Source of the DNA: an uncultured Gammaproteobacteria bacterium
GTDB taxonomy: Bacteria; Pseudomonadota; Gammaproteobacteria; GCA-001735895
Length of the DNA stretch: 64,000 bases
Assembly (NCBI GenBank): GCA_947259485.1
Contig: CAMYLU010000013.1
Coordinates: 25,065-89,064 of the forward strand
Direction of reading: 5' to 3'
The notes under the pieces were generated by a model. It searched no databases. It worked only from the letters and a program-made list of their open reading frames with translations, and was not told where the DNA came from. Of the stretch, positions 1-64,000 are shown piece by piece; within the stretch, counting starts at the first letter, position 1, and each line of letters starts with the position of its first letter. The position numbers and the translations under genes are program-made.

Positions 1-261
1 ACCGAGATTGATCCGGGAGGGCTTAACATTCTCGCTATCCAGGACGGGGAAACCCGCCAGGATTACCCGGTTACCGACATGATTTATAGCCCACAACAAA
101 TTGTCGCGATGATTTCCGAGTATCAAACCCTGGTACCCGGTGACCTGATCTGTTGCGGCACCTCGGTTGGCGCGCGCACGATGAAACCCGGCACTGAAAT
201 TCAGATATCGATTCCCGGCATCGGAACCCTGGTCAACCACTTCGATGATTTTCCCGGATAA
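1..261 (+). CDS. Fumarylacetoacetate hydrolase (FAH) family protein, C-terminal part; the 5' end lies upstream of the window
   Basis: Frame 1 is open from position 1 and translates to TEIDPGGLNILAIQDGETRQDYPVTDMIYSPQQIVAMISEY..PGDLICCGTSVGA..GIGTLVNHF, a typical FAH-fold C-terminus. The listed ORF at 79..261 is the tail of this frame. Confidence 0.6.
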   Translation, partial: TEIDPGGLNILAIQDGETRQDYPVTDMIYSPQQIVAMISEYQTLVPGDLICCGTSVGARTMKPGTEIQISIPGIGTLVNHFDDFPG

Positions 262-300
262 GACAGCGAGTAAATCCTTGCAGGAAATACGTCCCTCGAC

Positions 301-2067
301 ATGAACCTGGAACAATTTACCTTCCGGCTGATCGGCGCGAACAATCGCGAAAACCGGATCAGGATTACCGCCGATTGGGTGCTCGAGCAGTTCGAGCAGT
401 TTTACCAGGAGTTTCTCGAGGTGCCCTACCAGGCCAAGGCCGCGTTTGAGCAACAGCATCACAGCACCTCGATCTGGCTAAGTCGTCACCGCCTGTCGCT
501 GTATAGCTCCTATATCCATCGCATGGGCGCTTACCTGCAGGCGATACAACCCAATATTTCGGTCGACGCCAGTTTCCTGAATCAGCTCGAAGATCATTTT
601 TGGCGCGTGATCGAACACCGCTACGAATCCGATGTCGCTTACGCCTTCATGCACTCGATCCGGCGCATGGTCTACCGCGATGAATGGAAGCCGGTGGAGT
701 ATTCGACCTTAGGATTCGCCGAAAGCAGCGACAAGTACCCGGTTGAATTGCTGAAACATTTTCCGGTGAAGGATCAGGTCACCCCGGAATTGATCGCGCA
801 AATCCTGAATGAGGTACCGGAGTTTTCTATACCCTATGGTGATATTGCAGGCGATAGTTCGGCCATTACCTGGCGTATCAGTCGCCTCGCCGGTCGACGC
901 GGATCCAGTATTGAAAACCTGGAAATGATCGATGCCGGGTTCTATCGTAATCGCGGCGCCTACCTGGTAGGCAAGATCAAGTTTGCAGACGGCAGTTACG
1001 CACCACTGATTATTGCCCTGCTCAATAACAACAAAGGTGTCTACTGTGACGCGGTCATTCTCGATCATCATCTCGCCCACAACCTGTTCAGCTCGACCCT
1101 GGCAAATTTTCACGTCACTACCCGCTACTACCATGAGCTAAGCGCTTACCTGCACTCACTGATGCCCCAGCGGGCACTGGGATTGAACTATTCAACCATC
1201 GGCTACAACCATGTCGGCAAGGTCGCGGTCATCAACGAGATCAAGCAGGAAATCGCAACCACGGGCGGATTGCTGGACACCGCCATAGGAGAAGCCGGCA
1301 CAGTGGCTATCGGTTTTGCCGGACCGCAATCCGCGTACAATCTCAAGGTGATTCGTAATCACCCGACCAAAGGTTACAAGTGGGGTGCATTCGAAGGCAT
1401 CGACTCGGTCAAGGCAAAATATAGCCGGGTGCATGAAATCAATCGCACCGGTAGCATGCTGGACAATATTATTTACTTCAACATCGCACTCGAGCCTGAG
1501 TTATTTGCCGAGAGCCTGCTCGAAGAATTGTTGGTCGAGGCCAGCGAAACCGTTACCCAACAACGCGATATGGTGGTATTCAAATACCTGATCGTGCAGC
1601 CACGCATGACACCGCTGCCTGTCTTTCTCGAAAATACCGGGGAAAGAGAGATACGCATTGTCATCGAAAGTCTCGGCGACTGCATCAAGAACAATGCCGC
1701 CGCCAATATCTTCAACAAGGATCTCGATGCACGAAACTATGGCGTCAGCCATTTTCTCAAGGTTTACCTGTACGATTACGACGCACTGGAAGTCATGGTG
1801 GATGTGAAAATACGCAGTAACATCGATCGTTTCGATGGCGAAGAAGATATTCCCGACTGGTACTTCGAGGATGGCTTTGTTTTGCTGCCGGAGGAAATCG
1901 AGGCGGGTTTGTGTATTCGTGATCGTGATCATCGCGCCCTGTTTCGTCGACTTCACGGCGACTTATTGACGACTCATTACTGGGAAAAACTGCAGAACGA
2001 ACTCACTCAAAATCTGGTACCCGCTATCAAGGTATATCCCGATAGCTGTAAACTTCACCAGGACTGA
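301..2067 (+). CDS. aceK: Bifunctional isocitrate dehydrogenase kinase/phosphatase
   Basis: 588 aa. Recalled AceK hallmarks include the ..AANIF(N/P)xD..N(Y/F)GV.....V.(L/F)YDYD.. block. Length matches AceK (~575-590 aa). Confidence 0.88.
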   Translation: MNLEQFTFRLIGANNRENRIRITADWVLEQFEQFYQEFLEVPYQAKAAFEQQHHSTSIWLSRHRLSLYSSYIHRMGAYLQAIQPNISVDASFLNQLEDHFWRVIEHRYESDVAYAFMHSIRRMVYRDEWKPVEYSTLGFAESSDKYPVELLKHFPVKDQVTPELIAQILNEVPEFSIPYGDIAGDSSAITWRISRLAGRRGSSIENLEMIDAGFYRNRGAYLVGKIKFADGSYAPLIIALLNNNKGVYCDAVILDHHLAHNLFSSTLANFHVTTRYYHELSAYLHSLMPQRALGLNYSTIGYNHVGKVAVINEIKQEIATTGGLLDTAIGEAGTVAIGFAGPQSAYNLKVIRNHPTKGYKWGAFEGIDSVKAKYSRVHEINRTGSMLDNIIYFNIALEPELFAESLLEELLVEASETVTQQRDMVVFKYLIVQPRMTPLPVFLENTGEREIRIVIESLGDCIKNNAAANIFNKDLDARNYGVSHFLKVYLYDYDALEVMVDVKIRSNIDRFDGEEDIPDWYFEDGFVLLPEEIEAGLCIRDRDHRALFRRLHGDLLTTHYWEKLQNELTQNLVPAIKVYPDSCKLHQD

Positions 2068-2087
2068 TTCAATTCGATGGTAGCGTC

Positions 2088-2498
2088 ATGAGCATCGACA
2101 AACCCGTTAAGTTTTACTCGAGTAAACCGCGTGTGATTCACATGGCGATTAATATTGCATTGGCACCTGCCCTGCTTTACCTGATCGGCATCTGGCCCTG
2201 GCCACCAACCCTGCCGCATTACATCACATTTTTTGTTACCGGCCTGATCGGCATGCGTTATGCAAAGCAGCGGTTGGAACAAGCGCGACTTGCGGTCGAC
2301 AAAGATGGTCTATACGCCGGTGAATTTTACCCGACGGAGTCGATTCGAAACGTTCAAACCGTCATGCGTGCGTTAAAACTGACGCTGGTGCAGGACGGTG
2401 AAGTGCGGGAGAAAATCATCAACCTCGGCTGGGCGAGCAACGACGATTTCAACACCATCGTGCAACTCCTGGACGAACGCTTCAACCCGAAAAGTTGA
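2088..2498 (+). CDS. Hypothetical small membrane protein (two predicted TM helices in the N-terminal half)
   Basis: 136-aa ORF immediately downstream of aceK. Hydrophobic stretches IALAPALLYLIGIWPWPP and ITFFVTGLIGM. No recognisable catalytic motif. Confidence 0.45.
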   Translation: MSIDKPVKFYSSKPRVIHMAINIALAPALLYLIGIWPWPPTLPHYITFFVTGLIGMRYAKQRLEQARLAVDKDGLYAGEFYPTESIRNVQTVMRALKLTLVQDGEVREKIINLGWASNDDFNTIVQLLDERFNPKS

Positions 2499-2530
2499 TA
2501 TTCAGCACCACAGAACCCAGGCCTTAATGT

Positions 2531-2562
2531 AAGCAAAAAGAAGCCGGCACGAAGGCCGGCAA
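2531..2562 (-). terminator. Rho-independent terminator for the minus-strand operon 3671..2583
   Basis: Hairpin GCCGGC-acgaag-GCCGGC at 2543-2560. On the minus strand it is followed by TTCTTTTTGCTT. Confidence 0.5.
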
Positions 2563-2582
2563 AAGGGGAAAAGGATCGCAGC

Positions 2583-3371
2583 TCAGGGGAGCTTATTCTT
2601 CTTCTTATTTTCGCTGTTTTTACAGGGGGATAACGCGAGGGCTCCCCTGGCTGCGATCACAACCTGGATAATCAGGAAAAACGCCAGAAGTGACGCGATA
2701 CTGCCTCCGCCATGTGAATGATATTCCTCGTAATAGTAATCCTCGTAGGGATCATCCCAACTGCGGTCCTCGATCATGATGTCTCTGCCGAGATAGTAAT
2801 AATCGAGAACTTCGCTGGTTACCATATAGGCATGGTCGAGGCTGTAGATCTCGATCAATATGTCGTAATAACCCGGCGGGTATCCTTCAAGCAGTTCGGT
2901 TTCGACCTCGTAGGTGTCGGTAACATCAACACCGTGAATCGAAAACAGGTCGGTGGTGTAATACTGGCTCCAGGGCTCACCTTCCCGGCTCAGGTAAAGC
3001 TTGGCGTAAACCGTGGCGTTGTCATAACTGACATCTACGTCAAAATAGACGTTGATGGCGTGGTGGTAACCATCGCCATCGATGTCAGATATCAGCGCCA
3101 CGTCCGCATCATAGACCTCGAATAACTGGTCGTGTCGATTCGCAATACCGGCAAGACCCTGCCCGGCTCCTGAAGCCGCGTAATTCTCCGGCTCGGTGGG
3201 CCTGGCCTTGACTACCGGCTCGCGCTGTTGCAGCACCTGTGACAGATCGGTTTCCTGATCCAGTCGCAACTTGCCGGCCGAACGGCTGGACTGTTGCGGC
3301 TCCGCAGCGAGCGCGGGCAGGTCAAATCCCAGTAACACCAGCGACAGTAAAATGATTCCAAATGTTTTCAT
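2583..3371 (-). CDS. Secreted acidic Tyr/Asp-rich protein with a C-terminal GlyGly-CTERM-like sorting tail
   Basis: Signal peptide MKTFGIILLSLVLLGFDLPALA. The acidic, aromatic-rich body has a DIDGDGYHH motif. The C-terminus is ..HSHGGGS-IASLLAFFLIIQVVIAA-RGALALSPCKNSENKKKNKLP, i.e. Gly-Gly, a hydrophobic helix, then a basic tail. Confidence 0.6.
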   Translation of the reverse strand: MKTFGIILLSLVLLGFDLPALAAEPQQSSRSAGKLRLDQETDLSQVLQQREPVVKARPTEPENYAASGAGQGLAGIANRHDQLFEVYDADVALISDIDGDGYHHAINVYFDVDVSYDNATVYAKLYLSREGEPWSQYYTTDLFSIHGVDVTDTYEVETELLEGYPPGYYDILIEIYSLDHAYMVTSEVLDYYYLGRDIMIEDRSWDDPYEDYYYEEYHSHGGGSIASLLAFFLIIQVVIAARGALALSPCKNSENKKKNKLP

Positions 3372-3380
3372 CGTCTTTTA

Positions 3381-3671
3381 TTAGTGCTTGTAATGTTTGC
3401 GTCTTTTATTATGGTAGCCACCATGGCTGTGGCTGTGCCGGCGATGATGCTTGTAGCGGTGCGGCCGGTAGTGGCCGTAATGACCGCCGTAGTGACGCCC
3501 GTAATGACCGTGATGGCCATGATGAAACAGCGCGCTCAACGCAATAAAAGCCACCGCGGGTCCTACAATATTGTGACCATGGTGTGCGCTGGCCGGTGCA
3601 CTGGCTAAAGTTAAGACGACCACGCTTGCTGCCGCCATCATTCGTAGTTTGTTTACCTTCAAGTTAACCAT
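3381..3671 (-). CDS. Small secreted histidine/tyrosine/glycine-rich protein, putatively metal-binding
   Basis: 96 aa. Signal peptide MMAAASVVVLTLASAPASA followed by HHGHNIV..HHGHHGHYGRHYGGHYGHYRPHRYKHHRRHSHSHGGYHNKRRKHYKH. It lies 9 nt upstream of the 2583..3371 gene on the same strand. The plus-strand ORF 3384..3608 is antisense to it and lacks a signal peptide. Confidence 0.5.
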   Translation of the reverse strand: MVNLKVNKLRMMAAASVVVLTLASAPASAHHGHNIVGPAVAFIALSALFHHGHHGHYGRHYGGHYGHYRPHRYKHHRRHSHSHGGYHNKRRKHYKH

Positions 3672-3783
3672 TACTATCTCCCGTTGTGCCTGGTAACGAC
3701 GCCAATTTAGCGCGTGCTGTCTTAATCCAGGCTGAACCAGAAATATTTTTGATGAAAATGTTACTCAATTAAAACGGACGCTT

Positions 3784-4398
3784 ATGAATAGCCTTCGACT
3801 CGATTCCGCCAGCTTTACGCCCTCCAAGATCGTTTGTATCGGCCGCAATTACCTCGAGCATATTCGCGAACTGGGCAATGAAACCCCGGATCAGATGGTG
3901 ATTTTCAACAAGCCCAACTCGGCGATTTCGGCAACGCTTCATGCAACGCATGAAGAACCGCTGCACTATGAGGGCGAAATCTGCTTTATGGTGCGTAACA
4001 GAAAATTGCATGCTGTTGGTTTCGGGCTTGACTTGACCCGGCGCGAGCTCCAGTCAAACCTGAAAGCCAGGGGTTTACCCTGGGAGCGGGCCAAGGCCTT
4101 CGATGGCGCGGCATGCTTCAGCGATTTCATACCGCTTGGCGATATCGAGATTGCCAGCCTGTCTCTGCAACTCGAGATCAATGGTGAACTACGCCAGGAT
4201 GGCGGTTACGAATTAATGATGCACAAGCCTGAACAGATTCTGCTCGACATCCAGCAATTCATGACCCTTGAAGATGATGACATTATCATGACCGGTACGC
4301 CCAAAGGCGTTGGGCAGGTTCAGGCCGGCGATCGATTTGTCGGCAGCATCAGAAGCGACGATCAATTGCTGATCAGCCAGCTATGGCTAGCCGAGTAA
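3784..4398 (+). CDS. Fumarylacetoacetate hydrolase (FAH) family protein (YcgM-like)
   Basis: 204 aa with IVCIGRNYLEH.., ..MVIFNKP.., ..GEICFMV.. and ..DIIMTGTPKGVG.. motifs typical of the FAH fold. Confidence 0.85.
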   Translation: MNSLRLDSASFTPSKIVCIGRNYLEHIRELGNETPDQMVIFNKPNSAISATLHATHEEPLHYEGEICFMVRNRKLHAVGFGLDLTRRELQSNLKARGLPWERAKAFDGAACFSDFIPLGDIEIASLSLQLEINGELRQDGGYELMMHKPEQILLDIQQFMTLEDDDIIMTGTPKGVGQVQAGDRFVGSIRSDDQLLISQLWLAE

Positions 4399-4403
4399 CG
4401 GGC

Positions 4404-4437
4404 AAAAAAAAGGCCGGAACGCATCCGGCCTTTTTTA
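4404..4437. terminator. Bidirectional rho-independent terminator between the FAH gene (+) and rpsT (-)
   Basis: A8 run, then hairpin GGCCGGAacgcaTCCGGCC, then T6. Both strands read as stem plus U-tract. Confidence 0.7.
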
Positions 4438-4453
4438 TATTGAAACGGTTCCT

Positions 4454-4714
4454 TTACAGCGCCTTGATCTGGGCATTCATGCGGCTCTTGTGGCGCGCGG
4501 CCTTATTGTGACTGATCAGACCGTGAGTGGCTGCACTATCGAGTATCGGCACTACCTTTTTAAAGGCTTCTTCAGCAGTTTTCTTATCGGCAGCGGTAAT
4601 CGCGGCCATGGTTGCCTTAAGATGAGTCCGCATCATTGAGCGGCGACTGGCGTTGTTCTGGCGACGCTGTTCGGCCTGGTTTGCACGTTTACGCGCGGAT
4701 GCTGAATTTGCCAA
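4454..4714 (-). CDS. rpsT: 30S ribosomal protein S20
   Basis: 86 aa, [30 protein letters not shown].., highly basic. Matches the S20 N-terminus. Confidence 0.95.
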
Positions 4715-4877
4715 GGTTTACTCCTGGTATCGGGCTTGAAAAACGAGGCGCGCATTATCTTCACTGCACCTGGCGCTGTCAACCCGAATTCGGCCGAAAT
4801 GACTGATACAGCGCGACTTAAAATGCTAGAATTCGCCGCTTTGACAGGCCGGAAACCAATCTGTTTATATCCCTGAA

Positions 4878-6428
4878 ATGAGCGCGCTGATTAAATCCAC
4901 GGTCTCGGTAGGCTCGATGACGCTCCTGTCTCGCGTGCTGGGGCTCGCAAGGGATATCGTTATCGCACGCTTCTTTTCCGCCAGCGACGCCGCAGATGCT
5001 TTTTTTGTCGCCTTCAAGATTCCTAATTTCCTGCGCAGACTATTTGCCGAGGGTGCGTTTTCACTGGCCTTCGTGCCGGTCCTGTCCGAGTACCGCAATA
5101 ACTACTCGGCAGCTCAGACCCGTGAACTTATTGATCGCGTCGCCGGCACGCTGGGCTTTATTTTACTTTTGCTAAGCCTGTTAGGCGTTGCTGCCTCACC
5201 GCTGCTAATCAGTATTTTTGCCGCTGGTTTTATCGATCAGCCCGCCAAGTTTGACCTGACTGCAGATATGTTGCGGCTGACCTTCCCCTACATCCTGTTA
5301 ATATCGATGACCGCGATGGCCGGTGGCATTCTCAACACCTGGAAGCGCTTCGCGGTACCCGCTTTTACACCCGTCCTGCTCAACCTGAGTCTGATCGGTT
5401 GCGCCATGTGGTTGAGCCCCCGACTCGACGTGCCGATTACCGGACTTGCCTGGGGTGTGTTGCTCGCCGGTATCCTGCAGCTACTGTTTCAATTGCCCTT
5501 CCTGTATCGCGCGCAATTATTGCCACGACCGAAATGGGGCTGGCGTCACGAGGGTGTACAAAAAATCATCAAACTGATGATTCCAGCGTTGTTCGGGTCA
5601 TCGGTGGCGCAGATCAACCTGCTGTTCGATACCTTTATCGCGTCTTTCCTGATCACCGGCAGTGTCTCCTGGCTCTATTACTCGGACCGCCTGCTCGAAT
5701 TCCCGCTGGGTGTATTTGGTATCGCACTGGCAACCGTGGTCTTGCCCAACCTGTCCGCGGCGCATTACAAGGAAGGCGACGATAGCTTCAACCAGACCCT
5801 GGCCTGGGCAGTCCAGTTGTCCCTGATCATTGCCGTACCGGCAACCTTCGGCCTGTTTATACTGGCACAACCCATACTGGCGACACTGTTTGAATACGGC
5901 GCTTTCCAGGCAAACGATTCGATGATGGCGGCCTACAGCCTGATGGCTTACAGCCTCGGCTTACCGGCGTTTATTATGATTAAAATCCTCGCCAACGGAT
6001 TTTACGCGCGCCAGGACACCAGGACACCGGTGCGTATCGGCATCCAGGCGATGGTACTTAACATGGCGTTAAACGTCGTTCTTGTGGTCTCCATGCTGCA
6101 AGCGGACTTCCTCGCACCGCATGTCGGGCTGGCGCTGGCAACCTCCGCCGCGGCCTATTTCAATGCATTCCGGCTGGCGCGCGAGTTAAGGCGCGATGCC
6201 ATCCTGGGTCCACTTGAAACCTTTAGCAAACCACTACTTAAAATCCTGTTCGCCTGCATTGCGATGGGACTGTTAATTCACATCTTTCTGCCGGACCAGG
6301 AAATGTGGAGCGAATGGCGCTGGTATCAGCGCCTGACCCAACTCCTGTGGATGATCCTGCCGGCAATCTTGTGCTATAGCCTGGTGCTTTGGATAATGGG
6401 CTTTCGCCGCAAAAATCTTATTGCCTGA
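4878..6428 (+). CDS. murJ: Murein biosynthesis integral membrane protein MurJ (lipid II flippase)
   Basis: 516 aa polytopic membrane protein. ..LLSRVLGLARDIVIARFFSASDAADAFFVAFKIPNFLRRLFAEGAFSLAFVPVL.. is the MurJ/MviN signature. Divergent from rpsT, as in Enterobacteria. Confidence 0.9.
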   Translation: MSALIKSTVSVGSMTLLSRVLGLARDIVIARFFSASDAADAFFVAFKIPNFLRRLFAEGAFSLAFVPVLSEYRNNYSAAQTRELIDRVAGTLGFILLLLSLLGVAASPLLISIFAAGFIDQPAKFDLTADMLRLTFPYILLISMTAMAGGILNTWKRFAVPAFTPVLLNLSLIGCAMWLSPRLDVPITGLAWGVLLAGILQLLFQLPFLYRAQLLPRPKWGWRHEGVQKIIKLMIPALFGSSVAQINLLFDTFIASFLITGSVSWLYYSDRLLEFPLGVFGIALATVVLPNLSAAHYKEGDDSFNQTLAWAVQLSLIIAVPATFGLFILAQPILATLFEYGAFQANDSMMAAYSLMAYSLGLPAFIMIKILANGFYARQDTRTPVRIGIQAMVLNMALNVVLVVSMLQADFLAPHVGLALATSAAAYFNAFRLARELRRDAILGPLETFSKPLLKILFACIAMGLLIHIFLPDQEMWSEWRWYQRLTQLLWMILPAILCYSLVLWIMGFRRKNLIA

Positions 6429-6434
6429 TCTCTG

Positions 6435-7367
6435 ATGAAGTTAATCCGTGGACTATACAACCTGAGGCAGCCGATTCCTGCAAGCGCGGTAACGATTGGC
6501 AATTTCGATGGTGTTCACCGTGGTCATCAACTCGTCATCGGCCAGTTAAAACAGGTTGCCGCCACGACGTCCCTGCCCACCGTGGTGATCATCTTCGAGC
6601 CTCAGCCGATCGAGTATTTCGCCCCCGACAAAGCACCAAAAAGGCTAGCGCGGTTTCGTGAAAAAATCGCCTATTTAAAGGCGCAGCAAATCGACTACCT
6701 GCTATGTCTGCATTTCGACCATAGACTCGCCGCACAAAGCGCCGAGGATTTCGTCCAGCAAATTCTCATCAACAGCCTGAACACGAAGCACCTGGTGATC
6801 GGCGACGACTTCCACTTTGGCAAAAATCGCCAGGGCAATTTTCAGTTTCTTAAGGACAACGCTGAGCGTTACGGCTTCATGGTCGATGAAACCGAAACCC
6901 TGATGATCGATGGCGAGCGCGTCAGCAGCACGCGCATCCGCGAGAGTATTCAGCAGGGTGATTTTGAAAAAGCGGCCGAGCTACTCGGCCGCCCTTACTC
7001 GTTGTCGGGTCGCATTGCACATGGGCAGAAACTTGGTCGCGAACTCGGATATCCGACCATTAATATAAAAATGGGGGATAAAACCCTGATCGTTAAAGGA
7101 ATATTTGCGGTTAACGTGAAAGGATTGGATAATCGCATGCTGGAGGGCGTGGCCAGCATTGGCACTCGCCCGACGGTTAACGGCGTCGACACTATTCTCG
7201 AAGTATATATTCTTGATTTTGACCGGGACGTGTATGGCTATAGCGTCGAGGTTAATTTTTTGCACAAGATCCGTAACGAAGAGAAGTTTGATTCCCTCGA
7301 GGAATTAGCCGCCCATATTGCGCAGGACACCGAGAAGGCTAAGGCCTATTTTAAACGAGATAAATGA
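6435..7367 (+). CDS. ribF: Bifunctional riboflavin kinase / FMN adenylyltransferase
   Basis: 310 aa. GNFDGVHRGHQ nucleotidyltransferase motif and C-terminal riboflavin kinase domain. Lies upstream of ileS as in the conserved operon. Confidence 0.92.
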   Translation: MKLIRGLYNLRQPIPASAVTIGNFDGVHRGHQLVIGQLKQVAATTSLPTVVIIFEPQPIEYFAPDKAPKRLARFREKIAYLKAQQIDYLLCLHFDHRLAAQSAEDFVQQILINSLNTKHLVIGDDFHFGKNRQGNFQFLKDNAERYGFMVDETETLMIDGERVSSTRIRESIQQGDFEKAAELLGRPYSLSGRIAHGQKLGRELGYPTINIKMGDKTLIVKGIFAVNVKGLDNRMLEGVASIGTRPTVNGVDTILEVYILDFDRDVYGYSVEVNFLHKIRNEEKFDSLEELAAHIAQDTEKAKAYFKRDK

Positions 7368-7370
7368 CAG

Positions 7371-10205
7371 TTGGCTGATTACAAATCTACATTAAATTTA
7401 CCTGACACCGAGTTCCCGATGCGCGGCAATCTCGCCAATCGTGAACCCGAGCGTCTGCAGAAGTGGCAGGACCAGGATCTTTACCAGGTCATCCGGAATG
7501 CGCGTGTCGGTCGCAAACGTTACGTGTTGCACGATGGCCCACCCTATGCCAACGGCGATATTCACATCGGCCACGCGGTCAACAAGATTCTCAAGGACAT
7601 GATTGTCAAATCACGGACCCTGAACGGTGAAGATGCGCCCTACGTGCCGGGCTGGGATTGTCACGGATTGCCGATCGAGCACCAGGTGGAAAAGAGTTTA
7701 GGCAAGGTTGGCGTCAAGGTCGAGGCCGATGAGTTTCGCCAGGCCTGCCGCGACTATGCGCTCAAGCAGATCGACCAGCAGCGTGTCGATTTTATCCGGC
7801 TCGGCGTGCTGGGTGACTGGTATAAACCTTACTTGACGATGAACTTTGATACCGAGGCTAACATCGTGCGCGCGGTTGGCAAGATTATCGAGAACGGGCA
7901 TGTCGTGCGTGGCGATAAACCGGTCCACTGGTGTATTGATTGTGGTTCGGCGCTGGCCGAGGCCGAGGTCGATTACAAGGACAAGACCTCGCCCGCGATC
8001 GACGTGCGTTTCGCGGTAATCGATGAAGCCGCATTCGTGGCTGCGCTGGAAAGCGAAGCCGAAGATCCCGGCGAAGGCCCGATATCGTTACTGATCTGGA
8101 CCACTACACCCTGGACTTTACCCGCAAACCTCGCGGTTGCACTCAACCCCACAGAAGAGTACGTGCTGCTGCAGGCCGAGACCGGGCTGGGAACGGAACG
8201 CCTGTTCCTTGCCAGCGACCTGATGCAGGATGCCCTCAAACGTTATGGGATCGACGACTATAAAATTGTCGCACGTGGCAGGGGTGAAGTTCTGGAGCGC
8301 CATCGCCTGCGGCACCCGTTTTATGATCGAGAGTCGATGATTGTCATCGGCGATCACGTTACTCTCGAAGCCGGCACCGGGGCCGTTCACACCGCGCCGG
8401 GTCACGGCCAGGATGACTTTGTTCTCGGTAAGAAATACGGTCTCGAGATTTATAACCCGGTTGGCGGCAATGGTTGTTTTCTGCCCGCTACCGAATTGTT
8501 TGCCGGCGAGCATGTATTTGCCGCCAACGATCACGTGATCGAGGTACTCAAGGAAAAAAATGCGCTGATTCATGTCGAGAAATACCAGCACAGTTATCCA
8601 CATTGCTGGAGACATAAATCGCCGATTATCTTTCGTGCGACCCCGCAATGGTTCATCAGCATGGAACAGGCCGGTCTGCGTGATCTCGCCATGGCCGAGA
8701 TCAAGAAAGTTCGCTGGGTTCCCTCCTGGGGACAGGCACGCATCGAAAGCATGATTGAAAACCGGCCGGACTGGTGTATCTCGCGGCAACGGTTCTGGGG
8801 CGTACCGATTCCGTTATTTATGCATCGCGAGACCCAGGCATTGCATCCAAGGACTGCAGAACTGATCGAAGTCGTCGCCCAACGCATCGAGGAAAATGGA
8901 ATCCAGGCCTGGTTTTCACTCGAGGCGAGCGAACTGCTCGGCGACGAAGTCGACGACTACGTCAAGCTCGGCGACACCCTCGACGTCTGGTTCGATTCGG
9001 GCACCACCCACTACAGCATCCTGCAACAGGATGACCGTTTCACTTTTCCCGCCGACATGTATCTCGAAGGTTCGGATCAGCACCGCGGCTGGTTTCACTC
9101 GTCACTGCTGGCTTCCTGCGCGATGCATGGCCAGGCACCTTATCGCCAGGTGTTGACGCATGGCTTTACCGTCGATGCCAAGGGCATGAAAATGTCAAAG
9201 TCGGTCGGTAACGTTATTGCGCCGATCAAGGTCACCAAAACCCTCGGCGCTGATATTCTGCGGCTGTGGGTTGCCGCTACCGATTACTCCGGCGAAATGT
9301 CGATTTCGGACGAAATTCTGAAACGCACGGCAGATTCCTACCGCCGCATCCGCAATACGCTGCGCTTCCTGTTGGCCAATACCAATGGTTTCGATCCCGC
9401 CAGCGATGCGGTTGCCGCCACCGACCTGCTGGCCCTGGATCAATGGATCGTCGCGGAAACATTTAACCTGCAAACAGAATTGCAGGCGCACTACGAGGAC
9501 TATCATTTCCATATCGCAATTCAGAAAATTCATAATTTCTGCTCGGAAACGCTCGGCGGATTTTACCTGGACGTGATCAAGGACCGGCAGTACACCACGC
9601 AGGCTGATTCGCTGGCGCGTCGTTCCTGCCAGACCGCGATGTACCACGTCACCGAGGCAATGACCCGCTGGATCGCCCCAATTTTGAGTTTTACCGCCGA
9701 CGAAGTCTGGGAAAACATGCCCGGTGAGCGCGATGATCTCGGCGTCTTCACCGCCGAATGGTACGACGGCCTGTTCCCCTACTCGAACGCCGAGATCGAT
9801 CCTTCGGTCTGGGATTCCGTCGAGCAGGTGCGCGCGGAAGTCACGCGCAAACTGGAAAGCCTGCGCCAGGATGGCAGCATCGGCTCCAGCCTCGATGCCG
9901 AGGTTACGATTCTCGCCAACCAGGCACTGATCGATGAACTGCAGGTTATCGGTGACGAATTACGTTTCGTCATGATAACCTCTGCGGCGACCATGGCGGT
10001 ACTGGATGCAACACAAAGCGAGGAGGTGGTCACGCTGCGCAATGGCAACCGCATTTCGATACAGGCCAATCCAAGCAATCATCAGAAATGTGCGCGCTGC
10101 TGGCATCACCGCGAGGAAGTCGGTAGTGATAGCGATCACCCGGAACTCTGTGCGCGCTGTATCGTCAACGTCGATGGTGATGGTGAACAACGCCGCTACG
10201 CCTGA
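7371..10205 (+). CDS. ileS: Isoleucine--tRNA ligase
   Basis: 944 aa. The N-terminus (M)[25 protein letters not shown] matches IleS. A KMSKS motif and C-terminal zinc-finger cysteines are present. Apparent TTG start sits 4 nt after the ribF stop. Confidence 0.93.
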
Positions 10206-10223
10206 GATGACCTGTAACCTGCT

Positions 10224-10715
10224 ATGAATATGGCGTCTCCACAACTTCGATGGTTATGGATCAGCCTGATCGTGGTCATACTCGACCAGGCCACCAAGCA
10301 GATTGCCGAAGCACAGTTGACCCCTCATCAGGCGGTCAACCTGTTCCCGTACTTCGACTGGTACCTGACCTACAACACCGGCGCCGCGTTCAGTTTTCTC
10401 GCCAATGCCGGGGGCTGGCAACGCTGGTTGTTTACCGTGATTGCAATTGTCATCAGCATCGTTATCGTACAATGGGTCAGGAAACTGCCGGCGGAAGACA
10501 CGCTGACCGCGGCATCATTGTGCCTGATCCTCGGTGGCGCAATCGGCAATCTAATCGATCGCGTTTACCTCGGCCATGTTATCGACTACATACAGGTATG
10601 GCTTGGATCCTATCCATTCCCGGCGTTTAATATCGCCGATGCCTCGATTAGTGTCGGTGCGGTCCTGTTGATCCTGAGCAGTTTCTCCGGTTTCGGGAAA
10701 ACCACGTCCGGGTAA
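10224..10715 (+). CDS. lspA: Lipoprotein signal peptidase (signal peptidase II)
   Basis: 163 aa, four TM segments, conserved ..DQ.TK.. and ..FNIAD.. motifs. Position after ileS. Confidence 0.9.
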   Translation: MNMASPQLRWLWISLIVVILDQATKQIAEAQLTPHQAVNLFPYFDWYLTYNTGAAFSFLANAGGWQRWLFTVIAIVISIVIVQWVRKLPAEDTLTAASLCLILGGAIGNLIDRVYLGHVIDYIQVWLGSYPFPAFNIADASISVGAVLLILSSFSGFGKTTSG

Positions 10716-10719
10716 TTTC

Positions 10720-11178
10720 ATGGGCATGATAGAGCGCAACAGTCGAGTCACACTTTTTTACCGGATCGGTTTAACCGATGACCAGGTACTGGAGGATAAT
10801 TTTGATGATGAACCGATGACGGTTACCCTTGGCTGCGGTGAAATGGCCGAGGGACTGGAACTGGCATTGATTGGACTGAAGGCAGGCGACGAACAGACGA
10901 TCGACATTGGCCCCGATCTCGCCTTTGGTTATATCGACGAAACCCTGTTTCGTGCCCTGGCTCGAACTGAATTTGATTCTGACATTGAACTGGAGCCGGG
11001 ACTGATCATCGAATTCGTAACCGGAGAAGGGGAAACGCTTCCGGGCACCATACTGGATTTTAATGACAGCGAAGTCCGGGTTGATCTGAACCATCCCCTG
11101 GCTGGTCAAACGGTTCGCTATAGCGTTAAGATTGTCGCTGTTGATGACGATCCTGACGAACCGAAGGTCCTGCATTAA
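10720..11178 (+). CDS. fkpB: FKBP-type peptidyl-prolyl cis-trans isomerase (FkpB/SlpA-like)
   Basis: 152 aa FKBP fold (..[45 protein letters not shown]..). Canonical position between lspA and ispH. Confidence 0.8.
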
Positions 11179-12107
11179 TGGAAGTCCTGCTTGCCAATCC
11201 ACGTGGATTTTGTGCCGGCGTCGACCGTGCTATTGAAATCGTCGAACGCGCGTTACAGCTTTTTGGCGCGCCGATCTACGTGCGCCATGAAGTTGTGCAT
11301 AACCGCTTCGTCGTCGATGACCTCAAGCAAAAGGGAGCGATATTTGTCGAGGAACTCGACCAGATTCCCGACGATAATTACGTCATCTTTAGCGCTCATG
11401 GTGTTTCCAGGGCAGTACAACGAGAAGCCGAGCGTCGCCAGCTCAAGGTTTTTGACGCCACCTGCCCCTTGGTGACAAAGGTACACATGGAGGTCAGTCG
11501 CTATAGTCGCAAGGGCATTGAAACCGTGCTGATCGGTCACAGGGGACATCCCGAAGTCGAGGGCACCATGGGTCAGTACGACCGTACACATGGCGGTAAA
11601 ATTTACCTGGTCGAATCTGCTGAAGACGTGCGCAAACTAAAAGTGCAAAATCCGCAAGGGTTGCGTTTCGTAACACAGACAACCTTATCCAAGGACGACA
11701 CCGCGATCGTCATCGATTGTCTGCGCGAGACTTTCCCTGACATCCAGGGACCGAAAAAAGATGACATCTGCTATGCCACTCAAAATCGACAGGATGCGGT
11801 CAAGCAACTTGCCGAGCACTGCGACCTGATCCTGGTCGTCGGCTCCAGGAATAGTTCCAACTCGAATCGATTACGAGAAATCGCCAGTAATAAGCAGATT
11901 GAAGGTTACCTGATCGACAATGAAGATGACATCAAGCCCGAATGGCTTGAAAATAAAACCTGCGTCGGTGTGACAGCAGGTGCCTCCGCGCCTGAACTAC
12001 TGGTACAGAATGTTGTCAGTTTTTTACAACGGCATGGGGCCGGTAATGCATCTTCACTTGGATTTACCGAAGATGTGATCTTCCCACTACCAAAGCCCCT
12101 GAGATAG
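11178..12107 (+). CDS. ispH: 4-hydroxy-3-methylbut-2-enyl diphosphate reductase
   Basis: 309 aa. [22 protein letters not shown].. and conserved Cys and His residues of IspH/LytB. Confidence 0.93.
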
Positions 12108-12131
12108 ACAGACCAGTATCGAGAGGAATCG

Positions 12132-12980
12132 ATGAACCGAATTTACCATCACTGCCTGGCGATCGCCTGCATAATGATGCTGAGCGGCTGCGGAATGATT
12201 GATTATGCCTACAAAAAGGCGCCCGCCTATGTCGCCAGCGAGATCGACGAGGCTTTCGACCTGAGCGAGTCCCAGATCGGTCAGCTTGATTCACGCCTGG
12301 ACCAGTTTTTTACCTGGCACCGCCAGCAGGAACTCGGCCGCTATCAACAGTTACTCGAACGGGCGGCCCTGTCTGCCGCCGATGGCATCACCGCGACTGA
12401 TTTCTTAAACTTGAGCAACGATGTACGCCTCGCCTGGCGGCGCTCGCTGGCAAAGGCGATCGACGACCTGGGCGACCTCGTGGTTACGCTCGACCAACAG
12501 CAGATTGAACACTATCAGCGCTATCATCGCGACAACGCCGGGGAGTACGAAGCCTACCTGCAGAAGTCAGACCAACAGCGTGAGATCTACCGCGTCCGCC
12601 GCAGCATCGACCGCCTCGAAAACTGGTTTGGCGACTTTACGCGTGACCAGGAAGAAAAAATCATCACCAGGTTGCAGCGATTACCCGACTTTTACGAGCC
12701 CTGGATCGTCTACCGGGAAGCGCGTCAACAGGCATTGGTCAACGCCTTTAATAATGCCACCGATGCAGGATTGACCCGTCAGCAGCTCAAGACCATTCTG
12801 CTCGACCCATCAACCGAGTACGCGCGCACATTCGAACCCGCTCGCCAGTCCTACTGGCGTGCTTATGCAGCTGCACTCGAAGACATCAGCTCCTGGCTTA
12901 CAAAGACACAAAAACAAAGAGTGGTAGAGAAATTACAGAAGTACGCACGTGTTGCCGCGCGCCTGACCGACGCCGGCTAA
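12132..12980 (+). CDS. Hypothetical lipoprotein
   Basis: 282 aa with lipobox ..IMMLSGC. Highly charged, helical, Q/R/E-rich body. No catalytic motif. Confidence 0.6.
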   Translation: MNRIYHHCLAIACIMMLSGCGMIDYAYKKAPAYVASEIDEAFDLSESQIGQLDSRLDQFFTWHRQQELGRYQQLLERAALSAADGITATDFLNLSNDVRLAWRRSLAKAIDDLGDLVVTLDQQQIEHYQRYHRDNAGEYEAYLQKSDQQREIYRVRRSIDRLENWFGDFTRDQEEKIITRLQRLPDFYEPWIVYREARQQALVNAFNNATDAGLTRQQLKTILLDPSTEYARTFEPARQSYWRAYAAALEDISSWLTKTQKQRVVEKLQKYARVAARLTDAG

Positions 12981-13186
12981 CGCTAGCGCAATTCCTGCCG
13001 GATAGCCAATTAATACAAAACTCCAGGCAATAGCTTAAACTAGTGTCTACTAAATCACTCGCTACAACAAAATTGTTTCATATCAACTATTATAGAATAC
13101 CTGTAATGGCATTATCATCTGCCCCGCTACATGGAAAAATACCAAAGCACATACGATTTAGCTGGGAGTAATGCCTCGGAGAAGCG

Positions 13187-13429
13187 ATGATTGATGTAAA
13201 ACGCAGTTTAACAAGGGTTATTGAAGACCCTCACTTCAGCCGCAGGGAGAGACATTTGGCTAAATCATCGCTTGAGCTAATCGAAGAACTTGAGAACCGG
13301 GAAGTCTACCATTGGACCGAAATGGCGAGATTTGCTCTGTTGACCGAGGTACGTAAAAAGGTAATAGGTTCGCAGGCAGCCACCAAGATTGACAGCTTCC
13401 TGAAAAGGCACCGGGTTAAAAGACCGTAA
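13187..13429 (+). CDS. Small hypothetical protein (80 aa)
   Basis: Follows a ~200-bp AT-rich intergenic region. Good GGAGAA Shine-Dalgarno 6 nt upstream of the ATG. Basic, helical. No homolog recognised. Confidence 0.4.
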   Translation: MIDVKRSLTRVIEDPHFSRRERHLAKSSLELIEELENREVYHWTEMARFALLTEVRKKVIGSQAATKIDSFLKRHRVKRP

Positions 13430-13480
13430 AATACTACCTCTTGCCCCATTGCATACCCTGGCTCGGCAGGTCCCCCAGCG

Positions 13481-14134
13481 TCAGCCGTCGCGCCTGAACT
13501 TGCCGGTTTCCAGGTAATGGATAACCTGCTCTATGACCCTGCTATTGCGCATCATGAAGGTGTGCGATACCTCCATTTCGAGATGATCTTTCATGCCTTC
13601 AAGCCTGGTATTTTCAACCGAAACCCTGCCGTCATCGGGCCCTGGAATCATGCGCGACATGAACAGATCAATACTTCTGGTGCCGGCGATGATGCCCAAA
13701 TCGAAATTGGCGTGCCCCAGCTTGTTGGGAACACTGGTTTCGCCAGTTCCAAGCTCGAGCCCGGCGTCGCCGTGAACGAAGTGGAACCCCGGGAAATCAC
13801 GCAACTTGTCGACAATCTCGCTGCCCTTGTTAGGGGGGCCGAGCATGACCACGCGGCCGAGGCTGTCGATGCTATGGTGTTTAAGGTATTGCCGGACCAG
13901 GATCCCACCCATCGAATGGGTTACGAAGTTTACCCGGTGACCTTGCGGGCATGCCTCTAAAGCCGGCCCGATAGCCTCGTCGGCCAGTGCCGCGATATTT
14001 TTACGATTTGATCGGTAACTGATGTTCTGTACAAAATAACCCCGCTTTAACAGCGCCCGCTCAAGCTTTTTCATCGATCGGTCCGAACGCAACAGACCGT
14101 GAAGCAGGATGATGCTATCGGCCTGGGACGACAT
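13481..14134 (-). CDS. Alpha/beta-hydrolase fold protein (putative esterase/lipase)
   Basis: 217 aa. Nucleophile elbow HSMGG (GxSxG), N-terminal ..IILLHGL.. oxyanion region, and a late His in ..HTFMM... Confidence 0.7.
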   Translation of the reverse strand: MSSQADSIILLHGLLRSDRSMKKLERALLKRGYFVQNISYRSNRKNIAALADEAIGPALEACPQGHRVNFVTHSMGGILVRQYLKHHSIDSLGRVVMLGPPNKGSEIVDKLRDFPGFHFVHGDAGLELGTGETSVPNKLGHANFDLGIIAGTRSIDLFMSRMIPGPDDGRVSVENTRLEGMKDHLEMEVSHTFMMRNSRVIEQVIHYLETGKFRRDG

Positions 14135-14168
14135 CTAAAATCCGCTTGCTTCAGCAAAAGACTGGCGT

Positions 14169-14582
14169 TTAACCCTCGATCTCATCGGTATCGTATTGTC
14201 CCGACAGCTTGCGCCGCACATGCGACCAGGACATGCCGACCGCGAGGACGCCGGCCAGTACGAACAGCACGACCCACTGGATGACGGCCGTATCGTCGAG
14301 CGCGAAAAAACCCCACTCGATAAACAGCCAGATCAGGATTCCGAAAAAGGCAAGCGCAAGGGCCGTGCCGATGGGTCCTAGCGACCTCCAGGTCGCCCGC
14401 AGGAACATAACCCACCCGATTAACAGCACGATACCGGTGGCAGCCTTGTAGACGGTTGCAATATCTGATTGCAGCCAGCCAACCCAGGAATAACCGCTCG
14501 GGTTATAAGTCAGAAAAACGAGTGCGAGCGCAAACAGAAAACGTAGAAAAAAACTGCCTATGGAGAAATCGTTTCGGGCCAT
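14169..14582 (-). CDS. Hypothetical integral membrane protein (4 TM)
   Basis: 137 aa with four hydrophobic helices. No soluble domain. Confidence 0.5.
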   Translation of the reverse strand: MARNDFSIGSFFLRFLFALALVFLTYNPSGYSWVGWLQSDIATVYKAATGIVLLIGWVMFLRATWRSLGPIGTALALAFFGILIWLFIEWGFFALDDTAVIQWVVLFVLAGVLAVGMSWSHVRRKLSGQYDTDEIEG

Positions 14583-14659
14583 GTCGTTACCGGGGATTCC
14601 AAAAAAACGCTATGGTAACAGACAATTTCGCAGCAGCAACACGATTGATGACCCGGGTG

Positions 14660-16123
14660 CTATGCCTGTTCGACAACCAGGGCGTCCCCAATTCTGATTA
14701 CCGCTTGCGCGAGTCCATCGACCTGAGAGTGATCCGTGCGGGCACCAAGAAAACAGGGGCGCAAAGCCAGTTGTCCGTTAATACGGGTAGTGCTTGGCAG
14801 GTATTCGTTTTCCCTGACCAGGCGTCGGCGGATTTTCTGGTTGAGTCGGTCAAGATCGTCAATCTGCGGCGCGACATAACGAAAGCAACAGACCGATAGA
14901 GTCGGTTCCAGTAACAATTCAAGCCTGGGGTGTTGCTTGCAAAATGCGGCAAGCTCGCGGGCCATATCATTGTGACGCACAATTCGCTCGCGCATACCCT
15001 CTACGCCAATCTCCCTGATCAGGGCCCAGACGACAATACCGCGCGGGGGTGCGCTAAGTTCTACGCCGTAGTCGAAATAACGAATACTGAAATCGTCAAG
15101 CGAATGTTCAAGTGGCGCCGTGGTAGCGTCGATATCATCGATCGACCCCTCCAGGTAATCGGAGGGCCCCTGGGTAAAAGCCCTTTGCAGTAATTCACGG
15201 TCATGCACAAAGGTCGCGGCAACCCCGACCGAAGCACCTAGCCATTTGTGTGGATCGACGATTATCGAGTCGACCAGCTCCAGTCCATCGTAAAGATCGC
15301 GCAAGCGCTCATCCAGGATACCGGGCAACCCGTAGGCACCATCCACATGCAGCCAGATTCCGTGTTCACGTGCGAGCTCGCCAATGGCACGCAACGGGTC
15401 AATCGCACCCCTGTTGGTGCTGCCCAGGTTAGCAACGATCGCCATGGGCAAAATATCGTCCTGCAGATCCTGTTCAATAGCTACCCGCAGCGCATCGGGA
15501 CGCATCCGGCCCTGGTCGTCACAGGCAATGGGCTTGATCGCTCGCCGTCCTATCCCGAGTACGCCGCCCGCTCGCTGGATGGTATGGTGACACTCGCTAC
15601 TCGCGTAAACACTGACGGCGCGGTTGACGCCGTCGCGCGCAGGATCATGGCCTGCTTTCTCAAACGCATATTGCCGTGCACCACCGAGTCCGACCAGGTT
15701 GGCGACCGAGCCTCCGCTACTGTAGATGCCTTTCATATTACCCAGGCCGCACATCTGCGCGAGCCAGTCGAGCGACAGTTCTTCGATAAAGTTGAATGCG
15801 GTGTGCATATATCTTTGTGGCGAGGCGATACTGGCGGCAGTCGATGCCAGCGTCGATGCGGTGGTCGCGCCGGTGGTAATATAAGAAGTAAATCCGGGTT
15901 TAGTCACTGCCGAACCATTGGGAATGATCTGTTCCAGCAGTTCACGGGTGACTTCATCGATGCCGACCCCTTGCTGCGGCACTGGTCTATCCAGTGCAGC
16001 CTTCCAGACGTTTTGTCGTGCCAGCGCGTCGGGGTGTTCAAACGCTAAAAACTGGTCGAGACCGGCGCCTACTCTCGCTAACAACTCCTGCAGGTTGCCG
16101 ACCTCAGCCTGATCCTGTGACAT
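14660..16123 (-). CDS. Pyridoxal phosphate-dependent group II decarboxylase (aromatic-amino-acid, glutamate or diaminobutyrate decarboxylase family)
   Basis: 487 aa. ..SGGSVANLVGL.., ..HVDGAYG.. and the PLP-lysine motif ..DPHKWLG.. characteristic of group II decarboxylases. Confidence 0.85.
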   Translation of the reverse strand: MSQDQAEVGNLQELLARVGAGLDQFLAFEHPDALARQNVWKAALDRPVPQQGVGIDEVTRELLEQIIPNGSAVTKPGFTSYITTGATTASTLASTAASIASPQRYMHTAFNFIEELSLDWLAQMCGLGNMKGIYSSGGSVANLVGLGGARQYAFEKAGHDPARDGVNRAVSVYASSECHHTIQRAGGVLGIGRRAIKPIACDDQGRMRPDALRVAIEQDLQDDILPMAIVANLGSTNRGAIDPLRAIGELAREHGIWLHVDGAYGLPGILDERLRDLYDGLELVDSIIVDPHKWLGASVGVAATFVHDRELLQRAFTQGPSDYLEGSIDDIDATTAPLEHSLDDFSIRYFDYGVELSAPPRGIVVWALIREIGVEGMRERIVRHNDMARELAAFCKQHPRLELLLEPTLSVCCFRYVAPQIDDLDRLNQKIRRRLVRENEYLPSTTRINGQLALRPCFLGARTDHSQVDGLAQAVIRIGDALVVEQA

Positions 16124-16164
16124 AGACTCTTCTCAATTTTAGAAACGCATTCTCGCAACTAACA

Positions 16165-18249
16165 TTATCGGTTAGCAGCAAGCGACGCAATGCGCAGCCG
16201 AAATTCCGCCCCAGGCTCACAGTTAACAACATCGACTTCGGTTTGCATTGCACTTGCAAGTTGACGTACCAGCGCCAGGCCGATGCCGGTGCCGACGGTT
16301 TCACGCGTAAGCTCGTTCTCGGAGCGGTAAAACAGTTTGAAAATCTTCTTCATCTGGTCCGGATCGATACCGGGTCCGTAATCGCGCACCGAAAACTGAA
16401 TCTTGCCGTCCTGCATTTGCTGACAGCGAATGTCGATTCGCTTTTGGGCACCGTTAACGGAAAACTTGACCGCATTATCCACCAGGTTGATAAAAATCTG
16501 GATGAACCAGTCGATGTCAATTTTAATTCGAGCCGACTCAACTTCCTGTGTCCCCGTAATCAGCAGGTCGAACTCCGAGGGTTCGAGTTGCGATTCGAGG
16601 CGTGGTTTGAGCTCCGCCAGCGCCTCGCCAACGGTCATCTCAGTGAGCGTGCCAGCCTGCTCGTTACGAGACATACGCGCCAGCTGCAGTACATTATTGA
16701 TCAGCCGCGTGAGTCGTTCCGCCTCGTAAAAAATAAAATCATAATAGGTTTTACGTTTTGCCTTGTCGGCCCAGCCCTCGCGCAGCATTTCTCCATACAT
16801 TCGAATCGATGTCAGTGGAGTTTTAAGTTCGTGGCTGACCGCGGAAACAAAATCCTGTTGCTGCCGCGCCAGGGCGAGCTGACGTTGACCCAGTCGAAGC
16901 AGCATCAGGCAACCACCCACCAGCACGATCGCGAGCACCACCGCCGACCAGATGATGACCTGACCACCGGCGCCGACCGGCAATCTCGCCAGTGCATAAA
17001 TCAGCTCGATATCGCCAAACGGCGCAATCAAACGGCTCTGGTAGAGCAACTCGTTACTCACCTGCCCGGTACTGGGGCGATACTGTCGACTGTAATCGGC
17101 GGCAAAGTTTTCCAGGATCGAGCCGCGGTAGGCGACAATCAGTTTACTCATCGATGACAGGCTCGATTCGCGAAACGCCGGTGCAATCAAGCCTTCAATG
17201 AAATTCGCCTGGTCGATCAGAATACCCTGCACGTAGCGTTCATTGCTATGCCAGACACGCCGGAACAGGACGAAGTGCCCGCTGTCGAGCAGCGCAAATT
17301 CCATCGGCTCGACTTCACTCTCGAATGTCTGAATCCGGATCGCTCGCTGATCCAGCATCGGCTCGGCAAACACTACCTCGTTATCCACAGTTTCAGCGGC
17401 TCTTTTCTCAAGGCTTAGCGCCTGCTCGAGCATGGCCTGTGGCAGGTTTACCTTTTCCTTGCGCGAACGCCGTGATTCCGCCTGTTTTGTCTCCTCCCGT
17501 CGCTGCATCTCCGGTTTGGCTTCGGCGGCTATCTGGAAGCTGTCTTCGAGTTTAAGGTCCTTGACCTGGTCTACAGGTGCGCTGCTTTCAGCAGGGGCAT
17601 TTAATTTCCGCGTGGTCAATTCATCGAAGGCCGACTGTCCCTCGGTATCACCATCATCCATCGCGATACTCGAACTCATGCTGTCGACCTCGGTGGTCAG
17701 ACTCGGCGCATCGGAGCGCGCCGCTTGGGCTACCTCTTCCTCGGCAAGAATTTCACCGACCGCCGGTGATGCCGCGAGATCACTTTTGCCGACCAGGCGG
17801 TTTTGATCGAGAATGCCGCGAATGCGACCTTCCTGCTGCTCGCGCTGTTGTAGTTCGGATGACGAAATGCCATAGCTGGACGCATTGGCTTCGGGCACGG
17901 TTGGGGTACGCAGCTGCCCTGCAGAATCGACCTGGAAATAACCCAGCAAGCCTGGCACCTCGGCCTCCAGCGGGAACTGTGACAGTGGTGAGCGCTGCAG
18001 AAAGGCGGACCCTTCAGAGCCGCTGACATTGAGAAATTCATAGTCGCTGATGGGTCGGCTTTCTTCGCGCTCAATCAGGTTTCGAAATTCGCTGTCGATG
18101 CGTAAGCTCAACTCGCGGGCAAGCTGCTGATGCTGGTAGAAAGCCTCCCATTTCAACTGCCCGTAGGCATGGTAAACCAGGATCGAGGTCGGTAACGCCA
18201 GCGCCACGAAAAACAGTACCAGCAACAGGGTGAGGCGCCGCTGGGTCAT
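16165..18249 (-). CDS. Sensor histidine kinase with a large (~380 aa) extracytoplasmic sensing region
   Basis: 694 aa. TM1 at residues ~7-27, a long periplasmic domain with an E/Q/S-rich low-complexity stretch, and TM2 around residue 430. HisKA box ..SAVSHELKTPLTSIRMY.. is followed by HATPase N/G boxes (..NLVDNAVKFS.., ..DYGPGI.., ..GTGIGLAL..). Confidence 0.85.
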   Translation of the reverse strand: MTQRRLTLLLVLFFVALALPTSILVYHAYGQLKWEAFYQHQQLARELSLRIDSEFRNLIEREESRPISDYEFLNVSGSEGSAFLQRSPLSQFPLEAEVPGLLGYFQVDSAGQLRTPTVPEANASSYGISSSELQQREQQEGRIRGILDQNRLVGKSDLAASPAVGEILAEEEVAQAARSDAPSLTTEVDSMSSSIAMDDGDTEGQSAFDELTTRKLNAPAESSAPVDQVKDLKLEDSFQIAAEAKPEMQRREETKQAESRRSRKEKVNLPQAMLEQALSLEKRAAETVDNEVVFAEPMLDQRAIRIQTFESEVEPMEFALLDSGHFVLFRRVWHSNERYVQGILIDQANFIEGLIAPAFRESSLSSMSKLIVAYRGSILENFAADYSRQYRPSTGQVSNELLYQSRLIAPFGDIELIYALARLPVGAGGQVIIWSAVVLAIVLVGGCLMLLRLGQRQLALARQQQDFVSAVSHELKTPLTSIRMYGEMLREGWADKAKRKTYYDFIFYEAERLTRLINNVLQLARMSRNEQAGTLTEMTVGEALAELKPRLESQLEPSEFDLLITGTQEVESARIKIDIDWFIQIFINLVDNAVKFSVNGAQKRIDIRCQQMQDGKIQFSVRDYGPGIDPDQMKKIFKLFYRSENELTRETVGTGIGLALVRQLASAMQTEVDVVNCEPGAEFRLRIASLAANR

Positions 18250-18944
18250 TGCTCGGCAAGCATCAGGCGATAGCCGGCACCGCGCACCGTGACAATGGCT
18301 TCGGGGTTGGCGGGATGGATTTCAATTTTGCGGCGCAACTTGGCAATATGAATGTCGACGGTACGGGTTTCTATTTCCATGTGATTGGCATAGCCCCAGA
18401 CTCGTGCGAGCAGTTCCTCACGCGATACCGGACGCTCCGATTGCTGGCAAAGATAGTGCAGCAGGTCCATTTCACGGCGCGTAAAAACGGTGTCCCCGGC
18501 GCATAGATTCTCGGTATCGATGACGAGACCATTGTTGAGTTTGATTTCCCGAACCGAGGCTTCATCGAAACCCGAACGTCGCAATACCGCCTCCACGCGC
18601 AGTACCAGCTGTGTTACCGAAAAAGGCTTGGCGACGTAATCGTCAGCGCCCAGGGTAAGGCCCTGGACGATATCTTCGTCACTCGATTTTGCGGTCAGCA
18701 TGATAACGGGCTGCTGGCGGTCCTGTTGGCGGATACGATTACAGATTTCAAAGCCATCGACACCTGGCAACATGACATCGAGCAGAATCAGGTCAAATTG
18801 CCCGCTTAGCGCTTTGCGCAGACCGTCATCACCGTGATCGGCGGTGTCAACCTCGTAGCCATGGTAGACAAAAACATCGACCAGCCCGCTACGTATTGCG
18901 GCCTCGTCTTCAACGATCAGCAAGCGCGCTTTCTGCGCCATCAC
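18246..18944 (-). CDS. OmpR-family response regulator (REC plus winged-helix DNA-binding domain)
   Basis: 232 aa. ..LLIVEDEAAIRSGL..DLILLDVMLPGVDGFEI..MLTAK.. receiver domain and C-terminal ..RVWGY....RTVDIHIAKLRRKIE.. trans_reg_C. Its stop overlaps the kinase start by 4 nt. Confidence 0.9.
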   Translation of the reverse strand: MMAQKARLLIVEDEAAIRSGLVDVFVYHGYEVDTADHGDDGLRKALSGQFDLILLDVMLPGVDGFEICNRIRQQDRQQPVIMLTAKSSDEDIVQGLTLGADDYVAKPFSVTQLVLRVEAVLRRSGFDEASVREIKLNNGLVIDTENLCAGDTVFTRREMDLLHYLCQQSERPVSREELLARVWGYANHMEIETRTVDIHIAKLRRKIEIHPANPEAIVTVRGAGYRLMLAEQ

Positions 18945-19107
18945 ATTTTATCCTTAATAAACACACCACAATCCTAGCATTCCAGTTCGTCGGCTATGTA
19001 AATTTTTTGTAAATCCACCGCACCAGGTTTTACCAAACTCTGCCTGTTTTAATCCCCGATCCTGACCCAGAATTACTGCATCTTTCAACCACAACGGAGC
19101 AATCAAA

Positions 19108-19638
19108 ATGGCATTGGTAACCCGACTATCACGACTGTTTCAGGCCGATTTCCACGCGGTCCTCGATCGCATCGAGGAACCCGACCTGCAACTCAGGCAG
19201 GCGGTCCGTGAAATGCAATTCACGCTCGACCAGGATCAACAACGCCTGAAGCTACTGCAGCACGAGGCTGCCCAACTCGACAAGGCGGCTAAGGCTACCT
19301 CGACAAGCCTTGAAGGCTACGACGAAGAGCTGGACATCTGCCTGGCCGCGAAAAAAGACGACCTGGCGCGCGATTTAATTCGTCGCAAACTCGTCAGCGA
19401 AAAACAGCTGCAGACATTGCAGCAGCAGTTCACCAGCGTTGAATTACAGCGCCAGAATCTTGAACAGCAAATCGACGAACAAAACCAGCAATTAACCAGC
19501 ATGAAGCAAAAACTCGAGCTGCTGGTCAGCGACGATGAAGGTTTCGGCAGGGGCGAATTCAACCACGCTGACACGATCCGCGGCGAGGAAATTGAAATTG
19601 CTTTACTGCGCGAAAAACAACGGAGGGCCAAAGCATGA
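19108..19638 (+). CDS. PspA/IM30 (phage shock protein A / Vipp1) family protein
   Basis: 176 aa all-helical coiled coil. The N-terminus MALVTRLSRLFQADFHAVLDRIEEPDLQLRQAVREMQFTL parallels PspA [40 protein letters not shown]. Shorter than E. coli PspA. Confidence 0.72.
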   Translation: MALVTRLSRLFQADFHAVLDRIEEPDLQLRQAVREMQFTLDQDQQRLKLLQHEAAQLDKAAKATSTSLEGYDEELDICLAAKKDDLARDLIRRKLVSEKQLQTLQQQFTSVELQRQNLEQQIDEQNQQLTSMKQKLELLVSDDEGFGRGEFNHADTIRGEEIEIALLREKQRRAKA

Positions 19639-20213
19639 ACAAGAGCATGAAGACCCCCGGAATCATTGATGGCATCATCGTCGCAATCGCGATCAGTCTA
19701 GGCGCCGGAGCAGTGAGCCTGGTGCTGGGCGGATTTGTCGCCTACGCCACGTTGTTCAACCTGCTGCTTTGCACGGCAACACTGATCTACCTGCTTTACC
19801 TGCTAAGGCGCAGCAATGCCCGCGTCGGACGCGTAGTCGTTATTGCCGGCTGGGGTCTGGTAAGTCTCGCCGGCTGGTTCTTTAACATAGCGCCATTCGA
19901 ACAGGTACTGGTTCAGGCCGGCATTATCTGGCTGACACGCTCGCTTTATTTTCATGCCTCGCTGTTTACCGCGGCGCTCGATTTCGGGTTGGTTTCAGTC
20001 GGTCTTGCAGCAAGCGCCTGGGCCATGGTCAACACCGGCAGTCTCGCCGCGGCCCTGTGGAGTTTCTTCCTGGTCCAGGCCCTGTTTTGCTGGCTCCCGG
20101 ATCTTGCGCGCAAACAGTCCGCCGAGGCCTGTCGCCAACAGCATGATCAATCATCATTCCAAACCGCACACCGTGTCGCCCTCGACGCGGTGCGCAAACT
20201 TACCCAAACCTAA
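19635..20213 (+). CDS. Hypothetical polytopic membrane protein co-transcribed with the PspA-like gene
   Basis: 192 aa with about five hydrophobic helices. ATGA start/stop overlap with the PspA-like gene. Confidence 0.6.
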   Translation: MNKSMKTPGIIDGIIVAIAISLGAGAVSLVLGGFVAYATLFNLLLCTATLIYLLYLLRRSNARVGRVVVIAGWGLVSLAGWFFNIAPFEQVLVQAGIIWLTRSLYFHASLFTAALDFGLVSVGLAASAWAMVNTGSLAAALWSFFLVQALFCWLPDLARKQSAEACRQQHDQSSFQTAHRVALDAVRKLTQT

Positions 20214-20229
20214 CCCCGGAGATAATCCA

Positions 20230-21438
20230 ATGAAAAGTAAACCATTTAATCCCAGAATAATCGCACTGGCACTACTCGTCGCCACCGCTACCGGCATCGC
20301 ATTGTTCCCGACCCTGCAAAAGGCACAGGCGACACATAACACGCATACTACCCACGTAGTGCCGCAGCAGAGTCATCGCATCGAAGTGGTTTTCGTGCTC
20401 GACACCACCAGCAGCATGAGTGGCCTGATCCAGGCGGCCAAGGAAAAGATCTGGTCGATTGCCACAACCATGGCCTCGGCGCAGGAAAATCCCGACATCA
20501 AGATGGGACTGGTTGCGTTTCGTGACCGTGGAGACGCTTACATAACAAGAGTCTTCGACCTGTCGGAGGACCTCGATTCGATGTACGCAAGCCTGATGGA
20601 CTTCCGCGCCCAGGGGGGCGGTGACGGCCCCGAAAGCGTCAACCAGGCACTTTACGATGCGATCCACAGGATTTCGTGGAGTAACGACAGCAACGTATAC
20701 AAGGTTGCGTTCCTGGTCGGCGATGCACCCCCGCACATGGATTACCATAATGACGTCAAGTACCCGGTCACGCTCGCCGCGGCCGCATCAAAGGGGATCG
20801 TTGTCAACGCAATCCAGAGTGGGCAGCACGAGTACACCCGCCCTGCATGGCAGCAAATTGCAGCGCTGGGTCACGGTGAGTATTTCCAGGTCGAAGACTC
20901 CGGTAACACGGTGGCCGTCTCAACCCCGTTCGACGAAGAGTTGTCCAAACTTGCCGCCGAACTCGAAGACACCCGCCTTTACTATGGAGATGAGGCGACC
21001 AAAAAGGCACAACAGGCAAAGCTCGACGCCAATGCCAGGCTGCGCGAGGAATTATCAAGCGAAGCACTTGCACGACGCGATACCTTCAATGCGACCGCAA
21101 GCGGCAAGGCGAACCTGCTTGGAGAAAGTGAACTGGTTGATGCGATTGCATCAGGCCGGGTTGAACTCGACGAAATCAAGCAGGAAAACCTGCCTGCCAC
21201 AATGCAGGCGATGGCACCGGAAAAGCAGATGGAAGTGATTACTGAACAGGCACAACGCCGTGACCAGCTACAGCAGGAAATTAAAAGGCTGTCCGAATCA
21301 CGCAGCAACTTTATCAAGGAAAAGGTTGCCGCCGAGGGTGGTGCCGAAGATTCACTGGACGAAAAGATATATCGCGCGGTGAAGGACCAGGCCGCTGCCA
21401 TAGGCTTAACCTACGACAGCGATAGCGCGAGTTACTAG
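20230..21438 (+). CDS. Secreted von Willebrand factor type A (vWA) domain protein with a C-terminal coiled-coil region
   Basis: Start chosen at MKSKPFNPRIIALALLVATATGIALF (signal peptide), with a GGAGA Shine-Dalgarno 8 nt upstream. MIDAS motif VVFVLDTTSSMSG (DxSxS) plus downstream T and D residues. The listed ORF 19954..21438 is this frame extended upstream over the membrane-protein gene and was trimmed. Confidence 0.72.
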   Translation: MKSKPFNPRIIALALLVATATGIALFPTLQKAQATHNTHTTHVVPQQSHRIEVVFVLDTTSSMSGLIQAAKEKIWSIATTMASAQENPDIKMGLVAFRDRGDAYITRVFDLSEDLDSMYASLMDFRAQGGGDGPESVNQALYDAIHRISWSNDSNVYKVAFLVGDAPPHMDYHNDVKYPVTLAAAASKGIVVNAIQSGQHEYTRPAWQQIAALGHGEYFQVEDSGNTVAVSTPFDEELSKLAAELEDTRLYYGDEATKKAQQAKLDANARLREELSSEALARRDTFNATASGKANLLGESELVDAIASGRVELDEIKQENLPATMQAMAPEKQMEVITEQAQRRDQLQQEIKRLSESRSNFIKEKVAAEGGAEDSLDEKIYRAVKDQAAAIGLTYDSDSASY

Positions 21439-21480
21439 GCCAGGGGCAATCTCAGGCCGAGAGTTCCCCGACTCTCCTCA

Positions 21481-21864
21481 CTACTTGGCCTGCGCCACCA
21501 GGCGCGGGCCTTTTTTTATGCCGCCACCACGCAACAGCAGGTAAAGTTCATGAACAAGTCGCTCATTGGTCTGAATTTCGAGCCATTTCTCCTTCGACAC
21601 CTTGCGTTTGACCAGTTCCCGTACGACTTTGAGCGTAAAGGAGTCGCTCTCCAGGTTGGGATCTGGATGCCCGACGCTGATGTTCTGTATGGTACGACTC
21701 AGAATTAAAGTGGTCGATTCGTCGGCATCCTGGTAGAGCCTGGTGCGAATGCGGTTATCGGCGAGTAATTCTTCGGTGGCCTTGCGCTGGCTTCGCATCT
21801 GGATGCTCAGCACGATCAACAGGCCCAAAGCTAATAATGAAATCAATGTTGCAACTAGGTTCAT
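21481..21864 (-). CDS. Hypothetical membrane-anchored protein (single N-terminal TM)
   Basis: 127 aa. N-terminal MNLVATLISLLALGLLIVLSI helix then a charged soluble region. Its 3' end overlaps the plus-strand terminator, so the call is tentative. Confidence 0.4.
   Translation of the reverse strand: MNLVATLISLLALGLLIVLSIQMRSQRKATEELLADNRIRTRLYQDADESTTLILSRTIQNISVGHPDPNLESDSFTLKVVRELVKRKVSKEKWLEIQTNERLVHELYLLLRGGGIKKGPRLVAQAK
21487..21517 (+). terminator. Rho-independent terminator after the vWA gene
   Basis: GGCCTGCGCC-acca-GGCGCGGGCC followed by T7. It is embedded in the 3' end of the minus-strand ORF 21481..21864. Confidence 0.5.
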
Positions 21865-22046
21865 GGTCTTCCCGCTATAGTGTTATATGTCGTGAAAAAT
21901 GAGTTTAGCAGCGCGGATTCGAGGCATTAACGATAAGTAAAAAATGTCGCATTTTTGCCGGGGAATCTATTACCAATGGATCAATTTTCAAACCCGGTAA
22001 ATTGATTTATATTCCCTTGATTGTAAACCTGTCGAGGATACAGGGC

Positions 22047-23075
22047 ATGAATAAAGCCGGAAGTCTCCTGAAAATCCCGGTTTTGATGATAGTACTCGCA
22101 TTGTTGCTGCCAGCCGCCAATGCCAGCGAAACCCGTGGCAAGATTACCGGCGGCGTATTGCACGAGCCCCCTGCCTGGTTTAAAAAGAGTTTCCTCGAGA
22201 TCGCAGACGATGTTGACGACGCCAATGAAGCTGGCAAGCACGTGTTGCTTTTTTTCGAGCTCAATGGCTGTCCCTACTGCGACCGCATGCTGGAAGAGTC
22301 CTTCGAAGCCGAGCCCCTGAGCAGTTATATTCAGGCCAATTTCGATACCATCGCGATCAATATCCAGGGCGATCGCGAAATCGCTTTTAACGAAGAAATC
22401 TCGGTTACCGAAAAAGAGCTGGGCGAGATCCTGAAGGTTTACTCGACACCAGCCCTGCTGTTCCTCGACGCTGATAATAAAACCATCGTACGCGTTAACG
22501 GCTACCGTGCACCCGAACGCTTTAAGCTGGTACTCGAATTCGTCGCTACCCGGTCGTACCAGACGACCAACCTGGCGGATTACCTGCAGGCCAAACACGA
22601 CAGGAATGTTTACCAGCTGCGCGCAAATTCACTGTTCAGCGAAGTGACCGATCTTTCAAGCGTCGAGGGTCCGTTAATGGTTATTTTCGAAGATGGAAGT
22701 TGCTACGATTGCAACGAGTTTCATGATGGCATTCTGGCGCACAAGCAGGTGCGCGAAGAAATCGCGCCGTTTACTATCGTGCGCCTCGATGCCGATTCAA
22801 ATGCAGCGATCAAGGATGTCTATGGCAACGCAACAACGCCCGCCGAACTGGCCAGCAAACATGAAATGATATACCGCCCGGGGGTACTGGTTTTCGATGA
22901 TGGAAACCTGGTACGGCGCCACGACAGCCTGACTTTCCCCCATCATTTCAAGGAAAGCATGCGCTTCGTCGCCGGCGGGTTTTACCAGCAAACCGACTAC
23001 CGCAACTATTCCCTGCAACGCACCGAGGAATTGCTCGCCAACGGCGTTGTCATCGACCTCGGTCGCCCTCAGTAA
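22047..23075 (+). CDS. Secreted thioredoxin-fold protein with two CxxC motifs (tandem thioredoxin-like domains)
   Basis: Start at MNKAGSLLKIPVLMIVLALLLPAANA (signal peptide), with GAGGA 7 nt upstream. ..HVLLFFELNGCPYCDRM.. (CPYC) and ..MVIFEDGSCYDCNEF.. (CYDC). The antisense ORF 21981..22598 is rejected. Confidence 0.7.
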   Translation: MNKAGSLLKIPVLMIVLALLLPAANASETRGKITGGVLHEPPAWFKKSFLEIADDVDDANEAGKHVLLFFELNGCPYCDRMLEESFEAEPLSSYIQANFDTIAINIQGDREIAFNEEISVTEKELGEILKVYSTPALLFLDADNKTIVRVNGYRAPERFKLVLEFVATRSYQTTNLADYLQAKHDRNVYQLRANSLFSEVTDLSSVEGPLMVIFEDGSCYDCNEFHDGILAHKQVREEIAPFTIVRLDADSNAAIKDVYGNATTPAELASKHEMIYRPGVLVFDDGNLVRRHDSLTFPHHFKESMRFVAGGFYQQTDYRNYSLQRTEELLANGVVIDLGRPQ

Positions 23076-23178
23076 CAGACTGTGCTGGTTAAAACCTTCC
23101 TCCGCAAGCTTCGTTATTCGAGGAACCCGAACGAAGGCTGAATCTGGAAGAAATCAATCCGCTTACTATACTCGGTGC

Positions 23179-25758
23179 ATGCTTTTAAACGGTATCGTCA
23201 TGGGCCGAAATTTCCCGAGTATCTTTTTGCTATTAACTATCTTTGCGTTGGCTTCGTTAGACAGCCAGGCGGAACTGTTCAAGTGGGTCGATGAAAATGG
23301 CAAAATTCATTACTCGGATAAAAAACCGGATGAGAAAATAGACTCGAAGGTAATCCCCAAAAAAAATAAATCAGCCGGTGATTATCAGCAGGCAACCTCG
23401 GCTGCATTAAAACCCATTATTCGACCCTACGAAAAAACGGCAAGAAAACTTCATCTGCTCGACACTCGTTATTTATGGAAGAAAGAATCCGAGGTTAGCC
23501 AGACCAGTAAAATCGGCGTTTACCACACTGGTAAAGGGTGCACCACGCGTGGCGCAATAAACACACCCGATGTGTTCGTCCACCATCGATCCCTGTTCCC
23601 GGACGAATCGAGGCTAGCTCACCAGATTAACAAGATCATTAACGGGCTGGACTACGAATCCGAAAAAACCGAAAAGTATCGCCTGCTTGGTCGTCTGAAA
23701 AAAACCGGCGGCTTGAGTCTGCACGCCGAAATCATTGCGATGAATTTGAACACCTGTGCGCCTAACATCCGCAAGAGCGAGCGCCTCAAGCCGATCGATA
23801 AAATATCAGCAAGCAGGTTTACCAAGAATCGTGTCAGGCTGCAGGTTAACTGGCAGCTAAAAACAAATCGGGACCAGGATGTTATCTACGAGGCTGTGAC
23901 CCCGGGCAATTACAACGGGTGGAACCAGTCCAGCTCTTCGAGTACCGCGATCAAAAATGCGCTCGAATCCGCCGTACTGACACTTTTTTCGGACAGGGAT
24001 TTCATCGACAAAATCCTGGTGGAAGAGGATGGTAGCAGCATCGGAGAGATTCAAAAAACAGGCTTAAAACCGATTAGTTCAGACGCAAAAACCAGGACCA
24101 GAAAACTGTTTGTTGCGGTCAATAGCAAGGACTGGATTAAGAACAAACTACCCGAAGCAGAAATAGGCAGTATCCTGTTTGGCGAAAAATGTGCAGCGAA
24201 AAAACCGTTACCGCTGAATATCGCTCTCAACAACCAAAAATGGCTGACTTCGAATGCACAGCAAACCAGCAAGGCAATTGTAAAAAAAATCAGGCCGCTC
24301 GGTTACTCGGTTAATCCGGCTTCGGCTGATACGCTTTCAAAACTGGAAAATTCGGGCGGCTACAGCCTCAATGCCAGGCTGGTAAAGGTTACCTACGATG
24401 CCTGCGCGCCTTCGTTATCCTCATCGGCCAAGTACAAGCCAATCGATAAATCCTCATTGCGCAAATTGACTCGCAACAGGCTGCAGGTCTGGATCGAATG
24501 GACCCTGAAAACAGATCGTAATCAAAAACTGCTGTATCACACCAATACCATGGGTTTTGCCGGCAGCTTACTGGCTGATTCGAGGGGTGCTGAAGCCATG
24601 TCAGATGCCATCGGCATGGCCGCAGAACAGCTTTTTGCTGACGGTGATTTTATCGAACTGATAACTTTAAAAGCCAGAAATTTACCTGCTGAAAATGCGT
24701 TTACCGCAAAACAGGATCCATCGCTACGTGGCATAGTCATGTCGGGCGAGGAGGAAGCACAGAATCTCTTCGTTGTTTCGGAGAGTAATCCGTGGGCTCG
24801 TATCCCGGCGAAAAAAATGATCGGGTATTACGCCTACGGTACGGACTGCGCTCCGTTTAAGGAACGCAATTGGCCGCAGGCGCTCAACGATCATCCACGA
24901 AGCTTCCCGGATTCAGGTGAAATAATCGGCACCGAATTGAAAGTGGTAAAAAGCCTGGGATATCCCGCCCAGGTCGCGGACGCGTACAGCGTCGTCAATA
25001 TGAAGCGTAAGCTCGGCGGCTATAGTCTGCATGCGGACATCGTCGATATACGCTTCGATTCCTGCGCCCCGAATTTAGATGAAAACATTATTTTTTCGGA
25101 TCGAAAAATATCTGCCAGTCAGTTCAAACGACATCGAGTGATTATCACCGTTAACTGGAAGCTGGTCGGTGCCACTGACCAGGAAGTTCTATTTCAGCTA
25201 ACCACCGAAGGCGTTGCCGATAGCTGGCTGTTGAACGCCAAGGCCAAAAAGATTCTGACCATGGCAATCAAAAACGCGACCACTCGATTGTTCGCCAACG
25301 GGGAATTTGTCGCCAATCTGATGAACCATAAAGAGCAGGAAAAAGGTTTTTTCAGCAACCTTTTTTCGTTTATGGATGAAGATGGTGAAACCGGTTCCGG
25401 GATGACCCAGAGCCTGGGTAACCCGTATGTCATACAGGCGCATGCGGCCCAGGCACTTTCAGAAATCAATGCGCTTAAGGTAGGCGTCCTCCAGCACTTC
25501 ATGATGGAGGGGGACTGGCCAGATAGTCTTTCTGCAATTGGTTATTCAGAATCGTTGTTTACCAATAGCGACACCATTGCCTACGTGAATTTGCAACCCG
25601 ATGGCAGCATGGTGGTCGAACTCAGGGAGCTGTTTGGTAACGATAAAATAATAACCTTGAGTCCCGACGCAGACGATGGAAATCTGAGCATGAATCGATG
25701 GCAGTGCAGCAGCAACCTGGCTCAGAAATACTTGCCGAAAAACTGTGAAGGTCTGTAA
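23179..25758 (+). CDS. Large secreted multidomain protein: DUF4124-type N-terminus, three ~115-aa internal repeats each with a conserved CAP cysteine, and a C-terminal type IV pilin-like globular domain
   Basis: Signal peptide (M)GRNFPSIFLLLTIFALASLDSQA then ELFKWVDENGKIHYSDKKP (DUF4124 hallmark). Repeats at about nt 23659-24021, 24319-24681 and 24979-25326 share ..GGYSL.A.IV.....CAP....PIDK.S...F.RNR...V.W.LKT.R.Q..L..(25-50 variable aa)..LF.(D/N)G(D/E)F(I/V)... The tail ..YVIQAHAAQALSEINALKVGV...DKIITLSPDADDGNLSMNRWQCSSNLAQKYLPKNCEGL resembles the pilin headgroup (compare PAK PilA ..GKIITLTRTAADGLWKCTSDQDEQFIPKGCSR). The gene is much lower in GC than its neighbours. Start uncertain between 23179 and 23200. 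Confidence 0.7.
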   Translation: MLLNGIVMGRNFPSIFLLLTIFALASLDSQAELFKWVDENGKIHYSDKKPDEKIDSKVIPKKNKSAGDYQQATSAALKPIIRPYEKTARKLHLLDTRYLWKKESEVSQTSKIGVYHTGKGCTTRGAINTPDVFVHHRSLFPDESRLAHQINKIINGLDYESEKTEKYRLLGRLKKTGGLSLHAEIIAMNLNTCAPNIRKSERLKPIDKISASRFTKNRVRLQVNWQLKTNRDQDVIYEAVTPGNYNGWNQSSSSSTAIKNALESAVLTLFSDRDFIDKILVEEDGSSIGEIQKTGLKPISSDAKTRTRKLFVAVNSKDWIKNKLPEAEIGSILFGEKCAAKKPLPLNIALNNQKWLTSNAQQTSKAIVKKIRPLGYSVNPASADTLSKLENSGGYSLNARLVKVTYDACAPSLSSSAKYKPIDKSSLRKLTRNRLQVWIEWTLKTDRNQKLLYHTNTMGFAGSLLADSRGAEAMSDAIGMAAEQLFADGDFIELITLKARNLPAENAFTAKQDPSLRGIVMSGEEEAQNLFVVSESNPWARIPAKKMIGYYAYGTDCAPFKERNWPQALNDHPRSFPDSGEIIGTELKVVKSLGYPAQVADAYSVVNMKRKLGGYSLHADIVDIRFDSCAPNLDENIIFSDRKISASQFKRHRVIITVNWKLVGATDQEVLFQLTTEGVADSWLLNAKAKKILTMAIKNATTRLFANGEFVANLMNHKEQEKGFFSNLFSFMDEDGETGSGMTQSLGNPYVIQAHAAQALSEINALKVGVLQHFMMEGDWPDSLSAIGYSESLFTNSDTIAYVNLQPDGSMVVELRELFGNDKIITLSPDADDGNLSMNRWQCSSNLAQKYLPKNCEGL

Positions 25759-25849
25759 AAACTATCCCTTGGGCTAGTCCGTCGGATAACAGGCTTTGTC
25801 AGTCACTCGAATTAAATCGGCTGCCTAACGTTAGCTGATCTTCAGCCCA

Positions 25850-26845
25850 TCAGGCTGCGGCGTTGCCGCCTGACTCTGTCTGCTGCTCGCCGTTGGCGAC
25901 AATACCGAGCTTGTGGAATAAATCCTGGTCCAGATTTTCATCCGGATTCGGCGTGGTCAGCAGCGTATCGCCATAAAAAATCGAATTGGCGCCAGCGAGA
26001 AAACACAGCGCCTGCAATTCTTCGCTCATCGCGGTGCGACCCGCTGAAAGACGGACCACGGATGCCGGCATCATGATGCGCGCGACCGCGATAGTGCGCA
26101 CAAAGTCGATCGGATCGAGTTCGTCGGTTCCATATAGCGGCGTATTCTCAACCTGCACCAGCAGGTTGATCGGTACGCTTTGCGGATGTTCCGGCAGGTT
26201 GGCAAGCTGCTGCAGAAGCGCGGCGCGATCCTTATCGGTTTCACCCATACCGATAATGCCGCCACAGCAAACGTTGATGTCTTCGGCGCGCAGGTTCTCG
26301 AGAGTATCGAGACGATCCTGGTAGGTCCTCGTGGTAATGATTTCCTGGTAATACTCGGGCGAGGTATCGAGGTTGTGATTATAGTAATCGAGCCCGGCCA
26401 GTTTCAGTTTGCGCGTCTGTTCACGGGTCAGCATGCCAAGGGTCACACAGGTTTCCATACCGAGATCCTTGACCAGGCTGATCATTTCGATCACCTTTTC
26501 GAGATTCTTGTCGGTGGGATTGCGCCACGCTGCGCCCATGCAGAAGCGTGTTGCACCGTTTTGTTTGGCATTCATCGCGGCGCTGCGCACATCATCGAGC
26601 GGCAACAGGCGTTCGCGTTCGAGCCCTGTGTCGTACTTTGCGCTTTGCGGACAATAGGCACAGTCCTCCGGGCAGGCACCGGTTTTAATGCTCAGCAAGG
26701 TGCTGATTTGCACCGCGTTGGGATCGAAATTAGCGCGGTGCATGGTTTGCGCCCGGAACAACAAATCATTGAAAGGCTGTTCGAAAAGGGTTTTAATTTG
26801 ATCGAGCGTCCAGTCGTGGCGGATGGATTGCACTGCATCGGTCAT
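25850..26845 (-). CDS. bioB: Biotin synthase
   Basis: 331 aa radical-SAM protein with ..[11 protein letters not shown].. Cys triad and conserved BioB C-terminal half. Confidence 0.93.
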
Positions 26846-26906
26846 CGAGGGTCAGGCCGTAGTCATAAGGAGAACGCCAAGTCTATTGCAAGACAGGGAA
26901 TAGTCA

Positions 26907-27623
26907 ATGTCAGCAAGAAATCTCCAGCGCGGAATCATGCGCTTAATCAACCACCTGTTTGCGCCCGGTATTTGTCTCGCTTGCGGCAGCGAGCTTCTCG
27001 ACGCAAACCCCTTGTGCCCGGACTGCAGTGCGCAGCTGAAACGGGTGCCGAATCCATGCCAGTCCTGTGGACAACCGAATCCTGTTAGCGGCCGGGTATG
27101 CCCGGCCTGCATGCTTAACCCACCGCGCTGGCAGAAAATGATCGCGCCGTTGCAATACCGGGGATTGGGGCGAGATTACCTGCTTCAACTCAAGTTTTCC
27201 GAAGCGCTTTACCTGTCGAAAACACTGTGCCTGCAGTGCCTCGATTCGTTTCGCGAAAGCTCGCCACGACCGGAAATCCTGATACCGGTGCCGTTACATC
27301 ACGAACGCCTGTTCGAACGTGGTTACAACCAGGCCTATGAAATTGCCGCGGTCTGGTCGAAAGCATTCGGGATACCAATCGATCGGCATGCCCTGACCCG
27401 GTTACGGTCCACCCCGAGTCAATCAGGGCTTAGCGCCACCCAGCGAGCCAATAATGTCCGCCAGGCGTTTACCTTTAGGCCGAAGCGGGAGTATCGACAC
27501 GTCGCGCTCGTCGACGACATCGTGACCACGGGTTCGACAGTTACCGAGATCACCAGAACGCTGCATCGGGCCGGCGTGGAATACGTCGAGGTCTGGGCGC
27601 TGGCCCGGGTTTACCGACGCTAG
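26907..27623 (+). CDS. comF: ComF family protein (phosphoribosyltransferase-domain, competence-related)
   Basis: 238 aa. N-terminal four-Cys zinc ribbon (CLACG..CPDC..CQSCG..CPAC) and C-terminal PRTase motif ..ALVDDIVTTGSTV... Divergent from bioB, as in many gammaproteobacteria. Confidence 0.8.
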   Translation: MSARNLQRGIMRLINHLFAPGICLACGSELLDANPLCPDCSAQLKRVPNPCQSCGQPNPVSGRVCPACMLNPPRWQKMIAPLQYRGLGRDYLLQLKFSEALYLSKTLCLQCLDSFRESSPRPEILIPVPLHHERLFERGYNQAYEIAAVWSKAFGIPIDRHALTRLRSTPSQSGLSATQRANNVRQAFTFRPKREYRHVALVDDIVTTGSTVTEITRTLHRAGVEYVEVWALARVYRR

Positions 27624-27637
27624 ATCTAGTCGCATGT

Positions 27638-27725
27638 CATCCCGCGGCTTGACCGCGGGACCCAGAATGAGCCGAGTACTTTATGGATCCCGCCGGTCCG
27701 ACGCATCGGGTCAAACCGCGGTATG
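27638..27725. repeat. REP/MITE-like palindromic element, copy A, with terminal inverted repeats GTCATCCCGCGG ... CCGCGGTATGAC
   Basis: TGTCATCCCGCGGCTTGACCGCGGGACCCAG ... CTTTATGGATCCCGCCGGTC ... CCGCGGTATGACAGG. It recurs with about 85% identity at 29378-29478 on the other side of the fumarate hydratase gene. Confidence 0.55.
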
Positions 27726-27773
27726 ACAGGGCCCAGTAGTAGACAACGCGGGAAGACAACAGGAATAGAGGTG

Positions 27774-29294
27774 TCAGGCGTCGAAGTTGACCACGCGCTG
27801 GTTGATCTTTTCGGCCCAGATCCGGGGTCCGGTCTGGTGCACCGACTCACCGGTGTGGTCGACGGCGACGGTAACCGGCATGTCTTCAAGGGTAAATTCG
27901 TAGACCGCCTCCATGCCGAGCTCGGGAAACGCAACCACTTTCGAAGCCTTGATCGCCTGCGCCACGAGGTAAGCCGCACCGCCGACCGCCATCAGGTAAA
28001 CCGATTCATAATCGCGAATCGCTTCGATCGCCGTGGGTCCGCGTTCCGCCTTGCCGATCATGCCGAGCAAACCTGTTTGTTCAAGCATGGTGCGGGTGAA
28101 TTTATCCATGCGCGTCGCAGTGGTCGGGCCTGCCGGACCCACGACTTCTTCACCGATCGGATCTACCGGGCCGACGTAGTAAATAAAGCGACCATTAAGA
28201 TCGACCGGCAATTTCTCGTCATTGGCCAGCATATCGACCATTTTCTTGTGCGCAGCGTCGCGCCCGGTCAGCATCTTGCCGCTTAACAACAGCGTATCGC
28301 CCGGTTTCCAGGTCTTGACCTCTGCCCGGGTAACGGTGTCGAGGTTGACGCGTTTGACGTTGTCGCCAGTTTCGCGCGTGACTTCGGGCCAGTCCTCCAG
28401 TCTGGGCGCCTCCAGCCTGGCTGGGCCGCTGCCATCGAGGGTGAAATGGGTGTGTCGGGTCGCCGCGCAATTAGGAATTATCGCAACGGCCTTGTTGGCT
28501 GCATGCGAAGGGTAGTCCTTGACCTTGACATCCATCACCGTGGTGAGCCCGCCGAGTCCTTGCGCACCGATACCCAGTCGATTGACCTTTTCGTAGAGTT
28601 CAAGGCGCAATTCCTCGGCGCGGTTACCGGCCCCGCGTTGCTGCAGATCATGAATATCGATTGGCTCCAATAACGCCTCCTTGGCCAGGATCATCGCTTT
28701 CTCGGCGGTGCCGCCGATGCCAATACCGAGCATTCCCGGAGGGCACCAGCCGGCACCCATTTGTGGCACCATGTTGAGCACCCAGTCGACCACCGAGTCG
28801 GACGGGTTGAGCATCGCGAACTTGGACTTGGCTTCGCTACCGCCGCCCTTGGCGGCGACATGCACTTCAACCGTATCGCCCGGTACGATCTCGTAATGAA
28901 TCACGCCGGGCGTATTATCGCCGGTGTTGCTGCGGGTACCGTCGGGATCAGCGAGAATCGATGCACGCAGTACATTGTCCGGATTTTGATAAGCACGACG
29001 GATGCCTTCGTTACACATATCGCTGACCGACATGTCGGCGTCCCATTGCACCTGCATACCGACTCGCAGGAAAACAGTGACAATTCCGGTATCCTGGCAG
29101 ATCGGACGATGTCCCATTGCACACATACGCGAATTGATCAGGATTTGTGCGATCGCATCGCGCGCAGCCGGATTCTCTTCGCGCTGGTAGGCTTCGTCCA
29201 TGGCGCGGATAAAATCCAGCGGATGGAAATACGAGATATATTGCAACGCATCGGCGATGCTTTCGATCAGGTCGTTTTGCTTAATAACGGTCAT
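27774..29294 (-). CDS. fumA: Class I (Fe-S dependent) fumarate hydratase
   Basis: 506 aa. N-terminal ..HPLDFIRAM..CQDTGIVTVF.. and a C-terminal beta-subunit-like domain. Full length matches FumA/FumB. Confidence 0.92.
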   Translation of the reverse strand: MTVIKQNDLIESIADALQYISYFHPLDFIRAMDEAYQREENPAARDAIAQILINSRMCAMGHRPICQDTGIVTVFLRVGMQVQWDADMSVSDMCNEGIRRAYQNPDNVLRASILADPDGTRSNTGDNTPGVIHYEIVPGDTVEVHVAAKGGGSEAKSKFAMLNPSDSVVDWVLNMVPQMGAGWCPPGMLGIGIGGTAEKAMILAKEALLEPIDIHDLQQRGAGNRAEELRLELYEKVNRLGIGAQGLGGLTTVMDVKVKDYPSHAANKAVAIIPNCAATRHTHFTLDGSGPARLEAPRLEDWPEVTRETGDNVKRVNLDTVTRAEVKTWKPGDTLLLSGKMLTGRDAAHKKMVDMLANDEKLPVDLNGRFIYYVGPVDPIGEEVVGPAGPTTATRMDKFTRTMLEQTGLLGMIGKAERGPTAIEAIRDYESVYLMAVGGAAYLVAQAIKASKVVAFPELGMEAVYEFTLEDMPVTVAVDHTGESVHQTGPRIWAEKINQRVVNFDA

Positions 29295-29377
29295 GGCTAT
29301 GATGCTATGTCTGGAGATTGCGTTATTTTAACTGCTTCGCGACTAAATCGCATCGCCGGCATATCTATGGGTACTGT

Positions 29378-29478
29378 CATCCCGCGACTTGATCGCGGGA
29401 TCCAGCGTCTTGTGAGGCTTTATGGATACCGCGGTCAAGCCGCGGTATGACACGGCTGTTATCGCGGGATGACAGGCG
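29378..29478. repeat. REP/MITE-like palindromic element, copy B (copy A plus an extra terminal inverted repeat)
   Basis: TGTCATCCCGCGACTTGATCGCGGGATCCAG ... CTTTATGGATACCGCGGTCAAGCCGCGGTATGACACGGCTGTTATCGCGGGATGACAGG. The ends GTCATCCCGCGAT and ATCGCGGGATGAC are perfect inverted repeats. Confidence 0.55.
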
Positions 29479-29507
29479 CAAGTTTCGGTCGCTCGGGGAA
29501 GCGAGAA

Positions 29508-31289
29508 TTAAAAAGGCCAGACGATCAGGAGCATCGGGATAGAGACTACGATAACAATAACCTCGAGCGGCAAACCCATGCGCCAGTAATCGCCAAAGCG
29601 ATAGCCCCCAGGCCCCATGATCAGCGTATTATTCTTATGCCCGATCGGGGTCAGGAAAGCACAGGATGCAGCAATCGCAACCGCCATCAGAAATGGATCC
29701 GGATTGACACTCAATCGATTAGCAATATCGATCGCAATTGGAGCCGCAATGACCGTGGTCGCGGTATTGTTGAGCACGTCGGATAAGGTCATGGTGACGA
29801 TCATCAGCAAGGTCAACACGATTACCGGCCCGTAGCCCTCGGCAAAATCGATGATTTGCTGGGCGATCAAGGCGGTGCCACCCGAGGCTTCCAGTGCCGA
29901 GCCAATCGGAATCATCGAGCCAAGCAATACGATGACCGGCCATTCGATCGAAGTATAAATCTCCTTCAGCGGCACGATGTTGAATCCAACCATGACCATG
30001 CATACCAGCGCCAATGCTTCGGGCAAATGGATAATTCCGGAGGTTGCCGCAGCGATGGCAAGTGCGAAGCTCGCCACCGCGATCCAGGCCTTGTGGCGTT
30101 GCACCACCTGCAAATCACGCTCCTGCAATGGCAGGCAGCCAAGCCACTTGATGACATCCTCGAGGCGCTCAGCCGGGCCGAGCAACAGCAATACGTCACC
30201 AGCACGCGCGTTGAGCTTGCGCACCCGCTCGCGGAAGGTCCTGCCGCGGCGTGACACCCCGAGCAGGGTAATGCCGTGCCGATACAGCAGCCGCAGGCTG
30301 AAGGCGCTACGCCCCTCGATGCGAGCATGTTCAGGTACCACCGCTTCCACCAGGACCAGGCCCTCGGCAGCCTGGCCGACATATTTTTCACTGCCGACGT
30401 ATTCGAGCTTGAACGCACCGACAAAGGCATCGATATGTTCCGCATCGGCCTCGATCACCATTATGTCGCCCTTGCGAATTTCCTCACGGCGCGCACGTCC
30501 TGGAAGTCGCTTGCCCTTGCGTACAAGGCCGATGATCTCGACATCGGCTTCATTGGTTTCGGCATCGAGATCGCGCACGCGCCTGCCGATAATACTGGTG
30601 TCTGCGGCGACGCGAACTTCGGCGATGTAGTCTTCGTGTGGTAGCGGCAGCTCAGCCCTGGCGTCATCACTGTCGCTAACTGGAATCAATCGCCAGCCGA
30701 CAACTACGATAAATATCACTCCGGCGAGCGCGGTGACCGCACCCACCGGTGAAAAATCGAACATGCCAAAAGGCTCGCCCATCGCCTGCTCGCGAAAACT
30801 TGCAATGATGATATTCGGCGGCGTCCCGATCAGCGTAATCATGCCGCCCAGAATCGATGCAAACGACAGCGGCATCAGGCTCAACCTTACGTTACGTTTG
30901 GCTTTTTTCGCCGCCTGCATGTCGATCGGCATCAACAGCGCGAGTGCGGCAACATTATTCATCACCGCCGAAAGTATTGCCGATACCCCCGACATCACGC
31001 TGATATGCATGAATAATGATCGCCCGCCATCAATCACGTGGCGTGCGATCAATTCGATAGCACCTGAATTAGACAGGCCACGACTGACGATCAATACCAG
31101 CGCGATGATAACCGTGGCGTGATGGCCAAACCCGGCAAAAGCATCTTCCTGCGGTACCACCCCTATCACGATAGCGACTATGAGTGCACCAAATGCAACC
31201 AGGTCATAGCGAATCTTGCCCCACACCAGCAGCCCGAACACCACGCCCAGTAAACAAAACAGGATTGCCTGGTCTGAAATCACTCCCAC
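29508..31289 (-). CDS. SLC13/DASS-family anion permease with two central TrkA-C domains
   Basis: 593 aa. N- and C-terminal permease halves (ArsB/NhaD superfamily) flank a soluble ~200-aa insert with two TrkA-C-like repeats. Overlaps the upstream ABC permease gene by 10 nt. Confidence 0.78.
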   Translation of the reverse strand: MGVISDQAILFCLLGVVFGLLVWGKIRYDLVAFGALIVAIVIGVVPQEDAFAGFGHHATVIIALVLIVSRGLSNSGAIELIARHVIDGGRSLFMHISVMSGVSAILSAVMNNVAALALLMPIDMQAAKKAKRNVRLSLMPLSFASILGGMITLIGTPPNIIIASFREQAMGEPFGMFDFSPVGAVTALAGVIFIVVVGWRLIPVSDSDDARAELPLPHEDYIAEVRVAADTSIIGRRVRDLDAETNEADVEIIGLVRKGKRLPGRARREEIRKGDIMVIEADAEHIDAFVGAFKLEYVGSEKYVGQAAEGLVLVEAVVPEHARIEGRSAFSLRLLYRHGITLLGVSRRGRTFRERVRKLNARAGDVLLLLGPAERLEDVIKWLGCLPLQERDLQVVQRHKAWIAVASFALAIAAATSGIIHLPEALALVCMVMVGFNIVPLKEIYTSIEWPVIVLLGSMIPIGSALEASGGTALIAQQIIDFAEGYGPVIVLTLLMIVTMTLSDVLNNTATTVIAAPIAIDIANRLSVNPDPFLMAVAIAASCAFLTPIGHKNNTLIMGPGGYRFGDYWRMGLPLEVIVIVVSIPMLLIVWPF

Positions 31290-32293
31290 TGAAATATCCT
31301 GGCACCAATAATAAGTAAAATCACGGCGGAAACACCGAGCACCAGCAGGTGATCCGAAATTTGCACGATACCGGCACCGTCGATCATAATTTCACGCGCT
31401 GCTTCGGTAACGTGGGTCAACGGCAATACCAACGAAAATTTCTGCATCCACGGATGCGCGCCTTCGAGCGAAAACCAGACGCCTGACAAAAACATCATCG
31501 GCCAGCTCAACAGGTTCAGAACCCCGTTGGCGACTTCTTCGGTGGAAATGCGCGCCGCGACCACGAGACCGCAACAAATCAGGTTGATGCATCCGAGTGT
31601 GAACACCAGGAACAGGTTGAAATAGGATCCGAGCATGCGGAAACCGACAAAGTAATCCATGCAGATAAAAATCACCGTGTTGACCGCCACCAGCAGCCAT
31701 AATCGTGACAGGATCTGTGCGCTCAGAAATTCCATCGCGGTTACCGGGGTTGCGCGCAGGCGCTTGAGCACCCCAAACTTGCGATACCGCACGATGACAT
31801 AACCGATGCCAAACAAGGCCCCCCACATGATATTCATCGCGATCACGCCGGGAATTACCCAGTCGATATAACGAATTTCATCGCCTTCGACCAGGATTTG
31901 CTGTAACGATTCTGGGGCATCGACGTAGGCTGCAACCAACAATTTCTCAACGATATAACCATTAGGCGAGGTCTGGTTGATCCAGTAGCGATGGGTGTTA
32001 GGGTCGAACAGCATATCGACCTGGTGGCGTTCCACTTTGAACAGGTTGGTTTCGACCTCGTCAAACTCGATGAAGTTAATGAAGCGTGTCTCCTTAAATG
32101 CCGCCGCCGCACCTTCTGAGACGCCGCCCGGGATCACCCCTACCTTGAATTTTTCCGGGTTTTCCTCGGTAAACGCAAAAGCGAAAACGAAGATAATCAG
32201 GATCGGCAGTAACAGGCTCCAGGCGAGCGCCGAACGATCGCGGACGAACTCCAGGTTGCGCGCGACAAAAAGCGCGTAAATTCGATTCCACAT
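31280..32293 (-). CDS. ABC-2 type transporter permease
   Basis: 337 aa with 6 TM, ABC-2 family topology. Start overlaps the stop of the ATPase gene. Confidence 0.8.
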   Translation of the reverse strand: MWNRIYALFVARNLEFVRDRSALAWSLLLPILIIFVFAFAFTEENPEKFKVGVIPGGVSEGAAAAFKETRFINFIEFDEVETNLFKVERHQVDMLFDPNTHRYWINQTSPNGYIVEKLLVAAYVDAPESLQQILVEGDEIRYIDWVIPGVIAMNIMWGALFGIGYVIVRYRKFGVLKRLRATPVTAMEFLSAQILSRLWLLVAVNTVIFICMDYFVGFRMLGSYFNLFLVFTLGCINLICCGLVVAARISTEEVANGVLNLLSWPMMFLSGVWFSLEGAHPWMQKFSLVLPLTHVTEAAREIMIDGAGIVQISDHLLVLGVSAVILLIIGARIFQWE

Positions 32294-33177
32294 CAGGCGC
32301 GCAATTCCTTGCCGGTCAATTCCAGAAACAGGTCTTCCAGGTTGCGTGCGCGGATACGCAGACGATCCAGCGGAATTTCAAAACGCAACAGGTGTTCAAT
32401 CGTGACATTGACGTCACCGGTGACGATATGTGCACTGCCATTACGATAAATCGCCTGGAATTCCTGTTCGCCGATCTGACGAGGGATATCGTTGGCGTGG
32501 ATCTGCACCACGACATCGTCGAAGTGCGCCGTAAGCAGGGCGTCCGGCGCATCATGTGCGATGATGGAACCATGATCCATAATCGCGATTTCATCACACA
32601 GCTCGTAGGCTTCCTCCATGTAATGCGTCGTCAGCAAAATGGTCGCGCCCTGCTCCTTGATCAGTTGCACCTGCTTCCACAGGTTACGTCGCGACTGCGG
32701 ATCGAGTCCCGTGGTAGGCTCGTCAAGGAATAGTATTTTAGGTTTATTGATCAGTGCCATTGCCAATAGCAGGCGCTGCTTCTGTCCACCGGAAAGCTTG
32801 CGTGTATCCTGGTTAAGAAATTCGTGCAGCGCATAACGGTCGGCTAGTTCGTCGATGCTCGAGGTGTTCGGATAAAACCGGCTGAACTGCACCATGATTT
32901 CGCGCACCGTGATGAATTCCTGCAGCGCGGTGGTTTGAAACATGATGCCGGCTTCATTGCGAAATTGCTGGCCGAGCGCTTCACCATGGTAGCGAATCGT
33001 GCCGACGTCCGGGGTCTTGATGCCCTCCATCATTTCAATCGTGGTGGTTTTACCCGCGCCGTTCGGTCCCAACAGGCCAAAACAGCTGCCCTGGTGAATC
33101 TCGAAGCTAATATCGTTAACCGCGGTTAACTGACCGAAACGCTTGACCAGGTTGGATACTTGCAGGATGACAGGCAT
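32293..33177 (-). CDS. ABC transporter ATP-binding protein
   Basis: 294 aa. Walker A GPNGAGKTT, signature LSGGQKQR, Walker B ILFLDEPTTGLD, H-loop. Confidence 0.92.
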   Translation of the reverse strand: MPVILQVSNLVKRFGQLTAVNDISFEIHQGSCFGLLGPNGAGKTTTIEMMEGIKTPDVGTIRYHGEALGQQFRNEAGIMFQTTALQEFITVREIMVQFSRFYPNTSSIDELADRYALHEFLNQDTRKLSGGQKQRLLLAMALINKPKILFLDEPTTGLDPQSRRNLWKQVQLIKEQGATILLTTHYMEEAYELCDEIAIMDHGSIIAHDAPDALLTAHFDDVVVQIHANDIPRQIGEQEFQAIYRNGSAHIVTGDVNVTIEHLLRFEIPLDRLRIRARNLEDLFLELTGKELRA

Positions 33178-33289
33178 ATTAATCTTTGCTTGACCGAGCG
33201 CGAAGTATAAACAGCCTTTGTGGTTAACACTAGCTTACCCAAGAGGGAGGTAGGCACAGGCTCGATATCTATCTTATACTCGAGATCAT

Positions 33290-34714
33290 ATGGGCGAGGA
33301 AATTCAAAAAACGCACTTTGAGCAGGCCGACTTCGATCGTTTCCAGGTACGCCTGGAACAGGAAACCGAGGTGGTGCGTTCGCTGTTCGCAAAACGGCAG
33401 TTCGACAATTCGAGTCGTAAACTCGGCTACGAGCTCGAACTTTGCCTGGCCGACGCCGACGGGCATCCGAGCAAAAACAATATCGAAATTATCGAGGCCA
33501 CCGGAAACCCGTTGTTCACTTCCGAACTCGCCAGGTTCAACATGGAGATCAACGGAAACCCGTTTCCTTATGAAAGCAGCGTTTTTAACCGGGTCGAAGC
33601 CGACCTGAACGACCTGTTTCAACAGGCTGAAGCCTGCGCACATAAATTTGATACCCAGATCGGCATGTTCGGTGTATTCCCGAGCGTTACACCTGAGCAC
33701 CTGAATCCCGACGGTTACATGACCGAGTTACATCGGTATAACCAGCTCAATCAGCAATTGCTAAACATGCGCGGACAATCAATCCGTCTGCATCTCGAAG
33801 GTGACGATATCCTCAAGGTCGAAAAGGACGACGTCATGCTCGAAGCACTCGCGACTTCGCTGCAGATTCACCTGCAGGTACCATTTGATGAAATCGTCCC
33901 GACTTACCATGCCGGGTTGTGGTCGAGCATGCTGGTGCTGGGCGCGACTGCGAATTCACCGCTGGTGCTCGGCAAGTGCTGTTGGCACGAATCGCGCATC
34001 GGCATCTTCAAGCAAGCGGTCGATACCCGCAATCCCCAGGAGATCGAGGATCAAATCATTCCCCGGGTCCATTTAGGCAAGCGCTACATCGATTCGCTGC
34101 TTGACCTGTTCGAAGACAATTTTTATTACAGCCCGATCCTGCCGGAAGTACTGGAACGACCCGTTGAAGATCTGCACCACCTGTCTCTGCACAATGGCAC
34201 CATCTGGCGCTGGGTGCGCCCGATCATCGCGCGCAACACGGCGGGCGAGTATCACCTGCGCCTGGAACTGCGCGTAGCGCCGTCGGGTCCAACCCTGATC
34301 GATACGCTCGCCAACATCGTGTTTTATGTAGGTCTGACCGAAGGCCTGAAATCGCAGGGTGATGACCTGACCAGAGTTCCTTACGAAAACCTTGAAACCG
34401 ATTTTTACCGTGCCGCGCGCAAGGGCCTTAATGCCGAGGTACACTGGACCGATGGTGAGGTCCTTCCCCTGAAACAGGTCTTACTCGAACGCGCGTTACC
34501 ATTAGCACGGTCATATTTCAAAAAGGCCGGGATCGAAGATACCGAGCGCTGGCTCGATGTAATCAAGGCCCGGGTAGAACGAGAAGCCACCGGTTCGCGC
34601 TGGATACTTCGTCACTGGAAACAGTTCGGCGATAGCGCCCGCCTGGTATGCGATTACATCGAACAGGCTCGCACCAACCAACCGGTCCACCTGTGGCAGG
34701 ACCCTGGAACATGA
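33290..34714 (+). CDS. Glutamate--cysteine ligase family 2 (GCS2 / carboxylate-amine ligase) protein
   Basis: 474 aa. ..SRKLGYELELCL.. and overall architecture of plant-type and GCS2 gamma-glutamyl ligases. The exact substrate cannot be inferred. Confidence 0.65.
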   Translation: MGEEIQKTHFEQADFDRFQVRLEQETEVVRSLFAKRQFDNSSRKLGYELELCLADADGHPSKNNIEIIEATGNPLFTSELARFNMEINGNPFPYESSVFNRVEADLNDLFQQAEACAHKFDTQIGMFGVFPSVTPEHLNPDGYMTELHRYNQLNQQLLNMRGQSIRLHLEGDDILKVEKDDVMLEALATSLQIHLQVPFDEIVPTYHAGLWSSMLVLGATANSPLVLGKCCWHESRIGIFKQAVDTRNPQEIEDQIIPRVHLGKRYIDSLLDLFEDNFYYSPILPEVLERPVEDLHHLSLHNGTIWRWVRPIIARNTAGEYHLRLELRVAPSGPTLIDTLANIVFYVGLTEGLKSQGDDLTRVPYENLETDFYRAARKGLNAEVHWTDGEVLPLKQVLLERALPLARSYFKKAGIEDTERWLDVIKARVEREATGSRWILRHWKQFGDSARLVCDYIEQARTNQPVHLWQDPGT

Positions 34715-35730
34715 TAGAAAATTTTGACCGCTTGCACGGTCTGCCAGACGGCTTTCTCGACATCAGCACCGCAAACATCCGTAGCCTGTTCCCCAATCCA
34801 ACGCTGATTCAGCTGGACGGAAAGGATCCGAATTTTCTGTTCATTTCGATCCTGTTACACGGCAACGAGTATACCGGGCTCAAGGTAATGCAACAGGTGC
34901 TGGCCGAGCACGCGCATGACCTGCCGCGTTCGATGCTGTTGTTTATCGGTAATGTACGCGCGGCCGAGGCAAACCTCCGCTATTTACCCGACCAGGTGGA
35001 CTACAACCGCTGCTGGCCCGGCAGCCACCTGGAACCGAACGCGACTTCTCAGATGATGCAGCGCGTGGTCGAGATTGCGCACGGATTACCCCTGTTTGCG
35101 GCGATCGATATACACAATAACACCGGCAAAAATCCGCATTATGCCTGTATTGCCGACCCCAACCTGAAAAACCAGAACCTGGCGGCAAGATTCAATCGGG
35201 TGGCGATGATATTCCTGCACAAGGGTGTGTGCTCGATGGCGTTTGATAATATCTGCCCGGCGGTTACGCTGGAATGCGGCTTGCCCGGGGATCCCAAGGG
35301 TATCGAGCATGCCCGCCGTTTCGTCGAAGGCATGCTGACCCTGGACAAGTTACCAGACACCAAACCGACCCGCCACGCGCTGCACCTGGTCGAATCACAC
35401 CTGACCTTGAATATCCCCGAGCACGTCAGTTTCGAGTTTGACCCGGATGCCGATGCCGACCTGCGCTTCGATAACGATATCGAAGACCGTAACTTTACCC
35501 TGATCGACCCACACCAGGTATTTGGCTATACCCGCGTCGCGCGCCCGCTATCAATTACCGATGCGGACGGACATGACGTTACCGATGAAATTATGCGCGT
35601 CGAGGAAGGCAAGATTTATCTGAACAATACCTTGATGCCGGCCATGCTGACACGTGACAAGCTGGTGATACGCCAGGACTGCCTGTGCCATTTAATGCAG
35701 GATTACATCGCCCACGAGGTTGAACTGTAG
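34711..35730 (+). CDS. Succinylglutamate desuccinylase / aspartoacylase (AstE/AspA) family zinc deacylase
   Basis: Start at MIENFDRLHG.., with ATGA overlap on the GCS2 stop. ..FISILLHGNEYTG.. zinc-binding HxxE motif of the AstE/AspA-M14-like family. The listed 34648 start is an upstream extension. Confidence 0.72.
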   Translation: MIENFDRLHGLPDGFLDISTANIRSLFPNPTLIQLDGKDPNFLFISILLHGNEYTGLKVMQQVLAEHAHDLPRSMLLFIGNVRAAEANLRYLPDQVDYNRCWPGSHLEPNATSQMMQRVVEIAHGLPLFAAIDIHNNTGKNPHYACIADPNLKNQNLAARFNRVAMIFLHKGVCSMAFDNICPAVTLECGLPGDPKGIEHARRFVEGMLTLDKLPDTKPTRHALHLVESHLTLNIPEHVSFEFDPDADADLRFDNDIEDRNFTLIDPHQVFGYTRVARPLSITDADGHDVTDEIMRVEEGKIYLNNTLMPAMLTRDKLVIRQDCLCHLMQDYIAHEVEL

Positions 35731-35802
35731 CAGTTCGAGGTCCCAGGCCTGCGCTTACCCACTGACCGGGCACAGAGTTATACTTCCCACCCCGCGGGTA
35801 GA

Positions 35803-36543
35803 TTAGAAGAAAAAGTATCCGCCCAAATTGAAGGACAAAATCGATTCATTATCTACGAAATCTTCGACATCAAACAAATTAAAAACTTCGGCTCTGAGAC
35901 TGAAGTGCTGATTAAGCATAATCTCGGCCCCAAGACCTAGTAAAAACCCGTTACTATTCTCGCTTGCTCTATCAAATGGTCCGCTTAAAGTAGTATCGGC
36001 AAAATAAATTCCACCCTGGCCAAACAGATTAAGCCGCGATTCGTTATTCCTCGAGCTATTGACCTTTAGTACAAGATTGATAGTGTCAACTTCAATGTCG
36101 ATATCGGTCAAACTCGTTACTTCCGACTCCCCGGAACTGAAAAAAGACAGCTCATAGCCTAAACGACTGTTCTCGGGACGATACCCAAACCGAAAAATCG
36201 ATGCATCGCCATCCTCGATATCATCATAATCAAATTCAGACTTTCCTACGCTGACACCAAAATATGCAGATCCCGCCAGACCAACACCACCCGAATCAGT
36301 TGATCGATAACGCGCAGAGGAAGATCGATACCCGGGGTGGTAATAAGGATCGTGATAATGATAGGGATAGTGGTAATGATGACGATCATGATCGCCACCG
36401 TCATTTCTCGGTGTAGTTATCTTTTCGTATTCCGGCGTGCTTTTTAATTTATCCCCATATTCGGAGCTACTTCCAGCAAAGCATGGAAGACTTAATATTG
36501 GAAACATAAAAACTATCAAACAGCGGAGATCGACAGGCTTCAT
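35803..36543 (-). CDS. Outer-membrane beta-barrel protein with a His/Tyr-rich N-terminal extension
   Basis: Start at MKPVDLRCLIVFMFPILSLPCFA (signal peptide). HDRHHYHYPYHYHDPYYHPGYR tract. Alternating amphipathic beta-strands and C-terminal ..GGYFFF typical of OMP barrels. Low GC. Confidence 0.62.
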   Translation of the reverse strand: MKPVDLRCLIVFMFPILSLPCFAGSSSEYGDKLKSTPEYEKITTPRNDGGDHDRHHYHYPYHYHDPYYHPGYRSSSARYRSTDSGGVGLAGSAYFGVSVGKSEFDYDDIEDGDASIFRFGYRPENSRLGYELSFFSSGESEVTSLTDIDIEVDTINLVLKVNSSRNNESRLNLFGQGGIYFADTTLSGPFDRASENSNGFLLGLGAEIMLNQHFSLRAEVFNLFDVEDFVDNESILSFNLGGYFFF

Positions 36544-36688
36544 GTAATTAACCGCTGGCCCCAGGGCACCCACTTTGACTGAACAGACCTGACTATTAGC
36601 AACATACCGCTAATTGAATCATGGGTTCTGATCTGGCTTACTGATGCCAGTCAATCTTTAGCAATAACTTAAATTGCCTTTACATAAA

Positions 36689-36712
36689 ATCGAGAAAGCA
36701 GACGCTCAGATT
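36689..36712 (-). repeat. Island repeat family, short copy R1 (reverse orientation)
   Basis: CGAGAAAGCAGACGCTCAGA is the reverse complement of the GAGCGTCTGCTT..CTCG core seen in R2-R8. Confidence 0.4.
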
Positions 36713-36804
36713 TTATCGATCAATTGAAACCGCAACCCAAAGGAGACGCCCATACGTGTCATATTCACGTCAAAACAAGATTTTTTCCTGGGCAAATTTT
36801 CAGG

Positions 36805-37779
36805 CTACTCTTTTACACAATGGTAATAGCTATTCGATATCGTTTCCCAGTTCTCTTTCGAAAATGGAACAGAACTTACATAACCCGGGAGGCAGGCGGT
36901 TGAAATATACTTTCTCGAGGATAAGCCCGGACTGAAGCGTTCTTCGGGCTTTATTTTAGCTTCAATTACCGGCCCGGTATCGGCTTGAAACCGAATAGAT
37001 ATTGTTTCACCGCAAGAATTATCGACCCAGAGATCGTCTCCCTTGAAGTTCCAGTCCGAGCAATGCTCCATGTGCGGTGACAGATGCTCTGTCGGGCCCG
37101 GGCACAGCCCATAAAACAGCGCCTTCGTTAAAAAAAATGACGTTCTAGAATGAAGTTGCAACAACTCGGGATAATCGTCAGCAAATGCGTCTATTGACGC
37201 AATCAAAGTCCGAGATTCGGCATCTCTCTCAATACAGGGATAATTGGGTATGTAGTCCGACTCCGATGGAAACATCAGATCCATCACGAGTTGTGTATAG
37301 CCCTGAAACAGTCCATACGCCCTGTCGTTAAGTTCCCAGTCAATGGTTCGCATCTTGACCTCAAGATTAAACCCCTCGCAATAGGAACTGCTGACCTGAC
37401 TATTCGGCGTGCATTTTCCAACAATCTCGGCCAAGTCCTGATCATGCTGTTTCTGTGTTTCGTAGTCACAATCTTCACAGGTTTGCTGGAGATTTTGAAT
37501 CTTTCGCCGTGCGGCCATTATGCCGGAGCAAAACGATAGGTCTGTATTATTGACAGATTCACACGCCGTGACAACTCGCCAGACGTACGACACCCCATCG
37601 ATGTAACCTTCACAAAATTCTCTCTTGTTCGTATCTATCGATTTACACCATCTCAGAAACTCTGCCGAGGACTTAGGTCCTAAGCCCTCTACTGAAGTTT
37701 GGGCAAAAGATGACTGAAAATAAAAGCCACCCACGCCGATCAACAGTATGGCAAACAGACCTATAAAGTAACGATACAT
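36805..37779 (-). CDS. Hypothetical secreted cysteine-rich protein (about 20 Cys)
   Basis: 324 aa. Signal or TM anchor MYRYFIGLFAILLIGVGGFYF. Many paired cysteines (CEGYIDG, CESVNN, CEDCDYE..). Low GC. No homolog recognised. Confidence 0.5.
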   Translation of the reverse strand: MYRYFIGLFAILLIGVGGFYFQSSFAQTSVEGLGPKSSAEFLRWCKSIDTNKREFCEGYIDGVSYVWRVVTACESVNNTDLSFCSGIMAARRKIQNLQQTCEDCDYETQKQHDQDLAEIVGKCTPNSQVSSSYCEGFNLEVKMRTIDWELNDRAYGLFQGYTQLVMDLMFPSESDYIPNYPCIERDAESRTLIASIDAFADDYPELLQLHSRTSFFLTKALFYGLCPGPTEHLSPHMEHCSDWNFKGDDLWVDNSCGETISIRFQADTGPVIEAKIKPEERFSPGLSSRKYISTACLPGYVSSVPFSKENWETISNSYYHCVKE

Positions 37780-37840
37780 ACCAGCTAGTATGAGCTAACC
37801 TGATTGACGCAATGGTGATCAGTATCAATCATTTCGAAAT

Positions 37841-37916
37841 CAGCGGCGAATGACTGTTGTTGGCCGAAGATTGCCTCCCACCAGAACTTTATGAGCGTCT
37901 CCTTTGGAGAAAACAG
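37841..37916 (+). repeat. Island repeat family, copy R2
   Basis: CAGCGGCGAATGACTGTTGTTGGCCGAAGATTGCCTCCCACCAGAACTTTATGAGCGTCTCCTTTGGAGAAAACAG. It shares the TTGGCCGAAGNTTGCCTCC and GAGCGTCT.CTT..GAGAAA blocks with R4, R5, R6 and R7. Confidence 0.6.
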
Positions 37917-38030
37917 ATTCTAAATCACTTACACCTGTAGCCGAGATCGACCCATAGCTGTTCTGATAACAACCAATCCAATTGGTGGCCTTAGTCTAAG
38001 CACAGCTTGAAAACACCAGGACTAATTTAA

Positions 38031-38759
38031 TTAGGCGTCCAACCGCTTGCCCAGTTGAAGCAGAAGCGTAGCACCGTCTCCCTGCCACGCGGCTCCGTGC
38101 ATGCAGGCCAGGACACGCGGGGAAGTGGCGGCGAGCTTCTCTGCTAGTTCGCGGACCTGCCGAGTTTGCGAGAAATAGTCCAGCCCGCTGCGCATCGCTT
38201 CACTTGTCTCGAGGATGTCTTGCGTGGTGAGTGGCTCATGCTCATGCCCGCCTTGGGTAAACAAATCACCGCAGAACAGCGTTTTTGTCGAAGTCTCGAA
38301 AAGGTGACCACATTCCCAGGCGTGCGGTAAGTGCGGGGTATCGATCCATCGCACGATATGGCTTCCCAAGGAAAGCTCCTCACCGTCGCTCAGGGCTCTA
38401 GCCGGCCGTGAGGCGATATCATCCACGCTGACCATCTTGGCGATATTGCTGCATAGCGGCTCAGCCTTTGGCGCCTGTTCCAGAAACTCATTGAGTGAGC
38501 CGCATTCATCAGACTCATAGTGGGAAAAGCCTATATACCGTAAGTTCTTTACCGGCATCACGGTTGCAATCGCCGCCTGCACGAGGGGAAACATCTTGCG
38601 CGGACCCGTGTGATAGAGCAGCGGGGAATCATCCGCAACAAGATATTGGTTGAAGGTAAATCCGCCGGGTATCACGGATGGCGGTACTGCTGTGCTAATG
38701 CGATAAATACCGTTAGCGATTTCGTCGATTCTTGTGCCGTCTTTCTTATTGCTTTTCAT
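38031..38759 (-). CDS. MBL-fold metallo-hydrolase
   Basis: 242 aa. ..YIGFSHYESDECG.. (HxHxDH-like metal site variant) and later His and Asp ligands. Lactamase_B topology. Confidence 0.72.
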   Translation of the reverse strand: MKSNKKDGTRIDEIANGIYRISTAVPPSVIPGGFTFNQYLVADDSPLLYHTGPRKMFPLVQAAIATVMPVKNLRYIGFSHYESDECGSLNEFLEQAPKAEPLCSNIAKMVSVDDIASRPARALSDGEELSLGSHIVRWIDTPHLPHAWECGHLFETSTKTLFCGDLFTQGGHEHEPLTTQDILETSEAMRSGLDYFSQTRQVRELAEKLAATSPRVLACMHGAAWQGDGATLLLQLGKRLDA

Positions 38760-38988
38760 TTTTTCGGTTGCTCCTTGAAATTGATGAAGCCGGAAATTTA
38801 ACTGGCCCTAAGATGTGCGGATGAATAGTAGCTACCCAGACCTGGTGTGTTCAACATTCGATTCGTGCAACGGTCTGACTTTTTAGTCATTAGTAACGCT
38901 CCTCTATTCTCTAACCGAGAATATATTTACCAACGCATACAAACCATAGAGTACTCAATAGAAGAGCTTTTTGTAAATTATGAAATAA

Positions 38989-39058
38989 ATGAGCGTCCGT
39001 TCATGGCCGAAGCACGACCCTGATGTTGCAAATTTGAGTGTCCGCTTACGAGAAACCG
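38989..39058 (+). repeat. Island repeat family, copy R3
   Basis: GAGCGTCCGTTCATGGCCGAAG...GAGTGTCCGCTTACGAGAAACC. Confidence 0.55.
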
Positions 39059-39143
39059 GCAACTATCCGATAGGTCACCGATGCCGGCCGGGTGGCCTCG
39101 ATTAGACAGTAATTTATGAGACGAGTATGATTGCCGATATCGA

Positions 39144-40313
39144 TTGCCACCAGCGTCGATTTTGATCATGACCTTTGCCGAAGCTGCAGATTCAACAGGT
39201 AACTCGACCGCCGAAACTCGGTCGATCCTGCCGAATGGTATAACTGCGTTTTTTGGTGCTGGCGCGTCGATACTGGTGTGCTACGGCAAGACATTCCTGC
39301 TCGCGATTCCCGCGCTGTTCACGGGTAGCATGCTCGAATTCAATCCGCATTTTCAGGCTGTGCTGATGTGGGGGTTTGGAGCGATCGCCGTATACGGGCT
39401 AATTCAAGACCGCAGGATTCACGGCAGTCTGGTGCCGACGGTACTCGGTGTCGTCTCGGTGGTCACCATAATCGCGACACTCTACGGTTATTACCTGGTT
39501 GCGGCCGAATCATTCGGCTATGTCTTGCTTTTGTCTGCTGCGTTCACCAACCAAATTATGATTCTCAACTTTCTCAACCGCGAGGTGAAAGTCAAGGCGC
39601 TGGAAGTCGAGGATCTAAATTCCGGTCTCGAGGCACGGGTACGGGAGCAGGTTAACGAAATTGACCGCCTGAACCAGCTCAGGCGTTTTCTGTCGCCCGA
39701 GGTCGCAAACCTGGTTACCGAGCAGCAGGAAAAAACCATGCTGCAAAGCCATCGTGCTTATATCGCCACAGTATTTTGTGACTTGCGCGGGTTCACCTCT
39801 TTTTCAGTCAACATGGAACCCGAGGAGGTCATGAATGTGCTGCAGGCCTTCCACGAAAGCCTGGGGCAGCTGGTGGCCGACTATCAGGGTACCATCGACC
39901 ACCGTGCGGGCGACGGCATGATGGTGTTTTTCAACGATCCTCTGCCTTGCGAAGAACCAGTATTGAGGGCGGTAGAACTTGCGTTGAGTATGCGCGAGCG
40001 CTTCAATGAAATGAACCGTGACTGGCACAGGCGCGGCTACGAGCTCGGATTTGGCGTTGGCATCGCCAGTGGCTATGCCACGCTCGGAATTGTCGGCTTT
40101 GAAGGCCGTTACGACTACACTGCAAACGGCAATGCGGTCAACCTCTGCGCACGCCTGAGTGACGAAGCCGGGGATGGGCAGATATTGATCGATCACAAGA
40201 CTTTCGTCGAGATCGAGGATAAAGACGAGGTGGAAGCCCTTGGCGAACTGGAACTGAAAGGTTTCGCTAGCAAAATCCGGGTCTACGATTTACTCGGTCT
40301 GCACGTTAGTTGA
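39144..40313 (+). CDS. Membrane-anchored class III adenylate/guanylate cyclase
   Basis: 389 aa. N-terminal 4-TM domain, coiled-coil linker, and C-terminal CHD cyclase domain with ..VFCDLRGFTSFS.. and ..HRAGDGMMVFF.. metal- and substrate-binding motifs. Confidence 0.8.
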   Translation: MPPASILIMTFAEAADSTGNSTAETRSILPNGITAFFGAGASILVCYGKTFLLAIPALFTGSMLEFNPHFQAVLMWGFGAIAVYGLIQDRRIHGSLVPTVLGVVSVVTIIATLYGYYLVAAESFGYVLLLSAAFTNQIMILNFLNREVKVKALEVEDLNSGLEARVREQVNEIDRLNQLRRFLSPEVANLVTEQQEKTMLQSHRAYIATVFCDLRGFTSFSVNMEPEEVMNVLQAFHESLGQLVADYQGTIDHRAGDGMMVFFNDPLPCEEPVLRAVELALSMRERFNEMNRDWHRRGYELGFGVGIASGYATLGIVGFEGRYDYTANGNAVNLCARLSDEAGDGQILIDHKTFVEIEDKDEVEALGELELKGFASKIRVYDLLGLHVS

Positions 40314-40342
40314 TCCTTTTCTATCTATGGCAAACGCGATTG

Positions 40343-40421
40343 AGACGTGCGTCCGCTATTGGCCCGAGATTGCCTCCTGGACTCAAGATATAAGCGTCAG
40401 CTATTGGGAAAGCTGACGCAT
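40343..40421 (+). repeat. Island repeat family, copy R4
   Basis: GAGACGTGCGTCCGCTATTGGCCCGAGATTGCCTCCTGGACTCAAGATATAAGCGTCAGCTATTGGGAAAGCTGACGC, between convergent genes. Confidence 0.55.
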
Positions 40422-40444
40422 AAATTTCTTGGGTAGGCAGCGAG

Positions 40445-41641
40445 CTAATCACGGATTATCGGTATTCGCGGAACATGGGTAATGATCTCGGGCGCATCAA
40501 CAGTGATGATTGCCTGTTCGGCGACTGCCATCGAGCGACCAGATGCGCGGTCGTTCAGAATCATGTGCGTGAAAAACGACATGTTTTCCTCGAGCACCAG
40601 TGGGTTACCTTCGAATATTAATGGTTGCTCCATCCAGGTCGGCGGACAGGTAGCCCCCATGGTGTATCCGCATACGGTCAAAACCGCATCCTTCTCGCCG
40701 TTGTCCTCGAGTGAACTGCGGTAGGCATCGTAAATCTCGCCAACCGTTGTTCCCGGACGCAGAATCGATTGCACCGCGTCCAGTGCGATAACACTGGTCT
40801 CATGCATTTTCAGATGACGGTCGTTAATATCGGGGCCGGTAAGCACTACGCACATGCTCGCCGCGTGATAGTGCCGATAAGCCACCCCCAGTTCCAGTGT
40901 AACCTGGTCATTGTTAAGCACATGTTTGCGTTTCGAGGTGTATCGTAAATTCAGCGCTGATTTACCGCTGCCAAGTGGTGGAATATGTGCCGGCAGGTCA
41001 GCGCCGAGTCGAAACAGGCTGTCGTAAAAAGTAGCGTATATATCCCCTTCGTAGGCACCGGAAAAGGTGGCGTCGATTGTCTTATCCATGACGATATCCA
41101 TAATTTCACCGGCCTTGCGCAGATAGGTAAGCTCCTGAGGGCTTTTGATTAGACGTAGTTGGCGGATGAAATCCGGTGCAATTATCAATTCACACCAGTT
41201 TTCGAGCTCCGCCTGAATTTCCAGAAACAGGCGCGGCGTCAGGCCCATGGTATCAACCTGGATTCCAATTCTTTTGCCCTGCATTCCCAGTGAATTTAAC
41301 ATTTCCCTGATCTGTCCCGCACGCGAAGCATCCTGCGAATCCGGTGCAATACGAATATCTTCACAGATAGACGAATAAGAGGCATTACCCAGATCTGCCG
41401 GACGTGCCAAATGAGTCAACTGCCCATCGGTGCCGAGGAACATGCAGCCGAAAATGGTGAAACCATCTGAATCGTATCCGGTCAGCCAGTACATGTCCTC
41501 AAACTTGAATAGCAGGACGCCATCCAGTTCCTGGGCTGTCATCTGTTCGCGCGCACGTTGCTGTCGCTCGACAAATTCTTCTCGGCTGAAATGAATATTG
41601 ATGTCGTCCACTGAGTCCCCCCCGGTGTCACAGAAAATCAA
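40445..41641 (-). CDS. M24-family metallopeptidase (creatinase / Xaa-Pro aminopeptidase / ectoine-hydrolase-like)
   Basis: 398 aa. Creatinase_N-like N-terminal domain (..FSREEFVERQQRAREQM..DGVLL..) and pita-bread C-terminal domain with conserved Asp, His and Glu metal ligands. Confidence 0.8.
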   Translation of the reverse strand: MIFCDTGGDSVDDINIHFSREEFVERQQRAREQMTAQELDGVLLFKFEDMYWLTGYDSDGFTIFGCMFLGTDGQLTHLARPADLGNASYSSICEDIRIAPDSQDASRAGQIREMLNSLGMQGKRIGIQVDTMGLTPRLFLEIQAELENWCELIIAPDFIRQLRLIKSPQELTYLRKAGEIMDIVMDKTIDATFSGAYEGDIYATFYDSLFRLGADLPAHIPPLGSGKSALNLRYTSKRKHVLNNDQVTLELGVAYRHYHAASMCVVLTGPDINDRHLKMHETSVIALDAVQSILRPGTTVGEIYDAYRSSLEDNGEKDAVLTVCGYTMGATCPPTWMEQPLIFEGNPLVLEENMSFFTHMILNDRASGRSMAVAEQAIITVDAPEIITHVPRIPIIRD

Positions 41642-41805
41642 ATGTACGAACTATTCCTTTAAACACAAGTAAAAGGCAGACTAAGGCAGGCGGTGGATAG
41701 TGAAGTATCAAAGCAGCGCCTGGCGGGAAGTAGCCGTGGTCATAGCTGCAAACAGGGCGACAGTTAACTAATTCCGAGGACTTTTCCAATCGACTTAGGC
41801 GAGGT

Positions 41806-41930
41806 TCGCGGCTGTTATTGGCCGAAGGTTGCCTCCTGCCAAGGATTTACGAGCGTCTGCTTACGAGAAAGCTGCCGCTCAAAATCCAATAATCAGCGGC
41901 GATTTACGGCCCGAAGCGCTCATACAACTA
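41806..41930 (+). repeat. Island repeat family, long copy R5
   Basis: GCGGCTGTTATTGGCCGAAGGTTGCCTCCTGCCAAGGATTTACGAGCGTCTGCTTACGAGAAAGCTGCCGCTCAAAATCCAATAATCAGCGGCGATTTACGGCCCGAAGCGCTCAT. Internally imperfectly palindromic. Confidence 0.6.
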
Positions 41931-41977
41931 GCAATAAGCTCCGCATGCCGAAACTAGGAAGATCAATCCGTACGACT

Positions 41978-42742
41978 TCAAATCTGGTTATATAAGCTTT
42001 GACCTTTTGAGAACTTTCTCGAAATACTCAATGAAATCGATTCGATGCCATACTCCAGGCGCTGAATTGCCTCCGCTTTTTGAATACTAATAGATTCAAG
42101 AGATTCAAATCCGTGCTCCTCTGGCGATTCAATTTTTATGCCTGGAAGCGACAGATCCATAGCCCAACCGTACTGGACAGTACCCGCATATATCACCTTT
42201 GTACTCACTGCGGAGACCAGGCGAAGCGCAACCGTCTCGTTGGGGCCGAAACCGTCATCATAGCGCTTGTCAAATGTGCTTGATACGTATCCAATAAACA
42301 CAGGAGCAATGTCAAGATAGGCATCGGCAACTTCACTATCAAATCCCAGGTAGTTGTCTTTTAAATGAAGACTATTTTTTCGGTCTGCTGGCAGATCGAT
42401 CACTTTAAAACCGCTTTCCTCAAGATGCCGCTTCAGAAATTTCTGCATGGTACTATTGAAACCCTCAAACTCCAGTTCAGATTCCCAATAACCTGGCGTA
42501 TCGGGGATTTCAAGCAACGCAATTGTTTTAACAGATATAAGCTCGTCCGCATTGATTTCAGTTTCAGCTATGGGAGGTTGGATTCCCGTATGAGCTATGG
42601 AAGGTTGGCCTGGCCCACTCGAGAGGTAGTCCAAAGCGGCCCACTCGGCACCTACTACGACAACAGCTGGTGCCAATGCCTCACAACCAGACAACCAGAT
42701 GGCAGTAAAAATCGATAAGGCTATGCGAAAACGTTGTTTCAT
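41978..42742 (-). CDS. Hypothetical lipoprotein
   Basis: 254 aa with lipobox ..AIWLSGC. No recognised domain. Low GC. Confidence 0.55.
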   Translation of the reverse strand: MKQRFRIALSIFTAIWLSGCEALAPAVVVVGAEWAALDYLSSGPGQPSIAHTGIQPPIAETEINADELISVKTIALLEIPDTPGYWESELEFEGFNSTMQKFLKRHLEESGFKVIDLPADRKNSLHLKDNYLGFDSEVADAYLDIAPVFIGYVSSTFDKRYDDGFGPNETVALRLVSAVSTKVIYAGTVQYGWAMDLSLPGIKIESPEEHGFESLESISIQKAEAIQRLEYGIESISLSISRKFSKGQSLYNQI

Positions 42743-42831
42743 GGTCTGCCTTCAGGTTATAGATTTTTGGGGCGTATTGATCGTAACAATCCATATCTGT
42801 TTTAGCCAGGTGTGATTCGATAAAGCAACAT

Positions 42832-42926
42832 CGAGCGTCTGCTTCTGGCCGTTTATCGCCGCTGCAAACTGATTTACGAGCGTCTGCTATGGGGAAGCCA
42901 GGAAAGGTCCCAGCGGACGTCTCCTA
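42832..42926 (+). repeat. Island repeat family, copy R6 (abuts the integrase remnant)
   Basis: GAGCGTCTGCTTCTGGCCGTTTATCGCCGCTGCAAACTGATTTACGAGCGTCTGCTATGGGGAAGCC...CCCAGCGGACGTCTCC. Confidence 0.55.
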
Positions 42927-42937
42927 GCATTTCCCGC

Positions 42938-43305
42938 CTATATCTCGGTCTGTTCCGCCATTTCCAAAGCATCATCCACTTCGATGCCGAGATACTTGAC
43001 CGTGCTTTCCATCTTCGTGTGGCCCAATAATATCCGGGCAGCCCGGTCTTTTGTTGCATCACCATGGCCCTTCTGGAGACCGTCGCACCGTGGGTGACGT
43101 CACGCACTCGAATCTTGACCAGGTCATAGCTTCTGAGCTTGCTATCGATGGCGAGACTGAATAACGCCAGGTCTCGAATTTATTTTGAAATTTGCAGTCG
43201 GATTCGGATTGCCCAGATTTCTTTGGGTTTTAGTGGTGGTTTCTGACCGGTTCGCTTGCCCTTGTTGCAGGGATTCTTGGTTGTTATATGGCGAACGTGG
43301 TTCAT
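42938..43305 (-). pseudogene. Decayed small tyrosine recombinase/integrase gene (frameshifted and internally deleted)
   Basis: Three minus-strand frames in series. Frame 1 gives MNHVRHITTKNPCNKGKRTGQKPPLKPKEIWAIRIRLQISK*. Frame 2 gives ..RDLALFSLAIDSKLRSYDLVKIRVRDVTHGATVSRRAMVMQQKTG... Frame 3 gives ..ILLGHTKMESTVKYLGIEVDDALEMAEQTEI*. These match the N-terminal, core-start and C-terminal signatures of ~190-aa phage-type integrases, but about 100 aa of the catalytic core is missing. Confidence 0.6.
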
Positions 43306-43483
43306 CTTGATTCCTTCGGTTGTTGGTCGGAATCAAATTATGGCCTTCAGCTTCCCCGAGACTGATCCTCAATATCTCAGTAGCGGTGTGAAATAAAGTA
43401 ACTCTAAATTTTGAAAGGGCCATGTAATAATAAAATCTCGGTCACCCGAGACCGACTGATAACATGAAGCGCACTGAACATAT

Positions 43484-44143
43484 ATGGATATTCAAATCCC
43501 ATCCGGTACTACTTCTGATACGAGGCGTTTTCGTATCGCTTTTATTGTCGCATTTTCATTCGCGCTATTGCTTTGGGCATTGCATCTTGCCGAGTACCTT
43601 AGCGGATTCGATTTGACTCAATTCGGTGTTTATCCGCGCCGTGCGCTCGGACTTATAGGGATTCTCTGTGCACCCTTTATCCATGTCTCTGTGTCCCACC
43701 TATTCGCCAACACCCCGCCGATTATTGTGATTGGCACAATGCTGCTCTACGGATACCCCCGAGCGTCTAAAGTGTTTTTACCGGTCGTCTATCTTGGCAG
43801 TGGCATCGCAGTGTGGTTATTTGCCCGAGAGGCCTATCATATCGGCGCAAGCGGACTCGCTTTCGGTATGTTGTTCTTTGTCTTTACGATTGGGGCACTT
43901 CGTTGGGAGCGGCGTACCATAGCCATCTCACTGTTGGTATTTTTTCTATACGGAGGCATGATTTCGGGTGTGATACCGGGTGAGCAGGAAATTTCTTTCG
44001 AGTCGCATTTAAGTGGTGCGCTGATCGGGATATTGCTGGCCTTCTTATTGCGACATCGTGATCCAGAGCCGCCGCGTAAACAATACAGTTGGGAGCAAGA
44101 GGAGGCGGAATCCGAAGATTACGACTGTCCAGACCGGGATTAG
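43484..44143 (+). CDS. Rhomboid-family intramembrane serine protease (candidate rhombosortase)
   Basis: 219 aa, 6 TM. Catalytic Ser in GASGLAFGML (GxSG) and His in ..ESHLSGALIGILLA... Its small size is in the range of rhombosortases. Confidence 0.72.
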   Translation: MDIQIPSGTTSDTRRFRIAFIVAFSFALLLWALHLAEYLSGFDLTQFGVYPRRALGLIGILCAPFIHVSVSHLFANTPPIIVIGTMLLYGYPRASKVFLPVVYLGSGIAVWLFAREAYHIGASGLAFGMLFFVFTIGALRWERRTIAISLLVFFLYGGMISGVIPGEQEISFESHLSGALIGILLAFLLRHRDPEPPRKQYSWEQEEAESEDYDCPDRD

Positions 44144-44157
44144 ATGAATTTGCGCGA

Positions 44158-44225
44158 TTATTTTCTCCAAAGCAGACACTCAAATGTGCTTAATCAGCGG
44201 CTGAGAACGGACGTCCAGCAATGGG
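44158..44225 (-). repeat. Island repeat family, copy R7 (reverse orientation)
   Basis: TTTTCTCCAAAGCAGACACTC is the reverse complement of GAGTGTCTGCTTTGGAGAAAA (compare R2 and R3), followed by CAGCGGCTGAGAACGGACGTCCAGC. Confidence 0.5.
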
Positions 44226-44604
44226 ATGCCAGTACTTCTTTGGGTAAAACTTGTAATTCAACTGCTAACTTACCGGAACAATGTTGCCCGGTGAAAAAGG
44301 GGGCCTCGCGCTAATCCATACATCGGGCAGTAACTTGATATAACTCAATACTTGGACAGTTTGTCCAAACTAGAATCGAGTTTTTTTGTTCCAACTGTTG
44401 TAAATGTCATCACCTGTCCCGGCTTTATGATCAGTGACAAAGGTGATCGATGGAAACGTCCCCGCATCAGGCAATCGATTCTTATTCACCGATAGCGCTG
44501 AATTGGCGATACAGAAAATATAGATGGCGCTTGAATGCCATTTTCAACCCATAGGGACCTTTCAATCCAGGTAATGCTCATAAATTTTTTTAAGGGTTCT
44601 AAAC

Positions 44605-45504
44605 ATGTCCAAATCAACCAGTATCGATCAGGTAGTTCCCAAGGCTATCCGAACCAAAGTTGCCAAAGCGAAGAAAGGTGACATTCTTGGTTGGGAATAC
44701 CCTCATAAAAAAAAGATGAGTCGCATGAAATACGAATCGATGAAACTCGATTTGCAGATTGAACTTCTCAAAATGGAAAAATGGATCAAGGACAGCGGAA
44801 AGAAGGTGGTGATGTTGTTCGAGGGCCGCGATGCCGGGGGAAAAGGTGGAACGATCAAGCGCTTCACTGAACACATGAACCCACGAGGCGCCAGGGTGGT
44901 AGCTCTTGAGAAACCCAATAGAACTGAGCTCAGGCAATGGTATTTTCAGCGCTACATCCAACAATTGCCAATCGAAGGTGAAATCGTTTTCTTCGATCGG
45001 TCATGGTACAACCGCGCCGTCGTCGAACCGGTGATGGGCTTTTGTAAACCGGCAGATACCCGTCTTTTCCTGAAACATGCGCCCATCCTGGAAAAAATGC
45101 TGGTTGAAAACGGCTTCCTTTTTTACAAATTCTGGTTTTCGGTGAGTCGCCCTGAACAATTTCGTCGCTTCAAGTCACGGGAAGAGGACAGGTTAAAACA
45201 ATGGAAGCTGAGCCCAGTCGACTTACAATCTCTGAGCAAGTGGAACGAGTATTCCAAATCGATCGCCAGAATGTTCGAGTACACGGACACCCCCGAATCA
45301 CCCTGGCTAGTTGTGCGTTCCGATGACAAGAAACGGGCGAGACTCAACTGCATTATGCATGTCCTGAACTCACTGCCCTATTCAAACAAGAACAAAAAAC
45401 TCGTGGTCGCACCCGATCCCCGAATCATAGGGCCGGCGAAAACCATGTATGAGTCATTCGCAGAAAAGCAATCCATGAAAAAAGGAACGGTAACTCATAA
45501 GTAG
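44605..45504 (+). CDS. Polyphosphate kinase 2 (PPK2) family nucleotide phosphotransferase
   Basis: 299 aa. Walker A-like ..MLFEGRDAGGKGGTIKR.. and PPK2 core ..FDRSWYNR.., with the lid region. Confidence 0.85.
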   Translation: MSKSTSIDQVVPKAIRTKVAKAKKGDILGWEYPHKKKMSRMKYESMKLDLQIELLKMEKWIKDSGKKVVMLFEGRDAGGKGGTIKRFTEHMNPRGARVVALEKPNRTELRQWYFQRYIQQLPIEGEIVFFDRSWYNRAVVEPVMGFCKPADTRLFLKHAPILEKMLVENGFLFYKFWFSVSRPEQFRRFKSREEDRLKQWKLSPVDLQSLSKWNEYSKSIARMFEYTDTPESPWLVVRSDDKKRARLNCIMHVLNSLPYSNKNKKLVVAPDPRIIGPAKTMYESFAEKQSMKKGTVTHK

Positions 45505-45512
45505 AGTAAATT

Positions 45513-45546
45513 ATTAAGCCACCTCAAATAAAATGGCTTTTTTATG
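45513..45546 (+). terminator. Possible weak rho-independent terminator after the PPK2 gene
   Basis: AAGCCA-cctcaaataaaa-TGGCTT followed by TTTTTAT. The stem is short. Confidence 0.3.
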
Positions 45547-45588
45547 TGCGTCTCTTGTGGGTCGTTAAACGACCCCTAAATAAACTCC

Positions 45589-45625
45589 CCGAGCGTCCGC
45601 TTTCGAGAAGAATCTCCGATTTGAT
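45589..45625 (+). repeat. Island repeat family, short copy R8, near the right island boundary
   Basis: GAGCGTCCGCTTTCGAGAAGAATCTCCG. Confidence 0.45.
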
Positions 45626-45771
45626 AACAACCTTTCCAGGGGTGGAATTGAACTGACGTCAGGACTGCCTGCGCAATATTGAAAAGAATTAACAGTCCTA
45701 CGAAGTCGAGCTTGCAAATTAAGTCTGGATACCACGGTCAGGTGCATCGGGTTGAACCGCGGGTTGGTTGA

Positions 45772-46302
45772 CTAGCTGAGTTCACCACGTGCCGGGTAGT
45801 CTTTTTCGAGCGCAAACTTGAGGGCACCGATAATTTCGCGAAAATGTGGGCGCGCAAACGGCATGGTGCTGATCTGGGCCCAGTAAAGCGTGTTGTCCGG
45901 GCGCACAATGAATAATCCCGGTTCACTAAATTCAGCAGGTTCTTCGATTCCGATCGAGGTCAGGCCGCGCCCCGCGGAACGATGCAGTCCCCAGTCACGG
46001 GCCTGTTCTGTGCTGACGCCGTAACCAATCGCGAGATTACCGAGTCCCCAATCCTCGCGCGCCTGTTCGGCCCGCTCACGATCATCACCACTTAAGACCA
46101 GGATGGAAACACCGATATCGGCAAAATCACCGGCCAGCTTGTCGAGTTCACCTACATACTTGCTGCAGATAGGGCAATGCAGGCCGCGGTAAAACACGAC
46201 CATGGTGAAGTTTTCAGGGCTTTGGTCGGCAAGCGACCAGGGGCCGTCGAGGGTGTCGACTTCCAGTGCGGGTACTGGTTGGCGGGTTTTTAGCACATTC
46301 AT
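45772..46302 (-). CDS. AhpC/TSA (peroxiredoxin-like) thioredoxin-fold protein with a CxxC motif
   Basis: 176 aa, ..MVVFYRGLHCPICSKYVGEL.. redoxin fold. Confidence 0.72.
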   Translation of the reverse strand: MNVLKTRQPVPALEVDTLDGPWSLADQSPENFTMVVFYRGLHCPICSKYVGELDKLAGDFADIGVSILVLSGDDRERAEQAREDWGLGNLAIGYGVSTEQARDWGLHRSAGRGLTSIGIEEPAEFSEPGLFIVRPDNTLYWAQISTMPFARPHFREIIGALKFALEKDYPARGELS

Positions 46303-46391
46303 TAAGGACTCCTGTTATTTTGATACGTGTCAATATGGCTAGGTGGCAACAGTGTTAGCTTTTTTCATACAAAAAACAACAGGATAGGGAT

Positions 46392-47000
46392 ATGGGCGAT
46401 AAAGGTTCTGAAAATCTGATCGAGCTCGACACGGGTGAATCCATCTGGGAGAGCTTTTTTACGGTATTTCCGCTGGTTGTCATCGGTACTCGCGAAGCCG
46501 ATGGCAGCGACGACCTGGCACCCAAGCACCTGGCGATGCCGATGAGCTGGAAAAACCATTTTGGATTCGTCTGTACGCCGCGCCACAATACCTACCAGAA
46601 TATTCAGCGAGACGGTGAGTTCAGCGTAACCTATATGCGCCCGTCGCAGACAGTGCTCGCGAGTCTTGCCGCGACACCCCGTTGCGACGACGGCAGCAAA
46701 CCCGTCACCCAGGCCTTACCCACCTTTGCGGCCGAAAAAGTGAACGCGTCTTTGGTGCAGGATGGCTACCTGTTCCTCGAATGTGAATTGCAGCATATCG
46801 TCGATGACCTTGGCGACAACTCGCTCATCATGGGCCGCATAATCGCTGCCAGGATCGCCGAAGACGCGCTGCGCTCGTCTGAACTGGATGATGAAGACCT
46901 GATTTATGCGTCACCGCTGCTGGCCTACCTTTACCCCGGACGTTTTACCGAAATTGCCAACACCAACAAGCTACCCTTCCCTGCCGGCTTCAAAAGGTAA
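46392..47000 (+). CDS. Flavin reductase-like (FMN-binding split-barrel) protein
   Basis: 202 aa, ..FTVFPLVVIGTREADGSDDLAPKHLAMPMSW.. consistent with the flavin reductase domain. Confidence 0.6.
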   Translation: MGDKGSENLIELDTGESIWESFFTVFPLVVIGTREADGSDDLAPKHLAMPMSWKNHFGFVCTPRHNTYQNIQRDGEFSVTYMRPSQTVLASLAATPRCDDGSKPVTQALPTFAAEKVNASLVQDGYLFLECELQHIVDDLGDNSLIMGRIIAARIAEDALRSSELDDEDLIYASPLLAYLYPGRFTEIANTNKLPFPAGFKR

Positions 47001-47005
47001 GACGG

Positions 47006-48163
47006 ATGAGCGACAACCAGGCAGTTTTAAAGTATCTGTGCGACCAACAGGCGTCCATGACCGGGTTATTAAAAGACCTGGTCCTGATGGAAACTCCCTC
47101 CACCGACCGCGACAGCCAGCTGCAGATTCGTCAGCGTCTGAAAGCCGAATTCGAGGAAATCGATTACCGCGTCAACCTGGTTCCCGGGCGCAATTCCGGG
47201 GGGCACGTGTACGCATCCCCGAAAAATCGGCGCAGGCAACAACCGGCACAACTGATGATCGGTCATTGTGACACCGTGTGGCCAATCGGAACCCTGGAAA
47301 CCATGCCACTGGAACTCGAGGCAGACAAACTGCGCGGGCCCGGCGTTTACGATATGAAAGCCGGCCTGGTTGAAATGGTGTACGCGTTGCGGGCGATTGA
47401 GTCCCTTGGCCTGACACCGGGCGTTGCACCGCTGTGTTTCATCAATTCTGACGAGGAAATCGGCAGCCACGAATCGACCCGCTATATACGCGCCCTGGCA
47501 CAACGGGTCGACCGCTGCATGGTGATGGAACCCTCGCTCGGAAATAGCGGAAAAATCAAGACCGCACGCAAGGGGGTCGGGCGCTTCGAGGTCATCGTCA
47601 AGGGTAAGGCCGCACATGCCGGGCTCGATCCGGGGGCCGGGGCGAGCGCCATTCTGGAGCTTTCACACGTGATTCAGAAACTGTTCGAACTCAACGACCC
47701 CGAGCACGGAACTTCGGTCAACGTCGGCGTTATCGATGGCGGTATTCGGCCCAACATGGTGGCACCCGAAAGCCGCGCGGTGATTGATGTGCGGGTTCAG
47801 ACCCAGGCCGACGCCGAGCGTGTAGAAGCTGCAATTCATGGCATCGAGTCCGTTACCCCGGGGGTTTCACTCGTTATCGAAGGTCGAATTGGACGCCCGC
47901 CGATGGAGCGCACCGATCAAAACCAGCAGCTGTGGAGAATCGCGCAGGAACTGGGAGAAGGTCTAGATCTTGCGCTCGAACAGGGTACCGCGGGCGGCGG
48001 ATCCGATGGCAATACCACGAGCCTGTTTACCGCTACGATCGATGGCATGGGAGCGGTCGGCGACGGCGCCCACGCCCACCACGAATACATTTACCTGGAT
48101 TTACTTCCGGTGCGTTGCGCATTGCTTACGCTGCTGCTGTTGGCACCACCACTTAATAACTGA
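47006..48163 (+). CDS. M20-family metallopeptidase (ArgE/DapE/carboxypeptidase G2-like)
   Basis: 385 aa. ..IGHCDTV.. His and Asp metal site, ..SDEEIGS.. with the conserved Asp and Glu pair, and a dimerisation-domain insert. Confidence 0.8.
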   Translation: MSDNQAVLKYLCDQQASMTGLLKDLVLMETPSTDRDSQLQIRQRLKAEFEEIDYRVNLVPGRNSGGHVYASPKNRRRQQPAQLMIGHCDTVWPIGTLETMPLELEADKLRGPGVYDMKAGLVEMVYALRAIESLGLTPGVAPLCFINSDEEIGSHESTRYIRALAQRVDRCMVMEPSLGNSGKIKTARKGVGRFEVIVKGKAAHAGLDPGAGASAILELSHVIQKLFELNDPEHGTSVNVGVIDGGIRPNMVAPESRAVIDVRVQTQADAERVEAAIHGIESVTPGVSLVIEGRIGRPPMERTDQNQQLWRIAQELGEGLDLALEQGTAGGGSDGNTTSLFTATIDGMGAVGDGAHAHHEYIYLDLLPVRCALLTLLLLAPPLNN

Positions 48164-48184
48164 ACCATTGAGGGGAGCTGAATC

Positions 48185-49195
48185 ATGATTCATCCATTTC
48201 TTGCATCCGTAACCCGGATTTCTGACCTTACTCCAACAAATTTCACCTCAACGCCACTGGCACGCGAGTACTGGGATACCGGCGATTACGTGGTCGGTCA
48301 GGTGCAGGACACACGGGGCCACCTGTGCGCACTGGAGCTACCTGCCGGACGCATGATCGAAGTCATGGAAGGTGACCTGATGGTTGGTGCCTTCGGCACG
48401 CGGGTCGCCACGCTGGAAGCCGTCGGTGACTGGCGCTCGATCGACGACTCGGGTGAGTTGAATGCGCTGACAGCGGCCGGATTGTTCGGCAAGAACACAT
48501 CGCTGTCTCCATTTATATCGTCACCGATGCCCCTAAAATATCACGGGCATGTCATGCGCAATGACGAAAAAGTGACCATGCGCGGCAGCCTGCCGGAAAT
48601 CGAGATAACCGATTTCGACGTACCGGTTATATTGATCGTCGGCACATCGATGTCGGCTGGTAAAACCATGTCCGGGCGGATTATCGTGCATACGCTTTCG
48701 CAAATGGGGCTCAACGTGGTTGGCGCCAAGCTGACCGGTGCCGCGCGTTACCGCGATATGCTGAGCTTTAAAGACGCCGGTGCGAGTGCGGTGTTTGATT
48801 TTGTCGATGCCGGCCTGCCGTCCTCGGCGGTTGATGAAGACCTCTACCGAGAGGCCCTTCCCTACCTGTTATCTCTCATTTCGCGCGAAAAACCCGATGT
48901 ACTGGTAGCCGAGGGCGGCGCCTCGCCACTGGAACCCTATAACGGTTCCGTGGCCAAGGACATGATAAGGGATAGCGTCAAGTTCAAGCTGCTTTGCGCC
49001 CAGGATCCGTATGCGGTGGTTGGCGTGCAGCAGGCGTTCCAGCGTACCCCGGACCTGGTATCTGGCGGTGCCGCTAATACCGAGGCCGCCATCGCCCTGG
49101 TAGAAAAACTGTCGGGGCTGCCCGCCCTTAACCTGGTGGATCCCGCAAATCGCGACAAGCTGGGAGACCTGCTGCGTAAAGCGCTCGAACTGTAA
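48185..49195 (+). CDS. P-loop containing protein, DUF1611-like (family recalled from memory; function unknown)
   Basis: 336 aa. Walker-A-like ..ILIVGTSMSAGKTM.. in the C-terminal half. Confidence 0.5.
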   Translation: MIHPFLASVTRISDLTPTNFTSTPLAREYWDTGDYVVGQVQDTRGHLCALELPAGRMIEVMEGDLMVGAFGTRVATLEAVGDWRSIDDSGELNALTAAGLFGKNTSLSPFISSPMPLKYHGHVMRNDEKVTMRGSLPEIEITDFDVPVILIVGTSMSAGKTMSGRIIVHTLSQMGLNVVGAKLTGAARYRDMLSFKDAGASAVFDFVDAGLPSSAVDEDLYREALPYLLSLISREKPDVLVAEGGASPLEPYNGSVAKDMIRDSVKFKLLCAQDPYAVVGVQQAFQRTPDLVSGGAANTEAAIALVEKLSGLPALNLVDPANRDKLGDLLRKALEL

Positions 49196-49294
49196 AAAAA
49201 CCCCGGTTGGGGAGGCGTATAAAATAGCGGTTTCGGTTCAATCCGAGTTTCAATACACTAGCGGGCCGAGTTAAATAACGAATCGAGCACCCGT

Positions 49295-50539
49295 TTGACT
49301 AACCAGACTCGCATCGCCGTGATCGGCGCCGGGATTGTCGGTTGCAGCTGCGCTTTGTGGCTGCAAAAGAAAGGCTTTGCGGTAACATTGATTGACCCCG
49401 AGGACCCGGGCTCGGGCACCTCGTCTGGAAGCGCCTGCACCATTGCCGAATACGGTTGCGTGCCGGTCAACAGCCCCGATCTTTTCCGGCGTTTGCCTGC
49501 ACTGCTTTTCTCCAGCAAAAGTCCCCTTAGCCTCGACCTGGCTTACGTGTTGTCGCATCCCGCATGGATGATCGAGTTCCTGTTGAATTGCCGCGAGAAA
49601 AAAGTGGCCCGAATTATCCGTTTGCTCGGCAAGTTACTGGGCAAGGTCTATGACGGCCTCGACCCGCTGCTCGACATGGCCGATGCGCGTGATCTGCTAT
49701 CGCAAAGCGGTTTCATGCATGTTTATGTCGACCAACAGGAATTTGACGCTGCCAGGCCAGCGAACCAGGCGCGGCGTGAACAGGGTTCGACCTTTGTCGA
49801 ACTCGACCGGGGTGACATCCGCGACCTCGAACCTAACCTGAAAATTGCGTTCGAGCGTGGATTGCTGTTCGACAGCATCAGCCACGTGTTGAATCCGTTG
49901 ATGCTCTGCCAGCGCTACGTGGAGTGTTTCAAGCGCAACCAGGGAGAGCTGCTGCGTCATCGCGCGCTTGAAATTAACCATGGCGCAGGCGCGGTACAGA
50001 TCAGGCTGGATAATGGCGAAACCGTCGACGCGGAACGCGTTGTCATTGCCGCCGGCGCATTCTCAAAATCCATCGCTGGTATTCCGACGCAATTGCTGAA
50101 ACTCGATACCGAGCGCGGCTACCACGTGCAGTTCAACAATATGCAGCACTTGCTGAAACGCCCGGTGAGCTGGCATCACGCCGGTTTCTACGCAACGCCA
50201 ACGAACCAGGGCATGCGCTTCGCTGGCACCGTCGAAATTGCGGGTATTCACAAGGAAAAAAATCCCCGGATTATCAACTACCTGAATCGCAAGGCACACG
50301 AAATGCTAGAGCTACCGGAACAACCTGACCAGGAATGGCTCGGGTTTCGTCCCACCTGCCCCGATGCATTGCCGGTCATTGGTTACAGCACGACGTCGGA
50401 GTACATCCTCTACGCCTTTGGGCATCATCATCTCGGATTGACCTTATCCGGTATTACCGGAAAGCTGATTGCTGAACTGGCAAACGGCGAAGAACCCAGT
50501 CACAATATAACGCCGTTCAGCCCGAGAAGGTTCTTATGA
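49295..50539 (+). CDS. FAD-dependent oxidoreductase of the D-amino-acid oxidase (DAO) superfamily
   Basis: 414 aa. N-terminal Rossmann ..IAVIGAGIVGCSCALWL.. dinucleotide-binding motif and DAO-type C-terminus. TTG or other internal start is possible. Confidence 0.78.
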   Translation: MTNQTRIAVIGAGIVGCSCALWLQKKGFAVTLIDPEDPGSGTSSGSACTIAEYGCVPVNSPDLFRRLPALLFSSKSPLSLDLAYVLSHPAWMIEFLLNCREKKVARIIRLLGKLLGKVYDGLDPLLDMADARDLLSQSGFMHVYVDQQEFDAARPANQARREQGSTFVELDRGDIRDLEPNLKIAFERGLLFDSISHVLNPLMLCQRYVECFKRNQGELLRHRALEINHGAGAVQIRLDNGETVDAERVVIAAGAFSKSIAGIPTQLLKLDTERGYHVQFNNMQHLLKRPVSWHHAGFYATPTNQGMRFAGTVEIAGIHKEKNPRIINYLNRKAHEMLELPEQPDQEWLGFRPTCPDALPVIGYSTTSEYILYAFGHHHLGLTLSGITGKLIAELANGEEPSHNITPFSPRRFL

Positions 50540-51309
50540 CAATGCGATTTGAAGGTAAGAGGGTCATCATAACCGGCGGCACCGGGGGTATCGGCCAGGC
50601 GCTGGTGGAGCTATTTGCCGGCGAAGGTGGGCAGGTGCTGTTCTCCGACCGTAGCGAAGAAGATTGCAGCGACCTCGGCAATGCATTGCGCCGAAAGGGC
50701 CTGGAGACAATTTTCCTGGCGGGCGATTTGCGCCAGAAGGCCTATTGCGAGTCGCTGATAAGCCACGCGGTGGAAAACCTGGGTGGCATCGATATTCTAA
50801 TCAACAATGCGGGCATCATCCCGCGCGGTAACATCCTCGAAACCAACGACGACATGTGGTTCAGTTCGCTGGACGTCAACCTGACCGCGGTTTTCTTTCT
50901 GTGCCGGGCCGCAATTCCGCATATGCAGCAGGCCGGTGGCGGCGCGATCGTAAACACCTCGTCGACCTGGGGTATTTACCCGGGCCCCGATCACGTTGCT
51001 TACTGCACCAGCAAGGCGGCGGTGGCAGCACTAACCAAAAACCTGGGGCGAGATCATGCCGCCGATGGCATTCGCGTCAACGCGGTCTGCCCCAACGAGG
51101 TCAATACGCCGATGCTGCGCAGCGGTTTTATCCGTCGCGGAATTGACCCGGTTAATGCGGTCGAGGAACTTGGCAAGACCGTGCCGCTCGGGCATATCGC
51201 GGAACCCGCGGAGATTGCCGACGTAATCGCGTTTCTCGCTTCGAACGAGGCGCGCTATGTCTGTGGTGCGACTGTCGAAGTCACCGGTGCCAAACCAGTC
51301 TACGGTTAA
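50536..51309 (+). CDS. SDR-family oxidoreductase
   Basis: 257 aa. TGGTGGIG Rossmann motif, NNAG, and S..YxxxK catalytic triad (..YCTSKAAV..). Confidence 0.85.
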   Translation: MTMRFEGKRVIITGGTGGIGQALVELFAGEGGQVLFSDRSEEDCSDLGNALRRKGLETIFLAGDLRQKAYCESLISHAVENLGGIDILINNAGIIPRGNILETNDDMWFSSLDVNLTAVFFLCRAAIPHMQQAGGGAIVNTSSTWGIYPGPDHVAYCTSKAAVAALTKNLGRDHAADGIRVNAVCPNEVNTPMLRSGFIRRGIDPVNAVEELGKTVPLGHIAEPAEIADVIAFLASNEARYVCGATVEVTGAKPVYG

Positions 51310-51312
51310 GAA

Positions 51313-52074
51313 ATGACCAATCTCGAAGGCAAGGTCATTGTCATTACCGGCGGTGGCCAGGGTATCGGCCTCGGCATCAGTCAGGCGATGCTTGCAGCCG
51401 GGGCGGCATTGCTGGTAGCACAACGCTCACCGCTGCCATCGGACCTGGCAAACCAGGACTGGGTGCACTGGGTCGAAACAGATCTTTCGAACCCCGATAG
51501 TTATGCGACAGTTGCCAGCGCTGCAGAACAAACTTTCGGCAAGGTTGATGTATTGATCAATAACGCGGGATTCATGTTTGAAAAACCACTTGATGATTTG
51601 CAGCTCGAAGAATGGAACCGGATGATCGCGGTCAACCTGACCGCACCCGTATTTTTAAGCAAGCATTTATTGCCGCTGCTGCGCGCCGACAAGGGTGGCA
51701 GCATTATCAACATCGGCTCGATCGAAGGTCTCGCCGCAAATCCCCAACACGCTGCCTACTGCGCTTCCAAGGGGGGTATACACGCGCTGACCCGGGCCAT
51801 GGCGATCGACCTCGGTAAGGATAATATCCGCGTCAATGCAATTGCTCCCGGCTGGATACGCACGGATTTGAGCGACGATTACATCAACGCGCAGCAGGAC
51901 CCGGACACCGCCTGGGAGGATTTATACAAAATGCACCCGGCCGGGCGCATTGGCGAACCGGAGGATGTCGGCAAGCTCGCCGTTTACCTCGCGAGCGACG
52001 ATTCCACGTTTGTCACCGGCCAGGTCATCGTCATCGACGGTGGCAGAACCAGCAAACTGCCGCTACCTTTCTAA
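51313..52074 (+). CDS. SDR-family oxidoreductase (second paralog)
   Basis: 253 aa. TGGGQGIG, NNAG, and Y..K in ..YCASKGGI... Confidence 0.85.
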   Translation: MTNLEGKVIVITGGGQGIGLGISQAMLAAGAALLVAQRSPLPSDLANQDWVHWVETDLSNPDSYATVASAAEQTFGKVDVLINNAGFMFEKPLDDLQLEEWNRMIAVNLTAPVFLSKHLLPLLRADKGGSIINIGSIEGLAANPQHAAYCASKGGIHALTRAMAIDLGKDNIRVNAIAPGWIRTDLSDDYINAQQDPDTAWEDLYKMHPAGRIGEPEDVGKLAVYLASDDSTFVTGQVIVIDGGRTSKLPLPF

Positions 52075-52105
52075 TCAGATCACTAATACCAGGGTTCAAT
52101 AACAA

Positions 52106-52741
52106 ATGTCAGCTGTAGATAAATTATTAAAGGGTTACCAGGAGTATCGTGACGGATCCTACGAACTGAGCCGTCCCTTAATCGAAAACCTGGTTGCCAA
52201 AGGACAGCGCCCGGAAGTGGCCGTAATCGCCTGTTCCGATTCACGCGTCGACCCGGCAATCCTGTTCCAGGCGGACCCGGGTGATCTGTTCGTGATCCGT
52301 AACGTCGCAAACCTGGTGCCACCGATGGAACTGGAGGGCACTTATCACGGTACCAGTGCTGCACTGGAATTCGCGATCCTGGGACTTAATGTCAAACACC
52401 TGGTGGTGCTGGGCCACGCTCATTGCGGTGGCATCAAGTTGATGATGGACCCCGAACCCTATGACAGTTCTTTCAAATTTGTTCCTTCCTGGGTATCGAT
52501 GCTGGCCGCGGCTCACCGACGGGTACTCGCCACCATGTCATCGGCCGGTGAAGAAGCCTGCACCCGGGCCTGTGAGCAAAACGCGGTACTGGTATCGCTT
52601 GAAAACCTGACCACGTTTCCATGGGTACGCGAGCGCGTCGAGTCTGGCGCACTGCAGTTGCATGGCTGGTATGTTGATATTGCCGGCCCTGAGCTCAGCG
52701 GCTACGACTGGGAAGCGGGTAAATTTACACCCTTCAGCTAA
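52106..52741 (+). CDS. Beta-class carbonic anhydrase
   Basis: 211 aa. ..CSDSRVDP.. (Cys-x-Asp-x-Arg) and ..HAHCGG.. zinc ligands. Confidence 0.85.
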   Translation: MSAVDKLLKGYQEYRDGSYELSRPLIENLVAKGQRPEVAVIACSDSRVDPAILFQADPGDLFVIRNVANLVPPMELEGTYHGTSAALEFAILGLNVKHLVVLGHAHCGGIKLMMDPEPYDSSFKFVPSWVSMLAAAHRRVLATMSSAGEEACTRACEQNAVLVSLENLTTFPWVRERVESGALQLHGWYVDIAGPELSGYDWEAGKFTPFS

Positions 52742-52885
52742 GACCAGGTAACAATCGGAACTTGTTGTCCGCTCAAGTGGTTTGCACGATCGTCATATCT
52801 GCTGTTAAATATGGTCCGTACGACAACCCCGTGCTCCAAATAACGGGGAAAATATAAATAACACATAAAATTCCTGGAGGAATCG

Positions 52886-53734
52886 ATGAAACAACCAATC
52901 AAAACTTTACTGGTCAGCGCCGCCTCGGCAGCCCTCATTGTCGCCAGCAGCGCCAGCCTGGCAGCGGGCCATAGCTGTACCAACGACACCTGGAACAAGG
53001 TCATGAAACGCGGCAAGATGGTCGTTGGCGTCAAGGCCGACTACAAGCCCTGGGGTTATCGTGATTCTGGCGGTGCCATCGTTGGCATGGAGGCCGATAT
53101 GGCGAAAATTGCGGCCGACGCCATGGGTGTTGACCTCGAACTGGTGGCGGTACAGTCTTCTAACCGCATGCAATTCCTGGAAAACGGCAAGATCGACCTG
53201 ATGATCGCAACCATGTCGGACCGTGTCGATCGACGTAAAATTGTCGGTATCACCCAACCCAACTACTACACCTCGGGCACCAACGTGATGGCACCCAAGG
53301 CAGTGGGCATAAAAAAATGGGAAGATCTTCGCGGCAAGCCGGTCTGTGGCAAGCAGGGAGCTTTCTATAATAAAGTCGTCTCCGATCGCTATGACGCAAA
53401 GATCATTGCCTTCACCGGTAATGCTGAAGCCAAGCAGGCACTGCGTGACAAGAAGTGTATTGCCTGGGTTTACGACGATTCATCAATCATGTCGGACCTG
53501 TCTTCAGGTAACTACGATAGTTACGAAATGCCGTTGAATAGCGAGGACGACAACCCCTGGGGACTCGCGGTACCGCTGGCCGAAAAGGATTGTATTTTCG
53601 GCAACTTCATGTCCGGATTAACCTTCAACCTGCACCAGTCAGGCAAGCTTATCGAGCTTGAAAAGAAATGGGGAATCCAGGCCACGCAGTACCTGAAGGA
53701 TCAAAACAAGCGTTTTTCTGACTGGATTCAGTAA
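52886..53734 (+). CDS. Polar amino-acid ABC transporter substrate-binding protein (family 3)
   Basis: 282 aa with a signal peptide. Periplasmic-binding type 2 fold (..VVGVKADYKPWGY..DLMIATMS..). Confidence 0.85.
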   Translation: MKQPIKTLLVSAASAALIVASSASLAAGHSCTNDTWNKVMKRGKMVVGVKADYKPWGYRDSGGAIVGMEADMAKIAADAMGVDLELVAVQSSNRMQFLENGKIDLMIATMSDRVDRRKIVGITQPNYYTSGTNVMAPKAVGIKKWEDLRGKPVCGKQGAFYNKVVSDRYDAKIIAFTGNAEAKQALRDKKCIAWVYDDSSIMSDLSSGNYDSYEMPLNSEDDNPWGLAVPLAEKDCIFGNFMSGLTFNLHQSGKLIELEKKWGIQATQYLKDQNKRFSDWIQ

Positions 53735-53802
53735 CAGGATCAGTCAAGTCGATCAGATATCAGCCGGGGGCAAGCCCCGGCTGATGTTTACGCTTCTTTC
53801 AA

Positions 53803-54555
53803 ATGAACGCATTCCAGCAATATTTTTACGATCTCGCGCAGACCTACCCGAAATGGAACTTCATTTATTTTTATGATCCGGTTCAGACCTGGCGCGTAGT
53901 CGATGGCCTGTGGATGACCATTCAACTCTCGGTCGTCTGTGTCATCTTCAGCGTTATTATCGGTGTGGTCGGCGCCTGGGCTCAGGGTGCGCACTCGAAG
54001 ACCCTGCGGCTTGTCATGCAGGGCTACATCCAGTTTTTTCGCAATACCCCGCCGCTGGTTCAGCTGATGTTTTTCTATTTTGCGCTGGGCCAGTTTACCC
54101 CGACCTATGCCCCCGATGGCTGGGTCGAGGTGCCGATTATTTCCAATGTCGGCTGGGCAATCATATCGCTGTCATTCTTTGCCGGTGCTTTCAACGTGGA
54201 AATTTTCAGAGCCGGCATCGAGGCGGTTCCGGAATCGACCCAGGAAGCAGCCGAGGCTCTCGGCATGAACCGGTTACAGATTTATATCTACATCGTGCTA
54301 CCGCTGGCGTTTCGAGTCAGCCTGCCTGCACTCAACAACAACCTGGTCAACCTGGTAAAAACCACGACCCAGGCGCTGGCAATCGCGGTTCCCGAACTGC
54401 TTTATCAAATGATCAGCATATACAACGATTACTCAACCGCGCAGAACGCCTGCATGCTGTTCCTGTTTTTTGCCTATTTCCTGCTGGTCGGCATTCTTGT
54501 CCTCGGCATGAGCCGCTGGGAGCGCGGCATGCGCATCCCGGGATACGGCGCATGA
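53803..54555 (+). CDS. Polar amino-acid ABC transporter permease (first of two)
   Basis: 250 aa, 5-6 TM, EAA-like loop ..AEALGMNRLQIYIYIVLP... Confidence 0.85.
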   Translation: MNAFQQYFYDLAQTYPKWNFIYFYDPVQTWRVVDGLWMTIQLSVVCVIFSVIIGVVGAWAQGAHSKTLRLVMQGYIQFFRNTPPLVQLMFFYFALGQFTPTYAPDGWVEVPIISNVGWAIISLSFFAGAFNVEIFRAGIEAVPESTQEAAEALGMNRLQIYIYIVLPLAFRVSLPALNNNLVNLVKTTTQALAIAVPELLYQMISIYNDYSTAQNACMLFLFFAYFLLVGILVLGMSRWERGMRIPGYGA

Positions 54556-55454
54556 CGCCGGTCAGCAAATCGGGTGCTGCCAGGGATCGGTTCAATGCAA
54601 CCAACCTCGCAGTGTTGAAGCCATTTAAATATAATCCGGCCGGCCAGGTTCAGGATTTACAATTCAGTCATTGGCTGGCTGAATTTTCACCTCGCAGCCT
54701 GCTTATCATTGCACTGCTATTTCTGCTTTGGCCCGGGTTTGCGATGGCGCAAAGCAACTACAGTTTTGCGCAGGCGCTCGACGCACTATGGCGCTGGTTG
54801 CCCTTCATCGTCACCAAGGGATTCCTGCTAAACCTGATCGTCAGCTTTCTGACCATGTTCATCGGCACCATTGCAGGCGTTCTGTTGGGGCTTGGGCAGG
54901 TTTCACCGTTACGGCCGCTGGCGCGGTTGAGCTGGTTCATCACCCAGTTGTTCCGCAACTCGCCCTGGCTGGTGTTGCTGTTCATCGTGATGCTGGCACT
55001 GCCGTTCGAAATTGAAATCGGGGGCGAGGTATACCCGATTCCCGACTGGCTCAAGGCCGTGTTTGGTCTGGCGTTACCGATCATGGCAAACATCTCCGAG
55101 ATCGTGCGGGGTGCAATCGTGTCGGTGCCGACCGGACAGTGGGAAGCAGCCGAGTCACTCGCTTATTCGCGACAGCAAACGCTGTGGATGGTCATCCTGC
55201 CGCAGTGTTTCAAACGCATGATTCCACCCTGGATGAACTGGTATGCAATCCTGACCATGGCCACGCCTCTGATTTCGCTACTCGGGGTCGAAGAAATCAT
55301 CACCCTGTCACGCCAGGCGATGGAGGCAGAGGACAATCATCCCGAGTTACTGGTACCGTTTTTCGGCTTTGCATTGATCATATTTTTTGCCTACTGCTAC
55401 CCCATCGCGCGCCTCACAATCAGGCTGGAGAAACGTTTTGTCGTCAGGCAATAA
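54552..55454 (+). CDS. Polar amino-acid ABC transporter permease (second) with an extended N-terminal region
   Basis: Start at MTPVSKSG.., with ATGA overlap on the preceding stop. EAA-like ..AESLAYSRQQTLWMVILP... The listed 514-aa ORF 53910..55454 is an out-of-frame read-through over both permeases and is rejected. Confidence 0.8.
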   Translation: MTPVSKSGAARDRFNATNLAVLKPFKYNPAGQVQDLQFSHWLAEFSPRSLLIIALLFLLWPGFAMAQSNYSFAQALDALWRWLPFIVTKGFLLNLIVSFLTMFIGTIAGVLLGLGQVSPLRPLARLSWFITQLFRNSPWLVLLFIVMLALPFEIEIGGEVYPIPDWLKAVFGLALPIMANISEIVRGAIVSVPTGQWEAAESLAYSRQQTLWMVILPQCFKRMIPPWMNWYAILTMATPLISLLGVEEIITLSRQAMEAEDNHPELLVPFFGFALIIFFAYCYPIARLTIRLEKRFVVRQ

Positions 55455-55475
55455 ATTATTCCCGGAGTATTTGAC

Positions 55476-56231
55476 ATGACCAACAGTGACTGGACACCTG
55501 ATCAACCGCTGGTGTCGATCAAGGACGTGCATAAATCGTTTGGCGATCTCGAAGTATTGAAAGGTGTTTCACTCGATGTCAGGCAAGGTGAGGTAATTTG
55601 TATTATTGGTCCATCCGGTTCAGGCAAGTCGACCCTTATCCGTTGTGTCAACGCGCTTAATACGATTGACAGTGGATCGATCAAGGTTGAAGGTATTGAA
55701 GTCAATGATCCCGGCCTCGACAAACTCGAGTTGCGCAAAAATGTCGGCATGGTATTTCAGCAGTACAACCTGTTCCCGCACAAAACCGCGCTCGAAAATG
55801 TGATGATGGCACCGATCAAGGTATTGAAACAATCTGCCGAGGAAGTCGAGGAACGTGCGCACGCGTTGATTAAGCGCGTCAACCTGGTGGGCAAGGAGAA
55901 TTCCTATCCCGGCGAACTCTCGGGCGGCCAGCAACAACGTGTTGCGATTGCGCGCTCGCTGGCGATGAACCCTGACGTCATGCTGTTCGACGAAGTCACC
56001 GCCGCGCTGGACCCTGAAACCGTGAACGAGGTGCTGCTTGCGATCAAGGACCTGGCCCAGGATGGCATGACCTGTATCCTGGTGACCCACGAAATGGGCT
56101 TCGCGCGAGAAGTCGCCGATCACATTTACTTCACCGATCGCGGCATCATTGTTGAGCATGGTCCGCCCGCCACGTTTTTTACCGAGGCCAAGGATCCGCG
56201 GACCCGGGAATTCCTGAGCCAGATTCTCTAG
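55476..56231 (+). CDS. Polar amino-acid ABC transporter ATP-binding protein
   Basis: 251 aa. GPSGSGKST Walker A, LSGGQQQRVAIAR signature, MLFDEVTAALD Walker B. Confidence 0.92.
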   Translation: MTNSDWTPDQPLVSIKDVHKSFGDLEVLKGVSLDVRQGEVICIIGPSGSGKSTLIRCVNALNTIDSGSIKVEGIEVNDPGLDKLELRKNVGMVFQQYNLFPHKTALENVMMAPIKVLKQSAEEVEERAHALIKRVNLVGKENSYPGELSGGQQQRVAIARSLAMNPDVMLFDEVTAALDPETVNEVLLAIKDLAQDGMTCILVTHEMGFAREVADHIYFTDRGIIVEHGPPATFFTEAKDPRTREFLSQIL

Positions 56232-56389
56232 TATTGATAACCGCGCTCGCGGCTTGTCTCTTACCTTTGTCAACAATGTCACAACACAATTGACGTTAAT
56301 GCCGCTGGCCGTCAGAATGCCAGGTGCATTAGCCTGAGCCAGTTCCGAACCTGGCGGCACTATAAGAGCGTGGCCAAACCACCAGACAG

Positions 56390-57718
56390 ATGAGCAACAT
56401 TTTCCCCCGCAACTGTAAAATGGGCCTGCCGCTCGCGGTTGAGGGCGACGGTGTCTATATTATTGACCGCACCGGAAAGCGTTACCTCGATGCTTCGGGC
56501 GGTGCCGCGGTCTCCTGCCTAGGTCACAGCGACGCCCAGGTTATCAAGGCAATCAAGAAACAGGTCAAGCGTCTCGAATTCGCACATACCGGATTCTTCA
56601 GCAGCATACCAGCCGAGGCACTTGCCGAGTTACTGATCAAGGAAGCGCCCGGGTCGCTCGACCGGGTTTACCTGGTTTCAGGGGGTTCCGAAGCGGTCGA
56701 AGCGGCAATCAAGCTCGCTCGCCAGTATTTCATCGAGATCGGGCAGCCCGACCGTCATCGGGTCATTGCGCGCAGGCAGTCCTATCACGGCAACACCCTC
56801 GGTGCACTCGCCGCCGGCGGCAACCTGTGGCGTCGCGAACCGTTTGCGCCGTTGATGATTGAAACCACGCACATCGCGCCCTGCTACAGCTATCGTGACC
56901 AGCAAAAAGAAGAGACCGAATTTGAATACGGACAGCGGGTCGCCAACGAACTCGAAACCGAAATCCTGCGCCTCGGCGCAGAACAGGTCATGGCGTTTAT
57001 AGCCGAACCGGTGGTCGGCGCGACGCTCGGTGCGGTACCCGCGGTGGCGGGCTACTACAAGCGAATTCGCGAAATCTGCGATCAGTACGGAGTGTTATTG
57101 ATTCTCGATGAAGTCATGTGTGGCATGGGTCGAACCGGCAGTCTCTACGCCTGCGACCAGGATGGTATCGCACCGGATATCATGACCATCGCTAAAGGAC
57201 TGGGCGCGGGTTACCAGCCGATCGGGGCCATGCTTTGTACCGATACCATTTACAATGCAATCGCGCAGGGCTCGGGCTTCTTTCAACACGGACATACTTA
57301 CCTCGGGCATCCGGTTGCCTGTGCAGCTGCACATGCGGTCGTCAAAAAAGTGATGGAAAGGCGTTTGCTCGACCAGGTGCTGGCCCAGGGTGTAAGCCTG
57401 CGCAAGGCACTGATGGACAAGTTCGAGGAGCATCCGAATATCGGCGACATTCGTGGACGGGGGCTGTTCCTGGGGCTCGAGTTCGTCCGCGAACGCGACA
57501 GCAAGTCGCCTTTTCCGCCCCAGCTCGGCTTTCATAAAAAGTTCAAGCAGGCGGCATTTGAAGCCGGCCTCATCTGCTACCCGATGGGCGGCACCATCGA
57601 CGGGCAACAGGGTGATCACGTGTTGCTGGCGCCACCCTTCATTATCAAAAACAAACATATTGATGAAATTGTCAGCAAGCTTGACCAGGCTCTAAAGTCC
57701 ACGCTGCGCTCGCTATGA
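56390..57718 (+). CDS. Class III (omega) aminotransferase, aspartate aminotransferase superfamily fold type I
   Basis: 442 aa. ..GSEAVEAAIKLAR.., ..LILDEVMCGMGRTG.. and PLP-lysine ..TIAKGLGAG... Confidence 0.88.
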   Translation: MSNIFPRNCKMGLPLAVEGDGVYIIDRTGKRYLDASGGAAVSCLGHSDAQVIKAIKKQVKRLEFAHTGFFSSIPAEALAELLIKEAPGSLDRVYLVSGGSEAVEAAIKLARQYFIEIGQPDRHRVIARRQSYHGNTLGALAAGGNLWRREPFAPLMIETTHIAPCYSYRDQQKEETEFEYGQRVANELETEILRLGAEQVMAFIAEPVVGATLGAVPAVAGYYKRIREICDQYGVLLILDEVMCGMGRTGSLYACDQDGIAPDIMTIAKGLGAGYQPIGAMLCTDTIYNAIAQGSGFFQHGHTYLGHPVACAAAHAVVKKVMERRLLDQVLAQGVSLRKALMDKFEEHPNIGDIRGRGLFLGLEFVRERDSKSPFPPQLGFHKKFKQAAFEAGLICYPMGGTIDGQQGDHVLLAPPFIIKNKHIDEIVSKLDQALKSTLRSL

Positions 57719-57758
57719 GGCGCGACGCTGTTATCGTGGCTGCGCCGAACGGCACGCG

Positions 57759-58982
57759 TCATCTACTCGACATCCGCAGGGTATAAACCAGCAGCGCGGT
57801 CGCGCCCACGCAGAATGCGGCCATAATCATCGAGATTATCGGAAATGACATGTTCCACTCGAGCAGCGTACCCACCAGGGCCGGGCCGAGGGCCGATGAA
57901 AATACCATGATCGCGTTGGTCATGGATTTGATCGCACCGAGATGCCTGGCGCCATAAAGCTCGGCCCAGAGCGCGCTCAGGCCGGTGAAATAAAGCCCGG
58001 AACTGATACCCATCAACAGCATGTAAGGCCATACGATGAAGGGGTGATCGGAGATATTCAGCACCACCAACGCCAGCGCCAGCGGCAACAGGAACAGCGG
58101 CACCACCCGCCGTGCACTGAAACGGTCGATCAGAATGCCTGAATAAACCGTGGTCGCGACCGAGACCAGTGAGTAAAGCCAGTAGTTTCCAGTCAGCCAC
58201 AGGCTGCTCCAGTGCTTGGCATTGGCAATTTCGGCCGGAAAGAAGAACAGTGCCGTGCCAATCATCGACGGTGCGATCATCGCCGGCAACATGAAATAAA
58301 ATCGCAGCTCGGCAAGCATCTGCCGGCGCGTATAGTCACTTTGACGATCTTCCTGTTGCGCCCGTTTTTCGAGCGCATCGTTGTGTTCGGCATGGCGTTG
58401 GCTATGCCCTTTCAGTAACCAGAGTGCCAGTACAATCGCCGCCAACACCACCGCCGAGACGATATAAAAGGTGTGACGCCAACCCCATAGCTGCGAGGCG
58501 TAAAGACCGAGCACCGGCAACATGGCTTCACCGAAGGCAAAACCGATAGCGGCGAGCGCGATTGCCTTGCCACGATCAGCACTGTGGTAGCGTGCCATCG
58601 ACGTTATTCCGGCGTGACTACTCAATCCCTGGCCGAACTGCCGCAACATGAATATCGCCAACACCAGCATTAACGGTGAAGTCACCGAACCCATCAGCAG
58701 GCAGGCACAGCACAAACCAAGCAGTGCCAACGCGGTGAACAGACGCAAATCGAGTCGATCGATCAGCGCGCCGGTCCAGTTGATGACGAGCGCAGACGCG
58801 AGGGTGCCGATCATGTAAATGCGACCCCAGCTACCGGCGTCGAGGTCGAAATCCGCCTGGATTCCGGCACCGAACACCCCGATAAAATAGGTCTGGCCCG
58901 CGCTCGACATGAACGCGAGGAAAAATCCGAATCCGAGAAAACGCGAATTCGATCGGGCAAAACGCCAATAGTCAACGAGCAT
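57759..58982 (-). CDS. MFS transporter
   Basis: 407 aa, 12 TM, MFS-type loop motifs (..GALIDRLDLR..). Confidence 0.78.
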   Translation of the reverse strand: MLVDYWRFARSNSRFLGFGFFLAFMSSAGQTYFIGVFGAGIQADFDLDAGSWGRIYMIGTLASALVINWTGALIDRLDLRLFTALALLGLCCACLLMGSVTSPLMLVLAIFMLRQFGQGLSSHAGITSMARYHSADRGKAIALAAIGFAFGEAMLPVLGLYASQLWGWRHTFYIVSAVVLAAIVLALWLLKGHSQRHAEHNDALEKRAQQEDRQSDYTRRQMLAELRFYFMLPAMIAPSMIGTALFFFPAEIANAKHWSSLWLTGNYWLYSLVSVATTVYSGILIDRFSARRVVPLFLLPLALALVVLNISDHPFIVWPYMLLMGISSGLYFTGLSALWAELYGARHLGAIKSMTNAIMVFSSALGPALVGTLLEWNMSFPIISMIMAAFCVGATALLVYTLRMSSR

Positions 58983-59154
58983 TGATTATTATTAACGGTC
59001 AAGCTTATAGCCGCGCCACGTTATCAGGAAAGCGTGCAAAAACCTATGCCGGGCCCGGCAGGATTAGCAGAATGTAGTTGCCCCTGTTCGGTGCGATAAC
59101 AGCTCGATAATTTAAGATGTTGCACTGCAACATAATTCCTTATAGGATAATCAA

Positions 59155-59682
59155 ATGCCGAGGATTAGCGCTTCATACCATGCAACGGATACCCTGCCCG
59201 ATGGGAGGGTTGTGCACCTGCGCGCGATCAGACCGGACGATCGGGAAAAACTGCGCGAAGGATTTTTCAAGCTCAGTAAATCATCGGTGCGAGATCGCTT
59301 TTTCAGCGTCAAACGCGATCTGACCCCGGCCGAGTTAAGCTACTTTACCGAGGTGGATTTCCAGCATCACGTCGCATTGGTCGCCGAACTGCAGGACGGT
59401 TCAGAACGACTCCCCGTCGGTATCGGACGTTTTGTACAGAATCAGGATCAACCGGATCATTCGGAGATGGCAATCACCGTCATCGATGAACTGCAGGGTC
59501 AGGGCATTGGCAGGATACTGCTGTTTCGACTAGTCGACTGCGCGCGCGAACTCGGGGTACGCCATCTCGATGCCACGGTGCTCGCGCAGAATACGCGCAT
59601 GACAAAGCTACTGCAAAAAACCGGACTGCCGCTTTATTCAAGCCTGGACGAAGGTATCAGAACCCTGTCGCTTGCTCTCTAA
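59155..59682 (+). CDS. GNAT-family N-acetyltransferase
   Basis: 175 aa. ..VIDELQGQGIGRILL.. acetyl-CoA binding motif A (Q/R-x-x-G-x-G/A). Confidence 0.75.
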   Translation: MPRISASYHATDTLPDGRVVHLRAIRPDDREKLREGFFKLSKSSVRDRFFSVKRDLTPAELSYFTEVDFQHHVALVAELQDGSERLPVGIGRFVQNQDQPDHSEMAITVIDELQGQGIGRILLFRLVDCARELGVRHLDATVLAQNTRMTKLLQKTGLPLYSSLDEGIRTLSLAL

Positions 59683-59701
59683 TCCCGCCCGCAAGCGCTT
59701 G

Positions 59702-60193
59702 TTAGAGATGATAAAGGTAATTGAACTGCAATGAATCGCCCTCGTCACGAGCGACATACTCAAATCGAAGTTCCGTCCTCTCGTCGGCAAGGTAACCAAG
59801 CCCCGCACCTACCATCAGCCCGCTATCATCGCCGATATCAAAACCCGCGCGCGCCAACCAGCCTAAATCTCCGCTGATAATGCCATCCACCGTATAGGTT
59901 CCCCAGATACCGGTACTGTCGCGCTTGTAGCCGTAATCCATCAAGCCCAGTTCGATCGAGCTATTCACACCCTCCATCAGGCTAACCTCGATCAAATCGT
60001 AGGCGACGAAAAACTGAAAGCCGATTTCGTTGTCTTCATCAAGGTCGTCATCATCGATAGAGTTACTTGAAATACCAGCCCCGATCGAAAAAAGATCTTT
60101 ATTCAACAATGGCTGGCCGTCGTCAGAAATGGCTGGTGTCACTAAGCCACCAAAGAGCAAGGTAAAAGATAAAGCAAGCAGGTATTTGTGCAT
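59702..60193 (-). CDS. Small outer-membrane beta-barrel protein
   Basis: Start at MHKYLLALSFTLLFGGLVTPAIS (signal peptide). Alternating hydrophobic beta-strands and Asp/Gly-rich loops. The 60205 start is an alternative. Confidence 0.55.
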   Translation of the reverse strand: MHKYLLALSFTLLFGGLVTPAISDDGQPLLNKDLFSIGAGISSNSIDDDDLDEDNEIGFQFFVAYDLIEVSLMEGVNSSIELGLMDYGYKRDSTGIWGTYTVDGIISGDLGWLARAGFDIGDDSGLMVGAGLGYLADERTELRFEYVARDEGDSLQFNYLYHL

Positions 60194-60338
60194 TTTAGCT
60201 GTCATTCCAGAATCCTTATTTATAAATCGATAGAATTGCGCGGCATCCTAACCATGCTCAGCCCCACAATCAAGGCGTAACTGCCGGGGAATTCAATAAA
60301 GTGAAATAGTTGTGCACAGCGAAAAATTTCAAACCAGG

Positions 60339-61520
60339 TTAATCGATCACCACCAGTCCCCGATGCACGTCGCACAGCCGCTCACCGCCCGTGTCGGTGA
60401 CAACAAACGGTTCTGATACCGCGGCACCGAAATCGTCCAGCCAGACGCCCGACTGAAAGTGAAAACACATGCCTTGTTCGAGTACGGTTTTGTCTCCGGG
60501 ACGGAGGCTGGCGGTGCGCTCACCCCAGTCCGGCGGAAAATTCAAGCCGATCGAATATCCAACCCGGCTCTCCTTGCGGTAGCCGTTTTTATTGAGCACA
60601 TCCTGCCACACGCGTTCAACTTCTTCGCAACTGGTTCCCGGCCGTGAGACTTCGAGTGCGGCGTCGACTCCAGTAACAATAACCTCTGCCAACCGGGATA
60701 CCTCGGACGGAGGTTTGCCCAGATGCATGGTACGGGTTAATGGCGCATGGTAGTGGCGACGTGCAGCCCCGATTTCCATGACTACCAGTGAATCCGCAGG
60801 CAGCGGCTCGTCACTCCAGGTCAGGTGCGGCGTACTGGTGCCCTCGCCAACCTGGATCAACGGGCACAGGCTGGTGTAATCACCGAACTTGCCGGGCAAA
60901 CCCAGCACCTGGCCCTGGTAAACCGCGGCGATGATTTCGTTTTGCGGAGTACCCGGTTTAAGCAACTCGATCGCACGTTTCATGACAGCGCTACAAATTT
61001 GGCCCGCTTCCCGCATGTAACTGATTTCATTTTCGGATTTAACCAGGCGTACCCAGTTAACCAGTTCCTGGTTGTCGCTAATATTCGCATCCGGCAGTCC
61101 CGCAACCAGGTGGCGGTGGGCACGCGCCGTATAATAATGAGCATCGAGTTCGACACCGATTTCAGCTTTGCTCCAGCTCCGACTATTAATATACTCACAC
61201 AGTTCGTCAAAAGGATGTTGCGTCTGATGGTGCACCAGCGGCTCCGAGAACGAAATGATATTGGCCGCGGGAAGATCGGTCGTAATATGCGCCGATTTCG
61301 CATCCTGGGCGCGACCAAACCAGATCGGCATTTCTTCATCGATGTGCACCAGCACACATTGCGGGGTGTAAAACGACCAGCCGTCAAAGCCCGTGAGGTA
61401 ACACATGTTGGCTGGATCCTGGCACAGGAGCAGTTCAAAACCAGTCTTGCGCATGCGCTGCTTTGTGCGTGCCACGCGGTCCGCGTATTCCGATTTTTCG
61501 AAGGATTTTTGATAAGCCAT
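60339..61520 (-). CDS. M24-family metallopeptidase / amidohydrolase (creatinase or ectoine-hydrolase DoeA-like), second paralog
   Basis: 393 aa. Creatinase_N domain plus pita-bread fold with conserved Asp, His and Glu ligands. Paralog of 40445..41641. Confidence 0.8.
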   Translation of the reverse strand: MAYQKSFEKSEYADRVARTKQRMRKTGFELLLCQDPANMCYLTGFDGWSFYTPQCVLVHIDEEMPIWFGRAQDAKSAHITTDLPAANIISFSEPLVHHQTQHPFDELCEYINSRSWSKAEIGVELDAHYYTARAHRHLVAGLPDANISDNQELVNWVRLVKSENEISYMREAGQICSAVMKRAIELLKPGTPQNEIIAAVYQGQVLGLPGKFGDYTSLCPLIQVGEGTSTPHLTWSDEPLPADSLVVMEIGAARRHYHAPLTRTMHLGKPPSEVSRLAEVIVTGVDAALEVSRPGTSCEEVERVWQDVLNKNGYRKESRVGYSIGLNFPPDWGERTASLRPGDKTVLEQGMCFHFQSGVWLDDFGAAVSEPFVVTDTGGERLCDVHRGLVVID

Positions 61521-61703
61521 GATCTTGAAACCAGCACCTGCAGGAAAAATTGATCCGTGAACTATACGCTAAACTTAACGGCGCAAAAATATCGAGATCT
61601 TTAGTATCGAGAAGGTCAGATTGACAGCACAACCCGGTTGCCGGAATTTAAGCCCTGGTTTCAACGTGGATCCCGGAGTGCTTGCGATGAGAAGAGCAAT
61701 CGC

Positions 61704-62222
61704 TCAATACGATCCCCTGGAACTCCCCTTCCAGCGCCCGGCATGTAGCCCTGCCGGTGCCCCACCCCGGTAATACCATTTATTCCGATGGCCACGCCGG
61801 TAGTTGTTTTTTTTATGCATCCGACCGTGTCCATGTCGCCGATGAAACCAGCCATGGTAAACATTCTCAGTTTGCTTTTCCTGCGGCTCAATTACGTAGA
61901 CAACCTGTGGTTCCACGGTTTGCAGGGCAGCTTCTTGCCTGGTTCTTTCCAACTTTAATTTTTCTTGTTCAAGACGTTCTTTATGCAAACGCTGCCATTG
62001 ATTTTTGATCGAATAATAGTCGTTTTTAATACTACTCTTTGCCGGCTTGCGGTCACGCAGGTCAATCTTGGTTACCGTTGTTGCAGGCGTTTCAGGGGCT
62101 GCATCGGAGTAATGGGTAACGCCCTTCTCGTCGATCCATTTATGCGCGACCGCAGCGGACCCGGGCACGAATATGCAACTGCTTAACAGGATAAAGGTTA
62201 GATTGTTGACCAATCGCTGCAT
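61704..62222 (-). CDS. DUF4124-domain protein with a His/Arg/Tyr-rich C-terminal tail
   Basis: Start at MQRLVNNLTFILLSSCIFVPGSAAVA (signal or lipobox LSSC). HKWIDEKGVTHYSDAAP DUF4124 hallmark. Tail ..HGWFHRRHGHGRMHKKNNYRRGHRNKWYYRGG... The 62267 start is an alternative. Confidence 0.6.
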   Translation of the reverse strand: MQRLVNNLTFILLSSCIFVPGSAAVAHKWIDEKGVTHYSDAAPETPATTVTKIDLRDRKPAKSSIKNDYYSIKNQWQRLHKERLEQEKLKLERTRQEAALQTVEPQVVYVIEPQEKQTENVYHGWFHRRHGHGRMHKKNNYRRGHRNKWYYRGGAPAGLHAGRWKGSSRGSY

Positions 62223-62314
62223 AGCAATTCGACTGAATTTTCTGCTTCGAGTTCTGAAATCGTACAATTGAATTCCGAACCGATCAAACTTGAAGCATTA
62301 TTGGAGTTCATGTT

Positions 62315-63196
62315 CTAGCCTGTTTCAAAATCGATCCATAAGGGCTGATGATCAGACCCTTGTGCCGTTTCATCAACCCAGGATGCGCCGGCACTAGCGA
62401 TAAGATCTGCGGTGACGAAACAATAATCGAGGCGTTCGCTTTGCTCGTCTTCGGGACGCCCCGGATTCGGATGCCAGGTCATAACATTACTGCCTGGATT
62501 TGTCCGGGCCCAGATATCCGTTAGCAATGGGTCGTTATGCCCCGCATTTGCGGTAGCAATAATTGCATACTCGGAACTTTCGGGATGCATATTGAAGTCG
62601 CCCAGGACCACCGCGCTCTGTGGCATCGGCGGTTGTGCTACGCCGGCGGTCCAATCCCTTTCAGCCCCCGCCGTGACCGGGCCGGTCCAGGCACCGCCCT
62701 CGGACGGCGAATTCTGCACCAGCTTGATCACGAAATTTGCCTGCTGCTGGCGTTCCTCGCTTGAAACCGAACCGAAATGTAAATTGTAGATGCGGAGTGC
62801 CCCGGCTGGTGTCTCAATCACCCCTTCAAGCACACCCATCTGCATATTGAATCCAGACTCGATAGCCAGGCGTGGCAATGGATAATATCGCTTGCTCAAG
62901 ATCGGCCAACGACTGAGCAACATCTGCCCATGCTCAATACGTCGATTGAGAATCGCACCATCCGCGCGCTTCTCGCTACCATCGATATCGAAGGCCGCAT
63001 CAAAAACCCAGTAGTAATCGGGCAACAATGCGGCAATATCTTCGGGTTGAGAAGGTCCGTCCGGTGGCCCGTAATTTCGCTCGACCTCCTGCAGGGCAAC
63101 AATGTCGGCACCCTGAACCGAGTCAATCAGGCGTTGCAGATCGTACCGATTGTCCTTACCGATGGCATAGTGAATGTTATAAGTGACAATTTTCAT
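62315..63196 (-). CDS. Endonuclease/exonuclease/phosphatase (EEP) family protein
   Basis: 293 aa. ..MKIVTYNIHY.. N-terminal motif, ..ALQEVE.. catalytic Glu, C-terminal ..GSDHQPL.. His. Confidence 0.8.
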   Translation of the reverse strand: MKIVTYNIHYAIGKDNRYDLQRLIDSVQGADIVALQEVERNYGPPDGPSQPEDIAALLPDYYWVFDAAFDIDGSEKRADGAILNRRIEHGQMLLSRWPILSKRYYPLPRLAIESGFNMQMGVLEGVIETPAGALRIYNLHFGSVSSEERQQQANFVIKLVQNSPSEGGAWTGPVTAGAERDWTAGVAQPPMPQSAVVLGDFNMHPESSEYAIIATANAGHNDPLLTDIWARTNPGSNVMTWHPNPGRPEDEQSERLDYCFVTADLIASAGASWVDETAQGSDHQPLWIDFETG

Positions 63197-63359
63197 CGCA
63201 ACAGCACGTCATCAGATCAGGGTGTCTTATATTAATCTGATTTAAGGTTGAATGTTTCTGATCAAATTCTCTACCATGAGAGATTGACCATATACCAGTG
63301 CCAATCAAACCGACAGTCATCAAAAGAGCAGCCACTATTACCACGTTTAAAATATCCAT
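63177..63359 (-). CDS. Possible small membrane protein (60 aa) overlapping the EEP gene start
   Basis: MDILNVVIVAALLMTVGLIGTGIW single TM. Good GGAGAG Shine-Dalgarno 6-7 nt upstream. C-terminus CCCDENCHL overlaps the EEP start by 20 nt. Speculative. Confidence 0.3.
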   Translation of the reverse strand: MDILNVVIVAALLMTVGLIGTGIWSISHGREFDQKHSTLNQINIRHPDLMTCCCDENCHL

Positions 63360-63680
63360 CAGGTCTCTCCAGATATGATGTAACTAAAATTTTAAAGATC
63401 GCAATTTAGTTATTATTGATGCGGACCATTGAAAAGTAATTGAGGATGGTGTTTGGATAAATTTACAATACCTGCGAATGAAAGTAACACTTTTCAAAAT
63501 ATTCTAAGTTGAACACCACTTTGTGCCAGCGCGACTACCCAGATGAGAAGGTTATGATTAACAACGAAAGGGGATGGCGCTACCCCATATCAGACATTGA
63601 AAAACCCTTCTTGTGGGGCGGAGAACGGCCAGGAACGAATAGTCAGGAATTGCTAGATTTTTTGGGGGTTTTATATCAAC

Positions 63681-64000
63681 CTAAATAGTAGAAACAAATT
63701 CGTTTACTTCGCTGCGAAATTCCCTGGCTATATTAACCACCCAACTTTGAAATTGGCGTTGCAATTTTGAAAGCTCTCGCCCATGCACAGAAACAAGGCG
63801 ATATTGATAACTGGCCGGACAATTTAGCTTTGCACCAAATGGCGCGACAAGAATGCCTTCTTTAATCGCGTTGTAAGCTTCCGTAATTCCACACAGTACA
63901 AGCCCTTGCCCTCTGATGGCGGTTTGTATCCCTGAATAAAACTCGGTCAAGCGCATGCCAGTCTGTAGAGTATCCTGTTGGAAACCAAAAGCTTCCCCCC
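63681..64000 (-). CDS. LysR-family transcriptional regulator, C-terminal substrate-binding part; the 5' end lies beyond the window
   Basis: The frame is open to the window end. ..LVLCGITEAYNAIKEGILVAPFGAKLNCPASYQYRLV.. resembles a LysR effector-binding domain C-terminus. Confidence 0.55.
   Translation of the reverse strand, partial: GEAFGFQQDTLQTGMRLTEFYSGIQTAIRGQGLVLCGITEAYNAIKEGILVAPFGAKLNCPASYQYRLVSVHGRELSKLQRQFQSWVVNIAREFRSEVNEFVSTI

What the first reader, a model, noticed from the sequence alone, without database searches (positions are those of the whole stretch)
2583..3671. Operon of a His/Tyr/Gly-rich secreted peptide and an acidic Tyr-rich secreted protein ending in a GlyGly-CTERM-like sorting signal
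Two minus-strand genes 9 nt apart share a divergent promoter region with the FAH gene and a downstream terminator. The first encodes a 96-aa exported protein that after its signal peptide is almost entirely His, Tyr, Gly, Arg and Lys (HHGHHGHYGRHYGGHYGHY..HHRRHSHSHGGYHNKRRKHYKH), a candidate Ni/Zn/Cu-binding or metal-buffering peptide. The second encodes a 262-aa acidic, Tyr/Asp-rich protein (DIDGDGYHH.., DYYYEEYHSHGGG) whose C-terminus is Gly-Gly, a hydrophobic helix, then a KKKNK basic tail. That is the architecture recognised by rhombosortase. The pairing of a poly-His/Tyr basic peptide with an acidic poly-Tyr/Asp partner is unusual and suggests a metal-handling or biomineral/adhesive function at the cell surface.
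Basis: partly seen in the sequence, partly recalled or inferred. Interest (0 to 1): 0.55.

Follow-up and report, generated by a model that had tools for sequence, protein, structure and literature searches.

The report
Surface protein gene with small His-rich partner
Two adjacent genes, always found together in a group of uncultured marine Gammaproteobacteria, encode a calcium-binding-type envelope protein of a named but unstudied family ('choice-of-anchor H') and a previously unclassified small His/Tyr-rich protein that is probably anchored in the membrane rather than secreted; what the pair does is unknown.

Summary
Two minus-strand genes lie 9 nt apart (3381..3671 and 2583..3371) and are followed by a hairpin terminator.

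- **262-aa protein.** It is a clear member of NCBIfam NF038116, 'choice-of-anchor H' (123 bits, cutoff 53). Other family members end in GlyGly-CTERM, MYXO-CTERM or JDVT-CTERM sorting signals.
- **Its tail.** It has the GlyGly-CTERM layout (GGGS, membrane helix, basic residues) but does not match TIGR03501. It is longer than the canonical signal and unusually conserved (QVVIAARG..P).
- **Rhomboid gene.** The only one in the window (43484..44143) is not of the rhombosortase type.
- **96-aa His-rich ORF.** It is a real gene under purifying selection, with no Pfam or NCBIfam match. In every locus examined that retained upstream sequence it sits directly upstream of this variant-tail clade of the family. 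It is absent from 80 loci of a canonical-tail clade.
- **Overlooked feature.** After the signal peptide comes a conserved 15-residue hydrophobic segment, then a very basic tail. The tail is therefore probably cytoplasmic, not secreted. His content ranges from 0 to 52% across the family.
- **Promoter.** A conserved hexamer direct repeat suggests control by a response regulator.

The metal-binding function is untested. Verdict: a new variant of a known kind, of moderate interest.

The parts
3381..3671 (-). Gene for a 96-aa small His/Tyr/Gly/Arg-rich protein (new family, no Pfam or NCBIfam match). It comprises a signal peptide (aa 1-29), a conserved hydrophobic segment (aa 35-49) and a basic disordered tail (aa 50-96).
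   Evidence: ORF. No family hit. 28 homologues by single-sequence search and 123 by profile. Purifying selection in this frame. AF2 gives helices 4-23 and 36-52 with a disordered tail.
3585..3671 (-). Signal peptide of the small protein: MVNLKVNKLRMMAAASVVVLTLASAPASA, with a likely cleavage site after A-S-A.
   Evidence: A29 is invariant; P26 and A27 are nearly invariant. Hydropathy. No signal-peptide predictor was available, so cleavage is inferred from the AxA pattern.
3525..3569 (-). Conserved second hydrophobic segment IVGPAVAFIALSALF with an invariant Pro38. Probably a stop-transfer membrane helix with N-terminus out and C-terminus in.
   Evidence: It is the most conserved part of the peptide. 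Kyte-Doolittle 2.33 over 15 residues against 2.05 for the signal peptide. In 113 of 117 homologues the C-terminal flank is more positive than the N-terminal flank.
3414..3434 (-). Conserved C-terminal motif S-x-S-x-G-G-Y (window: HSHSHGGY) inside the basic tail.
   Evidence: Y86 is invariant; S80, S82 and G85 are nearly invariant in A5. The motif is found in 102 of 117 homologues.
2583..3371 (-). Gene for a 262-aa choice-of-anchor H family protein. It comprises a signal peptide (aa 1-23), a conserved SSRSAGKL region, a beta-sandwich domain (aa 84-206), an acidic Tyr-rich linker and a C-terminal anchor.
   Evidence: NF038116 at E=7.9e-36, 123 bits against a cutoff of 53. 395 homologues and 633 50%-identity clusters. 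Alignment A2.
2754..3122 (-). Choice-of-anchor H domain (aa 84-206), with DxDxDG (D96, D98, D100, G101) and further near-invariant acidic residues (D111, D113, D152, E201). Probably a Ca2+-binding beta-sandwich.
   Evidence: HMM match to residues 84-206. Near-invariant columns across 141 representatives. The AF2 model is all-beta in this region but has low confidence. Foldseek gives only generic beta-sandwich matches. Ca2+ binding is inferred from the DxDxDG motif.
2586..2711 (-). C-terminal anchor GGGS-IASLLAFFLIIQVVIAA-RGALALSP-CKNSENKKKNKLP. It has the GlyGly-CTERM layout but is a divergent, clade-specific and strongly conserved variant.
   Evidence: No TIGR03501 hit. Mean pairwise identity of the membrane helix is 0.61, against 0.24 in a canonical-tail clade. 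Gln in the helix in 104 of 105 clade members against 6 of 89 outside.
3704..3737 (-). Conserved promoter element. Two hexamers GTTCAG-N5-ATTAAG (3737..3721, 11-bp period) lie 11 nt upstream of a TAnAnT -10-like box (TAAATT, 3709..3704), with no sigma-70 -35 box. Probably the binding site of an OmpR/PhoB-type activator.
   Evidence: It is present at a fixed distance (46-54 nt, mostly 50-51) from the start codon in all 36 sequences examined (window plus 35 loci), with or without the divergent FAH gene. It is the only match in the 64-kb window, against 0.04 expected. The promoter scan found no sigma-70 promoter on this strand. Function is inferred.
3677..3682 (-). Shine-Dalgarno-like GGGAGA, 5 nt upstream of the ATG of the small gene.
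   Evidence: Read from the sequence. GGAG is conserved in the upstream alignment.
2533..2560 (-). Intrinsic-terminator-like hairpin plus T-run, 23 nt after the stop codon of the second gene.
   Evidence: 6 GC pairs, loop of 6, then TTCTTTTT.
43484..44143 (+). Context only: a 219-aa, six-helix rhomboid-family intramembrane serine protease of the general type, not the rhombosortase type. It is a candidate processing enzyme, but no link to the operon is shown.
   Evidence: Pfam PF01694 at E=2.6e-18. TIGR03902 at 31.9 bits against a cutoff of 84. GASG serine with Phe at +4 and an H..G...G motif.

Best explanation
SHOWN.
- This is a conserved two-gene operon of an uncultured marine and sediment Gammaproteobacteria lineage.
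- Gene 2 encodes a member of the curated but uncharacterised 'choice-of-anchor H' family.
- Gene 1 encodes a previously unclassified small protein family. It occurs only next to the clade of choice-of-anchor H genes that carries an atypical, strongly conserved C-terminal tail.

INFERRED.
- Both products enter the Sec pathway and lose a signal peptide.
- The large protein places an acidic, Tyr-rich beta-sandwich domain with a DxDxDG motif (probably Ca2+-binding) on the outer face of the inner membrane. It is held there by a C-terminal helix derived from a GlyGly-CTERM-type sorting signal.
- The small protein inserts like a phage procoat protein. About 5 residues (xH-rich) face the periplasm, then comes a 15-17-residue helix. 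The roughly 47-residue cationic, disordered His/Tyr/Gly/Arg tail stays in the cytoplasm.
- I propose that the small protein is a dedicated membrane partner of the large protein's conserved anchor. It would bind that anchor, or control its retention or intramembrane cleavage. Its His-rich tail could bind metal or polyanions on the cytoplasmic side.
- Transcription probably depends on an OmpR/PhoB-type response regulator bound to a hexamer direct repeat that takes the place of the -35 box.
For: Family membership: NF038116 at 123 bits against a cutoff of 53.

Pairing:
- The His-rich ORF ends 6-85 nt (mostly 6-30) upstream of the CoA-H match in every locus of the clade that has upstream DNA, down to 49% identity.
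- It is also there in the most distant peptide hits, where the downstream flank differs.
- It is absent from an Acidiferrobacterales homologue with a Cys-containing GGC-type tail resembling the family's JDVT-CTERM tails (L036).
- It is absent from 80 loci of a canonical-tail clade.

Real gene: codon-position bias.

Variant anchor:
- No TIGR03501 hit.
- Helix identity 0.61 against 0.24 in the canonical clade.
- Gln in the helix in 104 of 105 clade members against 6 of 89 outside.

Topology of the small protein:
- The second hydrophobic segment is as hydrophobic as the signal peptide.
- N-flank charge averages -0.95 and C-flank charge +2.44. The C-flank is the more positive in 113 of 117 members. 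The tail has net charge +11 and 1.7% D+E.
- AF2 gives helices 4-23 and 36-52 and a disordered tail.

Promoter. A hexameric direct repeat with a 5-bp spacer is the architecture of PhoP boxes (PMC2681069).
Against: - No experiment and no complex prediction supports contact between the two proteins.
- Conservation in the two hydrophobic segments shows no significant helical periodicity (p=0.23 and 0.27). It forms a contiguous block, which fits recognition by an enzyme as well as it fits helix packing.
- The second hydrophobic segment is short (15 residues), contains Gly-Pro and is flanked by His. By my hand calculation with the Hessa biological hydrophobicity scale, recalled from memory, it is only marginal as a membrane helix. 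The peptide could therefore be fully exported.
- Adjacency could partly reflect vertical inheritance, because the pair sits at one syntenic site next to rpsT in the whole clade.
- The GGGS motif is still conserved, which argues that the tail is still cleaved like a sorting signal.
- Ca2+ binding, metal binding and response-regulator control are all inferred from motifs.
Confidence: 0.45

Rival explanations
1. The small protein is fully exported and acts as a periplasmic or surface His-rich binder of Ni, Zn or Cu. The large protein is an ordinary GlyGly-CTERM substrate: rhombosortase cleaves it, it is lipid-anchored, and type II secretion moves it to the cell surface. There the basic His/Tyr peptide and the acidic Tyr/Asp protein associate.
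For: - The tail has the tripartite layout, and its GGGS motif aligns with the GG motif of family members that match TIGR03501.
- Even canonical-looking family tails score only 13.6-15.1 bits against a cutoff of 15.5, so failing this short model is weak evidence.
- The charges are complementary: ectodomain 40 D/E against 11 K/R; peptide tail 11 K/R against 0 D/E.
- The peptide's second hydrophobic segment is short and contains Gly-Pro.
Against: - No TIGR03501 hit at E<=10.
- 21 residues follow the helix core, against 0-5 in canonical tails (PMC3237569).
- There is no Pro in the helix (PMC11389362).
- The rhomboid in the window is not of the rhombosortase type.
- The charge asymmetry around the peptide's hydrophobic segment predicts a cytoplasmic tail.
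- His content of the tail ranges from 0 to 52% across the family.
- The acidic Tyr-rich linker also occurs in clades that have no peptide.
Confidence: 0.25
2. Both products are substrates of an intramembrane (rhomboid-type) protease. Each would be a type I single-pass protein with small or helix-breaking residues at the outer end of its helix (GGGS in one, G-P in the other). Cleavage would release the ectodomain of the large protein. It would also release the cationic tail fragment of the small protein into the cytoplasm as a signal.
For: - Predicted N-out, C-in topology for both.
- Invariant Pro38 and frequent Gly37 in the peptide's helix.
- Known rhomboid substrates have at least 40 residues beyond the helix (PMC3237569), and the peptide has 47.
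- An active-type rhomboid gene lies in the window.
- In Vibrio cholerae, GlpG also cleaves a GlyGly-CTERM protein (PMC11389362).
Against: This is purely architectural. The rhomboid gene is 40 kb away and nothing shows co-distribution with the operon. No cleavage data exist. Most bacteria carry a general rhomboid.
Confidence: 0.12
3. The small protein is a secreted cationic peptide, histatin-like in composition, with antimicrobial or adhesive/coacervate function. The neighbouring acidic protein would neutralise it or serve as scaffold or immunity.
For: Only composition: H/Y/G/R/K-rich, net charge +11, disordered. The resemblance to histatin-5 and to His/Gly/Tyr-rich structural peptides is from my own knowledge.
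Against: There is no transporter, immunity or modification gene in the conserved neighbourhood. The conserved hydrophobic segment and the charge asymmetry argue for membrane retention. The pair is chromosomal and vertically inherited next to housekeeping genes.
Confidence: 0.05
4. The His-rich ORF is not a gene, and the plus-strand ORF 3384..3608, or nothing at all, is expressed there.
For: The antisense frame is open in the window and in most homologues.
Against: Third-position bias and 63% against 16% synonymous changes favour the minus frame. The signal peptide, Pro38 and the SxSxGGY motif are conserved, and indels come in whole codons. An SD-like GGGAGA and a conserved promoter sit at a fixed distance.
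Confidence: 0.01

Closest known systems
Choice-of-anchor H family (NCBIfam NF038116, Sden1266_dom)
   Same: The 262-aa protein matches the full 124-position domain model well above the cutoff. It shares the family layout: signal peptide, variable N-terminal region, DxDxDG beta-sandwich domain, acidic Tyr-rich linker, His-Gly-Gly motif and a C-terminal helix.
   Different: The family has no known function. This clade has an atypical, highly conserved tail (QVVIAARG..P) that matches none of the sorting-signal models found elsewhere in the family. It also has a dedicated upstream small-protein gene that other clades lack.
GlyGly-CTERM / rhombosortase sorting (TIGR03501 / TIGR03902; VesB of Vibrio cholerae)
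   Same: The tail has the tripartite layout with a GGGS motif at the outer end of a C-terminal helix followed by basic residues. It is homologous in position to tails of family members that match TIGR03501. The predicted N-out, C-in topology matches the description in PMC3237569.
   Different: There is no model hit. The tail extends 21 residues beyond the helix core. An invariant Gln is present in the helix and no Pro. The helix sequence is conserved rather than free to vary. No rhombosortase was detected in the window.
Small single-pass membrane proteins made with a cleavable signal peptide (M13 procoat type), and small membrane proteins with His-rich tails such as CbtB (own knowledge)
   Same: Signal peptide, then a very short periplasmic stretch, one hydrophobic helix and a basic C-terminal tail. 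CbtB likewise combines one helix with a His-rich tail.
   Different: There is no sequence relationship: no Pfam, NCBIfam or other hit. The tail is much longer and richer in Tyr/Gly/Arg. The partner is a choice-of-anchor H protein, not a transporter.
PhoP/PmrA-type promoters (hexamer direct repeat with 5-bp spacer in place of the -35 box)
   Same: Two hexamers with an 11-bp period lie 11-12 nt upstream of a -10-like box, with no -35 box. [quoted passage not shown]
   Different: The sequence is GGTTCA-N5-GATTMA (also readable as RTTMAG-N5-ATTMAG). It resembles my recalled PhoP and PmrA consensus sequences but is not identical to them. No regulator was identified. The OmpR-type pair at 16165..18944 is only a candidate.

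Membership tests
Choice-of-anchor H (NF038116) | Score of the domain HMM at or above the curated cutoff (53 bits) | tested here: met
   123 bits, E=7.9e-36, residues 84-206 against profile positions 2-124 of 124.
Choice-of-anchor H (NF038116) | N-terminal signal peptide and a C-terminal membrane-anchor or sorting region that differs between members | tested here: met
   N-terminal hydrophobic region with ALA|AE and a C-terminal helix. Family members carry GlyGly-CTERM (29), MYXO-CTERM (10) or JDVT-CTERM (6) tails out of 141. The signal peptide was judged by eye and hydropathy, not with a predictor.
GlyGly-CTERM (TIGR03501) | HMM score at or above the cutoff (15.5 bits) | tested here: not met
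   No hit at E<=10 for the whole protein or for the isolated tail. Canonical-looking relatives score 13.6-15.1 bits. The best E-value in the family is 9.4e-4.
GlyGly-CTERM (TIGR03501) | Tripartite layout: Gly-rich motif without Cys, hydrophobic helix, basic residues | tested here: met
   GGGS / IASLLAFFLIIQVVIAA / R...KKKNK. G223 is 93% and S224 87% conserved in the clade.
GlyGly-CTERM (TIGR03501) | Position at the extreme C-terminus (a region of about 22 residues; zero to five residues beyond the helix, per PMC3237569) | tested here: not met
   42 residues from GGGS to the end, with 21 residues after the helix core. The median in the family is 11.
GlyGly-CTERM (TIGR03501) | Helix-breaking Pro and a key Leu in the helix (needed for RssP cleavage of VesB; PMC11389362) | tested here: not met
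   There is no Pro between G223 and R242; the first Pro is P249. Pro occurs in the helix in 2 of 105 clade members. This is a requirement shown for VesB, not a formal criterion of the family.
GlyGly-CTERM (TIGR03501) | Rhombosortase (TIGR03902) encoded in the same genome | not testable with these tools
   Only 64 kb of the genome is available. The complete chromosome of a relative (CP070646.1, locus L014) could not be scanned.
Rhombosortase (TIGR03902), for ORF 43484..44143 | HMM score at or above 84 bits, and His at catalytic Ser+4 (SGMLH signature; PMC3237569) | tested here: not met
   31.9 bits. The sequence is GASGLAF, so Phe is at +4. It is a rhomboid (PF01694, E=2.6e-18) with catalytic Ser and His motifs present.
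Known His-rich metal-binding or small membrane protein families (e.g. CbtB, Hpn) | Significant match to a curated model | tested here: not met
   No Pfam or NCBIfam family at E<=10 for the whole peptide or the mature part. All 123 homologues are unnamed, 'hypothetical', or in one case given an evidently spurious TrbL label.

The most novel reading that the evidence does not exclude
In this lineage a C-terminal sorting signal of the GlyGly-CTERM type has become a partner-dependent anchor. The small His/Tyr-rich membrane protein would be a dedicated accessory subunit that binds the conserved LxxQVVIAARG helix. It would gate intramembrane cleavage or release of the Ca2+-binding surface protein. 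Its cytoplasmic His-rich tail would couple this step to metal status. The whole module would be switched on by a PhoP/PmrA-like two-component system. This would be the first substrate-specific cofactor described for rhomboid- or rhombosortase-type protein sorting.
Probability: 0.12. Interest if true: 0.7.

Novelty: new variant of a known kind. Interest (0 to 1): 0.42.

Why it matters
C-terminal sorting signals (LPXTG, PEP-CTERM, GlyGly-CTERM and others) are usually described as a simple pair: one signal and one processing enzyme. Here one clade of a 'choice-of-anchor' family has three linked peculiarities:
- a frozen, atypical anchor sequence;
- a strictly co-inherited small membrane protein of an unclassified family, known from only about 120 sequence clusters in 5.8 billion;
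- its own regulator-type promoter.

If the small protein modulates anchoring or cleavage, that would add an accessory component to rhomboid-type sorting.

If instead the His-rich tail buffers metals, it would be a new kind of small membrane-bound metal-binding protein. The organisms that carry it are uncultured bacteria recovered mainly from marine and sediment metagenomes.

Either way, the finding gives the uncharacterised choice-of-anchor H family its first functional handle: a partner, a candidate regulator-binding site and a probable Ca2+ site.

Tried and rejected
1. Helix-face idea. I tested whether conservation in the two hydrophobic segments follows a helical face, as helix-helix packing would predict. 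Periodicity near 100 degrees is not significant (p=0.23 and 0.27). Conservation is a contiguous block, so I dropped the idea.
3. Antisense frame. Whether it is open does not discriminate between frames, because His codons have no antisense stop codons. I used codon-position statistics instead.
4. Source contig. Looking it up through the exact peptide found nothing on record.
5. Diverse alignment. The 141-sequence alignment was too divergent for a metagenome scan. I used a subclade alignment instead.
6. RNA elements. No Rfam family matches 2300..4100, so there is no riboswitch or other known RNA element.
7. Further copies of the promoter hexamer repeat. Exact pattern: only the operon's own site. 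With 2 mismatches: 23 matches against about 20 expected, which is chance. No regulon and no autoregulated regulator could be identified.
8. Other proteins with a GlyGly-like tail. Among window ORFs of at least 100 aa, none besides the large protein combines a signal peptide with a C-terminal helix, apart from multi-pass membrane proteins.
9. Literature. 33 papers mention 'choice-of-anchor'. None of the 15 listed titles concerns family H, and I did not search for that name specifically.
Full report
**1. Observation**

A six-GC-pair hairpin followed by TTCTTTTT lies 23 nt after the second stop codon (2560..2543). A 112-nt region separates the first gene from a divergent fumarylacetoacetate-hydrolase-family gene at 3784..4398 (NF007967, E=6e-39).

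The compositions quoted are correct.
- The last 47 residues of the small protein are H17 G8 Y7 R7 K4 S2 P1 N1, with no Asp or Glu.
- The mature large protein has 41 Asp+Glu, 17 Lys+Arg and 23 Tyr.
- It ends HSHGGGS-IASLLAFFLIIQVVIAA-RGALALSPCKNSENKKKNKLP.

Residues 35-49 of the small protein (IVGPAVAFIALSALF) form a hydrophobic segment. It is as hydrophobic as the signal peptide itself (Kyte-Doolittle 2.33 against 2.05 over 15 residues).

**2. The small ORF is a real gene**

Single-sequence search found 28 homologues and a profile search found 123, all 56-130 aa (nearly all 83-130). Alignments show four conserved features:
- an invariant Ala at the predicted signal-peptidase site (SAPAxA|);
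- a His in the first two mature residues;
- an invariant Pro38 inside the hydrophobic segment;
- a C-terminal S-x-S-x-G-G-Y motif.

Codon alignments of 21 orthologues give a clear signal. Among single-nucleotide codon differences, 5446 fall at position 3, 1580 at position 1 and 728 at position 2. 63% are synonymous in the minus frame and only 16% in the antisense frame. The plus-strand ORF 3384..3608 stays open only because CAC and CAT codons have no stop codon in antisense.

**3. The large protein belongs to a named family**

It matches NCBIfam NF038116 ('choice-of-anchor H family protein', Sden1266_dom) with 123 bits against a cutoff of 53, over the whole 124-position model. It has no Pfam domain.

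An exhaustive HMMER search finds 633 50%-identity clusters. Most are proteins of 240-300 aa with a single domain. Some have two domains, and a few are giant repeat proteins.

Across 141 representatives, the near-invariant positions include D96, D98, D100 and G101 (a DxDxDG motif) and D111, D113, D152 and E201. From general knowledge of DxDxDG sites, this suggests a Ca2+-binding beta-sandwich.

AlphaFold2 gave an all-beta domain, but with low confidence (pLDDT 58). Foldseek found only generic Ig- or FnIII-like sandwiches. Fold therefore adds nothing on function.

**4. The C-terminal tail**

All 141 representatives match NF038116. In addition, 29 match GlyGly-CTERM (TIGR03501), 10 match MYXO-CTERM, 6 match JDVT-CTERM and 6 match the SVAGG GlyGly-CTERM family. 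The family is thus a true 'choice of anchor'.

The GGGS motif of the window protein aligns with the GG motif of the other members (G223 is at least 90% conserved). In layout and by homology, the tail derives from a sorting signal of the GlyGly-CTERM type.

It is nevertheless not a canonical one.
- It does not match TIGR03501 at E<=10, either whole or as an isolated tail. This short model is weak, however: canonical-looking relatives reach only 13.6-15.1 bits against a cutoff of 15.5.
- It has 21 residues after the hydrophobic core, where canonical signals have zero to five (PMC3237569).
- It has no Pro in the helix. VesB needs Pro395 for cleavage by rhombosortase (PMC11389362). Pro occurs in the helix in 2 of 105 clade members.
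- It carries a nearly invariant Gln, present in 104 of 105 clade members against 6 of 89 outside.
- Its helix is conserved as a sequence. Mean pairwise identity is 0.61 for the helix and 0.60 for RGALALSP, against 0.73 for the domain. In a canonical-tail clade of similar depth the helix has 0.24 against 0.60 for the domain.
- The conserved part is a contiguous block (L233, Q236-V-V-I-A-A-R-G243, P249).

**5. Rhombosortase**

The window contains one rhomboid gene (43484..44143; 219 aa, six predicted helices; PF01694, E=2.6e-18). Its only NCBIfam hit is rhombosortase, but at 31.9 bits against a cutoff of 84. It has Phe at Ser+4 (GASGLAF), where rhombosortases have the hallmark His (SGMLH; PMC3237569). 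It is therefore a general rhomboid.

Whether the genome encodes a true rhombosortase elsewhere cannot be tested from 64 kb. In Vibrio cholerae the general rhomboid GlpG also cleaves a GlyGly-CTERM protein, at a different site (PMC11389362). A general rhomboid therefore remains a possible processing enzyme.

**6. The pairing is strict and specific to the clade**

A scan of one genome per species found 36 loci, all in uncultured MAGs: 31 labelled Gammaproteobacteria, three labelled only Proteobacteria, one Acidiferrobacterales and one Haliangium sp. One is a complete 3.7-Mb chromosome.

In every clade locus that has upstream DNA, a signal-peptide-bearing His/Tyr-rich ORF ends 6-85 nt (mostly 6-30) before the CoA-H match. 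This holds down to 49% identity of the large protein.

The pair sits next to rpsT throughout the clade. The FAH gene is missing in about nine loci. In others, extra genes separate the pair from the downstream 136-aa gene and aceK.

In the most distant peptide hits (27-32% identity) the downstream flank is entirely different (MTTB and DAO genes). The peptide gene is still directly followed by a choice-of-anchor H gene with the ..QVVIAARG.. type of tail.

The partner is absent in two comparisons:
- an Acidiferrobacterales homologue with a Cys-containing GGC-type tail resembling the family's JDVT-CTERM tails has no such partner (L036);
- none of 80 metagenome loci of a clade with canonical HGGS-helix-R/K tails has one.

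The small protein therefore goes with the variant tail, not with the domain. The acidic Tyr-rich linker and the His before GG are also general features of the family. They are not adaptations to the peptide.

**7. Topology of the small protein**

I analysed 117 family members.
- The second hydrophobic segment has a median length of 15 residues. Its hydropathy is 2.18, against 2.35 for the signal peptide.
- Its N-terminal flank has a mean net charge of -0.95, and its 15-residue C-terminal flank +2.44. The C-flank is the more positive in 113 of 117.
- The tail has a median of 52 residues, net charge +11 and 1.7% Asp+Glu.

This is the charge pattern of a helix with its N-terminus out and its C-terminus in (positive-inside rule). 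AlphaFold2 predicts helices 4-23 and 36-52 and a disordered tail.

I therefore think membrane retention more likely, at about 60%. The protein would insert as a hairpin and be cleaved like a phage procoat protein. That would leave roughly five periplasmic residues, one helix and the cationic tail in the cytoplasm.

The segment is short, contains Gly-Pro and is flanked by His. By my hand calculation with the Hessa biological hydrophobicity scale, recalled from memory, it is only marginal as a membrane helix. Full export is therefore not excluded.

His content of the tail varies from 0 to 52% (median 27%), while Tyr (13%), basic charge and the SxSxGGY motif are constant. Poly-His metal binding is thus not the conserved property of the family.

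**8. Regulation**

The upstream region carries a conserved element: GGTTCAGCCTGGATT(A/C)AG, then 11 nt, then TA.A.T. In all 36 sequences examined (the window plus 35 loci) it lies at a fixed distance, mostly 50-51 nt, from the start codon. This is so whether or not the divergent FAH gene is present.

It consists of two hexamers with a 5-nt spacer (11-bp period) abutting a -10-like box, with no sigma-70 -35 box. This is the architecture described for PhoP boxes (PMC2681069). From memory, PmrA and other OmpR/PhoB-type activators use the same architecture.

The exact pattern occurs only once in the window, against 0.04 expected. Relaxed versions occur at the chance rate. An OmpR-type regulator and kinase lie at 16165..18944, but nothing links them to the operon. 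No Rfam element is present.

**9. Interpretation**

What the locus is stands on firm ground. It is a conserved, probably regulator-controlled two-gene envelope module. It consists of a choice-of-anchor H protein with a divergent anchor derived from a GlyGly-CTERM signal, and a new small membrane-protein family.

How it works is inference. My preferred model has both products as type I membrane proteins. The small one would be a dedicated partner of the conserved anchor, stabilising it or gating its cleavage. Its cationic His/Tyr tail would sit in the cytoplasm.

Also possible are a model in which both proteins are rhomboid substrates, and a model of a secreted cationic peptide. No test available here separates these.

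**10. Novelty**

The large protein's family is already curated, although no study of it was found (none of the 15 listed titles among 33 hits concerns family H). The small protein family, its strict coupling to a variant anchor, and the conserved promoter are not in Pfam or NCBIfam. I rate the finding as a new variant of a known kind, of moderate interest.

Noticed in passing
window 3704..3737 (minus strand): A conserved promoter element: hexamer direct repeat GTTCAG-N5-ATTAAG, then 11 nt, then TAAATT. It lies at a fixed distance from the operon's start codon in all 36 sequences examined (window plus 35 loci) and has no -35 box. It looks like the site of an OmpR/PhoB-type (PhoP/PmrA-like) activator.
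   Followed up: partly
window 43484..44143 (+): A 219-aa, six-helix rhomboid-family protease. Its only NCBIfam hit is rhombosortase, but far below the cutoff (31.9 against 84 bits), and it has Phe instead of the hallmark His at Ser+4. A PPK2 polyphosphate kinase gene follows at 44605..45504.
   Followed up: partly
window 16165..18944 (-): An OmpR-family response regulator (232 aa) and a 694-aa sensor histidine kinase with no equivalog assignment. A PspA-like gene lies divergently at 19108..19638. The pair is a candidate regulator of the operon, but no evidence links them.
   Followed up: partly
window 2088..2498 (+): A 136-aa protein with a hydrophobic N-terminal half and no Pfam or NCBIfam match, convergent with the operon. 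Homologues (50-82% identity) lie next to aceK in all related loci that extend that far.
   Followed up: no
L050 4751..4957, L062 4701..4901, L087 4742..4936, L102 4654..4845: In another choice-of-anchor H clade, a roughly 65-aa ORF with about 25% His (MHVIDVRRDRDHHRRYHQKYHQMHH...) and no signal peptide lies about 900 nt downstream of the gene in four loci. It may be an out-of-frame artefact of a real gene.
   Followed up: no
P0149 (4976 aa), P0153 (1864 aa), P0156, P0178, P0196: Some family members are giant proteins with 3-11 copies of the choice-of-anchor H domain. Two of them (P0153, P0178) end in sequences that look like type IX secretion C-terminal domains. The domain is therefore also used as a repeat module in large surface proteins.
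   Followed up: no
L022 5935..6876, L023 5995..6696; P0138: A few orthologues have a changed or truncated C-terminus (L022, L023) or a frameshifted peptide (P0138). These are probably assembly errors or pseudogenes.
   Followed up: no
window 3414..3434 and 2700..2720 (minus strand): Both proteins carry an S-H/Y-G-G motif. In the peptide it is HSHSHGGY near its C-terminus. In the large protein it is YHSHGGGS just before its helix. It could be coincidence or a shared recognition element, and it remains unexplained.
   Followed up: partly
window 14169..14582 (-): A DUF6524 membrane protein (E=1.3e-46), next to a pyridoxal-dependent decarboxylase gene at 14660..16123.
   Followed up: no

Follow-up and report, generated by a model that had tools for sequence, protein, structure and literature searches.

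A truncated PspA, a six-TM membrane protein and a vWA protein encoded beside a two-component system: a probable variant of Psp/Lia-type envelope-stress systems

How are PspA, Vipp1 and LiaH, which constitute the bacterial branch of the ESCRT-III superfamily, targeted and regulated beyond the E. coli, Bacillus and Mycobacterium models? The locus described here, part of a 64-kb stretch of gammaproteobacterial DNA analysed as a whole (the window), bears on this question. It comprises five open reading frames, all lying where the original prediction had placed them: those of a sensor histidine kinase (HK) and a response regulator (RR) and, diverging from them, those of a PspA-like, a membrane and a von Willebrand factor A (vWA) protein. 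Whether these genes form one functional module, i.e., an envelope-stress system of the Psp/Lia type with a new set of partners, is a reading to which we give about an even chance.

Three proteins encoded by the divergent operon

The first gene of the operon (19108..19638, plus strand), preceded by a GGAG located 8 nt 5' of its ATG, encodes a 176-aa protein that had been assigned to the PspA/IM30 family, and the profile search agrees, since it scores 56.8 bits against Pfam PspA_IM30 (PF04012; cut-off 33.9); its Acidobacteriota orthologue scores 62.9 bits. Its description as a short PspA holds for the family and is corrected in one respect: the match is limited to alpha0-alpha3 (profile positions 4-139 of 220), and by the same profile alpha4-alpha5 (positions ~140-220) are absent. 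Residues 2-138 align without gaps to residues 2-138 of E. coli PspA (4WHE, PspA(1-144)), and the same span also aligns gaplessly to Vipp1 chains. The protein consists of an amphipathic helix (alpha0), the alpha1-alpha3 hairpin, a variable linker and a conserved C-terminal motif, [DE][DE][IV]E[IVL]A[FL]LRE[KQ]xxR, with ~35 residues in all beyond the PF04012 match. Both termini are kept across phyla, the N-terminus being strongly conserved, and the scores against the NCBIfam equivalog models for PspA and LiaH fall far under the cut-offs. In PspA and Vipp1, alpha4-alpha5 help to build rings and rods; a protein lacking them may thus not polymerise like PspA.

The second gene (19635..20213, plus strand; 192 aa) overlaps the first in an ATGA (..GCATGAAC..), a stop/start overlap kept in nearly all loci, including those of Acidobacteriota; judging from this junction, its translation is coupled to that of the PspA-like gene. 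The product is an inner-membrane protein for which five TM segments had been proposed, but the AF2 model (pLDDT 73.5) contains six TM helices and a long cytoplasmic C-terminal helix (helices at residues 10-31, 37-59, 63-82, 87-105, 110-134, 137-150 and 153-190), with a predicted N-in/C-in topology. The C-terminal helix is conserved (FQxAHRxAxDAVxKL), and two intramembrane residues, R102 and D116, are invariant. The model has almost no periplasmic loops, so that any contact with the vWA protein would have to go via the TM helices. At 50% identity the family comprises 830 clusters at E<=1e-3 and 618 at E<=1e-10. No Pfam cut-off was reached by any of 38 diverse members (the window protein and 37 relatives), among which the sole match with E<=0.01 was a sub-threshold one of the window protein to Xan_ur_permease; this is a family without a Pfam model that was not classified before.

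The third gene (20230..21438, plus strand; 402 aa) follows after the predicted 16-nt gap, inside which GGAGA is present, and starts at an internal ATG within a longer open reading frame (19954-21438). Its product scores over the cut-offs of Pfam VWA_4 (52.1 bits), VWA (36.0 bits) and VWA_2 (30.0 bits), and its MIDAS-type motifs (LDTTxSM, GGGDGPE and GDAPPH) are at least 95% conserved among 52 orthologues; a sequence search of the PDB retrieved no relative. Thus, the vWA domain and MIDAS motifs of the original prediction stand, but free secretion is doubtful: the N-terminal hydrophobic helix is conserved (MKxKLIALALFxxTAxxVAxYP) and the Pro-rich linker behind it is freely variable, which makes a protein signal-anchored in the inner membrane likelier. 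The positive N-terminus and the single conserved hydrophobic helix after it predict an N-in/C-out orientation. Behind the domain lies a charged helical tail with a conserved C-terminus (SLDxKIYxAVRxQAxxxGLxY....Y). As a separate observation, the first MIDAS motif has the form DxTxS, the textbook form being DxSxS.

The operon ends at the intrinsic terminator that had been pointed out (21487..21517, plus strand), with a 10-bp stem at 21487-21510 containing nine GC pairs and a T7 tail. It overlaps the 3' end of a convergent gene (21481-21864) and is therefore probably bidirectional.

Linkage of the five genes across phyla

Through the TM protein, loci were found in 63 species-level genomes of three bacterial phyla, a distribution that represents a lower bound and may be biased, since the genome scan used two peptide patterns only. 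The PspA-like gene adjoins the TM gene in 58 of 59 assessable loci, the vWA gene lies downstream in 52/56 (upstream in three Acidobacteriota/Bdellovibrionota loci), an OmpR-type RR is present in 52/56, and an HK with a homologous sensor region in 44/46; the HK-RR pair is not adjacent to the operon in three to four loci. The Acidobacteriota and Bdellovibrionota loci encode their vWA protein, which is of a different subtype, 5' of the PspA-like gene, with a homologous HK-RR pair still divergent. These differences in subtype and position suggest that the vWA protein may be easier to exchange than a fixed subunit of a complex would be. The HK-RR/PspA-TM-vWA arrangement, which the original prediction had proposed to follow by gene neighbourhood, is thus conserved beyond this genome, with rearranged versions in other phyla, rather than being unique to it.

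Such data bear on whether the adjacency is simply inherited synteny without a functional link. The whole neighbourhood is common to the closest relatives, in line with that explanation; farther out, however, ordinary flanking genes are retained in about a third of the loci (20/52 and 15/46) while the five genes and the operator described below stay linked, and other phyla reshuffle the gene order yet keep the linkage. Synteny alone is accordingly exceedingly improbable.

The carriers are, by record title, mostly marine or sediment Gammaproteobacteria, many of them from sulfur-oxidising families and groups (Chromatiaceae, Ectothiorhodospiraceae, Sedimenticolaceae, Thiodiazotropha and Woeseiaceae). 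This bias, together with the strict conservation of the MIDAS motifs, would suit a niche-specific periplasmic function (metals or metalloids, periplasmic sulfur or surface attachment) in which the vWA/MIDAS protein does the work while the TM and PspA-like proteins serve as a scaffold, with no general stress response involved. Nevertheless, Acidobacteriota and Bdellovibrionota carry the module as well, the loci examined contain no sulfur or metal genes linked with it, and the taxon bias may stem from the pattern-based search, so we regard this function as rather improbable.

A role in phage defence or conflict, with a vWA sensor and the membrane protein triggering membrane disruption, deserves mention because several conflict systems contain vWA domains and membrane effectors and because PspA was first discovered as a phage-induced protein. 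However, PADLOC matches were limited to weak coiled-coil noise in the case of the PspA-like protein and to generic ATPase-domain hits (PDC-M43B) in that of the HK, with none for the TM or vWA protein. NTPase, nuclease and toxin genes are lacking in the module, which sits in a stable chromosomal context within a syntenic core region, had no match in plasmid and phage collections, and is bound to a classical two-component system; a defence role is very unlikely.

The two-component system and the candidate operator

The HK (16165..18249, minus strand; 694 aa; Pfam HisKA and HATPase_c) has a first TM segment at ~7-27, an extracytoplasmic region of ~400 aa with a variable acidic/low-complexity insert (~150-300), and a second TM segment at ~430-452 that leads straight into HisKA, leaving no space for a HAMP domain. 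Its gene overlaps that of the RR (18246..18944, minus strand) by the expected 4 nt in an ATGA (..GAGCAATGACC..), so that both such overlaps of the locus are present in the sequence. With 107.7 bits for Pfam Response_reg and 86.7 bits for Trans_reg_C, the RR belongs to the OmpR/PhoB family; its best NCBIfam matches are RpaB, MtrA and PhoB, each under its equivalog cut-off, RpaB scoring highest. The true start of the RR may be the ATG at 18941, one codon downstream of the annotated one.

Between the RR and PspA-like genes lie 163 bp (18945-19107), in line with the ~160 bp first estimated. This region carries a composite candidate operator, consisting of GTAAA-N6-GTAAA (11-bp phase), an inverted TTTAC, a G-CT block and a -10-like TAGACT/CAGAAT, that is found in 58 of 59 orthologous intergenic regions at a constant ~110-118 nt 5' of the PspA-like ATG. 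The direct repeat TGTAAA-N5-TGTAAA (18997..19013, plus strand), a candidate site for an OmpR-type regulator, has one match in the whole 64-kb window; nGTAAA-N5-nGTAAA recurs in 58/59 intergenic regions, and both GTAAA elements are invariant in a 20-locus alignment. The block TTTTACCAAA (19028..19046, plus strand), with the inverted GTAAA half-site 14 nt past the second repeat, a spacing fixed in most loci, is followed by CTGyCT (here CTGCCTG), and TTT.C and G.CT are invariant in the alignment of intergenic regions. In the same alignment, the -10-like hexamer (CAGAAT at 19068..19073, plus strand; TAGACT in more distant loci) is at least 90% conserved at positions 2 (A) and 6 (T), and no -35 is conserved upstream of the operon, as expected for an activator-dependent promoter. 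Neither a consensus sigma70 promoter in the intergenic region nor a plus-strand sigma54 site (TGGCAC-N5-TTGC-like) in 18945-19107 was found. On the minus strand, the conserved block AATCCTAGCA (18970..18979; minus strand TGCTAGGAT), spotted by eye in divergent intergenic regions as TGCTAGGCT, TGATAGGCT, TGTTAGACT and similar, resembles an extended -10 (TGnTAnnnT) and appears placed to drive RR-HK.

Regulators of the OmpR/PhoB family bind direct repeats one helical turn apart. The candidate operator has this arrangement, with a period of 11 bp, and its position before the operon fits control by a regulator of this type. The site of RpaB, HLR1, consists of paired direct repeats, (G/T)TTACA(T/A)(T/A) (PMC6525291), which the minus-strand half-site TTTACA resembles; on that strand the whole site here is TTTACAAA-N3-TTTACATA. 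The likeness to the cyanobacterial RpaB/HLR1 pair lies in the best regulator model and a similar half-site. The differences are that the RR scores 193 bits against an equivalog cut-off of 330, the period is 11 bp rather than 10, and the kinase partner and regulon are unrelated.

The operator is retained even in L040, where HK-RR is displaced, and in L052 and L055, where a DegP/HtrA protease gene stands in its place. Since in the latter two loci the same operator faces this degP-like gene, the regulon would be wider than the operon, which raises the possibility that the proteins of the operon serve the two-component system as accessories for sensing or feedback (cf. LiaF for LiaS and CpxP for CpxA) rather than as its effectors. 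The vWA protein would then bind the periplasmic region of the HK or its ligand, the TM/PspA pair would report membrane state, and the output genes would lie elsewhere. In line with this, the operon and the sensor region of the HK stay associated from phylum to phylum, the HK sensor and the vWA domain are both predicted to lie in the periplasm, and the presumed regulator box before the operon would create an autoregulatory loop. On the other hand, within the 64 kb that box is matched only at the operon, and the PspA-family proteins known so far act both as regulators and as effectors. We consider an exclusively accessory role possible though somewhat unlikely; the accessory and effector readings are also mutually compatible.

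A probable Lia-like Psp variant with a partner predicted to face the periplasm

The closest parallel is LiaFSR-LiaIH, in which a two-component system controls a small operon for a protein of the PspA family together with a small multi-pass membrane protein, by which that PspA homologue is recruited to the membrane (PMC9239133, PMC11237479). As in B. subtilis, a two-component system lies beside an operon for a PspA homologue and a small membrane protein, its control here being a candidate one suggested by adjacency and the conserved site. Unlike in Lia, the RR is of the OmpR/PhoB type (Trans_reg_C winged helix) and not NarL/LuxR-type like LiaR, the HK has a periplasmic region of ~400 aa whereas LiaS is intramembrane-sensing, the operon encodes a truncated PspA homologue and an additional vWA protein, and the host is Gram-negative. 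Pfam searches of the module, including diverse TM relatives, found no LiaF, LiaI-LiaF-TM or Toastrack domains (DUF2157/DUF2154/DUF4097).

With the enterobacterial PspF-PspABC(DE) system the module shares the effector family, collinear with PspA 1-144, and a small inner-membrane partner. It differs in lacking a sigma54 promoter and alpha4-alpha5, and in having two-component control and a vWA partner; by Pfam, PspF, PspB and PspC are absent from the locus (0/38 TM-family members over cut-off). These absences and the conserved repeat, which fits OmpR-type control, bear out the Lia-like, non-canonical Psp logic originally proposed. The mycobacterial ClgR-PspA-PspM-Rv2742c system likewise combines a PspA homologue with a lineage-specific membrane protein under non-sigma54, MprAB-linked control (PMC11237479). 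It thus resembles the module in having such a membrane partner and in regulation tied to a two-component system, but its partner is the 2-TM PspM, its regulator is ClgR and it has no vWA protein.

Three Psp/ESCRT-III surveys nowhere mention vWA, and the module is absent from the Psp comparative-genomics literature consulted, as its description as uncharacterised had implied. Membrane-anchored vWA/MIDAS proteins are found in other stress-related operons, e.g., BatA/BatB of the Bacteroides aerotolerance operon and TerY. The likeness seen to these is that of the generic vWA fold; their MoxR ATPase, DUF58 and TPR partners are lacking here, and we know of no such system with a PspA-family protein. 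The module appears to be an undescribed variant of Psp/Lia-type envelope-stress systems, most likely a Lia-like Psp variant under two-component control that spans the inner membrane.

From these sequence features we infer regulator binding, protein-protein contacts, topology and a role in stress protection, which could be connected as follows. The periplasmic HK region (~400 residues) would sense an extracytoplasmic cue and phosphorylate the RR, which would bind the phased GTAAA repeats and the inverted TTTAC half-site between the divergent genes and switch on the -35-less promoter ahead of the operon, yielding three proteins in fixed proportion. The shortened PspA, presumably cytoplasmic, would be brought to the inner membrane by its translationally coupled partner, the 6-TM protein, whose conserved cytoplasmic C-terminal helix is the most likely means of recruitment. 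The vWA protein would be held in the same membrane by its N-terminal helix, its metal-dependent MIDAS binding domain facing the periplasm. Together, the three would form a complex spanning the inner membrane that links a binding event in the periplasm to membrane stabilisation or remodelling of the PspA type and may feed back on the HK.

A bolder version, which we consider unlikely, is that the module represents a new class of bacterial ESCRT-III-like machine that assembles at a site chosen from the periplasmic side. A MIDAS adhesin in the periplasm, anchored beside the dedicated 6-TM adaptor with its buried Arg/Asp pair, would direct a minimal PspA (alpha0-alpha3 plus an alpha5-like peptide) to that site on the inner membrane, and the HK would read the same event. 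If true, no earlier PspA system would have had an extracytoplasmic subunit of its own, and the module would offer a compact model of ESCRT-III-type protein targeting in Gram-negative cells.

Apart from that version, the locus supplies a naturally minimal PspA made of alpha0-alpha3 and a short motif, a partner membrane-protein family of at least 600 clusters at 50% identity, and a vWA subunit unexpectedly predicted to face the periplasm, all beside a two-component system with a candidate operator that can be read from comparative data. It makes testable which signal is sensed by a Gram-negative PspA system without PspF/B/C, whether PspA can remodel membranes without alpha4-alpha5, and whether a cytoplasmic ESCRT-III-like protein receives information from the periplasm. 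Uncultured marine and sediment Gammaproteobacteria carry the module widely, and since at least one cultured strain, Thiocystis minor DSM 178 (locus L059), has it too, such experiments are feasible.

Five linked genes

A sensor kinase gene (16165-18249, minus strand; Pfam HisKA and HATPase_c) and an OmpR/PhoB-type regulator gene (18246-18944, minus strand; Pfam Response_reg and Trans_reg_C) diverge from a plus-strand operon encoding a 176-aa PspA-like protein (19108-19638; Pfam PspA_IM30, 56.8 bits against a cut-off of 33.9), a 192-aa membrane protein of no family (19635-20213) and a 402-aa vWA protein, which starts at an internal ATG (20230) of a longer ORF, ends at 21438 and scores above the cut-offs of Pfam VWA_4, VWA and VWA_2. 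The original prediction had placed all five genes at these positions, which match the ORF list, and had assigned the kinase, regulator, PspA-like and vWA proteins to their families, each assignment being supported by Pfam matches above cut-off. Its account of the junctions can likewise be read from the sequence: an ATGA is common to the kinase and regulator genes and another to the PspA-like and membrane-protein genes, a 16-nt gap with GGAGA precedes the vWA gene, the divergent intergenic region spans 163 bp, and a 10-bp GC-rich hairpin with a T7 tail lies 3' of the vWA gene. No further PspA, vWA, kinase, regulator or DegP copy was found elsewhere in the 64-kb window.

Close relatives have the entire neighbourhood in common with the window, which on its own proves little about linkage. 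A species-level survey was therefore made, in which an alignment of the membrane protein was searched against one genome per species (GTDB set), yielding 63 loci with membrane-protein identities down to 30%. The genome scan used two peptide patterns, and the distribution is thus a lower bound; with taxa named as in the database records, it comprises marine Gammaproteobacteria, Ca. Poriferihabitaceae, Ectothiorhodospiraceae, Thiodiazotropha, Chromatiaceae (including the cultured Thiocystis minor DSM 178), Sedimenticolaceae, Woeseiaceae, Methylococcaceae, Acidobacteriota and Bdellovibrionota. Most loci come from metagenome-assembled genomes; binning has no bearing on whether genes adjoin within one contig.

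Linkage was counted by comparing six-frame ORFs with the window proteins in those loci long enough to be assessed. The PspA-like gene lies directly upstream of the membrane-protein gene in 58 of 59 loci and the vWA gene directly downstream in 52 of 56, and divergent positions are occupied by an OmpR-type regulator in 52 of 56 and by a kinase with a homologous sensor region in 44 of 46. The downstream flanks carry the small ORF of the window in 20 of 52 loci and its thioredoxin-like gene in 15 of 46. The stop-start overlap between the PspA-like and membrane-protein genes is conserved in nearly all loci, those of Acidobacteriota included. Gene order does vary: in three loci from Acidobacteriota and Bdellovibrionota (L062, L063 and L065) the vWA gene lies upstream of the PspA-like gene, facing a homologous kinase-regulator pair, and encodes another subtype (VWA_2/VWA/CoxE-like, ~500 aa) that also has an N-terminal transmembrane helix; in L040, two unrelated genes separate the regulator from the operon; and in two Chromatiaceae-like loci a DegP/HtrA protease with Trypsin_2 and two PDZ domains replaces the kinase-regulator pair in the divergent position (L052:2-1138 and L055:5509-7077, both minus strand). 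Since linkage outlasts both the loss of flanking genes and the reshuffling of gene order, chance synteny, the reading that the close relatives alone would have allowed, is excluded, and the five genes are indicated to be a functional module. The predicted arrangement thus extends across phyla, as a conserved five-gene module with a readable operator. DegP homologues were also seen ~6.5 kb downstream in L032 and L060.

A shared operator

The orthologous intergenic regions cannot be aligned between families apart from a composite element that they have in common. It begins with the direct repeat nGTAAA-N5-nGTAAA in an 11-bp phase, followed in most loci exactly 14 nt on by TTTTACC (an inverted GTAAA), then by CTGyCT and, ~21 nt past the latter, by TAGACT or CAGAAT, whose A2 and T6, as in sigma70 -10 hexamers, reach 90% conservation or more. 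CTGyCT was ruled out as a -35 element by its spacing of ~21-22 nt to the -10-like hexamer. The repeat pair occurs in 58 of 59 intergenic regions, the sole miss being a start-codon trimming artefact, and in most loci it lies 109-119 nt from the ATG of the PspA-like gene. In the rearranged phyla it precedes the vWA gene, which is first there, and it is retained in L040 and L055, where the kinase-regulator pair is not adjacent. In the window the pair occupies 18997-19013, and the 64 kb hold no other such site. Neither a consensus sigma70 nor a sigma54 promoter was found upstream of the operon in the window, and its promoter would therefore fit activator dependence.

Dimers of the OmpR/PhoB family classically bind direct repeats spaced by one helical turn, and the regulator may use the GTAAA repeats to activate the operon that diverges from it. 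In the window, the half-site read on the minus strand is TTTACA, which resembles the HLR1 repeats, the binding site of RpaB (PMC6525291); RpaB is also the best NCBIfam model for the regulator, though sub-threshold. Close to the start of the regulator gene lies another conserved block, whose minus-strand sequence TGnTAGGnT resembles an extended -10 element for the regulator-kinase operon. Additionally, L055 keeps the full operator beside its DegP-type divergent neighbour, which hints at a periplasmic protease among the regulator's targets. The intergenic region of Thiocystis minor DSM 178 (L059; ~6914-7296) is expanded to 383 nt, and a tandem array of the hexanucleotide (CGACAA)n, which could be a variable spacer or leader element, separates the operator from the start of the PspA-like gene.

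The proteins and a Lia-like reading

Residues 2-138 of the PspA-like protein align without gaps with the structures of E. coli PspA(1-144) and Vipp1, and helix alpha0 and the alpha1-alpha3 hairpin are therefore present. The PspA_IM30 match ends at profile position 139 of 220, and the remaining ~35 residues form, in orthologues from three phyla, a variable linker and a conserved motif, roughly [DE][DE][IV]E[IVL]A[FL]LRE[KQ]xxR. Thus, the protein belongs to the PspA/IM30 family by its Pfam score, as predicted, but is a member without alpha4-alpha5, and it falls far under the thresholds of the PspA and LiaH equivalog models of NCBIfam.

The membrane protein and 37 distant relatives gave nothing above cut-off in Pfam or NCBIfam, a single Xan_ur_permease match (18.9 bits, cut-off 27) being taken as noise. 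A role of the module in defence is unlikely, as PADLOC models gave no meaningful match and the protein is absent from the plasmid and phage collections searched. A second, N-terminally truncated copy of the membrane-protein gene (L058:7974-8462) stands alone beside a large ORF that looks transposase-like by eye, on the same Acidobacteriota contig as L062 (CBDCMS010000003.1), and is probably what remains of a module that was duplicated or transposed.

The N-terminus of the vWA protein consists of a short, positively charged segment followed by a single hydrophobic helix (MKxKLIALALFxxTAxxVAxYP). The helix is conserved and the following 20-35 residues vary freely in length and sequence, a pattern more in keeping with a signal-anchor that is retained than with a signal peptide that is cleaved. 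The MIDAS-type motifs LDTTxSM, GGGDGPE and GDAPPH and the C-terminal segment SLDxKIYxAVRxQAxxxGLxY....Y are at least 95% conserved, and a PDB sequence search returned no match. The protein ends in ...GLxY....PxY-COOH (window 21400-21438), conserved in an alignment of 52 orthologues; this aromatic terminus could serve as a tag recognised by a PDZ domain or a protease, an idea that is purely speculative and was suggested by the DegP neighbour. The kinase has two conserved extracytoplasmic segments (~28-150 and 305-430) flanking a variable acidic insert, and its second transmembrane helix passes directly into the HisKA domain.

Judged from these sequences, the module most likely works like a Lia-type system. 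Specifically, the kinase would sense a periplasmic cue and the regulator would switch on an operon that provides both a PspA-family effector and a membrane adaptor dedicated to it. The extra part would be the membrane-anchored vWA protein, predicted to face the periplasm. The three operon products may form an assembly spanning the inner membrane, which could link metal-dependent binding in the periplasm to membrane protection of the PspA type, or just as well signal back to the kinase. In the main rival reading the three proteins would not be effectors but accessory parts of the kinase, serving in sensing or feedback, and both readings may hold. A periplasmic role specific to the niche is possible, though gene linkage does not support it.

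The module shares the logic of Lia but is not itself a member of the Lia systems: its regulator and kinase belong to other classes, and it has neither a LiaI-LiaF-TM nor a Toastrack domain. PspF, a sigma54 promoter and PspB/C, which define canonical Psp, are all absent from it. It is best regarded as a variant among envelope-stress systems of the Psp/Lia kind. The terms vWA, Willebrand and OmpR are absent from two Psp surveys (PMC11237479 with its supplement, Ravi et al.; PMC9239133) and from a 2025 ESCRT-III review (PMC7619361), and a full-text search found no paper linking PspA/IM30 with a vWA protein; a Lipocone paper containing both the PspA and vWA terms proved unrelated. Within the limits of the literature searched, the module is undescribed. 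Its new elements are a truncated PspA, a partner membrane-protein family that has no Pfam model, a predicted periplasm-facing vWA subunit and candidate OmpR-type control in Gram-negative bacteria, and the module, known here from sequence, offers testable handles on PspA targeting.

Neighbouring genes

The small ORF convergent with the vWA gene (21481-21864, minus strand) encodes a 127-aa orphan with an N-terminal transmembrane helix and no Pfam or NCBIfam match above cut-off; the two genes share the hairpin terminator at 21487-21510. Only the close clade retains the orphan (20 of 52 loci), which is thus placed outside the module. The thioredoxin-like gene (22002-23075, plus strand), whose product has two Thioredoxin_2 domains and a hydrophobic, signal-like N-terminus, adjoins the module in the same restricted manner (15 of 46 loci), and in L057 a homologue lies on the opposite side, past the kinase. 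The following 903-aa ORF (23047-25758, plus strand) contains three internal ~230-aa repeats with ...GGYSL[HN]A...C.P... segments and may encode an unusual, large protein of pilin-like or surface type; the orthologues in the relatives L001 and L002 match Pfam DUF4124 and Pilin. On the kinase side, a DUF6524 membrane protein (14169-14582, minus strand; 158 bits) and a small alpha/beta-hydrolase-like protein with sub-threshold matches (13481-14134, minus strand) form a pair kept in L001 and L002, and between this pair and the kinase lie a PLP decarboxylase gene in the window, an Oxidored_FMN gene in L001 and both in L002.

Follow-up and report, generated by a model that had tools for sequence, protein, structure and literature searches.

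The 64,000-nucleotide stretch of DNA analysed here (the window), from an uncultured Gammaproteobacteria bacterium (GCA_947259485.1, contig CAMYLU010000013.1), carries an ORF at 23047..25758 (+) that encodes, in this order, a Sec signal peptide, a DUF4124 domain, three repeats, an acidic disordered linker and a pilin head. The likely start is ATG 23179, yielding 859 aa, or ATG 23200 (MGRNF..), the usual start among homologues. Counted from the former start codon, the Sec (type I) signal peptide takes up residues 1-30 (23179..23268, +), with the hydrophobic core IFLLLTIFALASL and an A-x-A-like site; cleavage by signal peptidase is predicted at ..ALASLDSQA|ELFKW (SQA|ELF), leaving a mature protein of 829 aa and about 92 kDa, for which 'giant', as the original prediction had it, is too strong a word. 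There is no lipobox in the protein, whose first Cys is residue 121, and the G-F-T-L-I-E prepilin motif is absent from its N-terminus. Directly behind the signal peptide, where it had been expected, comes DUF4124 (ELFKWVDENGKIHYSDKKP..; 23269..23373, +): Pfam PF13511 matches residues 22-65 at E 2.4e-9 and 37.7 bits (cut-off 22), and the structure model has a beta-hairpin at residues 34-46, at low pLDDT. Scanned for promoters and terminators, the surroundings of the gene showed nothing beyond shuffled expectation.

The repeats, here called CAP domains, comprise residues 78-290 (repeat 1; 23410..24048, +), 296-505 (repeat 2; 24064..24693, +) and 520-716 (repeat 3; 24736..25326, +), each with an invariant cysteine pair (Cys121/Cys193, Cys338/Cys409 and Cys557/Cys629, respectively); the first has pI 9.5 and net charge +9, the second pI 9.8 and net charge +13. 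That there are three had been read correctly from the sequence, since repeat-versus-repeat profile comparison with hhalign gave probabilities of 99.9-100% and E values of 2e-36 to 2e-41, and the motif GGYSL..CAP..PIDK..RNR..W.LKT recurs in 3/3 repeats. The repeat unit, however, is ~200 aa rather than the ~115 aa proposed, and the second invariant Cys of each unit had been missed. The model of the repeats shows an LptE-like alpha/beta fold, and on the basis of this predicted structure and a marginal Pfam match we consider that each CAP domain, with its one disulfide, probably has a fold like that of LptE, PqiC, PelC and CsgG. The Pfam match, to PF04390 (LptE), was found for repeat 2 only (25.1 bits vs a cut-off of 23, E 3e-5), and 9 of 26 homologues match PF04390 at E 0.1 or better; a sequence search of the PDB with the repeat profile returned zero matches, and thus no solved LptE. 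The top fold matches were all outer-membrane lipoproteins, and the Helicobacter pylori adhesin HpaA was among the matches.

The fold is common to the repeats and a group consisting of LptE, PqiC (DUF330), PelC, CsgG, FlgT-N, LpoB and HpaA; the LptE/PqiC/PelC fold group is presumably the Pfam clan named LppaM. From that group the repeats differ in their low identity to it (15% or less), their length of ~200 aa, a conserved disulfide and a CAP motif of their own, and their tandem triplication, while the protein has no lipobox and the gene lies outside lpt, pqi, pel and csg contexts. LptE itself plugs the LptD barrel and is usually encoded in the neighbourhood leuS-lptE-holA; the present gene is flanked by a thioredoxin-like gene and bioB, and its product has, in place of a lipoprotein signal, an SQA|E-type cleavage site, and its first Cys is residue 121. 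By sequence, the CAP domains constitute a new family, undescribed in current domain libraries.

Between repeat 3 and the C-terminal domain lie two short segments of opposite conservation. The hydrophobic motif GFFSNLFSF (residues 723-731; 25345..25371, +) at the end of repeat 3 is conserved, its mean pairwise identity of 0.53 being level with that of the best domains, as against 0.10 for the flanking linkers. Behind it follows the acidic disordered linker (residues 732-747; 25372..25419, +), with pI 4.4 and an identity of 0.10. The structure model has pLDDT < 50 at residues 718-747, and the arrangement of the domains in it is uncertain (pTM 0.50).

Residues 748-859, with the stop codon (25420..25758, +), constitute the type IVa pilin head that had been proposed for the C-terminus, with an alpha1-C helix (residues 749-777) packed on an antiparallel beta-sheet of four strands, and a D-region. 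PF00114 (Pilin) matches residues 754-856 at E 2.4e-9 and 38.5 bits (cut-off 22), over HMM positions 3-107 of 108, and the family profile matches the solved pilins 1hpw/1qve and 5kua; both profile and structure searches, on which the original prediction had made the likeness depend, do find pilins. The terminal disulfide loop was likewise correctly seen: the D-region loop C843-SSNLAQKYLPKN-C856 (25705..25746, +) aligns with C-TSNADNKYLPKT-C of K122-4 PilA, to which it is equal in length and close in sequence, both loops being disulfide-bonded. The cysteine pair, given as 886/900 in the prediction (C843/C856 are 887/900 in its 903-aa numbering), is kept in 25/26 aligned homologues, the exception, P0038, lacking the head altogether; loop length is fixed at 14 residues in 23/25 homologues. 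Together with those of the three repeats this makes four disulfides, which are predicted to stabilise the protein.

The C-terminal 112 residues thus have in common with type IVa major pilins (K122-4/PAK PilA, Neisseria PilE) the alpha1-C helix, a G-x-W-P turn, the four-stranded sheet and a disulfide-bonded D-loop of 12 residues. What defines type IV pilins, however, is the N-terminal helix together with processing of the prepilin: the leader of a functional pilin is of class III, with Gly as its last residue and Phe/Met(+1) and Glu(+5) behind it, and is cleaved by PilD, and the filament core is formed by the alpha1-N helix, which is hydrophobic and spans about residues 1-23. Unlike these pilins, the present protein has an ordinary type I Sec signal in place of the class III leader, and 720 residues upstream of the head; the 30 residues before the head are acidic and disordered where alpha1-N would be, the alignment to solved pilins starts at about pilin residue 24, and there are no adjacent pil genes. 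A regex search and this alignment start bear out the absence of leader and alpha1-N that had been noted from the sequence. Because both are missing, the protein cannot undergo PilD processing, stay anchored in the inner membrane or polymerise into a pilus; judged by its sequence, it cannot be a pilus subunit.

The head also differs from true pilins in being conserved. Its mean pairwise identity of 0.40, with 0.52 in the D-loop as the best conserved stretch, compares with 0.39-0.52 in the repeats and 0.10 in the linkers; the head therefore appears to be under purifying selection. In true pilins the opposite is expected, with variable surfaces and a variable D-loop. The head is acidic (pI 4.4, net -8).

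The gene is one of a conserved family that is chromosomal and occurs in uncultured Gammaproteobacteria, mostly from marine sediment; among the carriers is the Gamma 3 symbiont of Olavius algarvensis. The full-length relatives form 40 clusters that keep the same uninterrupted architecture down to 25% identity. A search with the repeat profile found 307 representative clusters, mostly of proteins of about 410 aa with one repeat, so that the repeats do constitute a family, as the original prediction needed them to. One-repeat proteins share both ends with the three-repeat protein; DUF4124 was found in 26/26 three-repeat relatives and in 56 of 63 one-repeat representatives, and the Pilin domain in 54 of these 63. 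Searches with the one-repeat alignment (7 proteins) and with the profile of the pilin head (2 proteins) returned only members of the same family, in which the number of CAP domains per protein is one or three. From these sequences, the family architecture is DUF4124, one or three CAP domains, an acidic flexible linker and a type IVa pilin head lacking alpha1-N. The CAP domain occurs beyond lipoproteins too, most members having DUF4124 and no lipid anchor. We found no description in the literature of a soluble pilin head fused to such a repeat protein, as the original prediction had supposed; this is a new architecture assembled from known folds, in a family that is conserved and unstudied.

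Several variants depart from this plan. One CAP subfamily is combined with a trypsin-like (DegP-like) protease and keeps a pilin alpha1-C-like helix; a remote relative (P0161) has a lipobox where DUF4124 would be; and the natural headless variant P0038 retains GFFSNLFSF and terminates right behind it. Two entries of the representative search, P0155 and P0159, were rejected as spurious, being PKD or repeat proteins. The original prediction contained neither the LptE/PqiC/PelC-like fold and second cysteine of each repeat nor the mostly one-repeat composition of the family.

Neither about 12 family loci, out to 8-10 kb, nor the annotated parts of the window contain pilBCD or pilMNOPQ genes, and the prepilin regex G-[FMY]-[TS]-[LM]-[ILV]-E had zero matches in the window and in every family locus; it matched only at L046, a DUF4124 locus that is unrelated. 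A conserved operon partner was sought in the family loci examined, and none holds beyond the close lineage; the upstream thioredoxin-like gene (22044..23075), which encodes a double-thioredoxin protein, is itself lineage-specific.

TfpC (NGO0783) of Neisseria gonorrhoeae is a DUF4124 protein that stabilises type IV pili (T4P) and is required for keeping them extended, its loss being suppressed by pilT mutation; proteins of this type are periplasmic, and its authors caution that the link of DUF4124 to T4P may not be general (PMC7593972). It is the only experimentally studied DUF4124 protein that we found in the literature, and DUF4124 is present on many unrelated periplasmic proteins. Like TfpC, the present protein places DUF4124 right behind a Sec signal and ends, after a linker, in a C-terminal interaction domain; TfpC itself differs in its size (147 aa mature), its proline-rich linker and its helical, charged coiled-coil C-domain, and has neither CAP domain nor pilin head. 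To TsaP, the secretin-associated protein of type IVa pili, there is a likeness of architecture only: both proteins, ours presumably periplasmic like TsaP, combine an N-terminal domain for anchoring with a disordered linker and globular domains in tandem. TsaP consists of LysM and two beta-rolls like the FlgT C-domain (bioRxiv 10.1101/2020.05.29.123786). Our protein has no Pfam LysM match, its repeats lack the beta-roll and have the different LptE-like fold, and we found no sequence relationship. We rejected a closer analogy to TsaP as an 'FlgT-like' protein, the resemblance of TsaP being to the beta-roll of the FlgT C-domain and not to the LptE-like fold.

Our preferred reading, which we hold tentatively, is that an envelope-anchored scaffold, made up of DUF4124 and the basic repeats, presents the non-polymerising head as a conserved binding module, with pilus machinery as a possible partner. 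DUF4124 and the strongly basic CAP domains would serve as a periplasmic anchor or scaffold near the outer membrane, a role that we infer because the top fold matches are outer-membrane lipoproteins and because in P0161 a lipobox replaces DUF4124. To our knowledge, all solved proteins with the LptE-like fold are lipoproteins associated with the outer membrane, which either dock on an envelope machine or bind anionic glycolipid. A flexible tether would link the acidic pilin head to the scaffold, and the head would bind through its unusually conserved D-loop. The most speculative step concerns the partner, which may be a component recognising pilin heads, either the T4P machinery or the pilins themselves; the pilus machinery is suggested because TfpC, the only DUF4124 protein studied, stabilises type IV pili. 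The protein, probably located in the periplasm, would in that case influence how pili are assembled or retracted, as TfpC does in Neisseria.

In favour of this reading we count the conservation of the head and its D-loop and the charge split between the basic repeats (net +9, +13) and the acidic head (net -8); against it we count the headless P0038 and the model pTM of 0.50. For the T4P link speak a PilZ-domain gene lying 4 nt upstream of one one-repeat relative and the alpha1-C-like helix of the protease subfamily; against it stand the lack, in the loci examined, of any T4P or prepilin neighbour and of any neighbour conserved beyond close relatives, and the occurrence of DUF4124 on unrelated periplasmic proteins. 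The Sec-exported family's retention of the head alone suggests that a pilin head may have been reused as a stand-alone binding domain, and the meeting of DUF4124 and a pilin head in one protein offers a testable route to DUF4124 function and a possible new pilus accessory factor. In a bolder form, which we regard as quite improbable, the family would be a dedicated periplasmic 'pilin mimic' whose head, tethered near the outer membrane, docks into the vestibule of the T4P secretin or the alignment complex, or binds retracted pilins, and so gates or tunes extension and retraction. It would then represent a new class of T4P regulators and provide a function for DUF4124, namely that of a general module targeting proteins, TfpC included, to the T4P machine.

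The strongest rival, possible although somewhat unlikely, is that the protein handles envelope lipid, LPS or polysaccharide, or is structural, its CAP domains binding anionic glycolipid or polymer or docking like LptE, PqiC or PelC, and its head being a reused structural or oligomerisation module unconnected to T4P. This agrees with the fold matches (LptE, PqiC, PelC, CsgG) and the marginal Pfam LptE match, with the basic character of the repeats, with the absence of linked T4P genes in the loci examined, with the headless P0038 and with the occurrence of the CAP domain beside a DegP-like protease and, in P0161, a lipobox; a one-repeat relative, moreover, adjoins genes for a polysaccharide deacetylase and a glucosaminidase. 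Yet most of the family retains the head, with the D-loop as its best conserved part, and the gene is in no lpt, pqi, pel or csg context.

Less probable is a secreted or surface adhesin or lectin, exported for example by type II secretion, with a D-loop that binds host, particle or abiotic surfaces and with a possible contribution from the HpaA-like domains. The D-loop is the receptor-binding loop of Pseudomonas aeruginosa pilins, and the loop found here matches that of K122-4 PilA in length and nearly in sequence; HpaA is an adhesin, the family occurs in sediment bacteria and a worm symbiont, and four predicted disulfides would suit an extracellular protein. Apart from the Sec peptide, however, we found no signal for secretion or anchoring; DUF4124 proteins of the TfpC type reside in the periplasm; variation would be expected of a surface protein, where this head is conserved; and the HpaA match to the repeats is no better than those to periplasmic lipoproteins.

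The GC content of the gene, 48.1%, does lie below that of its neighbours (52-58%; GC3 0.556 vs 0.61-0.69), as had been remarked, but horizontal acquisition, which had been proposed from it, is not supported. Across the family, gene GC varies with that of the host between 37% and 57% and always equals the flanks or lies slightly below them, and the slot between the thioredoxin-like gene and bioB is syntenic in all close relatives. Phage and plasmid collections yielded no match to the protein, and PADLOC no defence match for it or three of its neighbours, which rules against a mobile-element or defence origin. An acquired anti-phage decoy, whose displayed pilin head would intercept pilus-specific phages, had also been suggested; beyond the low GC it could draw on a pilin head with no capacity for polymerisation, but it is largely refuted and very improbable, since the synteny and the tracking of host GC in every lineage, the housekeeping rather than defence neighbours and the database searches all run against it, and since nothing points to surface display or secretion, a periplasmic protein being unable to meet phage tail fibres. 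A fusion artefact, through misassembly or through an upstream ORF running on into a decayed pilin gene, has only the unusual architecture to recommend it and is refuted by the uninterrupted form of the protein in 40 clusters, down to 25% identity and in independent assemblies from several sources, and by one-repeat versions that have the same ends.

The ORF list of the window holds one long frame here (23047..25758, + strand), in which ATG 23179, the start assumed originally, gives an 859-aa product and ATG 23200 (MGRNF..) matches the position where homologues mostly begin. Both starts yield a Sec signal peptide of the classical kind: its N-region is positively charged, IFLLLTIFALASL makes up the hydrophobic core, and cleavage falls between SQA and ELF; the mature protein has 829 aa (~92 kDa, pI 9.0) and exactly eight Cys, so that its description as giant was overstated. 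The earliest Cys is residue 121, hence there is no lipobox, and no prepilin motif was found across the whole window. The protein is Sec-exported and non-lipidated, and can be neither a PilD substrate nor a filament subunit.

Three Pfam matches passed curated thresholds: DUF4124 (PF13511; residues 22-65, E 2.4e-9, 37.7 bits, cut-off 22), Pilin (PF00114; residues 754-856, HMM 3-107 of 108, E 2.4e-9, 38.5 bits, cut-off 22) and LptE (PF04390; residues 393-487, E 3e-5, 25.1 bits, cut-off 23); NCBIfam gave none. Among solved structures, a profile of 26 homologues matched the pilins PilA of P. aeruginosa K122-4 (1hpw/1qve, E 1e-4) and PilE of Neisseria (5kua); the alignments start near mature-pilin residue 24, so the alpha1-C helix and the whole head are present and alpha1-N (the hydrophobic N-terminal helix) is absent. 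The terminal loop C-SSNLAQKYLPKN-C aligns with the K122-4 loop C-TSNADNKYLPKT-C and equals it in length. These results bear out the original prediction of an N-terminal DUF4124 and of a C-terminal pilin-type head that keeps the pilin's terminal Cys loop and lacks both leader and alpha1-N. Head and D-region are common to the protein and to pilins; we rejected identification as a pilin because tests for the class III leader and for alpha1-N both showed it to lack these features. The full-length AlphaFold2 model (mean pLDDT 80.1, pTM 0.50; repeats ~90, head ~78) leaves linkers 51-75 and 718-747 disordered. Mean pairwise identity is 0.40 for the whole head, 0.52 for its best conserved part, the D-loop (the C-terminal Cys loop), 0.39-0.52 for the repeats and 0.10 for the linkers; purifying selection on the head is similar to that on the other domains. 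Charge is split, with repeats 1 and 2 strongly basic (net +9 and +13) and linker plus head acidic (pI 4.4, net -8). Repeat 3 is followed, ahead of the acidic linker, by a short hydrophobic motif, GFFSNLFSF (25345..25371, +), whose identity of 0.53 is on par with the domains and whose segment the model leaves unresolved (pLDDT <50).

The three internal repeats are real, although not at the ~115 aa first proposed: profile-profile comparison of the segments gave probabilities of 99.9-100% and E values of 2e-36 to 2e-41 over ~200 aligned columns, which sets the unit at ~200 aa (residues 78-290, 296-505 and 520-716). The Cys count was also corrected, to two invariant residues per repeat, one within G-x-x-C and the other within the C-A-P motif that gives this CAP domain its name; the structural interpretation was otherwise right. 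Repeat 2 modelled alone is confident (pLDDT 89.3, pTM 0.86). Fold matches of the repeat were Cj1090c (Campylobacter LptE) and XCC0632 (DUF330), both scoring 9.0, PqiC and CsgG (8.6), PelC (8.4), the FlgT ring protein (7.6), LptE and LpoB (7.3) and HpaA (7.1), none of them clearly closest as judged from the model. Since sequence identity is <=15% and a sequence search of solved structures with the repeat profile matched none, kinship is at the fold or superfamily level. LptE was rejected as an identity for the whole protein, given no lipobox, a marginal HMM score in one repeat only and the wrong genomic context. TsaP matches in general layout alone, its domains having a different fold (bioRxiv 10.1101/2020.05.29.123786). 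Searches of open-access literature on DUF4124, PF00114 and pilin-head fusions turned up no description of this architecture, in agreement with the earlier impression of novelty; it is a new architecture made from known folds and an undescribed domain family.

The full three-repeat architecture was found in 40 clusters, with identity down to 25%, all from metagenomes or MAGs and named 'pilin' or 'DUF4124 domain-containing protein' by NCBI. One MAG contig (JAOTXY010000102) has 97% identity to the window; among species genomes the full-length form was confined to Gammaproteobacteria that are uncultured and, at 67% identity, the Gamma 3 endosymbiont of Olavius algarvensis, and all carriers found are uncultured. 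An HMM built on the repeat alone, run against 1.84 billion representatives, retrieved 307 clusters at E <=1e-3 (93 at <=1e-10), mostly ~400-440 aa with one repeat; DUF4124 was present in 56 and the pilin head in 54 of 63 one-repeat proteins. The closest of these most resemble repeat 1 and remote ones are equidistant from repeats 1-3, so that, on sequence similarity, one repeat is ancestral and triplication derived within one clade. At locus L014 a 430-aa version (9953..11245, +; DUF4124, one CAP domain like repeat 1, pilin head) lies where the window has its three-repeat gene, with the thioredoxin gene on one side and bioB on the other, and repeat number therefore changed in place. A three-repeat relative, P0038 (734 aa), stops shortly after the conserved GFF..L motif, without acidic linker or head. 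A ~700-aa subfamily (P0132, P0148, P0163, P0184, P0185; L087 10001..12139) combines DUF4124, one repeat, a serine protease (Trypsin_2) whose His/Asp/Ser triad is intact, and a helical region; at the C-terminus is a degenerate helix resembling pilin alpha1-C (hhalign 96%, E 2.4e-9), without the Cys loop. P0161, a remote CAP-like protein with Trypsin_2 (L089 8001..9329), has a lipobox (VFSGC) where DUF4124 would be, a hint that the module may be attached by DUF4124 or by a lipid anchor alike.

We infer that DUF4124 and the basic CAP domains would form an anchoring scaffold close to the outer membrane, since every solved protein of the repeat's fold works there, where it either docks with an envelope machine or has an anionic glycolipid as its ligand; for DUF4124, anchoring also fits the P0161 lipobox. 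The pilin head on its disordered acidic tether would then be a conserved binding module, and its partner, the most speculative step, might be a type IV pilus component. A partner in that system is our best reading, held tentatively. TfpC of N. gonorrhoeae, the sole experimentally studied DUF4124 protein turned up by our literature search, is periplasmic and needed for pili to stay extended, and a pilT mutation suppresses its loss (PMC7593972); DUF4124 is the only part it shares with the window protein, and its authors caution that the remaining DUF4124 proteins are possibly unconnected with pili (PMC7593972). The fold matches would also suit an envelope function like that of LptE, PqiC or PelC with the head, conserved as it is, just structural, a reading only slightly less probable than the pilus one. 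Less probable again is a secreted adhesin or lectin acting through the D-loop.

The gene is indeed low in GC (48.1% vs 52-58% in neighbours), from which horizontal acquisition had been proposed. Across lineages, however, its GC (37-57%) tracks the host, equal to the flanks or a few points lower, and phage and plasmid collections held no homologue of the protein and defence models no match; recent transfer is thus disfavoured, and composition and expression level more likely account for the low GC. The same two null results leave the proposed role as a phage decoy unsupported and very improbable. An artefact is scarcely credible.

Close relatives, with neighbour identities checked by Pfam, share the order histidine kinase, response regulator, PspA, membrane protein, VWA, small ORF, double thioredoxin, window gene, bioB, comF, fumA; remote members have unrelated neighbourhoods, and no family neighbourhood examined has an adjacent type IV pilus gene. 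At L085 (9725..9997 and 10001..11257; L086 likewise) a 90-aa PilZ-domain gene stops 4 nt upstream of the gene for P0099, a remote one-repeat protein, with a polysaccharide deacetylase gene downstream, and a GGDEF-EAL gene and a T2SSE ATPase lie near P0030; the PilZ, GGDEF-EAL and T2SSE genes are the only hints of c-di-GMP or pilus-type functions in the neighbourhoods. The exported double-thioredoxin protein (22044..23075, +; Thioredoxin_2 twice, CPYC and CYDC motifs), encoded 103 nt upstream on the same strand, keeps its position in all close relatives of three- and one-repeat form, not in remote ones, and may be a lineage-specific redox partner of the eight-Cys protein. Further upstream, a block at 16165..21438 whose order all close relatives preserve has the look of an envelope-stress-type cluster: the - strand encodes a histidine kinase and a response regulator, and the + strand PspA/IM30, a membrane protein with four helices and a VWA protein that is secreted. 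Annotated parts of the window are housekeeping (aceK, murJ-ribF-ileS-lspA-fkpB-ispH, an ABC-2 transporter); Pfam, at the thresholds applied, matched none of five sizeable ORFs, at 2583..3371 (-), 33290..34714 (+), 36805..37779 (-), 41978..42742 (-) and 21481..21864 (-). At L046, a Thiotrichaceae MAG locus (~10001..10138, +; 10897, -; 18068, -), an unrelated DUF4124 gene lies beside two prepilin-like genes (motifs GFTLIELMIV.. and GFSLLEVLIA..), a further DUF4124-pilus association from outside the family.
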